A stretch of 63,676 bases of DNA, counting the filler, from Klebsormidium nitens (taxonomy: Eukaryota > Plantae > Klebsormidiophyceae): the NCBI GenBank assembly GCA_000708835.1. It is 4 parts of 4 records of this genome, joined end to end, with 100 filler letters (N's around TTAATTAATTAA, not from the genome) between each part and the next. Parts side by side here need not be neighbours in the genome. Positions count along the whole stretch, not along the records: positions 1 to 24,087 come from DF237875.1; 3 more parts are not named here. One strand, 5' to 3'. Below are positions 1 through 63,676 of this stretch, in pieces. The notes beneath the pieces are model-generated. The model searched no databases and was not told where the DNA came from. It saw nothing but the letters and a program-made list of their open reading frames with translations. The position numbers and the translations under genes are program-made. Each line of letters begins with the position of its first letter. Positions within the stretch are counted from its first letter, which is position 1.

Positions 1-19
1 TGACACCAAGTCCACCGGC

Positions 20-472
20 ATGCTGCTCCCGGTGCACTTCTACCGCGGGGCGGACCGGCGAGCCCCCATGCCCAGCGCCGCAGTCCGGGCCTTCTCAGAG
101 AGCTTCCGGCAAGATCTGGACCCGTTCCTCCGGCAGAGCAGCGTCGGTCCGAACATGGCCGCAGAAACCACGTGCGCATACTGCAAGGCCGTCCACCGTG
201 ACGCCCGGTCCCTGTACAAGTGCTCGCGTTGCTCGAGCGTGCGCTCCTGCGGAAGAGAGTGCCAGAAGTCCCACTGGCGGGCTCACAAACAGGATTGCCA
301 GCGGACTGCGAACCTGCGCGCGCGTGAGCCTGCACCCCCCCGCTCGCGTGTCCCCGTCGCCGAGCAGCTGCGGGCGGCGATAGCCGAGCAGCAGGAGACC
401 GAAGAGGATGCGGAGCGCGAGGCCGAGGAGATACGGGCGGCAGTGGCGGCGGCGATTGACAGCGGCGGTTGA
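20..472 (+). CDS. MYND zinc-finger protein (small, intronless)
   Basis: CAYC-x12-CSRC-x5-CGREC-x3-HWRAHKQDC at ~173-298 fits the zf-MYND consensus (the usual YC reads SC). It is followed by an acidic helical tail. Confidence 0.65.
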   Translation: MLLPVHFYRGADRRAPMPSAAVRAFSESFRQDLDPFLRQSSVGPNMAAETTCAYCKAVHRDARSLYKCSRCSSVRSCGRECQKSHWRAHKQDCQRTANLRAREPAPPRSRVPVAEQLRAAIAEQQETEEDAEREAEEIRAAVAAAIDSGG

Positions 473-1772
473 GTGTGACGGGAGGTTGCCCGGTTGTGAT
501 TCTTCGACTGCAAACAGATTGTACATATCAGTTTTGGAGCGATTGTAGGGGTTTAGGGTATTAGAGCTGTACCCTTTGAGTACCATACTGTAAAACATTG
601 AATACAAAAACCTTGTTCTGATCGAACGTTTAGCCTGCCCCTTTGTTTGGGGGCAAATGTGGCCAGGATTCTCGTAGCTGAGACGTTTGCGCAGGTGGCT
701 ACAGCTTTAAAAAGAGAATATCACGGAGGTTTGGTCTTGCAAATAATTGGGCAACTATGCATCCTTATAATAAGTGAGTGTACCTAGTTTTTGATCACGA
801 GTTGTAGAAATTGATGAAAGTAGAAAAATCTCAGATGATGATTCAGTTGGCATTACAGGAAGCGCAGAGCTACCGGGAGATGGATAAGGGGCAGCTCACC
901 TGACAATTCATATCAACTTGCATTGCATTCATTTCTTCATCGCACCCGCCATGTTCCCGCCGCCTCCTGCTTTGGTACTCCAGCCATGCAGGGCTGTTCA
1001 AATCTTCAATGGCCATGGGCGGCCACAAGCAGCCGGCGCCTTGATGGCAATCTTATGACCGATATCAGCTGTATAGGATTGAGCTGAGCTGTCCCGAGGG
1101 ATGGCGGTCTGCATAGCGATGAAGCGCCAAACTCCAGCACATCTTTCTGGAGCGCGCTCTCTGAAGGGGAAGGTTGCTGGCCACAAAATACCTACGAAGT
1201 AAACCCAATGCAGGTACTCTATGAATGTACCTTAATCCATCTGCTCTGCAACCACCTCACTCTTAACCGGATTACTAGCCCTATATGCTCGAGTTCGGAA
1301 AAGCATCAAAAATAGATTATAACCTGGTACCTTCGCAAAATGCGGTGGAGCTGAGTCACCATAAACCACGTGGCAGCTCTGAATCACATGGCCACCACTG
1401 CTGGCAGCCTGGCACTGGCTGTATAAAATTGGCGGGACTAAGGACAATTCCGCTGAGTCCGCTTGAGTTTTCATACTACTGTAGTTTAGCAACCCATGCC
1501 TCATGATGACTACACGTGGCACGCCTTGCACGAGTGCGCGCGCAAAGCCGCCACGGTCTAACATGGGCGGCCGCGGGAGACGCAGCTACTTGCCGCGGGC
1601 GCCAGATTGGTCGCGCGGCCGCGCAAGTTTCGGTTTCAATGGCACGGTCATGTCTCTGTGTTATGCCGCGCGCGCAGAACGCGGATTTCAATAAAGACAT
1701 TCGGAGGGTTTTGAAGCTCGCAAAATTCCGACTAAGATGCCTGCCGATTCGCAACCGGCGTTTTAATCAGGG

Positions 1773-1892
1773 GCTTCTCTGGGTGTGTGCTACATGAGCG
1801 GCAGTGGGGTGGCCGAGAACGCGGGGCGTGCAGTTGAGCTCTTCGGGAAGGCTGCAGAGCAGGGTTACGCTTCCGCGCAGGTCAAAATGGGC
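1773..1892 (+). pseudogene. Isolated Sel1-like repeat (gene fragment)
   Basis: ASLGVCYMSGSGVAENAGRAVELFGKAAEQGYASAQVKMG matches the Sel1 consensus. It is preceded by a ttttaatcag acceptor-like site, and downstream sequence loses similarity. Confidence 0.6.
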
Positions 1893-4106
1893 ATGGACAC
1901 TGACCGGGCTGAGTATCCGGATCGAAGAAGACGCCATGTTCAGGATACATTGCACGAGAGAAAGAACGGGAGCGGGCCGCTCACTTTCAGCCTGGGAGGC
2001 CATCAGAACAGACCCGATACCCGAGAACATCATCGTCTCTACCTACTACAACTGAAGAAAAAGCAGATCTCTTATGTCGGGTGTCCATATGCTACGTCTA
2101 CATGCTGTCCTGATCGTGTGATCGTCTACTCTACTCAGATCTGCGTTGTAAGCGGTTATCAGTAAGGGCAGAAGGATCATCATGTTCTCGAGCTTCGAGA
2201 ACCATCCGATCGTGGTGAAGCGGTTGAGGAAGCCGTTCACGCTCTCACACGCGCTCGTGTTCACATGGGTCAGCAGACCGTAGTAGTGACTGCTGTTCGT
2301 GGGGCCGCAGAGATGGATCTCTTTCTCGGCCTTGCCGTAGTGGAACTTGTCGATGACGAACCGGACGTTCGAAAAGAACGTGGGCTCCCGCCTGAAGCAG
2401 TAGTTTTGACCGGAGCAGGAACAGTCGTTGATCAGCACTCGCGGCAGATCTTCTCGGTTGAAGCGGGTGTAGAGCACCGTGAACGGATCTCTCGGGCTCT
2501 CTCCCCGCAGCATGATGTGGATGCCGTAGAGCACCCGATGCGGGCAGCACCACACGTAGAGCCCGCGGGTGTGAGGCAGCTTGCTCGTCTGGTTGGGAGC
2601 GGACTCGTTCCCCGCACAGCGAGCCTCAGCCGTCTTAGATTTCCCTTCCGGCGTCTCGAACTCCGCGTAAAAGGGCAGCGGCCGCTTCTTCTCCCAGAAC
2701 GGGTACCAGCACAGGTCCTCCCCGTCCGAAGTGAAAGCCCCCAGCGCCGGCCCCGTCTCCCCCAGATTCTCCCTGAGCAACTCCCGCTCAGCATCGCCCA
2801 GCAGCTCCGCAGTGTCGGAGAAACACTCGAGCGCCTCCATCGCCTTGTGCGCCGCCGCTATCGTCTCGGGGTTAGGGGGAGGTGGGTTCGGGTACGCGTC
2901 CCACTGTGGCTTCGAGAAGCGGTCCCACCACGCTTTCTGCGGGTCACACCACCACGACGCTCCATGGAAGCGGTCCCACGCCGCGCCTGTCCAGTTGCGA
3001 TACGCGACGCCCCCTCTCCCATAGATGCTCGACTTGTACAGCGCCTTCAACACGCCCATGAAGAACGACGGCGTACGAGTCGAGGAGCCGGCGCAGTATC
3101 GGGCTGTCTTCCCCCCAATCCAGCCGATCCTGCTCGGTGACTCTCTCTCCGAGCACGATCCGTCTAGCCACCCTGAGGGAGTTCTCCGTCTGCAGGATCT
3201 TGCTGTCCTCGTCGTGGCTATTGAGATCGTACATGATCTCCTTCCACCGCTCAGGGAACCGTTGCAGGATGACCGCCTTGCCTGGAGTATCGTCATGGTT
3301 ACGGTCCGCTTCTGCCTCGGCCTCGATCCCCTCGACCAACCATCGCATCGCATAGTGCTCCTTCGCCATCAGACCCCCCAGCAGCACACCGTAGTAGTCG
3401 TTCACGTCTAAAGGCTCGCCCCTCTTCGGAGGATTGTTCGCCTCCTCGTCGGGGTCGGCGTGCTGAGCGGACGGCCGATGTTGGCTCAAGCGCGCCAGCA
3501 GCCTCCGGAGGTCGTCCTCAGGCACCACCCGCCTCACCGTGTACGCCCCGCCCTGCGAACGCGGGAGATGCATCATGCGACATGTTGGGCGAGATTCTCC
3601 CAGACATAGGACCGTGCCAGAGCGGGAGAGTTCCTTCGACATCGCCTCGCGTCGTTAGCGCGCAGCCTGCATCCAGAGTAGGCAGTGCGTATCGTAGGAC
3701 GGACATTCGATCGATCATGACCGAAAGGGCCGCGAAGCGTTGCGCTGTGACTCACCCGGCTGACTCCCGAATAGTGCACACCCGCCGTCCGCATCTTCTG
3801 GAAGGGCACACCGTCCCGCTTATCTGGGTGCGTGAAGCTGGCTCGCTTGTTCTGAGTGGTGGAAGCGATGCCCCCCTTGCGCTCGCTGCCGTCCTTGTTC
3901 GCCAACCCAAAGAGCCCGTCGCAGATCAGATACTCGGGATGAGGCCCGCAGAGGGAACAACAGCGCGGCTCCTCGTACTTCTGCTTCAGCGCAAAGTAGC
4001 CCATCGCGGCCTCTCGCAATGTCTTCTCATCGAGCCTCGGGGATGGCCCGAACTTCGAGCTCACGCTCTTGAACAAATCGCTCTGTCGGCTGAAGTTGCT
4101 CCCACC

Positions 4107-5196
4107 CTGCACGCGAAGACGCTACTCAGAAACCAGAGTTGGGGGGACGGATGCTGTGCTTTATTACCCTCAGGATAAAGGAACCCGCCCATACCACCTC
4201 ACAAGACGCAAGACACAAAGACGCTTTTCTGGGGACGGTCCAAGGATCCTGAACATTTCTCCGACCCAACCTTTCGAATCTCAGAAACTTTTCAAAAAAT
4301 GCGTCTTATTGTCTTACTGTCTTGTACTATATATAACTAAGGAATCCATTAAGGAAATTCTCCCAGGGTCCCTCTACAAGACACATTCNNNNNNNNNNNN
4401 NNNNNNNNNNNNNNNNNNNNNNNNNNNNNNNNNNNNNNNNNNNNNNNNNNNNNNNNNNNNNNNNNNNNNNNNNNNNNNNNNNNNNNNNNNNNNNNNNNNN
4501 NNNNNNNNNNNNNNNNNNNNNNNNNNNNNNNNNNNNNNNNNNNNNNNNNNNNNNNNNNNNNNNNNNNNNNNNNNNNNNNNNNNNNNNNNNNNNNNNNNNN
4601 NNNNNNNNNNNNNNNNNNNNNNNNNNNNNNNNNNNNNNNNNNNNNNNNNNNNNNNNNNNNNNNNNNNNNNNNNNNNNNNNNNNNNNNNNNNNNNNNNNNN
4701 NNNNNNNNNNNNNNNNNNNNNNNNNNNNNNNNNNNNNNNNNNNNNNNNNNNNNNNNNNNNNNNNNNNNNNNNNNNNNNNNNNNNNNNNNNNNNNNNNNNN
4801 NNNNNNNNNNNNNNNNNNNNNNNNNNNNNNNNNNNNNNNNNNNNNNNNNNNNNNNNNNNNNNNNNNNNNNNNNNNNNNNNNNNNNNNNNNNNNNNNNNNN
4901 NNNNNNNNNNNNNNNNNNNNNNNNNNNNNNNNNNNNNNNNNNNNNNAAGGATCCTGAAGATTTCTCCAACCCAACCTTTCGAATCTCGGAAACTTTTCAA
5001 AAAATGCGTCTTACTGTCTTACTGTCTTGTACTATATATAACTAAGGAATCCATTAAGGAAATTCTCCCAGGGTCCCCTCTACAAGACACAATAATCTGC
5101 GCGGACGAGCCCTCTCATTTCCTCCCCCCTCACCCTCAGATTCAAACTGCCTTGGAATTCACAATCGGAACGAGGACCTGGCACGAAGTCACCTAC
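4107..5196 (-). other. Phase-0 GT-AG intron of the KDZ gene (contains N-gap 4389-4946)
   Basis: On the minus strand, donor CTGCAG|gtaggt and acceptor gtgcag|GGTGGG. The join gives LLAGLQ|GGSNFSRQ in frame. Confidence 0.75.
4242..5091. repeat. ~145-bp direct repeat on both sides of a gap (probable collapsed tandem array)
   Basis: 4242-4385 and 4947-5091 are near-identical but differ at several bases (aaggatcctgaa...ctacaagacaca). Confidence 0.8.
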
Positions 5197-7899
5197 CTGC
5201 AGGCCCGCCAGCAACGTCTCGCCGCACCGCTGAGTCAGGATGATGCCCCTGCTGTGGGTGTACAACTTCAGGTGCTCGCCATCGAAGTGGACCGTGTGCC
5301 TCTTCTCGCAATCGCACGTGTAGTGGTACACCTGCGTCTCGAGGGTCCACTGCGCGTCGTAGATGGTTACGCCCTTCTCCGGCGTCAGCCTCCACGTCGT
5401 GAGACAAGGAGGTGGGGCTTTCGGGCAGGGGGCTAGGAGTCTGCCTCGGGCGCCCAACTCCTTGAAGTCGGAGTATCCCATCTGGCTCGACCGCAGTGGG
5501 TTCCGCAGAGCAGTGATCACGGGGTCGTGGACCTGTTCGTCCGCTCGGAGGACCCTGGGTGCCGTCCGCTGCACGCCCTTGGCGAACAGGCTGAGCACCG
5601 GAGCCGACTGGGAAGGTCCGCTCTCCCCGTGCTTGCACACCCCCACACACTCCACGCACACCGGAACCGACCCCTCCTCGAACGCCTCAGCCGGCCTTTC
5701 GGCCGTGCTGGACAAGTCCACCTTCGGATGCGCGTCGAAGCCCTTACCCCTCCTGCCGGCGTAACCTCGCTCCCCTCGCTCGGCATCAGTGGCTGGCGGT
5801 GGGTCGTTCACGGCCCGTTCGGCATCCTCGAGTGCCTCCTCCGACCCCTCCCTGAACTCCAAGCGTTCTTGGCACACCTCGCAGCCCGGCCGACACTCTC
5901 GAACGCCGCCCTTGTCCTCCGGCACGGCCAACGCACGCACGTGCCGCACGGTCTGCTCGTCGAACACGCGCGGCGGCGCTTCCCGAGGGACCTCAGAGAG
6001 TCGAGGCAACCACTCAGAGACACCCCGGACCCGCTTTGCGGCGGCTTCGGCCTCGTCCTGCGTGAGCGTGAGGGTACGGACCGGGGTGAACACCTCTGCC
6101 TCCTTGAGGGCTTTGCGCACTCGCTGGACGTGCTTGCAGTTGCGCGTGCAGCTACTCTCCCGCTTCCCGCTGCAGAAGAACCGGTCCTGACCCGTTTGGA
6201 TCACGAAGTTCCTGGCGGGGCCCGTGTGGGCGTTCCGTTTGATCGCAAACACCCGCTCGAGCGGCTGAGCCCGTTCCGGCACCCGGTTCTGAGACTCCAG
6301 GGGCTGCGTGGACCGGGGGATCTCCAAGACCTCCAGGGGACGCCCCAGGCGGTTGAGCTCGTGGGGAGCCGGAAGGCTTGTGTCGACCGCCCCCGCGGAG
6401 AAGGAAACCAGGAAGAGCTTGTGGACGCACACGGCTTGCGTGTGCAGTCTTCCCAGGGGGCAGCTGCACGCGGGGCGTCCGTTCGGGTCCCAGTAGACAG
6501 TAGCAGGCAGGGCCTTCTTCCCGTCGGGCATGCCGATCGCCCTGAGTGTGCCGCGGCCCTTGGCGTCCCAGTTCGAGCAGTGCAGGACGGCGGCCCCCCC
6601 TTCCCGGAGCCCCTCGGGCCAGACGAACGCCGTCCCGTCCACCACGCACTGGATGAAGCGCTCTGCTTGGAGACGGGCGGGATCGTTGATGCCCAGCCGG
6701 CTCGCCTAAAACGAGAGGGAGTCGGGTCAGGGACGGGAAAGGAGTTTTTGCATCGAAGCCTGACGGTCAAAGTAGCCGACGATGCAAAGAGGATCAGCAC
6801 CTGGGGTGTAGGAGTTTCTGAAAAGGTAAGGCACGTGCTTCTTTCATCGGAGGCAGCGGTCGAAGTACCGAACAAGGTATGATGGATTAATGCCTGAGAT
6901 GCAAAAAACTTCGAAAAGGTAGACCTCGAGACGACTTACTATGGCACGGGTGAGTGGGGTCGGGCACTCGCGAGGGCGCACGGGGGGGAGCAGCTTCGCC
7001 TCTCGAGGCCGCTTTCCTACCGGGCCCTTGGCCGGGGGCAACCTCCTTTTGATGCACACCCCGCCGGTGCGCGCCGCCCTCGATACGGAGTCCGCCTTCT
7101 TGAGCGCGCCCAACTGCTTGAGGTCCAACGCCCACAGCTGCCGCCAAGGGCACATGCCCCCATCCTGGCGGAGGACGGGGGTGTCACCCAGGCGCAGCTC
7201 GCAGCGGTTGACGACGTGAAGCTTGGCCGTGGAGTGCTTCGCGACGCAGTCCCAGCACAAGATGGGTGCGAGGGCGCGGCCGGATGCGGGGCAGATCATG
7301 AAGCCGGTGTATCTGTGGCTGGTTTTCTTCACCAGGCTGAAGGTGCCCACCGGTTCCTTCCTGGGCTTGCCCTTCGCGTCCAGGCACGGCTTCCCGTCTG
7401 GGCCCAGCACGGGCCGGGTGTCCTTCACCTTCCACACGTGGGTGCAGATGGCGCACTTGCCGGTGATGTTGGCGTGCAGCGCCAGCTGCTCGTCCGTCCA
7501 GATGAGCCCCTGATGCAGAGCTCGGCCGGTGTGGTAGCCGTACGCCATGGTCGCCTTCGTTTCGATCGGCCTGCAGGGAAGGGAGACGGTTCCTTAAGTA
7601 TGCATTCGGGGTGGTACGGCGGTCACTTCACGCAATCGAAACATGCATCGAGAGGTGGTGAATATACAACAGATCAGCCAGACGACTTAGAGAAGAAGAA
7701 CGAAGCTGTAGGACAAGGATGAGAGTGTACCTGTAGGCCATATCGCTGAACGTTTTGATGAGGTCGTCCGTGAGGAATTCGTTTGGCGAAGCGGCTTTGC
7801 ATCTGTTGATTCCCACCGATGCGGGCAGCCGTTGCTGTAAGGCGTCCGCCATGTTGCGTTGGAGGCGCCGTACCTGGAACGGAGTCAAACGAGGTGATC

Positions 7900-8345
7900 G
7901 ACGGTTGTAGAGAACCCTAATTATGAAAATTCGTGGCAACCCACCAGCTCATATCTGAGTGAATTTTCGCGCCCACCTGTTGAGCTACATGCTTGTTGCA
8001 GAGAAACCTGAAGAGGGATTCGTGGCCTCATCGGGTCATGAGTGCTTTTCGTGGCACCGCCGGGCTAGAAAAAGCTACATACAAGTTGCCGAGAACCCTA
8101 ATTCAGCAAAATTCCGTGTCATTCCGTGTCCCCATCAGCAGGTGCCAAGAACCTCAATTCAGAAAGTTATGTTCCCGAGTTATTTGCGAGCTATAAAAAG
8201 CTACATGCAAGTTGCCGAGAACCCTAATTCGGAGATATTCGTGTCACCATCAGCCCATGAATGTTTGCGCGCCCACCATCGAGTTAAAAAAGTTTCATGC
8301 TAGTTGCGGAGAACCCTAATCAAGAGAAATTCGTGTCCACCAACT
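7900..8345. repeat. Degenerate repeats containing the motif gttgccGAGAACCCTAATTc
   Basis: The motif recurs at ~7911, 8092, 8148 (variant), 8218 and 8310. Confidence 0.7.
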
Positions 8346-8426
8346 TGAGAGCTTTTGGAGGCCACTGCTGAAATTCAATTTCCACTGCTAATTTGAAGGC
8401 AGAGCAAGAACCTGTTGCCAGTGCAT

Positions 8427-8875
8427 GAGCTTCCCACCGCTGTGAACCATGCCACCACCTTTTCAAAGACAAAGCCAAGCTCAGAATGAGTTCTGACCAG
8501 AATGCCGAGTCCCCGGTGCCTCTGAGAACCATGCCATCACCTTTTCAAAGACACAGCCAAGCTCAGAATGAGTTTTGGCCAAAATGCCGTANNNNNNNNN
8601 NNNNNNNNNNNNNNNNNNNNNNNNNNNNNNNNNNNNNNNNNNNNNNNNNNNNNNNNNNNNNNNNNNNNNNNNNNNNNNNNNNNNNNNNNNNNNNNNNNNN
8701 NNNNNNNNNNNNNNNNNNNNNNNNNNNNNNNNNNNNNNNNNNNNNNNNNNNNNNNNNNNNNNNNNNNNNNNNNNNNNNNNNNNNNNNNNNNNNNNNNNNN
8801 NNNNNNNNNNNNNGCTCAGAATGAATTCTGGTCAGAAGGCTGAGCTTCCCAGTGCCGCTGAAGAATCATGCCACA
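8427..8875. repeat. ~82-bp tandem repeat spanning gap 8592-8813
   Basis: gaaccatgcc.caccttttcaaagac..agccaagctcagaatgagtt occurs at 8444 and 8526, with a partial unit after the gap. Confidence 0.75.
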
Positions 8876-9842
8876 TGTAAAATTCATGCTAAGTCCTGAG
8901 GTCAAATATAGAGACTTTCTGGTCAGGAGCAAAAGAGAGATTGTGACCTGTCAAGATGATATGCCCGCCAGTGCTCCAATGCTGTGCGCCGCCACCGTCT
9001 CAAGGCTGCCGCTGCTGGTGGAGTGAAGTTGCTACAGAGAAGCTTCTGTATGATGGTGGGCTGAGAAGAATGGCGGCGTGGCGGCGGAATGCTGTGTCTG
9101 AAGAGAGCTTGTTTTGCGAGTGGTGTCCCTTCTGGGATCTGGAGACTGCCCCAGAGCTCTGCAGGCCCGGCATTGTGTGCCATGACTGTGTAAGCGTTTC
9201 CAGGTGTGTGGTGCAGCTTCCAGCAACCATGGAACGTGATCTGTAGCTAAGCTTTCGGTCCGTGGTGCTGCGCCCAGTTGATGTTAGCTATCAGCTTGGT
9301 TGTGAGAGGAGACCACGTTCGTTTTAGGTTGCAGACTGGCTGGACTGAAGCAGAGGTTAGAGTCGGACATTTTATTTAGAGTGCTGGTAAACTGCCCGTC
9401 CTCCATTTTCATTCGGGGGGGCACCTAGTTTTCAGGATAGGCTGGGATGTCGTATGCTAGATAATTCCCTTTTTTCAGAGCCGTCCGATGGTGCCCCGGG
9501 CACTTTGGACCGGAAGATAGCCCTAAAAAACCAGAGCTCAACCCGGTACTGAGACCTTCAATCTACTTTGATTTAGGAATCATTTAATCGATATATTCTG
9601 GCGTTCCGTCCGCTTATCAAAAAGTTTCAATGATTGATGAAAGCATCGCAACGGGGCGCCAGAGAAACGTGCGCATCGAACAATTATCAGAGGCTTAATT
9701 TGAAACTTCTGAGCGGTCGATGAAGCAGCTTAAACCGGCCGACGGTAGGGATCAGCAGGATAGCTTGTCGTTTTGTGGCACGAGTCCGAAATCTCGTTAA
9801 TTTGCAACGTGGCACGTGAGAAGGTTTGTTGATTCTAGGTGT

Positions 9843-9969
9843 CTCCTAGCCAACTAGAAGGTAGACCACGACCTTCAAATTTGACTCGGACGCGGTGCCG
9901 CCGTCACGCGCGGCGCGCACTCTATAAATTGAGCGTCGCACCGCAGACTGCCAACACTTGTGAAAAATT
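9843..9969 (+). repeat. Left TIR of the MULE
   Basis: The 37-bp segment 9867-9903 (cacgaccttcaaatttgactcggacgcggtgccgccg) is the perfect reverse complement of 21161-21197. Degenerate identity extends on both sides. Confidence 0.85.
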
Positions 9970-10384
9970 CAAGACTCGGGGTCGGGAGTCACTGCAGTCT
10001 CCTTTGTGACATAGGTACTGTAGGTACGGCCTGAGTTGACCCGGCAATAATTGCTCCGGATTGATCACGTCTGCAATTCTGTTTGCAAAGCTGATTTGTA
10101 GATCTGCTCAGCTGGCCCCAGCTGGTAGAGATTAGGCTAGCTCAGAGCTTTTGCATTACAATGCTGCAATGCTGATCGGTCTGCTGATCGGTCTGGCCTT
10201 TAGCATCTGCAAGGCTCCCAACTTGTAGGCCGCGGAAGCAGCTGAAAATCCATAAACTTGAAGCACGGAGCAGGGCGTCGCGTCTTGGTCCTCTTGTACG
10301 ATTGTACATCCCAGCTGAGACATTCTCATAGCTGACAATCACTTCGAATCTGCTGTTGAATACAGTAAGTCGGAGTGTTGAGCT

Positions 10385-11191
10385 GTGACTGGGAGCATGG
10401 AACCTCAGCTCAGCTTCCAAAACCACCTGCTAAAGGATCATAGTGGAGAATTTGTTGTCTCGACTGCGTTCCTGAGCCATGATCAGAGCACACTAGGGGG
10501 CAGCGGGGCCTGCACGGTGGCTGCTTTATATGCTGCAGAGGCCCTGCATCATCTTAAGGAGAAGACCGGGCTGCTCCCAAGCAATGAGCATTATACACAA
10601 TTGTGGCAGCTAAGCATTCGCAAATGGGAGCTGGTCAGGAAAAAGAGTTTCAGTCCTACTACCACCTACGGGCAGGAGTTTCCAAGTGGTTATCTCCCTG
10701 TGAAAACTGCAATAGAGGCGACCGGGTTGCCTATCAAGGAGTTGTCGTCACAAACTGCATTAGGTGCTGATCTTGGTTCCACCAGTGTTGACCTGAAAGA
10801 CTGGGGCCTCACCAACTCCTTTCCAGAACTCTTCTTTGAGGCAATGAACAGTTCTGCGGATGAGCTGTCCACAGGAGGGTTCAGGCAGTTTGTGATTGTG
10901 CACAGGCAACATACTTTCTTGTTGAGCTCACAGAAGAGCTGCAAGTGCCAAGCAGACAGTGGGACCGATTGTTCAAGTTGCTCATCAACCGTGATCATAA
11001 CAGACAGCTTAGGCAAGATGCTCATTGAGAATGGGACACAAGGCTTTGTTATGAAGTTTGAGGGCTCTCCAACAACCCGGTCTGTGCCCTTGATGCTGCA
11101 CTGCGGGCCCTTGAGTGGAGATTTCAAGAGCGTTGCGATGTGCGCCGGCTGCAGAACGTCACCAGCTTGGAAGAGTTGTACAGCGGACTAG
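10385..11191 (+). CDS. Papain-fold cysteine protease exon, herpesvirus tegument DUB (peptidase C76)-like
   Basis: HDQSTLGGSGAC (Cys codon 10511-10513), then IVHRQHTFLL and VIITDSLG. The Q..C..H..D order and spacing resemble UL36/BPLF1-type proteases. Judged by eye only. Confidence 0.5.
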   Translation: MTGSMEPQLSFQNHLLKDHSGEFVVSTAFLSHDQSTLGGSGACTVAALYAAEALHHLKEKTGLLPSNEHYTQLWQLSIRKWELVRKKSFSPTTTYGQEFPSGYLPVKTAIEATGLPIKELSSQTALGADLGSTSVDLKDWGLTNSFPELFFEAMNSSADELSTGGFRQFVIVHRQHTFLLSSQKSCKCQADSGTDCSSCSSTVIITDSLGKMLIENGTQGFVMKFEGSPTTRSVPLMLHCGPLSGDFKSVAMCAGCRTSPAWKSCTAD

Positions 11192-13021
11192 TGGTCGAAT
11201 TCTCTGAGGTCGCTTATGACGCCACAGTGCTGCCCAGCGCAACCTTGAAAGCTCCTTCGACGGTTGGGTTCTCTCGTTCCCCCATCCTTTTGGATCAGGT
11301 TAGGAAAACCCTCCTCACCTCACTGAGTTCATTCTCTTACTCGAACCTCAATGTGGACCTCTATGAAGTAAGGAGTCTGCTGCAGGTAATCACTCAAGCT
11401 AGCAATTGATCAGTTCGCTTGCAAATCTGTGCCTACCCCCTCTCAGACTAATTGGTTCATTGCATACATGGATGTGATTGTGAGAGTTCTGCGTTGTTGT
11501 TTACAAACTTATAGTTGTCCTCCTGTTCATCGGATCAAGGCAACTTTCTCTTTCATGGCATCAATAGTTGCTTTTGATTAAGAGAGTTTGTTTTGTTCAA
11601 AGTGCTTCTGTTTCAAACAGCAAAAGGCGCTGCCTTAAGCTAGCATTTCTTGGTTGTGGTCTCACAGGAAGCGACCTGATTGCGAAGTATGGACTTCAAG
11701 TTTTAATGGTTGATCATTGCGGGGCCTTCACCTTTCAGAGTCCTAAACTCACCTTCGAAGTAACTTAGCACAGGCCTTCTAATATAGGTGCTACCTGATC
11801 AACATGGAATAATGCTCAAGCTGCAAAGAGGCAATAGCTGAATGCTTATTGCTGTTAAGAGAGCTTAGCCGGATTGTGAGCTCGTGCAGCTTGTCGAAAG
11901 TGTTTATGTTGCTGCTCTTTGGTGCAGGCTGCTCTCAGTACGCCGCCTCGAGGCAAGCTCACCGAAAGCGCTGCCAATCAGTTCAACAGCATGTCCACGC
12001 CGCTCAGATCAACCGCTTCGCCTCTCCTTAAGGTGCCTCAGGAAAACCTCTCTTCTCCCTCTTTCGTTCTACTCAAACTGATGTACCGTTTGTTTTGCGT
12101 TCATGTGCTGATCAGTGTCTTGAGAGCCGAAAGTATTGGAGTATTATGATAATCTGCTTTTTGAGCTCGCCCTTGGAAGCAAGTGCATCGATCTTGTCAG
12201 ATTGTCAAAAAAATAATGTTTGTCAGCATGCTTTAAAACATAGAGAACAACACGTTTTATTTTGCTGACAAGTGCTTTCCAGTCTTGGATGAAAAGTTTC
12301 TTCAATTCAGTTCCCTTGCAAGCTGGACGCTTCGGTCATTCCTGTTGAAACAGAGGTCCTTGTTCTATCACCCAGATTCTATGAGCCCCAAACCGGACGG
12401 ACCCGGATGAGCCCCAACCCACCCAAAAGATACTTTCAGCTGGTGTGCTCCACTTGGATCAGTAACTGGGTTCTCGTTTGTCACGATGCAGACGCCAATC
12501 TCAGGGAGGACGCAAGAATTGGGCGGTGCTGCAGCTGCGGTGAGCCCAAGCATCAAGTCGCCAGCTCGGGCGTCTCCTCGTCAAGCCGGAAGGGTAAGTA
12601 CGCCTGATCTTTCGTTCCCCGATGGTCTGAGTGTGTGAGTTAGCAAAAGTTAGACAAAGCCAGATTCTTGTGACTCAACGAGATTGAGAATGAGAAGCGT
12701 TGGCAACTAGTCTTCAGCTCCAACTCGTTCTTTCCAATGACATGCCCGAAGACTGAGCTGAGAATGATGCTCAGACCCGGAATTTCTTCTATTCGAAGCA
12801 AGATGTTTGCCAGTCCCGTCAAGGGCGAGGAAAGGTCCATTCGTGCTTTCAAAGTAGAGCACTCAACTTGCCCGAATTCTTCTATCACCAAATAACTTTC
12901 GGCCGTGACAAAACTGTTGGTCGAACGGAACGGTGTGAGTTGGAATGCTCTACAATCTGAGGTCTAGCTCGGAAGACAAGCGAGTGCGACTCGAACTTAT
13001 GCCAACCCCATCTTTTTGCAG

Positions 13022-13915
13022 GAACGGTCTAGACTCTTTTCGGAATGGGCCACAGTTCGGGGTCCCGGCAGAGCCTCAAATCTGAGCCCCTCGAAACCCA
13101 GCCGTCAGCAGCCCATCACGACTAAGAACAGCTTCGACATCTTGATGAATCTCGAGGTTGGTGACTTCGGAACAGAAACGGACTCAGCCGCAGTGCCTCC
13201 TCCCTTGCCAGAGTTTGTCTACGTGCAAAACATCTCGAGAGGAGGGATGATCTACGAGCTTCCGGTCCTCTCTTCCGAAACGTTGTCGGAGTTCGTGGAT
13301 AGAGTGGGAGCGAGGGTCAGTTTGCCGGAAGCTGCCGGCCGGAGAGTGGAGATTCGCCTTCAGTCGTCTGCTCTCGCTATCGCAGACGGTGATACCCCAA
13401 TCAGCTGCACTCCCATTAAAGCTGGGGGTACTGTAGAGTTCGAAGCTTACCTAAGATGCTCAAGGCGGAACCATGTGCAACCTTTATCCTTTTTTACGAA
13501 GTTGAAAGGGGGCCGCCTTTCGAAGACCTGCATCGAGTGTGACCGGTCCGGAAAGTCGGAAGAGATGCGTACGGTTGGGGGTTCGTTGGGGGTACCTGGA
13601 CTTGACGCGCCTCTACAAGACGCGTCCGCGGTTGGGACCACAACGAGTACCCAGCAATGGTGCGCAGGCTGCAAACGCTTCAAGTCGCAGGACGTTTTTC
13701 TTGGGCGGAAAACCTGTTCCCCGTGTCAAGCGCGCTTAGCTTGACGGAACCAGGGTCGCCCACAAAAGAAAGCCGCCAAAATTGCGGCCAGGGACGGGTC
13801 CGCTCCTGCCGCGGGGTTGCAGACAACCATCTCAAAAGAATCTCAAATGAAGAAGGCGCCCGTGAATACGGAGACGGAAAAAGGGGATGGCAGAAAGCTT
13901 GAAGCACCCGTCCAG
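13022..13915 (+). CDS. Exon encoding a ubiquitin-like domain plus two CxxC..CxxC-type fingers (in-frame TGA at 13742-13744)
   Basis: Acceptor tttttgcag| at 13021 and donor CAG|gtaggt at 13915, both phase 0. FVYVQNISRGGMIYELPVLSSETLSEFVDRV...DGDTPISCTPIKAGGTVEF aligns with the ubiquitin pattern. The frame stays open after the single TGA. Confidence 0.6.
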
Positions 13916-14498
13916 GTAGGTACATGACGTTTGCACGAGAGTGCTCATTTTTCTGGTTGACTCCCTTTGGTTCGACAGACAAGCTCAACATCAGGATGCT
14001 TAAATCATACCCGAGGGACGATCACGACATGGAAGTAAGTTTTGATCCGTATGCTTCGACTGAATTCGGAGCTTTTTGTAGTGCGCACTCCAGAGAGACC
14101 TAATCTGCTTTTGTATTTTCACTCTTCCTTTGACCACCCAAACGCCGCTCCTCCAAGGCTTTTGGATGTGAAAGACCGCGGAATCGGTTTCCGCTCTTGT
14201 CCACTGAGGTCCAAGCTTTTGTTTCGGCTGTCCTCAGATTCTCAAGGTGATTGGCACTTATTGCCAACAAGAAAGCTTAAATCCCAGTGTCAAGAAGCTT
14301 AAGTTCTTCAAGGATTCTTCGGTTAGAGGTGTCGTCGCTTGGTGAACGTTCTCCTCAAGGTGGATCAGAAAGCGCCAATGTTTTCAAGTACAACAGTTGA
14401 GGTCATCAGCATTACGAATGCCCTCAAAGTAATAAATAGAGTATGTCCGTTGACATGCTTGTCATCACATGTTTACAGGCTGTATGCATCCTCTACAG

Positions 14499-15609
14499 GT
14501 GTTGAGCTTCGAAACAGAGGTTGCGTTCGAAGCTTGGAAGGTGGAGGAAGAAACGATCGGCGGCATCGACTTACTTCTCCGTCGCGACGATCCAAGCAAG
14601 CTGGTGGACACGGAGGATGCTTCGTTCAAGGGCGAGGACCCGTCTACTTGGGTGGCCAAGGCCGGTGCTCGGATCCAATCAAATTCTTCTCTCAGGTATT
14701 GGGAATATAAGTGCATGTGTCACGGGAAGTCCAAGTCCAAATCTGCACAAGATCTGCCTGTGAGTCTGCGGCAACCTGTTTCTGGCGACGATCCTGAGCA
14801 AGCAGGCTCGGAGGAGACGCTTCAGGATCGACTTTTGCGCCAAGCACAGGAAGACGAACGCCGATCTCGGCGACTTGCTCGAAGGGGGCTCGACATCAAG
14901 TTCTCCAACAAGCTCGACTGCAAATACCGCTTCACAGCAACTACTGGTGTAACAGCAACCAGGCAAGTCCTACTCTGATGTCAAAGTTTCTAGAAACGAG
15001 ATCCTCTTTGCATTGGTCTTGAGAAGTTTCATACTTTGATCCTGCTCCCCGGACCAATCGCTTACCAGCGCTTGGTTAAAATGGCCTTCTTTGGGAGCTC
15101 CTGGACATGTCAAGCACGCCTGCAAAAAGTCGAAGAGCGCCGGCGAAACGCTTTTCGGTCATAGGTCCGTCTTCAAGCAAAAAACCGCTGAATAAGGTCC
15201 TTACGCTCGATTGGAACGCCAAGTCCATCGAAATGTCCAACTCCAGATGGCAATCTCTGCTTTTGCCGCTTCCCTTGACAGTTGCGACCTCGAATAGCCT
15301 CGGTGAGCAGATAATTGGCAGCATACCGGTCTCTTGTAAACGAGCTTTGCGATTCGAATGAACCACAGCCGAAGTGACTGTAGAAACGCATCCTTTGCAG
15401 GGAAGCAGGCGTGGTTACTGTCAGGGTTTTTGGATCGCACCTGCCTTCATGCGGCGCAGCGCACTCGTACAGAGGATTAGACAAAGGTCTGCGTACCTGG
15501 ATAAAGATGTTATTGGATCTGGGATGCTCGCCTGCTGAGATCGTCGACTACATCAATACTCCTTCGACACTGCCCAGTGGCATACCGTCACCTCCGGGGC
15601 CCCCAAAAG
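14499..15609 (+). CDS. WRKY/GCM1 (FAR1-like) DNA-binding exons of the MULE transposase (14499-14962, 15401-15609)
   Basis: LSFETEVAFEAWK...YWEYKCMCHG...SNKLDCKYRFTAT|..VTVRVFGSH. A phase-2 GC-AG intron at 14963-15400 restores the frame. Confidence 0.65.
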
Positions 15610-16114
15610 GTAAGAGTCCTTGCATGAAGACGCGGGTCCAATAGACAGGTGTTCCCGTAGAGTATCCTGACAGTTGCACACTCACCGCCCCAACTTTCTG
15701 TGAGTTGAACGCAACGAGCTGATAGTGCTAGGCTTCGCACCTGATCAAAACTCCGCCCCATCGGGCCAAGCCTTATTCTGTTGTCAGGAGGTATTTGAAG
15801 CGGGTACCTCAGCTTGCATCTATGCTCGATGGTTGCCACTTCTGACGTGCTCAAAGAGGCCCATGAACTGAAGCTTGTGCGTAGAACTGAAAAAGTAAAA
15901 CATTTGTTACACGTTTGCCGTTCAAAGGCTTTACCGATCTTCAACACCAAGAGTCAAGCCGATCCGAGCTCTGCTTTTCTGTCAAGCTGAGAATCGGTCG
16001 CAACAGTCGGGGCCGCACCTATCAACTGGTGGAAGCACTGAAACTGCAGATTTGCACTCTTCGCTTTAGGTCACTTCAATATGAAGCTAATTGCGTTTGT
16101 TTTTGTGATCGAAG

Positions 16115-17316
16115 GTGATGGACCGGAACCCTCGCATCCACGCTGGTCGCCTCAGGAGAAAGACATTGAAAACATGCTACAATCAATCAGGCGTGGCAAA
16201 TATCTCGATCCAAATGATCAGACCGCCATCTATGAGTTCCTCAAGGGTCATTGTAGAGCTGGGGCGAAAGCTCAAAACCAGGACCAGCCGGGCACGACCG
16301 ATTTGAACAAACTTCTTGAAGGGATTGATGTGCTGGAGTATCAGGAATTCGAATGTCACTGTCATGGAGACTCTACAGATGTGGGTATAGGGACTCAAGC
16401 TGCAAGTAGGATTGGGAAGCAGAGATTGACGAAAAAGCTCTGCAAAAAGAAGTGTGAGCACGGACCGCAGTGTAGACCATTTATTGCGGTTCTCCAGAGC
16501 CCGTGGCAGCGGCAGGTCTTAAGTGAACTTCATCAGAAGCGTCTTGCAGGTGTCTTTTGCTTGGATGCCACTGGGCAGACAAATCAGTATAGGTGGCCAC
16601 TATCGGCTTTAGTGTTGCCAGACGAGCAAGGTCATGCGGTTCCTATAGCTTTTATGATTAGTTCCACAGAAAGGGAAGAGCCTCTAGAGGTCTTCTTTAG
16701 GGCGATTCAAGAGGCGTGTCCAGTAACTTTCAAGCCAAGAGCCTTTAGCATAGACATGAGCGACGTTGAAATTAATGCCATTAGGAAGGTGTTTGAGGAT
16801 AGCGTAGACATTCGTATCTGCTTCTTCCATGTCATGCAGGCTTGGGAGCGTTGGCTGAAGCGCTCAGCCAACAGAGTATCCGAGCCGCAGAGAATTCTCG
16901 TTCCCCGGTTGATCAGACAGATGAAGCTAGCCCCGGATCTGGAACGCTGTCAAAAAGCCCACAATCTCCTAGTTGATTATTTAACGTCAGAAGATTTGGA
17001 GCAGGTTTTAGTTCACTTAAGAAGGGATTGGATAGGGAGTGACAAGAGACCGGTCTATCGAATGTGGTGCAATGCATTTCGAACGAAACGAATTAGGTCT
17101 TGGTATAGGATAGAGACAAACAATCTGGTTGAGCGCTTTTTTAAGACTTTGAAGTGGCGGTTTTTGGAAGGAAAAAATAACAAACGGCTAGAGCGGGTCC
17201 TAGAGGTACTCACTATTCAGGTATGCAATTTCTATGTAACCAGGAGGAAGCACGTGCTGGCTGGCCGAAAGGCCAATTGGAAGCTGTATGAAACGGTGTT
17301 GGACAGAGAAAAGAAG
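16115..17316 (+). CDS. MULE DDE transposase core exon
   Basis: CLDATGQTNQYRWPL, FSIDMSDVEINAIRKVF, ICFFHVMQAW and ETNNLVERFFKTLK are all present, so D, D, CxxH and E are intact. Phase-1 acceptor at 16114 and phase-0 donor at 17316. Confidence 0.9.
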
Positions 17317-17740
17317 GTGAGGCTCGGCCCTGCACATTCTGGGCGAAACGACTTCGAGAAAGGGGAAGGTTGCTTCTACAGCGAGCATCTAGGATTCAAT
17401 TGAGGGGCACCATCGAGCCGCATTGTTGCACAAATTCCGCTTCCATAAATCAGACAGTTGAGTTACTAGCAAGCCGGCCTCCTCACTTGATTCGTTAGGC
17501 TCATGGCACGACGTGACGAAAGCTGGCTAAACTACGGGCGCCTGAGAAGTTTTGGCACTTGTCTTGCGTTGCGTCTTTTGCGAAGACATTCTCGTGCAAG
17601 CGCTTGAGCTCTGAAATGCACGGATTGCGCGTCTTGGTGCACTAGCAACTGCTCATGACGTTCGCTTTCCGAAATGAAGTCGTCACTGTCCAAATATGTA
17701 TGTTTTCTTCTTTTGACACGCTCTTGCGCTTTACAACACA

Positions 17741-17967
17741 GCTGGTGCTGTCACGGTTCTCGACAACCAGTCGGGCCATGCCGAAGTAGCGTCGAAGGCC
17801 GCACTTAGCGTGCTTGCGGCTGCTGCAGCGGCGAATGATAGTACTGCAGCCCGTCCGCAAACTGGGATGACGACTGAGAAGTTGTACACCGTCGTTCTCA
17901 GGGGTGGGTTTTGCGACTGTGAGGATCCAAGCGGACTTCTCTGCAAGCACATAAGGGCAGTGGCGAG
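17741..17967 (+). CDS. SWIM zinc-finger exon of the MULE transposase
   Basis: KLYTVVLRGGFCDCEDPSGLLCKHIRAVAR|gtaaga (CxC-x7-CxH). Not present in the ORF track; translated by hand. Confidence 0.8.
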
Positions 17968-20900
17968 GTAAGATACTACGGTCGTAAGCTCGCGGGCAAG
18001 CGTCTACAGTTCAGACCTGGTACTGTGGTGATTGATCCACATAGCTCAATGCTCTTAATTATCTGGCGTGACTGATTATCCGTTACGGTTTTGAAATTTC
18101 CAAAAGACGCAACCAGCCGCGGCCCTTCTCTTGGCCCCGTCATCCGTGGCAGAGCGAACGAAGTTCGTTCCTTTTGCAAATCCAGTTGTCCCGAACTGAA
18201 GATACATGCACAGCAGTGAAACCATACGTATCATGTTCTATCAAAACCAGCTTCGACAAGCACTCCGGACGTTTGTAGTTGACTTCAAATGAATTTGTTC
18301 CTGCTCGGTGTTGTTTCCTCCCCGCACGCTCCGGTTGGATGATCCCATGTGGACGATCGACCATTTAAAATTGGACTTTAAGGTTCAAAAAGCTTGACCA
18401 CTGCTGGGCCGGTCCCATTTGCTCACCGCATCAGGACAACCTATTCAGGACCAAAATGCAGGCCCCGTTACGAAGCCAGGCCCGCTCTACATGCTTGGGT
18501 GTGTAGATGTTGTTCCAATCTCGCTTCAGTATGTTCTTATTTTAAGGTCTCACATCTTTGCAGGAAGCTCGGAGGGCTGGAGAAATGGAACCTTACTCTG
18601 GACAGCTTGCGAGAGGAGGTTTTGATGGAGGTAAAAACGGCCGAGATGGAACAGCAAAATGTAGACCTTGAAAATAATGTCGAGACGGAAGCGGGTGGGG
18701 TTGACTCTGACATGGAAGACGGATTTGAAATGAACAGGACCGAGAACGACGAGGTGAAGGCGTTGAGCAAAGAGGTGCACGGTGTCCTCGACAAGATTTG
18801 TGCTGTGGAGCCCTGGAACAATGCAAAAGGTCTTCTCAAAGAGGTGAGCTGATCTGGGTCTCCGAGGTGCACAGAATGTTGGCTAGTATTTTGTGCAATA
18901 GCCTTGAATTCGTTCCGAATGAAGATTGAAAAAGAAGACTTGACGGGCCCCATGATCTTCAGAATCCCGAAGGACATCTTCACTGAAAGTAGGACAATAT
19001 ACGAGTGTTTTGTATCAGCGCAAAGAGACGTCAGAATGATTTCTTCCATGCACCGACTTTGAGTTCGCGGGAACAACTAGGGTCCTTCAATCACGGACTC
19101 TATTTGAAGGAGAAATCTCAGGAATGAATAGGCAAGGCTTTCTATTTTTGCACAATTTACAAGAGAACAGGAGGTGCATGCCGTTGCTTTGGGCCTATCT
19201 GCTGACCGGTCACCGAGGCATCACCTCCAAACTCAATGCGCTGGCCTGGAATCCTTGTAACCCACTAAACGAGAGTCTTGAGTTGTCGAGCTTTGGAATG
19301 CAGGTGCTCATCCGAGTGACTGCTGATCTTAAGCAAGAAGAACGTAGGTTGAAACCAAAGTCCTTCACACGAAGCAAGAAAAAGAAGGGAGCAAAGCGGA
19401 AACGCAACGCTGCGACGCGAACGTGGTGGAAGCCCCCGGCGTGACTGCCTCAAAGCCTCAGGTAAATATTGAGGCTTTCCGTTCGAGCCTGTTCGTTATG
19501 TGAAATAGACCCGAGCACCAACTTTGCAAACCTGCAGATCAACGTACCGTTGATGTCCAGATCTTGTGAGGCGTCAGATCAGTGTACGATTCCCGCATTT
19601 AACTCTCCAAAGTAAAATGATAGAGCTCTGGTGACAAAAGATCAACGCGTCGGGGAAAAGTGATGTTCGAACAAATCCGCTCCGAGCAGGTTTCACCTCA
19701 GATGCTTTCTTCGACGATTGCTTGATTAAATTCTGAACGGCGCGGCGCATGTTATCCTCTGTCAGGTCTCGGCTGGCTGGGTTGGATTAAACATGGGGTC
19801 CCGTCCAAAGAGAGCAAAGCAGGCTGATCATCCAAGGCAGGCTGAGGATGAAGCGGCAGTATCAAGACTAACTACAGAGTTGGCTGCAAAGGCAAGTACT
19901 TGACCTGCAGTACTGAGACTGTTCTTCGAATCGACTTTGACCGTGTCAGGTTAAAATGCCAATGCTGTTGTAGATTGCTTGAATGTTACATGGTGAGCCG
20001 AACTTGATGAAAGGTTGACCAAACAGGGACTGCGGACCTGCACTAAAAAGAAGAGTACTTGGTCGAAGATAAGGTCATGACTTGACAGGGGACTGCTTTG
20101 CCCTAATCGGAAGCTGCGAAACTGAGCTGCAGAACTGATCCGTCATGGGCTGCCACTGATTCAGATTATTCCGACCCAGTCCGAGTATAGTACGCTGGGG
20201 TATTTAATGAGGCACCATCGCGTTTGTCAGCTTTGAAGCATCCTGCCCACCGCAAAATGGATGAGCAACCTGCCCGCACAGATTGACTTGGATATGAACT
20301 TCTCACTTGCCGAGAGCTGCCGCGGAGGCTGTTTCCCCCGCTCCTCCTGTTCGCTCAAAGCAAGAATCCGTTGCAAGGTATAAAGATAAGAAGGCTAGGC
20401 GAAGATAGGTCTGGCACGTTTCTGATGGAACAGAGACCAAGTTTGCACCCGTAAGACCCGCTTGTAGTCACTGCTTGCAATAAGTCAACCATTAGCCTCG
20501 GCATGCAAGTGTCCAATACATTGAGCCTACTATGTACAGTACGCGCTGGTCTCTTAGTCTTTTTTCTCTGGCTCACAGTATCATTGTTGAAACATGGAGC
20601 AGTGGCAGTGAACTTGGGAACTTGCAAACCGGGCCTCTGCGCTGTTGATCCATGACAAGTCAGATGCACAGATGCACACTGGAATCGATGTCGAGCTTGA
20701 CCATCTGCATGATTGTCTCCTGCCATTAAATGCTGAGTGAATCTGGCACCCGACTGCGGAAGCATCATGCAATGACAGCCGCTAATCCGCCTGCTCATCA
20801 TTGTAATGAATTATAATATCGAATGCATTGGTGCACAACAATCACTGCCAGCAGCAGACCATACATCATCTTGAAAGATCTTAGGGACGTGCATTGTAGT

Positions 20901-21080
20901 TGGGGCAGCTCATTAATGAATTTCAATCATTCAGCGTGCATGAGAGATCGCTGGCCCGCCAGCTGCTGGGAGACAGCTCGCATCGCCGGAGTTCCGTGCT
21001 GAGGCTTAGATTCAGAACCAGCCGCGCGCGCATAACGGTCTTACGTACCGAGTCGAGATTCGTCGGTGAACCGTGAAGAG

Positions 21081-21234
21081 AAATTTTCACAAGTGTTGGA
21101 ACTTGGCAGTCTGCGGTGCGACGTCAAAGTTATAGAGTGGGCCCGGGGCGTCGCGCGCGGCGGCGGCACCGCGTCCGAGTCAAATTTGAAGGTCGTGCTT
21201 CCGTAGGCTCTACCCAACTAGAATGGGCTAGGAG
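21081..21234 (-). repeat. Right TIR of the MULE
   Basis: Reverse complement of the left TIR, including the blocks ttttcacaagtgttgg, ggcagtctgcggtgcgacg, tatagagtg and ggctaggag. Confidence 0.85.
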
Positions 21235-22127
21235 GGCGACCGCCCTTCGGGCGGTCCCGTCCTGGTATGGGCTTCGAGCCCGGGACCAACACTGAGAAAC
21301 CAGGTGTCAAAGGGTCCGACGAAGGCTTTGCCTGGAGAATGGGACCGCCCAATCCGACTCGCACTACAGCGGTCTAGTCCGATCTGTACGTTTTATGGCC
21401 GATTGGCCGGAAACTTACCGTACTTATACCGACCATTGCTTACATGCCCGGTGGATGATTGCCGGCCGGTTGCGACTCTGGCCGGTACAAGTTTCACGAT
21501 GTTTTTAGGGCTGCGGCCCGCGGGCTAGAGGCCTTTACTAACCGACGGCTGAAATTGCGAGTGAGCGCACGTTTTCAAAAATATCGACGGCTACCGTGGC
21601 AAAATTTTGTCGTTTTGCAAACGTGCCGATATGGACGACTGAGATGGGGCAGAAAATATGGGCCGACGGTGACGATACGACGCAATCCCGCAGTTTCGTT
21701 AATTTGCAGGCTTTTTTTTCGGGTTTTGCACCTTCGCGCGTGAATCTGACCGTCTCCTAGCCAATAAGCAGCAAACTTTTCAACAAACACAGGTGGGGTC
21801 CCACTCACAGCCAAGACATATAGGGGAAAAGAAGAGAGAAAAGAGAAGAAAAGAGGAAAAAGAGAGATATAAGGGACTGAATAATTGCTTGTATAAGACG
21901 ATATCAGGATTCGGAAATGGACCCCAGGGGCTAGTTGGCCGTTCGATACACTAATTAAGTCACCGATACCGTCGGTGATCATTAGAAAGTCACTAGGTGA
22001 CAAACAAATGACGTTGCATCAAACTCTATTTCACGCGACTCGGACCTCGGTCTATAATCGACACGTGGTCTTTTTGACACGCGGCCCAATCAAAACGGCG
22101 GATTTTATGTCCATGTCCCTATCTGAG

Positions 22128-24087
22128 TTTTTTTTTTTTTTTTTGGACCGTCTGGCACGTGCAGCTCATCAGGTGGAAACTGCAGACTAGCATACGCCTC
22201 AAGGGCAGGGGAGCCGCAGCAGATTTTACATCATCTTGTTGGAGAGTCGAGGCGACGACGTTTGGTTTGATGACCGGTGGTACCAAAATGTAGTTGCGAA
22301 CGGGAGGAACGATGGAACACATGAGTGGGTTGAGAGGCAGTCGGAGAAGAATTAGATGTGGGAAGATTTGGAATCTGATCGTTGTAGACCTGGTGGGAAA
22401 GTACGGTAAAGTGGCGGTGGCAACGACGGGGACGATGAGAGCTTCATAATGATCAGTTCCGTCATAAGCAATGTGCATGATGCGTTGGGTGAATAGTGGT
22501 GCAGTTGATGAGAAATTAAGGAGAGGATGTAGAGGAAGGCCGGTGACTGCGGACCAAATCATAAGTGGAGCCTGCAGATAGCGCGCGTATGCAAGAGCCT
22601 CAACTTCAGTTGCCCAGTTGCCCGGAATTGACATGTAGCTGCTGTAGCGAGCGGGTGTTGGAAACGGTTCGCTTGTAGTTGATAAGAAGGCTGGTGTGTC
22701 CTGATGAACAGCATTGATCTGATGCGTATACGTGTCCCAATTTGTTACGATTGTCTGTACGCAGGCAATGCGAAGTGCGTGATGATCAGAATCAGATCGA
22801 CCGTGTGCAAGGAGAATGGCGCGAAAGAGGCAATTGCCGTCGCCTTGCACCAGGCATCGTGTCAATCGACCTGTAAAAATATGATGAGTGGTGTGAAATC
22901 TAAGTGAAGTGGGCGGTGTATGAGGGCGTAGAACTGAAGGCTCGGTAAAGTGGTGGAGGGCGTCATTGGACAAATTAGGCCGTGGGGAAGAGTACGAAGC
23001 GCAAGCAAGATGTGGAGGAAGAGTCTGAGGAGAAGGGGTTACTGTAGTGCGCGGCGTGGAAGCGGGCGATGGGATATCTGGCGAACTGGACAGGTGTAGC
23101 TCGTGCCAGCATTTGGCAAACGCAACATAGTCAGTGTCGTCCATTTCATGGAGAGGTTTCATTTGTGGGAACGCATGAAGGCGATCTTTGAAAAGGTGAT
23201 GGCGTTCCTTGATGAGTGCACACCGGTCGCGCCAGACATGCTGGAAGAATTCGAAAAGTGCAACGTGTAGCTCCTTACCTAGTCGAGTAGTCTGAGAAGG
23301 AGTGGGCAACCGAGATGAAAGCCAGACAAATAAGGAGTGGGGTAATTGTCCAGCTGAAAAGAAGCGCAGACGGTCAGATGGGACGTGAATAAGAGCGTCG
23401 TATAAGTATGCACGGAGGGCAGCTGTAGTGGTGCGAAGCAGTGCGCGTGAGCGGCAAATAGAAACCAGTCGGGTGAGAAGTTGCTGACGATGACCAGCAA
23501 ACGTCGGGCACTCATAGAAAAGGTGCTCGGTAGTTTCTGAAGGGTGGCTGTCACAGAGAATGCATAGCTCATCAGAATATAGTCGAGGTCTAATGGTGCG
23601 TAAACGATGGAAAGTTGAGAGCGTACGACCAAGTATTTGTATAAGTCGTTTTTTGTCAGCTGAATCGCGTTTAGCGTATAAAATAGATAGAGAAGGTGCT
23701 TGCCAGATGCTGACCGTAAAGAGTAGCTGGTGCCATTCGCCGCGGCCTAGGTAGTGAAGGGATCGATCTGAGGAATATGCATGGGTGTATACTTTGATGG
23801 GGTTGTTTTCGAAAAGAACGGCGGCGACTGGAACTGCGTCAAGAGGCGGCGGCAGAATAACGGTGACAGAAGGTAAAAATTTTGTTTCAAAAGGCACTAA
23901 GAGGCGTTGAGTGAATGATTAAGGCTAGATTTTGCCAGAGTATCGGCAACTTTGTTCCGTTCTTGGTGCCGAACAAGGTCAGAAAGGTGATCAAATGACC
24001 CATCAGACGTCGGGCAATGATCACGTTCATGAGCCTTCACATGTACATCGGATAAAGCGGGGGTCGCCGGTAAGGTGCCGGGCAGTG
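22128..24087 (-). mobile_element. 3' end of an L1-like non-LTR retrotransposon with zf-RVT, OTU protease and poly(A)
   Basis: ORF 22119-23897 contains CILC..ETTEHLFYECP, then VQGDGNCLFRA...WATEVE...YDGTDHYEAL. T17 at 22128-22144 is a minus-strand poly(A). The 5' part runs into gap 24088-24187. Confidence 0.75.
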
Positions 24088-24131
24088 NNNNNNNNNNNNN
24101 NNNNNNNNNNNNNNNNNNNNNNNNNNNNNNN

Positions 24132-24143
24132 TTAATTAATTAA
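24132..24143. other. Artificial assembly filler TTAATTAATTAA (also at 43727-43738 and 61579-61590)
   Basis: Identical 12-mer with stop codons in all frames, centred in exactly 100-bp gaps. Confidence 0.9.
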
Positions 24144-26133
24144 NNNNNNNNNNNNNNNNNNNNNNNNNNNNNNNNNNNNNNNNNNNNTACACAATATCGA
24201 CGGTTATCGCCAAGTCATTCGGGTGTAAAACCGTAACCCGCGCGCCTTTAACCGTGTAAGCGTAACTTCTAGTTACCGTCGACTTACCGTCGACGTCGTG
24301 ATCCTAAAACCCTAGAATCACCCAGAGATTCGGTCCCTAAATGCCCATGTCTCAATAGGCTTTCATTCGCCGCGGAAGCGATCAACGCTATACCCGTCAA
24401 CACAGACTCCGTCGCTCCCGCTTATCTGTGCTTCAGCATTATCTCTAAATGTCAGACGTTCATTCGGCCTCTTCGATTCGCACCACGTGGTGATATCGTG
24501 CTAGCTGACCTCCTTTGCTTACGTTTGCATTGCGTTTCAAGATGTTGGCCTGATACTTTTTCTGTCGCCCGGATGATTACCCCTCCTCTGAGGCCGTCGT
24601 TCCATATTCGAGACGGGTCACTTTCGACTGAATCGTTCGTGTACTTTGCGTTGTTGGAGATCTTCGTGCGCCACCCGAGGTCTTCGTACGCCATGCGCCT
24701 AGTGCGGGCCGTGTAGTCCAGATTGCGCTGTATGAGATGAGCTGCTGGACAGTGGGCTTCCACCCACCTACAAACTGCAAGCCGCACGATTGACGCGAAA
24801 GAATTTTCGTTTTCGTTTGTGAGCATGGCGCCTTGGACCAGTGGTTCTGCAAGACAAAACAGCGAGCACCAATCCATTTTCGTGCAGCAAGAGTCCAATA
24901 AACAATCTAGAATTTCCGTTTGTCACCAACTCAATGCATCCCGATACCATAAGTCTTACACGTTCGCCATTTGCAGGAGTCGACGTCAAAATGATGAGTC
25001 GGCAATATGCTGAATACATCCATTTCAAAAGTTTCAAAAAGTACTTGACCTAGAGGCAAAGTGCCGACAGCGGCGATGTGAAGAATCGAACGGTTTGAAG
25101 AAGCAGAAAAGAAGCTAGGCAGGCCTCACTCAAAAAAAGCACTTGTTGCAAAAGCCAAAGCTAGCTCGGGCCTCAAGGCACCGCTCGCGTTCTGCCTTTT
25201 TCATTCAGTTTCGGCTCGGAATCAAGGCTTGGGGCACGAGCCAAAGTTTCAAGTTCTGCTCATGGTTTGAATACGCCTTAACGAATTGCCTGTGCGCATC
25301 CGCATTCGTCAGCATGTCGAAAAGCGTCCGTGCCGGCAGGCCCATCACGTGGGAGCGGAAGATGCGGCCGCGCGCGGGTTTGCAGAGACTCGTCGGATCT
25401 AAATCATCAACCTTATATATTTCTCTTTGGTGTAGCAACTCGATGACCTTGAAAAGATGGGCAATAAGAGCTGCAGCTTTCAACCGAAGTTTGATCGCAC
25501 ACTACTAGACCCAAAGCTTTTGAACAATTTTGAACCCCATCTGAGCCTGCCAAAAGGAACACCAGCTTGCTTTGATACGTTGGCAGTTACAAAGCTGCCA
25601 ACAACCAAACGTCCAATGTTGGCTCACCTGTGGATGCTTGGCTACCACGCTGTACGCACTCTCCCCAAAGAGGCAATGCATGAGAAACTTCGCTTGGTGA
25701 AGGGGCTCTCTCAGTATGGCCCCGTTGGTCGCACGCCCGATGTGTTCCCCCAACACTTTGAAAATCAAGCTTCTTCTATGCTTCTGCTTCTAGTAAGAGC
25801 GTTTTGCGGCGCCCTATTTATGAAGAGCGCGACAAACTTGAAGCGGTACGCTGAGAATCAACTGCACCCTTGAGAACTAGGAGAAAAAATTGCAGCTGAG
25901 GCACTTGCTCCGCAACCATCGGAAGCGCCCTTTTATCAAGCATTAAGGCGCTACGTTCTAGACTTGCGGGCAGACGAGCGCACGCCTGACCACAGTTTTT
26001 GGTCTCACGGTCCTTTTATCAACGCGGCGACAGAAGCTCTCCGCTTTGAGGATGCACGGCCGGAACAAAAGTGTGGGTTAAGAATTCGAGCACCTCCAAC
26101 CTGCGCTTTTCGAAGAGCGCTTGCTTCAACTCC

Positions 26134-29100
26134 TCAACTACATCTTTGGGCGTGATCTTTCGATTTTTGATAAAGTTCCCCTCCAATGGATTGTCCTGCT
26201 TTCAAAACCTGCCCAACTAAGGACCACTCGGTGTTGCCAAAAGAAGTGAGTCCGTAAGACCAGCCCCAGTTCGCGCCGTTAATTTGTCTCTTCAGGGAGG
26301 GGTTTATGAAGTCCTCGGACGAGAAGCATCCAGGTTCCAGGTGGGCCGAGACGGAACCGAGGTAGATTCGCGAAGCAAAAAAGGGAATTGTCGAAGGAGA
26401 CTCGATGCGGCCTCCAGTAAGAGCTGCATTCGCTGGCAAGACTTGTCGAGCTTGGACATGAGTTGCGTCAGCGAAGAAAGGGGGCGGAGGGCGAGCATGG
26501 CCTCGTACTTCGCCTGCAGCTCGGAGGGAAGCTCTAGCTTTGGTGCCACTGCCAATCCGAGTACTGCTGCATCGCTGCCAACTGTGGGGAAGCAAGGCTG
26601 CAGTCTCGAAAGCTACTGGGGACGAAGCTACGCTGGCATAAGATGGACCGCCGGGCTTCGCGGCTAGTAGCAAAGCGTTCCTTTGTTGTTCGTCGATCAG
26701 CTCGTCATCCTCAGAAGCCTTTGCCGCCCACCTCTGGAGAGCTTTACCCTCAACTTTTCTGATTGAAGAGAGGAATTACACTCTGCTCCTCATGTCCCTT
26801 CACAAGGAGCGACAAGGAAGTCCTCGGGCTCAAGAAAGGCAGGCTGAGGCGAACCTAGGGAGGTGAGCTTTAGGGCTTCTAATAACAGTCTTGCGACAGC
26901 GGCTTCGCGCTGAAGGTGCGGGGCGGTGAGGCTTGCGAAACGAATAGAAGCAGCTGCCTATCACCATGCGGAGAGCAGGGGAAAAAGCTGCCTTCCTAAG
27001 CGGCTTCTTGATGATGTCACCGCGACGAGCCAGCTCTGTCCAAGCGCTTCACGTTCTCAACGCCGTCAACTTCATAGCTTTGGCGGACCCTGCAACCAGC
27101 TCTAGCACCGGGGACGGCCGAAGGCTTGAAGCGGGCCCGTGCAGATTCAAACCTCGCACCGGAACCTTTGCCGGAGGGACACGTGGCATCACCTCGAGCA
27201 ACCGCGCACGCAGCTCATGGTTGAACGTTTGCTTCTGAGGGTCCGAAAGGTCTCTTTCGGGAAGAGCCGCAAGCAGACCTCCTTGGAAGAAGCATCGACC
27301 TTCCCCCCGCGAACCCGAGCTAGCTTCCAATTTGTGGTTGGCCAGTCGACTTCGAAAATGACGTTATGATGCTCACCATCGCTTGATGTCCACAACGGTC
27401 GCAACTTCCCCCCGAAGATGGCGACGATATGGCCCGTAATCCAGTTAACCAGAACCCCGATTGCTTTTTGGTCGAGCTTGACATCGAGAAATAAGGCGGG
27501 CGACAACTACCGAGGCTTGCTGATCTAGCGTTTGCGCTCGCAATTCTAAAGGCTTCGCGGCTGCAACTCGTTTCTCGAGGAAAACTTGTCCAGAAAGCCA
27601 GCTAAACCCACGAGGACATGGAGCTTTTCGAGCTTCGTCTGCTCTTTCCCAGCCGGTGTTTCGCCTTACAGTCCGCTTCCCGCATCCTCCTCCCTTCTGC
27701 CACCGTCCGGCCGCCCCTCCTCAGGGATCTCAAATGCATTTAGACGTGCACTGCCACAGCCCAAGTCTTGGGGCTATGCGCGGCAAACTTTGGCCGCACA
27801 CTTCACGACCTTCTCGACTCCAAAGTAAGTGCCGACCAGGGTCTGCTTTTGAATGCTGAGCTTGTTGATTTCAGCAAGCTGCTTTGCATCTAGCTCTAGA
27901 GCCAATGGCTGTCTTGCGGCCGGATCATTTCTTTCGCGGCTGCTTTTGCACGAAGACGTCTCTGGTACTCTTTCTCCTTCTTCGCAATCCTTGCGTTGAT
28001 GCCCGTCTCCTTCGACTTCAATCTCGAGAGGTTCTCAGTGAGGCACTGGTCTGCTAGCAAAACATCTTCCGGTCCAGTCGACATCAGAGTCGTCTACAAG
28101 AACGTTCCTTGCTCGATGAATGCTCGCGATCAGTCGCCTCCACTCCATTTTGACTTTTCTCGGATCCGGAGCTGAAACGAGGCTGTCTAGAATAGGGGCT
28201 ACGTGGGTGTTATGTCTGCCCATAAAGGTCTTCCCCACAACAGCCTAAAGACTCTTAGCAACGGTCCGTCTCGTCCCAAGACAGCCGCACGTGGAGGACG
28301 TCGTCCTTCCCTTTCGCAACCTGCCTCTTTGCCATTTGGGTTTGCTCCAGATTCTTCATTTCTGCCAAACGCTCCTGCTAGGCATGCCCCTCCACGCTAT
28401 TCTTGGCTTCGAATTGCTGCAACGCCTGTTTGGAAGGATTCGTGAGATTCATCTTTGCCGTTGCTGCTGCTGTGGTGCGACTTATTAGTATTAGCGTTCA
28501 TTGGTCCTCGCAGCGACCTTAAGGCGGAATGATCTAAGGCAGCCCTTGACGTGAAGCCACACAACGTTTGAACCTTCTAGAGAATCGCCACAGATTTGTG
28601 TTAGACTAGTTTAGATTTATAGCCACTGCCTGGAAGTAGTCGCTCAAGGTGCTCCTGAGGGGAACTTAGGGCGCTGCTGATGATCGCGCGCTCTAATAGA
28701 GGAAGCATGTCCACAACCCCTGCCTCTTCAAACAGCCTGCGTGCTATGAGAAAGTTTTCAACTGCCTCTTTGTCGATCGTCTTTGCAAGAACGGTCGAAG
28801 CAACATCCGCTTTAAAGTCCCATAAGCTTTTCAACTGTTGCTTGAGAGTTTGATTCGAGCTTTCTAGACCTTTTACTCGACTAGCCGCTGTCCTCAAAGC
28901 AATTAAGATGGCCTGATCTTCAATCAAATCCGAGTATTTGACAAGCCCACCTTCTGGCGCTTTGGGGCCTGGACATCGGGCTCTGAAGGACTAACATCCG
29001 AGTCGGCTGTTGCTCCACTCACTTTGGCTTTTTCAGATTGTTGCTCCCGCGCAGAAAACACCTCCGAGTTGGCTTCCTCTTCTATCGCCTCTTTTTGAAC

Positions 29101-29178
29101 ACCATATTCAATCAAACGGACCTTGTGCATTCTGATCCTCTGAAAGCAGCTGGAACTGAGCACTTTCGATTGCCGCAA
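26134..29178 (-). pseudogene. Degenerate coding region of unknown type (coiled-coil and RRM-like segments; possibly a retroelement ORF1)
   Basis: A chain of protein-like minus-strand ORFs in shifting frames (28924-29178, 28601-28927, 28035-28238, 27896-28084, 27189-27506, 27049-27330, 26134-26673). No recognisable family. Confidence 0.35.
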
Positions 29179-29207
29179 GTTCTTCTTCCACTGCTTGCTT
29201 CGAAGAG

Positions 29208-29686
29208 TGTTGAAAGCAAGCGTCTTGGAGCGCCTTTCAAGTCAAGCACAACGTTTAGAAAGGAGTAACCAATTGATACAAGTCAATGGTCCAAGTCATA
29301 AATCCGTGGCTAGATCTACTCTAGTCTTGGTCGAGTCCACCTCTAGCTCTATATGTGTAGACTGACGAAACATTGGGGTTGTCTGCTCAGAACAGATAGT
29401 GAGATTCTCGATCTGCGCGAATCAACCAAACATCAACGGCCTAGCCTTCAAGATTCCACAAAGATGCCTATGCAACGGTCCACATTGGCCTAGGGGGTAA
29501 CTACCACCAGTGGGGGTAACTGCCAGTGGGGTAACTGCCAATGGGGTGAATGCCAGTGGGGTAATAGCCAGTGGGATATTTAACAATGGGGTAATTATCA
29601 CTCTATCAAACTCAATGAAGCGGCTACGAGATCATCTAGGATCTTGGGGCGTACTCACGAAAGAATGGCACAACCGAAATCTAACA
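29208..29686 (-). repeat. 3' LTR of Copia-1 (TG...CA), containing a 15-bp minisatellite
   Basis: Ends read tgttgaaagcaagc (29208) and ctaaca (29686), next to the PPT. The tggggtaactgccag repeats lie at 29493-29597. Confidence 0.75.
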
Positions 29687-32600
29687 CTCCCCCACGCACT
29701 AAGTATCCTACGCAAACCCCTATCTCATTCTTGCACTTCAAGATTTTCCCCGCTGCCAACGCCTTGGTTAGGGTGTCCGCCTTCATGTCCTCCGTGTGGA
29801 GTACGCGAATCCGACCTCCTTCCGCTCCACCATCTCCCGCGCAGAGTGAAGAAACAGATAATGTGTTTCGACTGCTGTGAAGCGATCGGATGCTTCAGGC
29901 GCCGTATCGCCCCTTGCTTGTTGCAATAGATCTGAACCGTCCCTAGGTCCAGCCCCAAACCTTCCCCCAACTTGCGGAACCACAACGCCCTTTTAACCTC
30001 CTGCGCCGCACTCAAGTACTCCGCCTCCACCGTTGACGCTACTATTGTTGGATGCAGACGGCTTGAACAACTCACCGCCCCTCCAAAATTCACAGAAGAC
30101 GTGCCCGGTCGTGCACCGCCTTGTGTCCGCGCCGCGCCGCAACATTCATGTCGCAAAATCCCTCAAGAACCTCGTCGCTCCCCCCAAAGGTTATCCGGTT
30201 CCGGCCAAGTAGCGCACCATGAGCGCCGCCGCCCAGTGTGCCTCCGTTGGCGCGCTTGTGTAGCGCGCCAGTGCTCCCACGGCCTAGGCGATATCAAGCC
30301 GTGTGAACATGCTGAAGTAACGCAAACGCTAAAGAAGCTCGCTACGGGGAACTTCGCCATGTCAAGCGGCGCCCCCTCCTTCGTCAAGCTTTTCCCGGTG
30401 GCAAGAAGGACCGAGCGCACCCGCGCGCCTGCCAATCCGTGCCGTGCGAGTAGGTCCCCCGTCAGCTTCTTCTGCGTCAGCTTTATAATGCGCGCCTTTG
30501 CATCGCGCGACAGGTCCATCCCAAAGAAGTACGTCGCCTCCCAGAAGTCCCGCCCGTCGAACTTCTCCGCCAAGGGCGCCTTCACTCTCGCGATCCGCTC
30601 CCTGCATTGGGCCCCGATGAGGATGTCGTCAATCCACATGATAAGGTAAACACGCACCCCATTCACCACTGCCAAAAAGAGCGCCGCAACTGCAAAGGAC
30701 GCCACGAACTCGAAGTTCCCGAGCTCCTCCTTGAGACGCGTGTGCCGCGCAGCGGAGCCTAATGCGATCCGTACAAGGTGCGCTTGAGGCGGCAAACCAT
30801 CCCGGGTCCGCCTTGCTCGTACCCCTGCGGCTGCTGCATGTAAAGTTTCTCCTCGAGCTCACCGTTGAGGAACGCCGTATTGGTGCAACTCCAAATCGCG
30901 CTCCGTGACCACCGCAAGGAGCATCCGCAAAGTCGTGTGCTTGCTCACGGGGGCGGAGCCTTCCTCGAAGTCAATTCCCTGCTTTTGCAGGTACCCTTTG
31001 GCCACCACGCCAGACTTATATTGCTCCACTTCCCAAACGAATCCGGCTTAATCTTGTAAACCCACTTCATGGGAACCGGCTTCACTTCTTCCGGTTTTTC
31101 GACAATTTCCACGTCCCGTTCTCCAACAAGGACCGCATTTCCTCGTCCATTGACCTCCGCCAAACCTCGCTTTCTTCCCCCGCTACGGTTTCCTGATATG
31201 TTTGGGGCTCCGGATGCTCCCCCCAACCCCTTGAGGTGCTCCCCCGACTCCGCCGCCATATTCGCCCGGTACCACTCCCCAGGCGCCCGCCTCGCTCTAG
31301 CGGGGTATCTACGCGTAGTCCGCCGTCTCATCGTCCGCGGGATACTCCGTATCCCCCCTGGGCAATCCGCTCTCCTCGCTTCCGCTCTGCGGATAATTAG
31401 CCTCCTCTCTCTCGGTGCCAGCCTTTCCCGTAGGAATAGCCCTTGCACCGGGCTGAGTGCCGGCCTTCCTTGTAGAGATAGCCCCTGCACCCATCCGAGT
31501 CGGAGAGCTCACACGACTAGGGCCACGAGCACCCCCCTCTTCCTTTTCGGGTTGGAGCCAAGCTCAACAACCACAGAGGATCCGCACTCATCTACGATCA
31601 CATCGCGGGAGGTCAATTCCTACCATCTCGCTCCCGAAGAACCCGGTATGCCTTGGAGTTTGGCTCGTAGCCCAAAAACACCCCGCGCTCGCTCACTTTG
31701 ACGTCTTCTTCCGGTTTCCCTTGGGCACGTGGATGTAGGCCCGCGCCCCAAACACCCGCAATTGGCTAAGATTTAGCTTCTCCATGTGAACCATCTCCCA
31801 CGGGGTCTTGCCGTCCACGCTCGAGCCCGCAACCGGTTCCGGGTGTAGTTAGCCGTGACCATCGCTTCCGCCCACACTTCCGGGTTCAACCCGGCGTCCT
31901 CCAGCAAAGCGTGCGCTCTTTCTTCGAGCGTCCGGTTCAACCGCTTCGCCAAACCGTTTTGTTTGGGAGAATGTCCCGCTGTGGTCCGTTGCACCGTCCC
32001 TCTCTTTCCGAGGAGGGCCGTCATTCCCTCGTTGACGTACTCTCCGCCCCGGTCCGTTTGCACGGACTTGACCTTCTTCCCGGATTGCAATTTCAAGCGG
32101 GCAAACACGCTCTCCGTGTCCGCCGTGACGTCGCTTTTTCGCTTCATCGATTGCACCACCGAAAGCTTGCTATAGTAGTCGAGGAAAGTAGCCAAGTACC
32201 TACTCCCCCTCTTTGACGTCACCGGCATGGGCCGCACACGTCCATGTGCACGAGCTCGAGTGGCTCCGTATTCTCTTTGGAGTTCGACTCCATGGAAAAC
32301 GGCTCCCGGGTTTGCTTCCCCATGATGCAAAGCTCGCACACGAGGGTTTCTCCTCCTGGAAGGTCTCTGCTTTGACCCCTACAACCCGGACCGCTCGTTC
32401 TTCGACCCTCTTGGCAAAGCTCTCATAGCCGGCGTGCTCCAACCTCCGGTGCCACAATACCGGAGTCTCGCCTTCCCTCACGTGCAAGCACGTGTCCTCC
32501 CACGTTGCCCTCGGTTGGCAAATCACCGAAATTTCCTTCGCATTCTCCTCCGCCCGAAGCATGACCTCCCTGTCCATGTACACTTCGCACACCTCCCTGC

Positions 32601-33902
32601 TAAACACAACCTCGACCCCTATACCGCGGTTGCTTTTTTCACCGAGAAATGGTTCTCCGCCACACCCGGAACGTACGCTACCTCACGGAGAAGGTTAACC
32701 CGCTCTTCCGAGGGCGTCCCGCACCGCAACTCCATGGTGCCAACCCGGGCTACCTCAAGGAACCCCTTGTTCCCAAACTTGATTGCCCGAGTCCCCGGCC
32801 CAAGCATCTCCGACGTTGAGAAGGAGCTTTTGACCCCCGTCATGCGTTGGCTAGGCCCGGAGTCAACAATCCACCTTCCAGTCTCCGCCCTTTCCCCGAC
32901 TACAAAGGCTACCCTTGCCAGCCCCCGGTAGCCCCCTTCTTTGGGCAACCCCTCTGAAAAGGTCCGGGCTACCGCACTTCTTCCCCGATTTGAGCTTCTC
33001 TGGCTATCGAGACCCGGACCGGCACTCTCTCTCAAAGTGCCCCAACTTTCCACACCTGTGGCAAGCCATGGAAGTCTTTCCCGGGCCACCCTTGTCCTTG
33101 CCGGCAAAGTTGCCACCCTTGGCCACGTAGGCCATCGCCGTTGCCGAACCCGAGGCCCGCTATTTCGCTCCCCAAACACCCCATGCCTTTGCTCAAACAC
33201 TTGCAACGTCGAGAGAAGCTCTTCCACCTTGCCTAGCTCCTCCTTGGTGGTGGTCAACACCGTTCCTACCCCTTCAAACCGGCTTGACAAGTCGGCAAGC
33301 ACGCTAAAGGATAGATCATCCGGCTTCACATCGGAACGGGCGGCTAGCAAATCCCGGTAAAGGTCTTGGGCTCTACCCCTATAGGCGGCAACGGACTCAC
33401 CGGATTGCATCTTGAGGGTGCTCAATCATGAAGGAGTTGCAACTTCCGAGCCGCACTCTTTCTCTTGTAGGTCTTTTTCAGCGCGTCCCACGCTACTTTG
33501 GCATTCTTAGCTGCTCAGATTGCCCCCAGATGCTGTTGCCGAGCGTGCAAGCCTGTCAAAGCTCTTGCTTACTCGGTCCATTGCGCATCACCGGCCGGGT
33601 CCATGACCCTTTTTAAAATCTTTTTGTGCGTCAAGAGAAGTTGCATTCTCTGTGACCACACCATATAGTTGTCAACATTCAGAGGCTCTATGTGACCTTA
33701 ACTCCTTCAGCCATTTTTACCGCTAGCCAACCAGCGCTCCTTGGGCTGGGCACTCCTTTGTACCGGAAAAGGTTTGGGCGTATTTTCACGGGCGTCGCGA
33801 GATAGAGTATTTCTCCATTTCTTTAACCCCCACTTGAATACCTTTCACCAACCTTGAATCGTCATTGCTAGCAATGGCTTACTACTCTTCCCTCACTCAT
33901 TA

Positions 33903-33921
33903 GCGTTGTGGGCCCATAACC
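33903..33921 (-). promoter_or_regulatory. Half-tRNA-iMet primer binding site (similar sites at 40321-40332 and 47109-47122)
   Basis: The + strand gcgttgtgggcccataacc matches the D/anticodon arm of plant-type initiator tRNA (GCGUGGUGGGCCCAUAACC, as recalled). It abuts the LTR. Confidence 0.85.
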
Positions 33922-34325
33922 TATTGAAAGCAAGCACCTTTCAAGTTCACAACTACCGGGATCTGAGTGTCCATTAAATGGCAATACCCAAGGCACTCCA
34001 AATCCGTACGTAGATGAACCCTAGTCTTACTAGCCTAGTCCACCTCTACCGGACACTAGTCAATTCAAGTATATGAAATCCTATTCAAGTGATCGGATCC
34101 CTGTACGACTCACTCGGGTCACTATACGACTCGCTTTATGGGCTAAATACTCCTACTTGTGGTCCGTAGTACTACACCGAGGTGTCGGTAGTACCGTACT
34201 ACTACTCGGTCTACTACACACTAGTGGTCGGGGCTCCCAAATCACTCGACTCGACTCACGATCGGACGGTCAATATTGCGTGAATAGAACACCAAATAAC
34301 TTCCCATCCTACCGTCGATATTCTA
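33922..34325 (-). repeat. 5' LTR of Copia-1, outer end truncated
   Basis: Adjacent to the PBS. Colinear with LTR 47123-47612 but lacks its last ~80 bp. Confidence 0.75.
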
Positions 34326-35761
34326 TTGGGATTTAAGGTTGATTGAGGACCAAATTGTGATCGAATCAAGCGGGATTTCGAGGCTAGTTCCGCTCTATTT
34401 CTTTAGGGGGCTCTTAGTGACTCGATTTCGAGCTCTACGCGACCTGATTGGCTGCTTGGCGCCACCGTCGCTGCTCGACTATTACCGGTCCTATGCCTCT
34501 TTTTTTGGTGTCAATAATAACGAACATTGTAAGACTCCCGTCCGGTGTCAAATCTCCGAGTTGGGCACCAAGGATGGAGAGCTCTGCCCCATACAGGCAT
34601 TCTGGTGTCCTTCCGTTCCACAACCCACATGTTTTTGGAAAAGTCGCACCGATTGGTCTGAAGCTATGTCGACACTACGAGTCTGCTTGCAATTTCCCAA
34701 TTAGAAGACACCAAGAGAGCTAGTTGATTGCATCAATCGGCGTTGTGGTGTCCGTCCGTCCATCAACCCGCCTAGATTCGAAAACATTCGCACCAAATTG
34801 TCTGAAGCTTTGTCAAGTCTGTGAGACAAACCTCAAAATTTTGCTACAGACATCAGGTACGCGGTCTCGGTGCGACGATTTCGGTGACAATTTGTTGGGA
34901 GAAGGGTCGCACCAAATGCGCGATAAATAGTGTCAGAAGACAGGGTTGAGATCCATGCTAAGTTTGGTGGCACCACCATCATCGATCCTATAACCATCTA
35001 TGATGTAACGCGAGGAAGCGCCAGCCACTTAAATCCGCGCGGAGATTCAATGGCTGCTGAGCCCTGCATGCAATAGTAGAAAAAAGGCAACAACATGAAT
35101 ATGACCGCCCATTATCTCCCCACCCTGCTGACGAGCTCTCAGTATGCTTCGATTACATCCGCGCCGTGTCATTCTTGGATCACAACGACGAAAGAGCCTT
35201 GCGCATTGATGGTTTGCTTGACACTCTGTACAAATACACCTTACCACGAAGGCTTGGCCCCTCTGGTAGACCTTCAGAACATGGCAGATCTCTAGAACAG
35301 ATTTCAGGGTTTTGCTGGAACCTCGACCATGGCATCTGCTGAACTTCTAGACTCTAAAGCAGGCTCCGCATCTTCTGGGCACATCTAGATGCTGTGTTGG
35401 CGAACATCGGCATCATCCTTCGAAGGTGTCAAGTCGTGGACATTCCGATGTTGGGCTTTGGCTGTACCCCTCTCCAAAGCTGAATCTCTAAGCACACGTC
35501 GTACTCTCCGCTTCGCATCTGTTCCTGGTGACACGCCTCGTCTCATACGTTATCTTTTCATTTTCCTTCATGTCTACCATGGCTCCAAGTACGGGCTCTG
35601 GAAATTATGGAGATCTTGGATTCTGCGCCGCGGCGAACTGAATCGGAGGTTGTTCGCCGACATTGGCATGTCTTGCTAGCCTGCAACTCTTACCAACTAG
35701 AAAACTCGATGCCGTCAGGCTTTCACTAAGTTGATTTGCTACGCTTTCTGCGGTCACAATG

Positions 35762-38700
35762 TGTTGAAGCAAGCGCCTTTCAAGTGCACAACTCATAGGA
35801 ATGAGTGTGGTTCTTTTGATACATGAGTCCAAGTCTTGTGGCCTAGTTCAAGCCTAGCTATTACCCTAGGTGTGTCAATCGACAAATCGACGGTTTCTAT
35901 CCAACGTTGCCTACAAAAGAACCCATCGAACGGCTACACGAAAGACACATCACAAAAGACCCCATGCACAATGGACTGAATCCTACGGCTTACTTTACGC
36001 ACATCCTCCTACGGTGGATATTCAATCGTGCAAGTACGGCCGACCTTATGCATCAAACCCACGATTCTATGGACGATATGTCACAGCATATTAGAGCGTA
36101 CTGAAGGCTAGTACCGCCCAAATCTGACACTCCCCCACGCACTAAGTATCCTATGCAATTTCTTCTTGCACTTCAAGAACTTTCCGGGTGCCAACGCCTT
36201 GGTTAAGATGTCCGCCTTCATGTCCTCCATCTTGCAATACGCGAACTCGACCTCCTTCCGCGCCACCCGCTTCTGCGCAAACCGATGAATCACGTCAATG
36301 TGCTTCGATCGCTGCGAAGCGATCGGATGCTTGAGGAGCCGTATTGCCCCTTGGTTGTCGCAATGAATTAGGACCGTTCCGAGGTCCAACCCGAGATCTC
36401 CCCCGTGTTTGTGGAACCACAACGCCTCTTTCACGGCGTTTTCCGCGCTCATATACTCCGCCCCTACCGTCGAGGCCGCCACCGTCAGTTGAAGACGGCT
36501 CGACCAACTCACCGCTCCCCCGTACATCAAGAAGACGTACCCCGTCATAGAACTCTTTGTGTTGATGTCCCCTGCATAATTGGCGTCGCAAAACTCCTCG
36601 AGGACCTCGCCGCTCCCCCCGAAGGTTATTCCGGCTCCCGCCGTGCCCACCAAGTAGCGCACCACCCCAAGCGCCGCCGCCCAGTGCGCCTCTGTTGGCG
36701 CGCTCGTGTAGCGCGCCAAAGCACCCACGGCTTGAGCGATGTCGGGCCGTGTGCACACGCTCAAGTACGACAAGCTTCCAATAAGCTCGCTATAGGGGAA
36801 TCTCGCCGTGTCGAGCGGCTCACCCTCTCGTGTCAACTTCTCCCCGCCCCAAGGAGGACCGAGCGCGCTCTTGCGCCCGCCAACGCGTGCCGCCTAATAA
36901 GCTCCCCCGTGAGCTTCTTCTGTGTGAGCTTCAAAGTACGCGCGTCCCGATCGCGCGCCAACTCCATCCCGAGGGAGTAGGTCGCCTCCTCCAAGTCGGG
37001 CACGTCGAACTTCTCCGCCAAGTGCGCCTTCACCTTCGCAATCGGCTCCGCCCCCCAGGGCCGCGACGAGAATGTCGTCCACCCACACAATGAGGTAAAT
37101 CCGCTCCCCGTCCACCACTCCCGAAAAGAGCGCCGTGTCCGCCAACGACGCCACGAACTCAAAGTTCCCGAGCTCCTCTTTCAAGCGCGTGTGCCACGCA
37201 CGCGGCGTTTGGCGCACCCCGTTTAAGGTGCGCTTGAGGTGGCAAACCACGTTGGGCCCGCCTTGCTCGTACCCTTGCGGTTGTTGCATGTAGATCGCCT
37301 TCTCGAGCTCCCCGTTGAGAAACGCCGTCTCGACGTCCAATTGGTGAAGCTCCAAGTCGCGCTTTGCGACCACCGCTAGGAGCGCTCGCAACGTGGTGTG
37401 CTTGCTCACGGGAGCATAGACTTCCTCGAAGTGTATCCCTTCGCCACGAGTTGCGACTTGTACCGCTCCACGTTTCCAAGCGGATCCCGCTTAATCTTGT
37501 AAACCCACTTCATGGGAACCGGCTTCACCCCCTCCGGTATTTCAACAAGCTTCCACGTCCCGTTCTCCAACAAGGACCGCATCTCCTCGTCCATGGACTT
37601 CCGCAAGAGCTCGCTTTGCTCTCTTCTCCCCCTACGGCTTCTTGTTACGTTTGCGGCTCCGGATGCTCCCCCGAACCCTTCGGATGCTCCCCCGTTTCCG
37701 CCGCCAAATTCGCTCGGTACCACTCCCCGGGCGCCCGCCTTTCGCGTGCGGGGTATCTTCTCGCCGTCTCCTCTTGAGCGCCGTCCCCCTCAACGGATAT
37801 TCCTCGCTCCCGGTGTCGGCCTCCCCCGTAGGAGTAGCCCCTACACCGGGCTGAGTGTCGGCCTCCCCGTAGGGATAGCCTCTACACCCATCCGAGTCGA
37901 GGGGCTCGCACGACTAGGGCCGCGAGCACCCCCTCCTCCTTCTTCGAATCGGAGCCAAGCTCAACGAACGGAGGGCCCGCGCTCATCCACGATGACATCG
38001 TGGGAAGTCAAAATCCTACCGTCCCGCTCTTGGAGGACCCGGTAGGACTTGGACTTGGGCTCTTACCCCAAGAACACCGTCGCTCGCTCACCGGCTCCAT
38101 CTTCTTCCGGCTCCCTTTGGGCACGTGGATGTAGGCCCGCGCCCCAAACACCCGCAAGTGGCTAAGGTTTGGCTTCTCCCCGCAGAACATCTCTCACGGG
38201 GACTTGCCGTGCACGCTCGATGGAACCCGGTTCCGGGTGTAGTTGGCCGTCACCATCGCTTCCGCCCACAAATCCGGCCCCAACCCAGCATTTTCTAGCA
38301 AAGCCCGCGCTCTCTCCTCGAGCGTCCGGTTCAACCGCTCCGCCGAACCGTTTTGTTCGAGAGAGTGCCCGGCCGTGGTGCGGTGCACCGTCCCTCTCTT
38401 CCCGAGAAGGGCCGTCATTCCCTCGTTGACGTACTCCCCGCCCCGGTTCGTTTGCACCCCCTTGACTTTCTTCCCGGATTGCAACTCTAAGCGGGCAAAC
38501 ACGCTTTCCGTGACCGCCGTGACGTTGCTCTTCCGCTTCATCGGTTGCACCACCGAAAGCTTGCTATAGACGTCAAGGAAAGTGGCCAAGTACCTACTCC
38601 CCCCCTTTGACGTCACCGGCATGGGCCCGCACACGTCCATGTGCACGAGCTCTAGGGGTTCTTTGCTATCCTTGGAGTCCGACTCCTTAGGGAAGGGCTC

Positions 38701-40717
38701 ACGGGTTTCCTTTCCGATGATGCAAGGCTCACACACCGAGGTTCTTTTGCTCCGGAGTGCCTCCGCTTTGACTCCCACACCCCGGACCGCGTCCCCCATC
38801 AACCAGATTGGCTAGGCTTTCGTACCCGGCGTGCCCCAACCTCCGGTGCCACAACACCGGGCTCTCGGCTTCCCTCACGAGCAAGCAAGTATCTTCCCAC
38901 GTTGTCTTCGGTTGACAACAACGGGCATCCCCTCCGCATTCTCCTCCACCCGAAGCACAACCTTTCCATCCATGGAAACCTCGCACACTTACCCATGGAA
39001 CACAACCTCGGCTCCTACCGCGGTGGCTTCCTTGACGGAGAAAAGGTTCTCCGCCACACCGAGACATAGGCAACCTCACGGAGAAGGTTGACTTGCTCAC
39101 CTTCCGGCGTCTTGCATCGCAACTCCACCGTGCCCACCCCGGCTACCTCAATGAACCCCTTGTTCCCAAACTTGATTGCGCGAGTCCCCGGCTCAAGCAT
39201 CTCCAACGTTGAGAACGAGCTCTTGACCCCCGTCATTTGTTGGCTAGCCCCAGAGTCAACAATCCACCTTCCGGTCTCCGCCCCTTACCCGGCTACAAAG
39301 GCAACCCCTTGCCGGCCCCCAGTTTTCCCCTTCTTTGGGCACTCCCTCTTGAAGTGGTCCGAGCTACCGCATATGTAGCACTTTCTTCCCGACTTGGGCT
39401 TCTGCGGCTCACGAGACCCGGACCGGTACTCTCTCTCAAAGTGCCCCATCCTTTCACACTAGTGGCAAGCCATGGAAGCCTTCCCGGGACCACCCTTGCC
39501 CTTACCAGCAAAGTTGCCACCTTTGGCCGCGTAGGCCACCGCCGTTGCCGAGCCCGAGGCCCCGCTATCTTGCTCTCCAAGAAGCCCATGCCTTTGCTCA
39601 AACACTTGCAATGTCGAGAGAAGCTCTTCCACCTTGCCTAGTTCCTCCTTGGTGGTTGTCAACACCGTTACTACCCCCTCAAACCGGCTTGACAACCCGG
39701 CAAGCACGCTAAAGGATAGATCATCCGGCTTCATATCGAAGCGGGCGGCTAGCAAATCCCAGTAAAGGTCTTGGGCTCTACCCACATACGTGGCAACGGA
39801 CTCACCGGGTTGCACCTTAAGGTGCTCAATCAATGACGGAGTTGCAACTTCCGAGCCGCACTTTTGCTCTTGTAGGTCTTTCCGAGCGGAGCGCGTCCCA
39901 CGCTACCGTGGCATTCTGAGCGTCTAATATTGCCCCAAGGTGTTGTTGCCGGACGTGCAAACCTATCAAAGCTTTTGCTTTCTCGGTCCTCTCCGAATCA
40001 TCGACCGGGTCTGTAACCCCTTTCCACAACCTCTTGTGTGTCAAGAGAAGTTGCATCCTCTGTGACCACACCGTATAGTTGTCAACATCTAAAGGTCCTA
40101 TGTGAACCTTGAGTCCTTTAGCCATGATTATCGCGAGCAAAACAAACAACACTTCTTGGGTTGGGCACTCCTTTGTGCCGAGAGTGGTTTGTCCGTATTT
40201 TCACAAGCGTCGCGAGATGGAGTGCTACTCCACTCCTTTAGCCCCTACTGGAATACCTCTCACCAACCTGGAATTGTTGTTGCAATTGCTTACTAGTCTC
40301 CCCTCATTCCCTAGCGTCTTGGGCCCATAACCTGCTGAAAGCAAGCGCCTTTCAAGTGCACGACTACTAGGAATGAGTGTGGTCCTTTTGATTCATGAGT
40401 CCAAGTCTTATAGCCTAGTTCAAGCCTAGCTATTACCTTAGGTGTGTTAATCGACAAATCGACGGTTCCTATCCGACGTTGCCTACAAAAGAACCCATCG
40501 AACGGCTACACCAAAATACACATCACAAAAGACCCCATAGACCCATACACAATGGACTCAATCCTACGGCTTACTTTACGCACATTCTACGGTGGATATT
40601 CAATCATGCAAGCTGACAATCGAACGGCCGACCTTATGCATCAAACCTACGATTCTATGGACGATATATAATAAGATAGTAGGGCGTACTCAAGGTTAGT
40701 ACCGCCCAAATCTAACA
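35762..40717 (-). mobile_element. Copia LTR retrotransposon 2, structurally complete but frameshifted
   Basis: LTRs at 35762-36129 and 40333-40717. 5-bp TSD CAATG at 35757-35761 and 40718-40722. PBS, PPT, and gag (ATG 40125)-PR-INT-RT-RH motifs. Confidence 0.95.
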
Positions 40718-42154
40718 CAATGCTCTTGGAGGCCTTGACACAAAGTAGCACACGGTGTGGCCGACTTCAGAGATGTCCCCATACGCTCGCTGCAACGTTC
40801 TTCTCGAAGAATTCACTCGAAATGACGCTAGACTTTGATGTGCTTGTTCAGCTTGCAAGGATAAACCGTATGACAGGCAAAACTACTCGATCATGTTCTC
40901 GCCCGCCTTCGTTCGGTCGCTTGTGACCCTTCATTTCCTTAGCACCTGGTAAATGCTTGGCCTCGTTGATGCGAGCTTGGAAATGGTAAAAGAGCTGAAG
41001 GGTTTTGTGCATGGCGTGTTGGAGGAATCCTCCATCCTTGACGGACCATTTATTGCTTGGAACACGAGCCTTGAAGAATGTACAAACCTGGATGACATTC
41101 CTGACTTATTGAAGATTGTGCTGGCTCTCAACTTGGAACAGAATCCGCTCTTTCAGAAACTACATCATGATGCTTGAGTTTCCTAATTGTAAGTTTGGTG
41201 TTCCGTTTCTCCTTTAAATTGCTATCGAATCCATCGTGTCTGCCAATCGGGGCCGGGATCCTTTTCAGTCTATGGATGTTGGCGCTGATGAACTTCAAAG
41301 CTTTCTCTACACCGTGTCGTTTCCCCATCAGGACGGCATCTTTCATAATGCTTTGCTGAGCAAGAACTGTTGAAATTCATGATAGGGAGTCGTAGTGTAC
41401 TGGAGTTCCTCGTCATCGGGTCTTATCGTGTTGCCCGGCACCCATGCTCATCACTCATTGATGGCAACCATGCATCNNNNNNNNNNNNNNNNNNNNNNNN
41501 NNNNNNNNNNNNNNNNNNNNNNNNNNNNNNNNNNNNNNNNNNNNNNNNNNNNNNNNNNNNNNNNNNNNNNNNNNNNNNNNNNNNNNNNNNNNNNNNNNNN
41601 NNNNNNNNNNNNNNNNNNNNNNNNNNNNNNNNNNNNNNNNNNNNNNNNNNNNNNNNNNNNNNNNNNNNNNNNNNNNNNNNNNNNNNNNNNNNNNNNNNNN
41701 NNNNNNNNNNNNNNNNNNNNNNNNNNNNNNNNNNNNNNNNNNNNNNNNNNNNNNNNNNNNNNNNNNNNNNNNNNNNNNNNNNNNNNNNNNNNNNNNNNNN
41801 NNNNNNNNNNNNNNNNNNNNNNNNNNNNNNNNNNNNNNNNNNNNNNNNNNNNNNNNNNNNNNNNNNNNNNNNNNNNNNNNNNNNNNNNNNNNNNNNNNNN
41901 NNNNNNNNNNNNNNNNNNNNNNNNNNNNNNNNNNNNNNNNNNNNNNNNNNNNNNNNNNNNNNNNNNNNNNNNNNNNNNNNNNNNNNNNNNNNNNNNNNNN
42001 NNNNNNNNNNNNNNNNNNNNNNNNNNNNNNNNNNNNNNNNNNNNNNNNNNNNNNNNNNNNNNNNNNNNNNNNNNNNNNNNNNNNNNNNNNNNNNNNNNNN
42101 NNNNNNNNNNNNNNNNNNNNNNNNNNNNNNNNNNNNNNNNNNNNNNNNNNNNNN

Positions 42155-43300
42155 ATGATGTATCACAATAGTGGTTTCCACCACTATAAATCTTACAGGT
42201 CTCTCCCGTTCCACTATCCAACTGGCTTACTACCCTACTGGCTCACTAGCCTAAGTTACACACTACTAGGCTCACTAGCCTAGCTCACAGTCACACGCAA
42301 TATAAGCCTTCGATATTCTCATCTACGGTCAACACTGACGGCCGCCTTCAACCGCCTAACCTCCAGACCGCCTAACGGTTTAACCGCCCGATCGCTGTAC
42401 ACGCACGCCGGCGCTCACTAGTTCAAACCCTAACTCGGGTCGAATCCTAACACAAAGTAATTCGGCTGACAATAATCACCGAATTCTACGCACTCCCACT
42501 CAGACGAATTACTCAAAGCCTTTGTAACTCGTCACGCTTCTCTTGCGGGCTGTGTTCTTCGCTTTCGGCGTCACCCACACACCTCCACTTTCGCCACCCT
42601 CGCTCTCCTGATAGCGCATTGCGTCGCTCTTCTCTGACGACGTCTTCTCCACTCCGTGCTCCGGCTCTTCGGCTCCCACGGCTTCCGTTGCTACTCCCAC
42701 ATTTGCCTGATACCACTCGGCGGGATCCCGTCGCACTCTCGCACGATGTTTTTCCAACTCTTGGGACTCCACTACAGGCTTCTCCGTTGCCTGTTCCACA
42801 TCGGCGGGCTCGCTCTCTACCGCCGTCACTTGGCTTTCCTTGGCCTCTCCGATCTCCTCAGACACCTTCACACCTTCGCGCACAACTTCCACAATCGGCC
42901 CACATTGGCTCTCTTTTGAATCTGTGCGCGCGGCGCGGCTGCGGACCTTCGCGAACGCGGGTGCGTCTCCCTAGCGCTTCATTTTAAATTCCGCCCCTTT
43001 TTCGACCATTTTGAACATGTGCGCGGCTCCTCGTCCGCCCCCACACAAGTTCCCCTTTCTCGTCGTCCAACTCGTCTAGATCGATCTCCACGACCTTCAC
43101 CGTCTTTTTCACCACGCTTTCCGCTCTTACCGGCCTCTTTGCCACGGTGGCGCACACACGGTCCTTTTTGACCGGTCCTCTCGCAAGGAATGACCTCTGC
43201 TTCCCTACGGTCTCAATTTCCCACAGTCCTCCACGCTTGAGTGCCTCCATACGAACCACGTTGTCTGTTCTTCTTCCCAGCTCGTTTGAGCTTCCCCGGC
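42155..43300 (-). mobile_element. Internally deleted Copia derivative (3' LTR part, PPT, truncated pol)
   Basis: LTR start TG at 42492 follows the purine tract gagtgggag. RARVRRDPAEWYQAN (42509-42892) parallels the INT-RT linker RARRAPGEWYRAN, but no RT or RNase H follows. Confidence 0.55.
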
Positions 43301-43516
43301 CCTACTCTGAGCTTCAGTAGCCTCTCTGTTTGGCGGCATACGCCACAGCTTCATCCCCACCCAAAGTCCCCTTCAAGACCTTGCTTCAGCCCTCAAATTT
43401 AGCTTCTGCTCTCTCTGCATTAGCTTTGGCTGGATCTCATCTAGGGTTAGCTCCTCTTCCCCAAGCTCCAAGAACTCCACAACGGTGGCATACTCTTCCG
43501 GCAAACCCTCCAAGGC

Positions 43517-43682
43517 GTGCACGGCCAGCTCTCCTCTGGGACGGTTTGGCTTGGTGTAGACAACTACATCAATTGGAGTCGCAAAATCAAGTTCTTGCTA
43601 ACCTCCAAGGATCTATGGGACGGAGTGACGAATTCCGAGGAGCACGCATCTCAATCAACAAAAGCGTTGTCCATCATAGGGC
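43517..43682 (+). mobile_element. Copia gag N-terminal fragment, + strand
   Basis: LGVDNYINWSRKIKFLLTSKDLWDGV; runs into a gap. Confidence 0.75.
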
Positions 43683-43782
43683 NNNNNNNNNNNNNNNNNN
43701 NNNNNNNNNNNNNNNNNNNNNNNNNNTTAATTAATTAANNNNNNNNNNNNNNNNNNNNNNNNNNNNNNNNNNNNNNNNNNNN

Positions 43783-44606
43783 TCCCCGGGCGCCCGCCTC
43801 GCTCTAGCGGGGTATCTTCGCTCCGCCGTCTCTTCTTCATCCGTTTCAACGGACTCCTCGCTCCCGGTGCCGGCCTCCCCCGTAGGGGTAGCCCCTGCAC
43901 CGGGCTGAGTGTCAGCCTCCCCCGTAGGGGTAGCCCCTACACCCATCCGAGTCGGGGGGCTCACACGACTTGGGCCGCGAGCACCCTCCTCCTCCTTCCC
44001 CGGATCGGAGCCAAGCTCAACGATCACGGAGGGCCCACGCTCATCCACGATGACGTCGCGGGAAGTCAACACCCTACCATCCCGCTCTCGAAGGACCCGC
44101 TAGAACTTGGAGTTGGGCTCGTACCCCAAGAACACCCCTCGCTCGCTCACCGGCTCCATCTTCTTCCGGTTTCCCTTGGGCACGTGGATGAAGGCCCGCG
44201 CCCCAAACACCCGCAGGTAGCTTAGGTTCGGCTTCTTCCCATAGAACATCTCCCACGGCGTCTTGCCGTGCACGCTCGAGGGCACCCGGTTCCGGGTGTA
44301 GTTAGCCGTGACCATCGCTTCCGCCCACAACTCCGGCTTCAACCCAGCATCCTCTAGCAAAGCCCGCGCTGTCTCCTCGAGCGTCCGGTTCAACCGCTCC
44401 GCCGAGCCGTTTTGTCCAGGAGAGTGCCCCGCCGTGGTCCGTTGCACCGTCCCTCTCTTTCCGAGGAGGGCCGTCATTCCCTCGTTGACGTACTCTCCGC
44501 CCCGGTCCGTTTGCACCGACTTGACCTTCTTTCCGGATTGCAACTCCAACCGGGCAAACACGCTCTCCGTGACCGCCGTGACGTCGCTCTTCCGCTTCAT
44601 CGATTG
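43783..44606 (-). mobile_element. Copia integrase C-terminal fragment
   Basis: TDRGGEY...NGSAERLNRTL...RVFGARAFIHVP. Confidence 0.9.
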
Positions 44607-44820
44607 TGTTGAAACACAGCGTTGTTGGAAGTGATATTCAATCAATCAAGTTCACACAATGTATATGGAGTGTTCCGAGTCACGGCCTATCTTTAGGTCT
44701 ACACTCTAGCCTAGTANNNNNNNNNNNNNNNNNNNNATAGGCCGTGACTCGGAACACTCCATATACATTGTGTGAACTTGATTGATTGAATATCACTTCT
44801 AACAACGCTGTGTTTCAACA
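44607..44820. repeat. Two inverted LTR-end-like fragments flanking a 20-N gap
   Basis: 44607-44690 is the near-perfect reverse complement of 44737-44820. Termini read tgttgaaaca...tgtttcaaca, resembling the tgttgaaagcaagcg LTR ends in this window. Confidence 0.7.
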
Positions 44821-47612
44821 AACACCCTACCATCCCGCTCCCGAAGGACCCGGTACGATTTGGAGTTGGGCTCGTAGCCCAAGAACACTCCGCGCTCACT
44901 CACGGGCTCCATTTTCTGCCGGTTCCCCTTGGGCACGTGGATGTAGGCCCGCGCCCCAAACACCCGAACGTGGCTTCTCCCCATAGAACATCTCCCACGG
45001 CGTCTTGCCGTGCACGCTCGAGGGCACCCGGTTCCTGGTGTAGTTAGCCGTGACCATCGCTTCCGCCCACAACTCCGGCTTCAACCCGGCATCATCTAGC
45101 AAAGCCCGTGCTCTTCCTCGAGCGTCCGGTTCAACCGCTCCGCCGAGCCGTTTTGTTCGAGAGAGTGCCCCGCCGAGGTCCGTTGCACCGTCCTTCTCTT
45201 CCCGAGGAGGGCGGTCATTCCCTCGTTGACGTACTCCCCAGTGCGGTCCGTTTCCACCGATTTGACCTTCTTCCCGGATTGTAACTCCAAACGGGCAAAC
45301 ACGCTCTCCGTGACCGCCGTGACGTCGCTCTTCCGCTTCATCGGTTGCACCACCGAAAGCTTGCTATAGTCGTCGCGGAAAGTGGCCAAGTACCTACTCC
45401 CCCCCTTTGACGTCACCGGCATGGTCCCGCACACGTCCATGTGCACGAGCTCGAGGCCCGGGCTTGTACTCTCCTTGGAGTCCGACTCCTTGAAAAATGG
45501 CTCCCGGGTTTGCTTCCCCGTGATGCAAGGCTCGTACACCGAACTTTTCTCCTCCCGAAACGCCTCCGCTTTGACCCCCCCACACCCCGGACCAACCTGG
45601 AGCCCTTGACCATCTTAGCCACGCTCTCATAGCCGGCATGCCCCAACCTCCGGTGCCACAACACTGGGCTCTCGGCTTCCCTCACGAGTAAGCACGTGTC
45701 CTCCCACGTTGCCTTTGGTTGGCAAATCACCGACATGCCCTCCACGTTCTCCTCCGCCCGAAGCATGACCTCCCCGTCCATGGACAATTCACACACCTCC
45801 CCGCGAAACACAACCTCGGCCCCTACCGCGGCTGCTTTCTTCACCGAGAAGAGGTTCTCCGCCACACCCGGGACGTACGCCACCTCACAGAGAAGGTTCA
45901 CCCGCTCTCCCGAGGGCGTCTCACACCGCAACTCCACGGTGCCCACCCCAGCTACCTCAAGGGACCGCTTGTTCGCAAACTTGATCGCCCGAGTTCCCGG
46001 CTCAAGCAATTCCAACGTTGAGAATGAGCTCTTGACCCCCGTCATGTGTTGGCTAGTCCCGGAGTCAACAATCCACCTTCCCCGGCTACAAAGGCTACCT
46101 CTTGCCGGCCCCCGGTTTCCCCCTTCTTCGGGCATTCCCTCTTGAAGTGGTCCGGGCTACCGCAAATGTAGCACCTGTTCCCCGACTTCGGCTTCTCCGG
46201 CTCTCGAGACCCGGACCGGCACTCTCTTTCAAAGTGCCCCAACTTACCACGCTTGTGGCACGCCATGGAAGCCTGGGGCCGGGCCACCCTTGTCCTTGCC
46301 GCCAAAGTTGCCACCATTGGCCGCGGAGGCCACCGCCGTTGCCAAGCCCGAGGCCCCGCTGTCTTGCTCCCCAAACAGCCCATGCCTTTACTCAAACACT
46401 TGCAACTTTTAGAGAAGCTCTTCCACCTTGCCTAGCTCCTCCTTGGTGGTGGTCAACACCGTTACTACCCCCTCAAACCGGCTTGACAACCCGGCAAGCA
46501 CGCTAAAGGATAGATCATCCGGCTTCATGTTGGAGCCGGCGGCTAACAAATCCCGGTAAAGGTCTTGGGCTCTACCCACATAGGCGGCAACGGACTCACC
46601 GGATTGCATCTTGAGGGTGCTCAACTCATGCCGGAGTTGCAACTTCTGAGCCGCACTTTTGCTCTTGTAGGTCTTTTTCAGCGCGTCCCACACTACCTTG
46701 GCATTCTCAGCTGCTAAGATTGCCCCTCGGTGCTGTTGCCGGACGTGCAAGCCTATCAAAGCTCTTGCTTCCTTGGTCCTCTCCGCATCACCGGCCGGGT
46801 CCGTGACCCCTTTCCACAACTTCTTGTGTGTCAAGAGAAGTTGCATTCTCTGTGACCACACCGTATAGTTGTCAACATATAAAGGCTCTATGTTGACCTT
46901 CACTCCTTCAGCCATCTTTACCGCTAGCCAACCAACGCTTCTTAGGCTGGACACTCCTTTGTGCTGAGAAAGGTTTGTGGGTATTTTCACGGGCGTCGCG
47001 AGATAGAGTATTACTTCACTCCTTTAGCCCCCACTGAAATACCTTTCACCAACCTAGAATTGTCGTTGCTGGCAATTACTACTCAGATCCCTCACTCCCT
47101 GGCGTAAAGGGCCCATATTACCTGTTGCAAGCAAACGCCTTTCAAGTTCACAACTACTAGGAATGAGTCTCCATTACATGGCAATGTCCAAGGCATTCCA
47201 AATCCGTAGGTAGGTTTACCCTAGCCTTCCTTGCCTAGTCCACCTCTGCCGGGCACTAGTCGGTTCAACTATATGAAGTCTTATCCAAGTGACCGGGTCA
47301 CTATACGACGCACTCGGGTCACTATACGACTGGCTATATGGGCTAATTACCACTCGGACTTGTGGTCGGTAGTACTATACCGAGGTGGTCGGTAGTACCG
47401 TACTACTAGGTCGGGGCTACTACACACTAGTGGTCGGGGCTCCTAAGTCACACAACTCGACTCACGATCGGACGGTCTATATTGCGTGAATAACACACCA
47501 AATAGCTTGCCATCCTACGGTCGATACTCGGCCTATCGAAGCCTTAATCGACGGCTACGAATTGTCTAGGATATCAGGGCGTACTCACTCAAGTAACGCC
47601 CGAATCTCAACA
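44821..47612 (-). mobile_element. Copia LTR retrotransposon 3, 5' half
   Basis: 5' LTR at 47123-47612, PBS, gag ATG 46915, two CCHC knuckles (CHKRGKLGHFEREC, CYICGSPDHFKREC), WIVDSG and integrase. Confidence 0.9.
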
Positions 47613-48964
47613 GGCCCATACGGTAGCCTGACCCTGATATTATCTACAGTGCGAAAGTCGCTTCCTAGTCCACGCATCAGGGGCAAAGAGAATCTGACCT
47701 ACAGCAACGGATTAGCCAAACGCATCATGGATGGTCACGTTCGACTCTGGATATGATTGCAAGAGGCAGCTCCTATTTCAGTGCACCCGGAGCCGGCTAG
47801 GCGTGTCTCGCTGCATACCGATCCTCGAATAACAGTCTACTACGCACCGCACCGAAAGCAAAGCGAAGGAACGTCGAGCACGTTTGTTCGGTTTTCTCAC
47901 CTTTTTCGGGCTCTTGCCTTCGTTGATTCTGAGGAGCTTGAGTCCTCGGCGGCTGGCAGCGGAACCCTGCTACAGCAAGGTTGGCTGCGACATGGCCGTG
48001 CATGTCGAAGTGGCTGTGCGTAAGATGCCCGCCCTCCTTGACGTATGCGGTTTACCCGCCTGCGACACGCCCCGTCTCGGCAAAGACCTGCTCAACGTCT
48101 ACCCCGTCTTCGGCTTTACGTCCTGCGTGCAAATGCCCATACCCGCGGTCTGCTTGAATGGCTCCTTCTCGTCCAACGGGTATAAACAAACTGCCCTCCC
48201 GTATCCTCCCCATCCCGGCCCACGCATCTCGAGCGAACCCCGTTGCGGTCCTCGGTTGGATCGGCCTCGCCGTTAACCTCCTCTTGATTGAAAATCATAC
48301 CCTCGAGGTGAGGGTGAATAGCTCGTAGCATCTCGACTTGCTCCTTCGTGTCCAGCAAACCGGTTCTCACGAAATGCTCATGGCCGGCCGGCAGCTTTGC
48401 TCGAAAGGCGCTGGAATTAAGCTCTGATAGCGGTACTTCGTTTGCCACGACCACGAGGGCTTGGCCAAACGTGTCTCGAGAGCGGGAAACCATTGTATTG
48501 TTGGCAATCCCGCAAATCGTTTACATCCATGAACGTGGAGCGGAGAAGAACGCCCCTTCAGATGGATTGAAGAGAAGGCGCGAGTATGACCGACAGCGGG
48601 GACAACACTTGTTGTTAAAAGCTGCGATTCAGCCTTGGACCTCGTGACAGTCGGCGGTCACTAGGTTCAGTTCTCCTACTTGGTCAGTTGTTAGAAACGC
48701 GGAACGTCTGGGCCAGCGCAGAGCACACGTCCGATAGCACTTGGACCGATCCAACTTTATATCATCAATTGTCCGTGCAAAGGCATTCACCTGAAGCTGG
48801 AGGATGTTCGCGTCGTTTTGCGGCATATTGAATGAGCTGTACCGCCCTCCCATCGCGTGGTTGAAGGCTTTCAAATACTGCGTTGTAGGTGCTGCTTGCT
48901 GATTTCGCGTGGCGAAAGACCCGGCCAGCCTCCAGCTTTCGAGCGCGAGCTCGGGGAAGGTCAC
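47613..48964 (-). pseudogene. Possible JmjC/2OG-Fe(II) oxygenase remnant
   Basis: TAYVKEGGHLTHSHFDMHGHVAANLAVAG (~47965-48051; HxD at 48004-48012) and GQILFAPDAW (47670-47699). In-frame TAA at 48052-48054. Confidence 0.4.
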
Positions 48965-50966
48965 CTAGAAACACAACGTGTATCGAACCACACAGGCGCC
49001 AGCATAAATTGGCGGACACGTGTTGGCACCTTAGCTGCGGTCATGAATTGGAGAATGTATTAGTTGCGAGAATACGGGGCCCGATTGGATAGTTCCGTCA
49101 TCAGGGCGTGTTAAATCAACTCAAAAACGGGGACGGTTTGAGGTGCCTACTGGTATTGCTCGGATAACCGTGTGGGCGTGTGAAAAGAAATGGTAAAAGC
49201 AGACGCGCATCAGGAGAAGTTCGGCCACCCTCGTCAAGAATGAATGTTGGCTGTCCGTCAGAGGTCGTCGCTATTTGGGGGAAAATCAATCTACACTCAC
49301 CTCGTCGTATTCGTCTTGACCTTTCGAACGTGCTTTTTTTTCTTCTATTCACGATGGGTAGTTCCGATTCGAGCAAACGCCTCAGCTTGTGCTTTTCTCG
49401 GGCTAGTGAAGCACCACCTGGAGATGGGCTTGTACGGCGTGTGGAGAGAAGCCAATGTGAACCCCTAAATTATTTACTTTCCGGATTAGTACACCCGTCT
49501 CAACTCTACCAAGCAAAGAGAGTGCCCCTAAGCTGGCATCAGCAGCATTCCATGGCGGCCTCCAGGATAGGCCTATTCAATTCGAGCAGTGTCAGTGTTA
49601 CCGGCCGCACCCTGATTGAGCCTGGAAGCAGTGCAGACTTCTGCATGTGCAATTCAGTGATTAATTCGTGGTGCAAAAAACATGTCCAACCTATTTATCC
49701 GCTTTCAGGACATTGCCCGCAACAACAACCACCTGCGGACTGATTGTTAGGAGCAAGGGGGGAGCAAGAGAGAAGCATTGGTGGGTCACACCCGACCCAT
49801 ATTTGCATCAAGGTGCAGCTGCAGCCAGAGCATATGTAGCACCCACCTCCAAGCAGCCTACCAAAGCAGGGCAACTTCAGTTCGGAGTGCGGTGCGGCAG
49901 CTTTCAACTACCAGCAACGCAGGTGAGTTGTTTACTTCAAAGAGTTGGTTTCGACATTACACTGCGGGAGCATCTTGATGATCTTTGGATTGCCAGAGAA
50001 GAAACATATTCATTTGAGACTTTCTATTGCGGAGCCGCCGCAAAATACATAAGCTTGTTCCAGCTTTGTGAGCATACTACGTCAGTTGACGCCTGAATAT
50101 CCCGTTTTGGACATTCATTTGGAATCCTTCAGGCCAGGCTAATGCGCGTTGAAACCCGTCGCGCAATCGAATGCCTGAACAATATAGCTAGGGCTCGACT
50201 ACAAACTTTGCGCGTTTTCGCGGAACGTCGAAAGCAAGTTTTGCAGTAGTCACCGAATTTAGGGTTAAAGTACCGTTCGGTTCTTCACCGTACACTTTAT
50301 GGTACCTGCGACGTACTAAGAATTGAGGTACCGTGCATCAAGCGCGCGGCATGCACCTAAATTACCCGTATACTAGGTGCGTACCGGCTTGTGCACCATA
50401 AAAACATATTTTCATAAAATTCTTTAGAATCCATCAAGGATCCTTATGAATCCTGAATTTTTGGGACCGGAGGTATGGGCTTTGGATTCGTAGGTCAAGT
50501 TCAGTTTAGTTACATATTTTGGTCCGAGGTAACCGGGGATGGCATGCAGCCAACGGAGGGGTTCTACAAATTCAGGGTTCAGGAGAACCGTGAGTGAACC
50601 CTGAATGAATATACAGGAAGGGTTCACTTGGAATAAAATATACTGTCGTCTGCCGCCATCAGTTTGCATTTCGGTATGTATTATGACCGAGACCCGGGTG
50701 CGCGACGGTGGGTACCGCACAAGTTATTCAACGCAGATCGCGACGCAGATCGCGACATTTTCGGACATATTTTCGGTACATATTTACCAGGACTCCGTAC
50801 TAAATACTTGGCAGTATCAACTGGTAAAATTCGTAAATTTCCTAGAGTATGCTACCGCCGCGCAGATAAGGTACAGTAAGACTGTACCGCGTACGGCCCT
50901 TGGAAGTCTTCCACTTCCGTGCATTGTAGATTTATCCATTTGAGTACCTTAAATGATGTTGCGAGA

Positions 50967-51114
50967 AGCAAATCACAGCAGCTCGGAACCATGCTACACA
51001 TCAAAACCGAGTAGCAATCAGTGCTAGATTGACTACCATAAATTCAAAAAGAAATGGCAAAAGCAAATCACGGCAGCTCGGAATCATGCTAAACAGCATA
51101 ACCGAGTAGCAACC
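50967..51114. repeat. Two copies of a ~54-bp direct repeat (period ~94 bp)
   Basis: aagcaaatcac.gcagctcggaa.catgcta...aaccgagtagcaa at 50967 and 51061. Confidence 0.75.
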
Positions 51115-51127
51115 CATGGTCGCCTGC

Positions 51128-51700
51128 TGAACCGGGCATCATTTCGGCTTCATTCGGACTGCTTCTGAACCCTGAATTTCTGAACAAGTCGACCGGGACC
51201 CTTGATATGGCCCGCGGCCCGGTTCGACCGCTGAACCAAGCGTCATTTCAGATTCATTCGGGTTCCTTCCCGATCTTGAAATTCTGAACAAGTCGACCGG
51301 GACCCTTGATACGGCCCGCAGCCCCGGTTTGCCCTCTAAACCGGGCGTCATACCAGCTTCATTCGGGTTCCTTTCGAACCCTGAATCTCTGAACAAGTCG
51401 ACCGGGACCCTTAAGGCCCGCGGCCTTGATTCGCCTTTCTGAACCGGGCGTTGTTTCAAAAATCATTCGGGTTCCTTCTGAACCCTGAACTTCTGAACAA
51501 TCGACCGGAATCCCTAAAGTCCACGGCTCTGGAGCGCCCTCTGAACCGGGCTGTCAAGGTCATTTCAAATCCATTCGGGTTCCTTCTAAACCCTGGATTT
51601 CTGAGAACCTTGACCGTCCCTCCTAAGGCCCGCCGGCCCAACGGCGGCCGCTAAACCGGGCTTCATTTCAAGCACATTCGAATGAATCGTTCTGAACCCT
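51128..51700. repeat. Tandem array, ~103-110-bp unit, ~5.5 copies
   Basis: Units start ct(g/a)aaccgggc at ~51128, 51231, 51336, 51439, 51541 and 51651. The core is cattcgggttcctt..aaccctgaa..tctgaacaagtcgaccgggaccct. Confidence 0.85.
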
Positions 51701-53370
51701 GACATTCAAAACAAACGGGACCGGGCCGGGCTATACGGGACCGGCGGCGTACGAGACCGACTATATATAGCCTATAGCCATGTACGTGAAAACGAAAGTG
51801 CCTGATGGGTAGTGAAATTGACGGATGTCCTGAAATTGGAATCTAGGGCCGCCATTGACGTTGCATCTTTGTGAGTACTTATGGAAATGCTAGTTTGTTT
51901 CACATCCTCAATCCCCTTTCAAGGGGCCCCATCCTAAAATGCAATCTTCAACACGTAAATGTTTCCAGTGTCTGGTTTCGAGCTCCTGTGTGACGATTCG
52001 TGTGTATTAACTGCATACCGAACTCGCCACAGTATTTTACTCTGCGCCTATTGGTGTATCTGTTCCGATCGTGTACGCATTCCGGTTCCGTTGCGTTCCG
52101 TTCTGATCTGTCGCTACATGCCCGGAAGCGGATCACGTGCTACTCTGACAATCTGACACTACCGGTTTATTGCTATGTCATGATTTGACAGCCGAGATGC
52201 CGCATACCTCTCAGCATGTACGAGTCTGTGCGTACATGGCTATAGGCATGGCGTGAATGTTGTGACATTGCGTGCATGAAGTCTGAAGCCGAAGGTCCGC
52301 CCTGAAGCTTACCTATTGGAACTACTTGTCCGACTCTACACTTCTCTTAGTACCTGTACATGAGGTAATTCCTCGCTTGCGAGCAAGGTTCCAAGTCCAT
52401 GAACAGGAAGGAGGAGGACACTTCTGTAGTTACAATTTCTAGAGGAAGGGCGCTTCTCGGTTTCATGGCTGCTGCATAGGCGACAGTAATCTTCCGCTGC
52501 ATACTCTGATCGCATTACCCTGCTTATAGCTCATAGCTTTGGGTGAGAGTCACATCCTGTGAGTAACTTATAGTGTATCGACACTCTGCGAGCTACGACT
52601 TGTCAGTTAATCTGCTTGATTGCCTACGCTTTTGCGTCCATTGGATGCATCCCTTTGAACCGTTGGGGAGCTTTGAGATTTCAAAATTGCTATCAACTCG
52701 GGGGCGGCTTGTTGATCTTGCGCTCTGTTGCTCAGCTCCCCACATGGCCAGTTTAACTTGTGTAGGCTGAGTCAAGTCAAGTTCCCGGCCTCTTACACGT
52801 CCTCTGGTCCACGATGTGTGCAGACGCCACGAACCCGCTGCCCCGGCCACCCGGTACCACTGGCCCACTGAGGACGTCAGTGAACCTGCCGGCTAGAGGT
52901 GAGCACACGGGTCGAACAACTTCACACCTTCTGCGTGTCGACGAACCCGGAATCTCGACGAGCTTTACTGGCTCTCTGTACGTTATTGTGTTGTGGCTAC
53001 CCGTTGTTAGACACGAGATTGCCCCTGCAACCCCCTGCGGCTGTCCTCAGGCTGGAAAGGGAGGGTGTCCATGCGAATGTCATGATCCGATTTTTTGAGT
53101 GCGGGTGCCGCCACCGTCTTGAACACCTGCCTTGTGACGTCCTCGCACAGAGGTGCCCGCACCATCTAGAGAGCCACCGTGCACCCCGAGAGGGCTCATT
53201 TAGCACCCGCGTCGTCTGGAAGCCGCCAATCCCTCCCGCCGTGGGCATCATCGTTCGTTCCCGCACAGGGCACGCGGCCTAGCCCCGCCGTGGGCCCTGC
53301 ACCCTCATAAGAAGACGGCCACGACGAGGACCCCGCTGGGTTCGAAGAGATCAACAGCGAGCGCCGGTGG

Positions 53371-54200
53371 GTGCTCGTCAAGGGGCTCTTGAACGACTGG
53401 ACTACTGACGAGGCGCTCCAATGTCTCATTAGGGCATTCCTAGGGGCGCTCGGAAGCCAGATTATGACAGTTCCACCACGGGGCCTCTTTGACATTGTCA
53501 GCGTCGACGTCGAGTGGCACGTGGATTCCAAGGTGGCGCGTGTCCGCTTTGCCACGCCGTTGGGGGTGAAGCTGGCTTGGGAGCTTAGCCACGTACGTTG
53601 CGGGCTGCGCACAAGCATCGCGTTCACGCCCGCGGTTGTGGGAGCTCAATGTCATCTTCGGGAAGCCCTGTCGAGACCGCCGAAGCCCCCCCGCCCGAGG
53701 AAGTCGCCAGCCAGAGGGGTTTAGGGATGATCGCGGCAGGATAGCTCCCATCGCAGGCTCCCTAAGTCTGGCTTTCGAGGCCCATGGGAGAATGGGAGGC
53801 CGAGAATCTCGTCCGGGAACAAGTTGCGGCGCGGGGCGGCGACCCGCACTAATTGGAGCTGGTCGGCGTCAGCGCATGCACACATGTCAACCGCTTTTGC
53901 GACCCCTACGGACGCTTCACTCGTTCGAGCCGCCGCCAGCCGCTACGAGTGGGGCGCTGCCAAGGTCGCCTTGGTCGGGTCCAAAGACTGCCTTCTCATC
54001 CCCGAGCTCTTCATTGGCGTCCCGCTCGAGAAGATCCCCAAGAACTAATCCGACAAGATGGACCTTCTCGGGGGTATTGTGGACGACGCCCTATCCGATG
54101 GGTTTGTTGTCTCTGGTCCCGCCTCAACGGGCCGGTGCGCGACGCGCCGGGGACGTACGCGTCCCCCAACTTTAATAGGGAGGCGCGCTTCCAGCAGTGA
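53371..54200 (+). pseudogene. Degenerate RRM-like/ORF1-like coding sequence
   Basis: LVKGLLNDWTTDEALQCLIRAFL...KVARVRFATPLG resembles retroelement ORF1 RRM-type folds. It lies upstream of the DIRS-type RT on the same strand. Confidence 0.3.
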
Positions 54201-55559
54201 GAGGCATATTGCAGTTCTGGATCTGTACATGCACGTTTTCTTCGAATATCCTCGCTGTGGTTCGTGCGTCATTGCGGACAGTCCTTGAAGCTCTTGGAGC
54301 AGACTTGCTGGACGTAGTCCGCCGCAGTTTGGTTCTCCGATCAAAGGGGCGTACTCAACCCTGGCGTCTTCCTTCCCTCTTGTTTCTTTGTGCTTCCACC
54401 GCACCCTCACCATCTCTTTGCTTGTATCCGGGGAACTGCAAAAAAGATCTTTATAAGGTGCATTGTTCCCGTGACCATCGCATCACACCTCTTCCGACCC
54501 CAACGAGGTCTATCAACTCTCAGCCGTCCCCGTCCTTTGATGCGCGTGAAAAGCTGTGATCCCCAAGGCGGAGAATTTGCCCACCCCCGCCCCGTCAGTC
54601 CGGATGCATTGCTGACCCGCTCAAACGCCGAAACACGGTCTGCGAATGAACCCGCTCTTCCGACTGCACGTGCGACTTGAGGTTCCGTGTGGAGTACCAG
54701 CCAGGAATTGCGCCGGCGGCCCTGCACCCACATGGGGCCATTGACTGCTAGAGCCACCACGGGCTGCATACTGAGTTGCTGCGGGTCCATTGACGGACCG
54801 CTGCAGAGGAAAGCAAGCACGCAAGCATCACAAGCATTCAACAAGGTCGAGTATCTATTGGTTTGGCTTCGTTTGCATATTATTTTGCATTTTCCACAAG
54901 GGGTTTATCTTTCTTGTGATTGGAAGTGACTCATTTTCCGCACTTTCGGCGTATCATTCATGTGTATGCCATATTCCGGTGCGTAGTAGGCATTGGCACT
55001 ACGGCGTCTGCAGATATACGTTCGGACACTAAAGCGCATTGTATTGCTCACCTAAAAGCTTACTTATAAAACCTGAGATTTAAGAATATTTCTTGAAGCC
55101 TGTTTTGACCGGTACGTCAGCAGCCAGCCCTGCGGGGTTTGTTATTGTGTATGCGCTGAATATACGTAGGGTACGCTACCATTCTCTGCTGCGCCATTGG
55201 GCAGTTCTACTTGTGATCATTTGATCCAGGAGAAACTTTGCCAATCGAAACTTTAGAGTCAATGTTCTTCCCAGAGAATTGGTTCGCTACGATCAAAGAT
55301 TTGCGGTATTTGCATGCTTGGCACTCTTCCCTACTCTGGGCTGCTGGATGTTGCTGTGGTGTTGTTAAAAACCCGCCTTAACGCCTCGTAAATGGAGTAT
55401 ACGTCGCTGTTTTACTATCCTGAAAACAGGGTTAGAAATCTGGTCAGGGTTTAAACCCTGGGTTAGTATTTCCTAGCGGGAGTTGGTGCTTAGGTAGCTC
55501 TTGATGTTGTCGTCACAGCCTGATAGGCTTTTCTCATAGTGGCAACCGTCACCGCCCGT

Positions 55560-57420
55560 AGCGTATGACCTTCTTATGGGGGTCAAATATGCTGTACTGC
55601 TGAATACCTAACACCATATTCTGATTCGCTTTGCATTCTCCGGCAGATTCTGCAGGAGTTTCAGACTCGGTAGCCTAGGTTCAGGCAGGTCTTGCACATT
55701 GACTTAAGACTTCATGAAATTCTCTCTCTCCTCACTTCCTTTGGAAATAGAGTGTTGAGACAGGTACATACCCTTGTCAGAAGGCGTGTCTGATAGTATT
55801 CCGTTTTCTTCTTCGCGAGCGCACCCGCATATGACTTACAAACTGACTATCGACATGTCGCTCTGTGTTAGATGCCTAAACGTGACCCTTTTGACAACGA
55901 CAACTTTGACGACATCAACGTGGACGAGTATGCGGAGGACCCGCCGCCACGTGTCCAGCCCCTTAATGATCACATGACGCAGGTCGCTTTTAAATTTCAG
56001 ACGTTAGATGACGCTTTCGAATTGATGACGCCTTGGTGCTTCATGGCCAAGGTAGATATTGAGGGCGCCTATTGTCACGTCCCTATCGACCCTCTAGATC
56101 GGGATAATTTAGCCTTTATTCAGCCAGATCGTCACGAAGTATTCGACGGGTATCTTGCATTCGGGGCCAATTTTGCCTGCGAAGTCTTTAACCGAATTGG
56201 TTTAGCAAATTATATGCGTCATGGCCCGACTTGGAATACGATGCATTGTCGGATACGTTGATGACTTTTTGATTATTGCAGCGACAGAGGCGGAAGCGTG
56301 GCGCGCGTACTCCGGTCGCTCGGGATTTCATTAAACATGAAGCCACAGAAGACGGTTTTCCCTGCCCAAATATGCACGTTTTTTGGTATCTGTCTTGATT
56401 CTGTGCGTGTGCAGGCCCGCCTGGATGACGCTAAATTAGCGTCGACCTTAGAGTTATTGCAGCGCATATTGCGCAAGAAGGCCATCAAACGCCGGGAGCT
56501 GGAAAGTTTGAATGTTTGGCGGGCAAACTCAATTGGATCGCTCGCGTTGTATATGGGGGGCGCACGTTTTCGCGTCGGAATATTGACTCCGTTCACAGCG
56601 TGAAACACTCCTCGCACTTTATTTCCGTTTTCGGCGGTCTTCGGCAAGTTGCAGTGGTACTTTGATTTTTTGCCTACATTTACTAGACAGACTGCGCTCG
56701 TTTCACCTCGCTCTCTATGTCCTCTTTAATTTTCCATTGACGCTTCCTCTTCGTTGGTTGCGTGTCTGCAGGGGAGCTACGTTTCTTTATCTTTTGAGGC
56801 ACCCGCTCGCCTCTATCCTCACGCCCACCCGCAGGCCGCCCCCATCCACACCACGAGATTTCGCCTTGTTAATTGCGTGTCGGACATGGCCGTTTGCGTT
56901 ACGGGTCTTTTTTATTGTTGTCGTATTAACAACCAGGTCGTCATTTTCACAGTAAACAAAGGAACGGCTAAAGGCGAGTTTGGTCCATTGATGATGCAAT
57001 ATCTGCGTGAATTTTCCTGGTCTGCGTCACTTGATTTTAGAATCACAGCTCGTTACATCACTTCGAAAGATAACGCTCTGTCGGACTCGTTGAGTCGCAA
57101 TGACTGGGTCGCATTTAATTCAGACCTACGCAGTTTTATTTGCGACGGCGCCCTGCATTTGGTCACGCCTGCGCATGTTTCTGTACAGTTGACTTCCTTG
57201 TAATAATATGCAGCGCGAATCGCGGGATTCCGGGACATCTTGGACGCGCACACACGGGTGTACCTGTCCGAGTGGCTGGCGCGCTCCAATGACGTGGCGT
57301 ACAAGGCGCGCACGTCCGCTACTGGGTGCAGTTCTATACGTTTTTCGATTACCCCGCCATCAATCCTACCGAGATGGTACTCTGCCGGTACGTTTCTTAC
57401 CTGGCTTTCACCTGCGCTTA
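55560..57420 (+). mobile_element. DIRS-order (Ngaro-like) tyrosine-recombinase retrotransposon remnant
   Basis: RT: PLNDHM..FKFQTLDDA..MAKVDIEGAY.HVPI..LAFGA and YVDDF. RNase H: NQVVIFTVNKG...DNALSDSLSR. Start of a YR SAM-like region: YWVQFYTFFDYPAINPTEMVLCRYVSYLA. Frameshifted. Confidence 0.75.
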
Positions 57421-58548
57421 CAAGAAGAGATGTGGGCGGAGGCCATTGTGACGGCCCACTACACCCGGAACCGGACCCCAGTGAGCGCGCACGAGAGGAC
57501 CCCGTCGGAGGCGTTTCTACGGCAGGAGGCCTAGCGTGGAGCACATGCGGGTGTTTGGGGCAAGAGCTTACAGGCACGTTCCGAAGCAGCGGCGTCGGAA
57601 ATTGGATCCGGTGAGCGAGCGGTTTGTGTTCGTGGGGTACGAGCCGGACTCTAAGGCGTACCCGGTGCTCCGGGAAAGCGACGGAAGGATCATGAACTCC
57701 GGGGACGTCATCTTTGACGAGGGCGAGGGGGACAACGGGGTTGTTGAGCTAAGCTCCAATCCTGGAGGGTTTCCTGGAGGCGGCCGGCGAGCGCGACACC
57801 GCGCCCGCGACCGCGCCCGCACACGCGCCTGCGCCCAATTTGCGGCCGTGTCGCACGCACGATTGCCAAAACCGACCAAAGTGGGCAAGTTTTGCAAAAG
57901 CGCAGAGCAGAGCCGGAAGAGATTGCGAAGGACATAGGGATGCCAACACCGGCTGGTCAGAGGAACCCCGCACGTGAGAGACACGCGCCGGGAGATTGGT
58001 ACCGCGCCAACTTGGCGACGGACACTAAAGCGGGGGCGCATCTCAAAGGAACGGGGGAGCAACCAGAATCGGAGAGTTATCAGGAAGTCGTAGGTGGAGA
58101 AGAGACTGACCCTTGGCAGAAAGTCTATGGATGCGGAGATGCGTTCCTCGTTGGAGAACGGAACGTGGGAGATCGTCGAAAACCGAGGAAGGGGTTAAAC
58201 CGGTTCCCATAAAGTGGGTTTACAAGATCAAGCGGGACGCTCACGGAAATGTGCAGCTGTACACGTCCCAGCTGGTGGCGAAAGGCTACCTGCAGAAGCA
58301 GGGGGTTGACTTCGAGACGAGGTCTACGCCCGGGTGAGCAAGCACACGACGTTGCGTGCGCTATTGGCGGTGGTTGCGGAGCCCGACTTGGAGCTGCATC
58401 AGCTGAACGTCAAAACGACGTTCCTTAATGGGGAGCTGAAGAGGAGATCTACATGCAGCAGCCGCAAGGATACGAGCAAGGTGGGCCGGAGATGGTCTGC
58501 CGCCTCAAGCGCACCTTGTACGGGTTGCTTCAGGCGCCGCATGCGTGG
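57421..58548 (+). mobile_element. Copia integrase-RT fragment without LTRs
   Basis: WAEAIVTAHYTRNRTP, RVFGARAYRHVP, KWVYKIKRD...LVAKGY and [12 protein letters not shown]. Confidence 0.85.
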
Positions 58549-59383
58549 GTCACAAGGTCCTGGGTCGTTGCGGTAACATGTCGATAACATATCAGACAAG
58601 TCTCGGCACACTCGGCTAAAAGAAAATACATGGCGTCCCATGTCACTCATATGCATCACACACATCATCAATGATCCCACCAACGAGGCACTCGGCACCG
58701 GGATTGGCAAAGAGTAGGCAACCGTGAAGGGTGGAAGCGTCAAAGCGCTGGAAGGTGCTAAATCATGCAGGTGAGAGAATGCAAGGCGTCCAGCCTGACC
58801 ATCACAAGGGAGCGCTGAAGTCTCCAAAACACGACTCGCGCAAAGTTGGCGAATGAGTCGAATGTTTCTAGGTTCTGCTCGCTGTCGTCGGAATATCTTA
58901 GTCGAGTCTAGAATCGAAGTCGAATCACCACGGTCTAGTGGTATCGCGCGAAGTGTGACCAGTAGTCTGAGTCCACAGCTAGCCTAGGAAGTCTACAAGT
59001 CGCGTGGAATCGATGTCACCATAACCGCCGGGGCTGGACGCTGTTATCAACCGCCGAAATATGTGGTCACACGGTTGAAATATGATCGTAACGGCCGCGC
59101 ACAAAGATCAAGGCCACGCCTGTCAGCAGATATGCAGCGTTTTGAAGCTCAGGTACAGGGGGATCACCTTGGAGCGGCAGGCTTGCGCTAGGTGTAGGGA
59201 ATAAACTAGCTTAGGCCGAGCCCTTGGCAACGAAGTATCACGGCATGACACCTGTCACGCGGTCTTGGGTCATTCCGGTAACATGTCGAAAACATACCAG
59301 ATAAGTCTCGGCGCACTCGGCTAAACGAAAAATACATGGCATCTCAGATCACTCATATGCATCACACACATCATCATGATCCC
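58549..59383. repeat. LTR-like region with ~130-bp direct repeats
   Basis: 58549-58678 is similar to 59254-59383. (t/g)gtcac...catgaca termini bound 58548-59250, and the tract ccctcccccc lies at 59381-59390. Confidence 0.55.
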
Positions 59384-61450
59384 TCCCCCCTATTGGGCGA
59401 AGTCGTCTCGACTGAGCGGACACCAGGGAGTCGCAGTGTGGTATGTGCCAACACGCCTTAGGTCTGAGGGCGGTTGAGAGGACAACGCGGGCAGAACCAG
59501 TTCGACCTTGGGGCGGTTTCTTGACGGGCGGTGTCAGGCACTTCATGTGCCAGCCCGAATCGCAGCTGTCGCATAGAAGCATGGGTCCGGTGCGGCGGTT
59601 TGCAGCCGTTTCGTGGCAGACCTCGCAGGCCTGGTCCTTTTCCTCAGCAAATGCTGGGTTTTGCCATGGATCAATGTTCGGATTGTGGCCGGGCGCACGG
59701 GTCTCAACATGATCTTTGATAGCCTTGCCATCACGGCCTTCCAGCAGCAGGCGGCCAGTGCTGAGCAACTGCTTCACACGCAAGATGATTCGACCCTTGT
59801 CGACTTCCATGGTATCCTTGGACTGGTGCCGGAGGTAGACATAGTCCCCTTTCTCGAAGCCTTTCATCTTCGGCTTGATGTCGCTAGACCGGACCATGTG
59901 CTGGGCGATCAGCAGGTTGTCGAACGCCATAGGCATGGCCGTCTTGAACAACTCAGCGCGGTCCCGTAGGGTCCTGGCGCTCTTCATGGGTGAGTCGAGG
60001 TCGATGGGCTCGCTCACAATGTTCCGGATGCGCATGCCCACGACGAGGTGGCGCCCATACAGCAGGTAGTACGAGTATCCCCCCAGCGACGTGTCTCGGC
60101 TGAGTCGGTAACCCATCATAATCCAGGGTAGGAATGCATCCCATTGCGTACAGTTGTACAGCAAGCAGTACTTACGCAACGCCTTCTTGGATATCTGGAC
60201 GATCCGTTCGGACAAGCCGTTGGACGCGCATGGTCACGAGAAGTGATGCAGTGGTCGATGTACAAGGCAATCAGGAGCTCGGCAGACAAGCCTTCGAATT
60301 CTGATCCCTGGTCAGTAACGACCTCGGATGGCAGCCGAAGCGGGCCAGGACCTCAATGAACTTCTCGCAAATGTACTCAGCTTTCTTGGCTGGTATAGCA
60401 AAGATCTCGATCCACTTGTTGGAATGTTCGGTCTTCACAACCACGTACTCATTGCCGGCAGTCGATTTGATTGGCATCTCGAACAAGTCAATACCCCAAC
60501 GGTAGAACATGCCCATGATTGGCAGAGGTATCAGTGTGGGACCCTTCACCTCGAAGGTGGCCTTGACACGGTCACAGACGACGAAGGAGCTGACCTCAGT
60601 TTCGACCTGGCCGAACATGCTGACCCACGAGTATGTGGGCTCGAGCAGTGAGTAGGTCTTCTTGACCCCGAAGTGTCCAATGTCCATGTGGACTCGGCGA
60701 ATCAGGTTTGCGCGCTGGTCGGGCTTGGGCACAATCTTTGACCCATAGCCGTCGACACATCTGCACAACAAGTCGTGCTCGATGTGATAACCCTGGGCAC
60801 GGCGCCAGATGCGGTCCCGAACCTGGCTCGAATCATCAGGTGGGTAGCTACCGACCCGCAGGAACTCGATCACGGGAGCATCATGCCAGATGTTGCGGTC
60901 GAGCTTGACGGGCATATCAACATTAGACGGCTCACGCTCAGGAGCGGCAGGAATGAGGGCCAGCATAGCTGACGGAGTGTTATCGGATCCAACAATCAGG
61001 CGGGCCAAGCATGCCGCGATGTGAGAGACGTTACTAGGAGTGTGATCCATCCGAGCATCGGTCCAGTCATGATCTAAGGGGATCGGGTTGCGTGAGAGCC
61101 CGTCCGCGTCAAGATTCTTGAGACCACTTAGATGAACGATCTCGAACTCGTACTCCCGAAGAATGTTAGCCCAGCGGGCGTACATTCTTGTGGACCTCAT
61201 GCTCGTCATCAGTCACTTCAGAGGCTCGTGATCCGTGCTCTGCGTGGAGTGTCGGCCATAGAGGTACCAGGAGAAGATTTGGACTCCTGATATGCTACAG
61301 GCCTATAAGGCTGCGCTGGCCCTATAGCGGATCAGAATACACTTGCGGAAGCCCTTGTCTTGCTCTCCAGCTGCGCGCTCGTAAAAACTGCTTACTTCAG
61401 ATCAACACCAATAGTGTGACCTTGTTCATTGACCTTCTCCCTGGCCATCC
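59384..61450 (-). mobile_element. Gypsy pol 3' part: RNase H, integrase and C-terminal PHD finger
   Basis: YLYGRH..TDHEPLK, HLSGLKNLDADGLSR, HMDIGH..VVCDRVK, WGIDL and TDQGSEF. PHD: CEVC..LLCDSCDSGWHMKCL..NWFCPRC after a frameshift. Confidence 0.9.
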
Positions 61451-61634
61451 TTCCTAGTTCGGTACGTACGAAGCGTACTACATACCCAGGTTGGTATTCC
61501 TATCAGGTACTCAGTCGAACACAGTAAATCAGTANNNNNNNNNNNNNNNNNNNNNNNNNNNNNNNNNNNNNNNNNNNNTTAATTAATTAANNNNNNNNNN
61601 NNNNNNNNNNNNNNNNNNNNNNNNNNNNNNNNNN

Positions 61635-61882
61635 CTTGGCTTGACTGTTTCTCTGAAGAGACCCCGGAGGCGGGAGTCGACATCGATTCCCGGGCGGTCA
61701 GGATAGACGCTGGTACAGGTGAGCCCATAGTCGACCTCATCGTACGGGCAGGGGCTGTTTGCGGGGGTAGGGATGGGGCTCAGAAAGTACTCTCCAGGCT
61801 TGGTTGACTGGACGACTGCTTGTTCGAGCGCGTATTTGATGTGGACCTGCCCACTGTTCATGTCCCTTATGTACTCTTGCAT
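61635..61882 (-). CDS. Hypothetical protein, 3'-truncated by gap, possibly viral
   Basis: The ORF MQEYIRDMNSGQVHIKYALEQAVV... starts 27 bp after the BRO gene stop, in an AT-rich AAATAATAAATG context. Confidence 0.55.
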
Positions 61883-61909
61883 TTATTATTTGAGCAAGCT
61901 GCGCACTCC

Positions 61910-63559
61910 TCAGTCAAATTGAGCCTTCTCTTCCTCGTCTCCATCCTCCGGTGCTTGCACGACCACTTGCCGCCACTTGTAGCCTTTGAGAATTGAGCCT
62001 TCCTCCAAAGCCCGTTTCAGTGAAGCTCGTGCTATTCGCATTGTCGTCTGAACGCTTTGGATGGATGCAAAGCGCTTCAGGACATCGTTTGTTAGTGCAT
62101 GAATCTGCTCGATCATCATTCCATTAGAGCGCACCCGTTCTTCTGGCAAGGTGCAGCGAGATAAGTACTCGCTCCTCAGTTGTTCACCACACTCGTACCA
62201 AGGACAGAAATAGTGGCCTCCAGACTTGGTCCCTTTCTTGATTGCTGTGCTGATTGCAGCCATTCCACTAAACTGTCTGTCCTCTGCAGCCTCCTTCATG
62301 TCCGCAAAAACCTTGACAATATGGCTTCTGTCAAGTGCAATCATGGCAAGGAAACCCTTCTTACTAGTTCTGCTTATCACTGTCTCGCCAATGTCTTGCA
62401 CGGTGTCATCAGGCAAAGTCCTGTCCAGCTTTGCCCAGCGGAAACCCTTGTAGACTGTCCGCTTGTTAATGGCAATCCTGATCAAGTTGCCTGCAGGAGC
62501 AGCCCCCTCAGCCTGCCTTGCTGCTTCAGCGCACCCTGGATAGGTTGCAAGAAGCTGCTTGCCATCACTTGAGTATCTCTGGATCTTGTCGCCACGTCTC
62601 TGTGTATAACGACGATCATCTGGCGGAGTGTAATATGGAATGGGTTCCTTGACTTCTGTGCCAGTGAGGTTGCTTTGCAGTAGGCTGTTCTTGTAGCGTA
62701 GAAGCTCAAGCTCCACGAGCTGCTTGGTCGTCGCACGATCGTTATAAGCTGTCTGATGCCGTTTGGCGATCTGGACAGCAAGCTCCACTTGCTCAGAAGT
62801 CATCTTAAACACCTCCCGGTTCGAATAATGCCCGTTATGGATAGGTTGCTTGTAAACGTGCTCAGCAATGCGTGGATGTCCTTGCAGAAACTCCTCGAAT
62901 TGACGATACAGGCTGACCTGGAAGACTTCAAAGATCTGCATTGAGCCAAACTCCTTCTCCAAGCCTACTGTACGATCCTTGAGGTCCTTTGTACTTCCAA
63001 TCTTTATCAAAGACTTGGAGTCCGGCTCGTCCCGTATCTTGCCAAAGTACACAAGGCAGTCCCCCTTCTTGAAAGCATTGATGAGGGTGGTATGTCGAGC
63101 AGCATCCGTTGCTGCCTTTGAGATCTTTGCCTGCTCAACAAGAAGCTCTTCAATCTTCTGTGCTGCTGCTGCTTCTGCAAGGCGTGTAGCTTCCTTGGCC
63201 TCGTACACTGCAGCCTCTAGGTCATAGTGGCCTTTCTGACGGATCGTCTCGATCACCTGTACCACCCACTTCTGGAACGGTCTTGCCGCTGGCTTGCGGG
63301 ACTGCATGAGCAGGCGGTACAACCCACGCTCCGTCAGGTAGGTTGTCTCTTGCATGCTTCCTCGCTGGTCCCTAACTATGTTTAGTACCATTTCATCTTC
63401 ATCGTAGCTCTTCAAGGTAGCATGGAAGTTGGTCATGCCTAGCACTGTGCCAATGTCATTTGCCTTGAACATAGGTCGCATGCCGTCCCACAAGATGTCC
63501 ACTTTGTAGCTCGTGCCATCCATCACAAAGGCCTTGAGAACGTCGAGCTCGTGTACCAT
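61910..63559 (-). CDS. BRO-N + T5orf172/GIY-YIG-like + three NUMOD1-like repeats (giant-virus-type protein)
   Basis: FKANDIGTVLG...LTERGLYRLLMQSRKPAARPFQKWV (BRO-N); VYFGKI..LIKIGSTKDLKDR; three repeats of Q/A-x-...F.s..EAA......I..aik.g...kG..W. Intact and intronless, 549 aa. Confidence 0.85.
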   Translation of the reverse strand: MVHELDVLKAFVMDGTSYKVDILWDGMRPMFKANDIGTVLGMTNFHATLKSYDEDEMVLNIVRDQRGSMQETTYLTERGLYRLLMQSRKPAARPFQKWVVQVIETIRQKGHYDLEAAVYEAKEATRLAEAAAAQKIEELLVEQAKISKAATDAARHTTLINAFKKGDCLVYFGKIRDEPDSKSLIKIGSTKDLKDRTVGLEKEFGSMQIFEVFQVSLYRQFEEFLQGHPRIAEHVYKQPIHNGHYSNREVFKMTSEQVELAVQIAKRHQTAYNDRATTKQLVELELLRYKNSLLQSNLTGTEVKEPIPYYTPPDDRRYTQRRGDKIQRYSSDGKQLLATYPGCAEAARQAEGAAPAGNLIRIAINKRTVYKGFRWAKLDRTLPDDTVQDIGETVISRTSKKGFLAMIALDRSHIVKVFADMKEAAEDRQFSGMAAISTAIKKGTKSGGHYFCPWYECGEQLRSEYLSRCTLPEERVRSNGMMIEQIHALTNDVLKRFASIQSVQTTMRIARASLKRALEEGSILKGYKWRQVVVQAPEDGDEEEKAQFD

Positions 63560-63676
63560 GTTTGCTTGTTACCTCAGTCCCTAGTTCAAAACAGCGGTAC
63601 TTAAACGCGCCTCCTTAGCCACCCGGTGTTTGCTGCTGACCAGAATCGTGCTCACGCTCGCCTCCACCCGATCCGT

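Follow-up and report, generated by a model that had tools for sequence, protein, structure and literature searches.

Positions 9860 to 21214 of the window (the whole 63,676-nucleotide stretch of Klebsormidium nitens DNA analyzed here) are one copy of an autonomous-type DNA transposon of the Mutator superfamily (MULE), ∼11.4 kb in size. The original prediction of a Mutator-like transposon was thus correct; a DDE transposase, a SWIM finger, terminal inverted repeats (TIRs), and a 9-bp target site duplication (TSD) were all found (Table 1). Both termini read GGTAGA (the right end, ...TCTACC, being the reverse complement), and because they are flanked by a perfect 9-bp TSD (CAACTAGAA), 9860 and 21214 are the true bounds. 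The region from 9843 to 21234, as first delimited, is indeed enclosed by an inverted repeat pair, but its outer CTCCTAGCC arms lie outside the TSD and are part of a palindromic target site. TSDs of MULEs are 8–11 bp long (PMC6446971), and the one found here lies directly outside the TIRs. The latter, typically long in MULEs, measure ∼112 nt on the left and ∼137 nt on the right, with indels between the arms; the longest perfect stretch is the predicted 37-bp core. The TATAAAT motif in the left TIR may have a promoter role.

Table 1. Features of the MULE copy, with positions in the window.
Feature	Position	Strand	Evidence or remark
Left TSD copy, CAACTAGAA	9851-9859	.	Perfect 9-bp direct repeat abutting GGTAGA terminus
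Left TIR	9860-9971	+	GGTAGA start; 37-bp perfect core 9867-9903; TATAAAT 9923-9929
Exon 1, N-terminal cysteine-protease-like domain	10397-11298	+	Homologues P0004, P0006, P0008, L005
Candidate catalytic residues, exon 1	Gln30 10484-10486; Cys39 10511-10513; His172 10910-10912; Asp203 11003-11005	+	Homologue alignment
Small bridging exon (...SPARASPRQAGR)	12492-12593	+	Conserved in L003 and L005 with gtaagt donor; in P0003
Middle exon	13022-13918	+	Sister-copy conservation; ends in basic tail
Possible beta-grasp-like stretch	13211-13453	+	Low-confidence model: strand-strand-helix-strand
Invariant His, middle exon	13472-13474	+	
L(K/R)GG	13502-13513	+	Invariant in three copies
CxxC	13529-13540	+	
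CxxC-x14-CxxC zinc ribbon	13661-13726	+	pLDDT 73-78
Exon w1, pre-DDE, CxC motif at end	14496-14750	+	55-66% amino acid identity to L003, L005
Exon w2 (...LDCKYRF...)	14799-14963	+	Conserved block
Exon w3 (H-x3-C-x3-H)	15393-15602	+	70-79% amino acid identity to L003, L005
Open DDE transposase exon	16081-17400	+	MULE domain 16552-16839; 77% identity to P0001/L001
SWIM zinc-finger exon	17717-17968	+	SWIM at 17885-17965; conserved in L001
Acidic C-terminal exon	18562-18846	+	Conserved in L001; within P0003
Last GenBank-model exon, basic tail	19307-19441	+	In P0003
Extra block shared with L001	19778-19906	+	tblastx 49% over 43 codons; tblastn E 4.5e-13
Right TIR	21078-21214	-	...TCTACC end; core partner 21161-21197
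Right TSD copy, CAACTAGAA	21215-21223	.	Perfect 9-bp direct repeat abutting terminus

Between the TIRs, conserved coding blocks follow each other on the same strand in the order originally predicted. Two diverged environmental copies, L003 and L005, were compared with the element, and both keep this order: protease, bridging exon, middle/zinc-finger exon, w1, w2, w3, and (in L003) DDE; sister copies with the same arrangement, as the original prediction had envisaged, therefore exist. Amino acid identity of the exons to these copies is 47–79%, the introns are unalignable, and the three lineages differ by ∼30% at the nucleotide level. Across the conserved exons, nucleotide identity is between 0.54 and 0.93 at codon positions 1 and 2 versus 0.27–0.51 at position 3. 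For positions 1/2/3, the values are 0.63/0.68/0.38 in the protease exon and 0.60/0.70/0.34 in the middle exon, a signature matching that of the DDE exon (0.68/0.75/0.37). As judged from sequence conservation, the upstream exons, predicted as “protease” and “Ubl/zinc-finger,” are genuine coding parts of the transposon family.

The DDE exon matched PF10551 (E 7.3e-14, profile positions 1–98 of 99) and PF21056 (E 2.8e-6), and the SWIM finger matched PF04434 (E 1.5e-4; 21.6 bits versus a gathering score of 19.6), so both domains stand as predicted. A C-terminal SWIM finger is common, but not universal, in MULEs. The three exons preceding DDE, a region that is contiguous in the distant relative L002, are a candidate DNA-binding region of the WRKY-GCM1/FAR1 type, the domain found at the N terminus of MULE transposases (PMC1702500). 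Their ligand pattern (CxC, insert, C-x22-H-x3-C) fits the insert-containing WRKY-GCM1 type, which is the sole fit and comes without a profile match: exon w1 has no Pfam match, the FAR1, WRKY, and DBD_Tnp_Mut profiles matched none of the window, L002, L003, and L005 versions, and the PDB gave no match either. The earlier label “WRKY/GCM1” found no profile match in three copies and no support from any test.

The copy in the window is defective. The reading frame of exon 1 shifts by −1 between 11059 and 11083 (near 11060–11082), which could be an assembly error, and the middle exon contains an in-frame TGA (13742–13744) where sister copies have AAG/AGG (K/R), probably the result of a CGA-to-TGA nonsense change; both lesions are upstream of a DDE exon that is still open. 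None of the three copies is intact, each being damaged somewhere.

It is plausible that all exons together encode one polyprotein, given that they lie on the same strand, that the MEP start of exon 1 and the bridging exon with its donor are conserved, and that a GenBank gene model of K. nitens (GAQ92124.1; P0003 in Table 1) connects exons by phase-0 GT-AG junctions, one of which joins the middle-exon tail to w1. This model is itself faulty, skipping the DDE exon and making detours round the frameshift and the stop. The element might instead hold two genes, the protease-like and middle exons being an accessory gene (cf. mudrB and VANC-type ORFs) and the transposase having its own mRNA, in which case no polyprotein would be made. 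Extra ORFs are frequent in MULEs (PMC6446971), the DDE exon has stayed open although the upstream exons hold a frameshift and a stop, L002 comprises zinc finger, pre-DDE region, and DDE but no protease in the available 1.3 kb upstream, and the only model joining the exons is visibly wrong. On the other hand, besides the common strand and the GT-AG junction to w1, the reading frame in L003 and L005 is open past the zinc ribbon and into the basic tail, without a conserved stop. Two separate genes are considered unlikely, if well worth keeping in mind.

Exon 1 runs from its MEP start to a donor GT at 11299 and encodes a domain of ∼300 residues, whose family has five representatives among 1.8 billion proteins. 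In sequences only 33–51% identical to each other, Gln30, Cys39, and Asp203 (in the context T-D-(S/T)-L-G) are invariant across all copies, and His172 persists in four of the five lineages, with Leu in its place in P0004. These candidate catalytic residues follow the canonical order Gln/Cys/His/Asp, with 31 residues and a Cys-rich insert from His172 to Asp203. AlphaFold modeled the domain with low confidence (mean pLDDT 39.9, pTM 0.41), placing the Cys at the N terminus of a helix and the His and Asp on successive strands. When the PDB was searched with this model, eight of the nine top matches were papain-like proteases, with TM-scores of only 0.3–0.5; AvrPphB (1ukf) came first (E 7.7e-4), and M48 (2j7q, the cytomegalovirus tegument DUB), the tegument-like DUBs (VTDs) 8adb/8adc, and ZUP1 (ZUFSP) were also among them. 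The VTD structure 8add ranked high as well. In a viral library, matches of the same poor model were dominated by N termini of herpes large tegument proteins. As a control, the middle region was used, whose model is just as poor; it retrieved no papain-like fold. At the sequence level, none of seven family members had a Pfam match at E up to 10, there was no sequence or profile match in the PDB (2J7Q and 8AD* included), and Peptidase_C48 did not match the plus-strand reading frames of the element that were tested. The prediction that the element carries a cysteine protease of its own instead of Ulp1 is supported: coding constraint has preserved the exon in three copies that have diverged from each other, Gln, Cys, and Asp are conserved, as is the His (bar one copy), and even the poor model has herpes-tegument DUBs, VTDs, and AvrPphB as its best fold matches. 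Support for the label “protease” is nonetheless indirect. Ulp1 also has another residue order, His-Asp-Cys, as opposed to Cys...His...Asp here.

The best explanation of these model-based matches is that the domain is a papain-like cysteine protease of an unclassified family, nearest to the structural class of YopT/AvrPphB and the tegument-like DUBs. With YopT/AvrPphB (peptidase C58; 1UKF) it would share the canonical Cys-His-Asp order as well as the top PDB fold match of the low-confidence model, but it differs in the lack of any sequence or profile match and in the 31-residue His-to-Asp spacing with its Cys-rich insert. YopT and AvrPphB are bacterial effectors, not DUBs. Membership in the VTDs (peptidase C76) was considered and rejected: VTDs have an invariable Asp-x-His in a “mirror-image” active site (PMC9741609), a conserved D-x-H is absent from the family alignment, which places the domain outside that family, and there is no sequence-profile relationship either. 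The original description as herpes-tegument-like therefore applies at most at the level of the fold, because the domain fails the Asp-x-His test and matches no protease profile. Nor is the domain exclusive to the transposon, since the 10 kb on each side of a 35%-identical homologue (P0008, at L004) are free of MULE parts and TIRs.

Alternatively, the N-terminal domain may not be an enzyme at all, but a conserved regulatory or protein-binding module in which the Cys, His, and Asp and the fold matches arose by coincidence or are left over from a protease that has lost its activity. The low confidence of the model, the missing profile match, and the His lost in P0004 would be in line with this, and Drosophila is known to have VTD-like domains that are inactive (PMC9741609). 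Invariance of Gln, Cys, and Asp over such divergence speaks against it, as do the His retained in all lineages except that of one decaying copy and the enrichment of thiol proteases among the fold matches, which is far above that of the control model. A non-enzymatic role is regarded as rather improbable.

The middle exon was predicted to encode CxxC fingers and a Ubl domain. CxxC pairs are indeed present, three of them being invariant in three copies. The Ubl domain is not supported: even with E values as high as 10 allowed, ubiquitin-family Pfam profiles did not match any of three copies (a divergent beta-grasp could escape such a search), PDB ubiquitin did not match the middle region, and Foldseek with the AF2 model of this region, whose pLDDT is below 50 over the beta-grasp-like stretch, returned no fold match (best E 0.94). 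Fold prediction, proposed as a check of the original idea, hence retrieved papain-like folds with a poor model of the protease, but none for the Ubl. The L(K/R)GG motif is 17 residues past the putative last strand and between the probable zinc ligands His94 and Cys113 (alignment numbering), which counts against an exposed cleavage site. There is a weak likeness to SBP, and the zinc fingers seem closer to a DNA-binding or SBP-like module than to ubiquitin machinery.

These data bear on the idea of a self-contained ubiquitin toolkit, that is, a true VTD/C76 deubiquitinase together with a genuine Ubl beta-grasp ending in LxGG. The best fold matches include M48, VTD structures, and numerous herpes large tegument proteins, L(K/R)GG does not vary among three copies, the low-confidence model has strand-strand-helix-strand in the appropriate stretch, and the sequence pattern is ubiquitin-like by eye. 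Such a combination is nonetheless improbable: in place of the Asp-x-His of VTDs (PMC9741609), S/T and Leu come after the conserved Asp, neither Peptidase_C76 nor ubiquitin families match by profile in three copies, the poorly modeled middle region has no fold match under E 0.9, and the GG lies well beyond the last predicted strand, between likely zinc ligands. Recent capture of host gene fragments as Pack-MULE-style cargo without a role in the element, a process well known in MULEs (PMC6446971) and seemingly suggested by the protease-like homologue outside any MULE, is very improbable and largely refuted, as a transposase is present, the same exons occur in the same order in three lineages ∼30% apart in nucleotides, their coding-constraint signature equals that of DDE, and a conserved protein start codon lies inside the protease exon.

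Proteases have precedents in MULEs, Ginger, Helitrons, and Helentrons (PMC2836005, PMC1702500, PMC9741609). The claim that the architecture had not been described is only partly true, for Ulp1 or OTU proteases in MULEs and tegument-like DUBs in Helentrons have been published (PMC2836005, PMC1702500, PMC9741609). MULEs with Ulp1 (peptidase C48) occur in plants, hydra, and lancelet (KI-MULE type; cited in PMC2836005); they resemble the present element in belonging to the Mutator superfamily and in having retained a thiol protease of the clan-CE/CA type with a link to ubiquitin-like modifiers, whereas here the domain is N-terminal and unclassified, without a C48 match, and the host is a streptophyte alga. 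MULE transposases of Medicago truncatula carry a C-terminal OTU papain-like protease, and polyprotein self-processing has already been proposed for them (Babu et al, 2006; PMC1702500). They too have a core transposase of WRKY-GCM1 (here a candidate), DDE, and SWIM fused to a papain-like protease, but in K. nitens the protease-like domain is N-terminal, has no OTU match, and is followed by a zinc-binding L(K/R)GG region before the core. Ginger1 DNA transposons of animals likewise combine a DDE transposase gene with a ubiquitin/SUMO-type thiol protease (OTU or Ulp1; PMC2836005) and have given rise to the same functional speculation; their transposase is of the integrase-like superfamily, and the protease family is another one. 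VTDs, known from Helentrons and herpesvirus large tegument proteins (PDB 2J7Q, 8ADB–8ADD), have been proposed to derive from the YopT/AvrPphB structural class, in an account that does not mention plants and algae (Erven et al, 2022; PMC9741609). The domain studied here is likewise transposon-borne and has VTDs, together with AvrPphB, as its best fold-level matches (low-confidence model); it differs from them in its canonical His...Asp order, with D-(S/T)-L in the corresponding place, in the lack of a detectable sequence relationship, and in its carrier, a cut-and-paste MULE rather than a rolling-circle Helentron.

Taken together, we consider it probable, though far from certain, that the same-strand multi-exon gene of this crippled MULE copy opens with an unclassified papain-like protease domain. 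This domain is followed, in this order, by the bridging exon, the zinc-binding middle part with L(K/R)GG, the Cys/His-rich pre-DDE region, DDE, SWIM, and the acidic/basic tail. The DDE transposase would act on the ∼110–140-bp TIRs by cut-and-paste and create 9-bp target duplications. In intact copies, the protease may be catalytically active, and its substrate may be ubiquitin, a ubiquitin-like modifier, or the element's own protein. By analogy to Ulp1/OTU in MULEs and VTDs in Helentrons, it might help the transposase to survive or to mature.

Transposon-borne proteases of the ubiquitin type are already known; what is new is a conserved, unclassified cysteine-protease-like domain that opens a MULE transposase gene. 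A more specific proposal, which we regard as quite unlikely, is that this eukaryotic domain, borne by a transposon, is related to the tegument-like DUBs but has kept the canonical Cys-His-Asp, and that it either matures its own MULE polyprotein or strips ubiquitin-like modifiers, at or via a ubiquitin-style L(K/R)GG site. If true, it would be an extant representative of the “YopT-like precursor in some eukaryotic species” that has been proposed to have given rise to VTDs by flipping of the active site (PMC9741609).

Both termini of the Mutator-like element (MULE) open with GGTAGA, as is evident from the alignment of its terminal inverted repeats (TIRs) and from a read-out of the ends, and both are directly abutted by the same nine bases, CAACTAGAA, a target-site duplication (TSD; the published range for Mutator is 8-11 bp, PMC6446971). 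By a rough estimate that allows for some tens of offsets per side, the chance of finding a perfect 9-mer at matching offsets is a few in a thousand. Because the GGTAGA termini are each flanked by this 9-bp repeat, the element comprises 11,355 bp. The 37-bp perfect core of the inverted repeats, which is their longest perfect stretch, was borne out as originally predicted; the outer ends proposed at 9843 and 21234 were rejected because the TSD lies inside them. The outer "CTCCTAGCC" arms included in that proposal are situated outside the TSD and belong to a palindromic target site, CTCCTAGCC-N10-GGCTAGGAG. The same palindrome results when the empty site is reconstructed from the two flanks, and an empty paralogous site would read CTCCTAGC-CAACTAGAA-TGGGCTAGGAG. 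As the empty site is palindromic and the left flank recurs ∼0.5 kb beyond the element's right end, the insertion was into another repeat or foldback-like sequence. TIR homology was looked for at the sister loci and not found, and a search with the 37-bp core gave no match. A short TIR-core-like stretch within an intron of L003 (a diverged environmental sister copy) and a second DDE-start fragment at the 3′ end of L001 (a homologous DNA locus) suggest that copies may be nested or in tandem in the source genomes.

Positions of features in the window and at homologous loci
Feature	Sequence	Position	Strand
MYND zinc finger	window	20-472	+
KDZ transposase match	window	2046-3353	-
Assembly gap (557 N; region 4242-5077)	window	4390-4946	
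Direct-repeat cluster	window	7900-8600	
Left flank and its recurrence	window	9786-9860; 21688-21771	
Flanks joined as empty site	window	9821-9859 + 21224-21262	
TSD copies	window	9851-9859; 21215-21223	
MULE	window	9860-21214	+ (exons)
TIR perfect core	window	9867-9903; 21161-21197	
TATAAAT in left TIR	window	9923-9929	
Protease exon	window	10397-11298	+
Frame shift (between)	window	11059 and 11083	+
Bridging exon	window	12492-12593	+
Middle/zinc-finger exon	window	13022-13918	+
Originally predicted Ubl	window	13211-13453	+
CxxC-x14-CxxC ribbon	window	13661-13741	+
TGA stop	window	13742-13744	+
DDE exon	window	16081-17400	+
SWIM exon	window	17717-17968	+
Retroelement-tail ORF	window	22119-23897	-
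Frame upstream of that ORF	window	23898-24086	-
Second DDE-start fragment	L001	3200-3320	
Distant MULE	L002	1-2695	
Zinc ribbon	L003	13148-13285	
TIR-core-like stretch	L003	15457-15489	
P0008	L004	10001-11035	
P0006	L006	270-1241	

Just right of the element lies a 5′-truncated retroelement tail, a 592-codon ORF with matches to zf-RVT at E 5.8e-4 and to a canonical OTU protease domain at E 1.5e-7 (motif DGNCLFRA), which terminates in a lysine/poly(A)-like run; upstream of it, the frame is interrupted by many stops. The ORF has the appearance of the 3′ end of a truncated non-LTR retroelement that carries an OTU protease; at a distance of 0.9 kb from the MULE, it would thus place a second, unrelated TE-borne DUB-type protease on the same scaffold. 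Left of the element, a MYND zinc finger was recognized with E 6e-9 and Kyakuja-Dileera-Zisupton (KDZ) transposase, weakly, with E 0.006; a patch of low GC content contains clustered direct repeats of 26-71 nt. An assembly gap is flanked by 131-nt direct repeats of 97% identity, which most likely represent overlapping contig ends scaffolded without merging. The scaffold is TE-rich and resembles a TE graveyard; Rfam, tRNA and tandem-repeat scans yielded no RNA genes and nothing relevant.

The predicted transposase core was confirmed by Pfam, which recognized a MULE DDE domain (E 7e-14) in an open 440-codon exon and, with a score above the gathering threshold, a SWIM domain in its own exon. Over all plus-strand reading frames, Pfam matches were limited to MULE, ZSWIM-RNaseH and SWIM; the protease, middle and pre-DDE exons matched no model even at E 10, irrespective of whether the window or the sister copies were queried. 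Sequence and profile searches of the PDB gave neither a protease nor a ubiquitin match, the curiosities being Pir2 (E 0.0034) and SBP (E 0.12). Because the Pfam and PDB searches were blank, the ubiquitin-like (Ubl) and WRKY/GCM1 domains of the original prediction are unverified labels. The Cys/His pattern of the pre-DDE exons (CxC, an insert, then C-x22-H-x3-C) is compatible, at the level of resemblance, with the insert-containing WRKY-GCM1 family that occurs in MULE transposases (Babu et al., PMC1702500). In a distant MULE (Logan SRR27758069; DDE 35% identical), the zinc finger, the pre-DDE Cys/His region and the DDE are nearly contiguous, with fewer introns; its available sequence contains no L(K/R)GG and no protease.

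Exhaustive searching with the first ORF returned five representatives among 1.8 billion proteins, and the deposited gene model of the element, GAQ92124.1 (KFL_009260030, K. nitens), is the representative match for this ORF. The contigs of these representatives led to two diverged sister copies in JGI metagenomes. In L003, the protease, the small bridging, the middle/zinc-finger and three pre-DDE exons and the start of the DDE follow each other in the order and with the spacing seen in the window; L005 contains the same series as far as the third pre-DDE exon, and L001 spans the 3′ half of the DDE, SWIM and downstream exons. Sister copies with the same domain order, proposed in the original prediction as a check, do exist, as both L003 and L005 keep the protease-first arrangement. 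Among the three lineages the exons are ∼65-75% identical, the introns being unalignable. Identity at codon positions 1/2/3 was 0.63/0.68/0.38 in the protease exon and 0.60/0.70/0.34 in the middle exon, the same pattern as in the DDE (0.68/0.75/0.37), which rules out recent cargo of the Pack-MULE type. The protease and middle exons are thus part of the element, and the domain at the very N-terminus of its gene has long been maintained by selection. A word-index search with P0004 (a homologous protein) and with the middle exon gave no new family members, and a metagenome scan with the protease alignment gave no match.

The start codon (MEP...), which opens the protease domain, is conserved, as are the bridging exon with its gtaagt donor and the start of the middle exon, and the deposited model joins these three exons via phase-0 GT-AG introns; one long gene is, thus, the simplest reading. 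The deposited model itself is unreliable: it omits the DDE exon and detours exactly around two lesions. The exons were analysed one at a time and by reference, and this model was solely mapped back onto the DNA. The first lesion, in the protease exon, is a one-base frame shift where L003, L005, P0004 and a further homologue, P0007, read straight through. A small intron at this site was rejected because the gap measures 23 nt versus 24 nt in L003 and the homologues are uninterrupted. The second is a TGA in the middle exon where the sister copies have AAG or AGG (K/R); plausibly, it arose by a CGA-to-TGA change. An intron hiding it was likewise rejected, because K/R is encoded in frame at this site in the sister copies and the conserved homology continues in frame. 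The frame shift might be an assembly error, which is less likely for the stop. L003 and L005 each bear stops and shifts of their own.

In the family alignment of the N-terminal domain, an invariant Asp-Gln is followed by Gly/Ala-rich residues up to an invariant cysteine (Cys39), and an invariant T-D-(S/T)-L-G (Asp203) comes after a Cys-rich insert. The window, L005, P0006 and P0008 have His172, which is replaced by leucine in P0004, a member from a decaying copy. The AlphaFold model from a seven-row alignment was of low confidence (pLDDT 39.9); in its secondary structure, the cysteine is located at a helix N-terminus and the histidine and aspartate on successive strands. When this model was compared with the PDB using Foldseek, AvrPphB (1ukf, E 7.7e-4) was among the top matches, together with the cytomegalovirus M48 DUB (2j7q), viral tegument-like DUBs (VTDs; 8adb/8adc/8add), ZUP1/ZUFSP, lymphostatin and Josephin-type clippases. 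N-termini of herpesvirus large tegument proteins formed a long series of matches in the viral library. The equally poor model of the middle region, serving as a control, gave no such fold matches, so poor models do not by themselves yield such protease lists. Taken together, this is moderate evidence that the fold is papain-like and belongs to the YopT/VTD structural class. In VTDs, Asp-x-His is invariable and the active site is a mirror image, features by which they are defined (Erven et al., PMC9741609), whereas YopT and AvrPphB use a conventional Cys-His-Asp (PMC9741609). The family of the N-terminal domain lacks Asp-x-His and shows D-(S/T)-L at the corresponding position, the histidine being found one strand earlier. 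The domain is therefore not a VTD member; it looks like a conventional Cys-His-Asp arrangement, as in YopT/AvrPphB, on a VTD-like scaffold. "Herpes-tegument-like", as originally predicted, is a fair lead at the level of the fold, given the M48, VTD and tegument matches, but the defining Asp-x-His is missing.

The domain is not exclusive to the transposon: for two homologues (P0008 and P0006; 33-35% identity), neither MULE exons nor TIRs are present within 10 kb to the left or right. It thus also exists on its own as a gene or within a different type of element. The two homologues may represent a host gene, a domesticated copy or a component of a different element; in L004, an HMG-box ORF is located 8 kb upstream.

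In the middle region, a histidine and the motif L-(K/R)-G-G-R are invariant among the three copies, which also have three CxxC pairs in common. AlphaFold modelled this region (two-row alignment) with low confidence overall, the sole confident part being a small zinc ribbon formed by the last two CxxC pairs (pLDDT 73-78). The ribbon weakly resembles the second zinc site of plant SBP domains (PDB 1ul4, E 0.12); that of L003 matched Pfam SBP at E 0.024, and Foldseek of the middle model lists SPL5. A basic tail follows the CxxC-x14-CxxC, and the likeness, weak and repeated, extends to the SBP-box NLS. The stretch originally predicted as Ubl is modelled as strand-strand-helix-strand at pLDDT <50 and had neither a profile nor a fold match. 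DUB-type and viral papain-like proteases cleave after LxGG, which makes the L(K/R)GG intriguing; it may simply be structural, since it is located 17 residues beyond the putative last strand, between likely zinc ligands.

The element is established as a MULE by its TIRs, its 9-bp TSD and its DDE domain, and its conserved multi-domain coding series starts with a Cys/His/Asp domain. Thiol proteases of the ubiquitin/SUMO world have been gained independently by transposons of several superfamilies, Ulp1/OTU in MULEs and Ginger and OTU/VTD in Helitrons (PMC2836005; PMC1702500; PMC9741609). Promoters within MULE TIRs are known (PMC3310237), and the left TIR contains a TATAAAT from which transcription may start. 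The transcript would be translated into one long protein, the DDE/SWIM part of which, guided by the Cys/His-rich DNA-binding regions, would excise and reinsert the element. The putative protease could trim ubiquitin or a ubiquitin-like modifier off the transposase or chromatin, or cleave the element's own protein; comparable roles have been suggested for the Ulp1 and OTU domains of MULEs and Ginger (PMC2836005; PMC1702500) and for VTDs in Helentrons (PMC9741609). That the domain is a "pre-flip" relative of tegument-like DUBs and processes its own MULE polyprotein seems rather improbable.

The architecture had been considered undescribed. The category is known, since MULEs bearing proteases have been published, as have transposons with tegument-like DUBs. 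New are the host lineage, the protease family (without a Pfam model and with five database representatives) and its N-terminal position together with a zinc module that contains a conserved LxGG. Klebsormidium belongs to the streptophyte algae and stands close to the base of the land-plant lineage. No publication was found linking Klebsormidium with Mutator elements, or MULEs with the protease class of the element. If the fold link to AvrPphB and the tegument DUBs fails, the element remains a defective MULE of the ordinary kind whose conserved N-terminal domain is uncharacterised. If it holds true, the finding bears on the origin of tegument-like DUBs and offers a small, tractable system, with a protease and a conserved LxGG in one gene, which could test processing of the transposase by the protease versus countering of the host's ubiquitin-dependent control.
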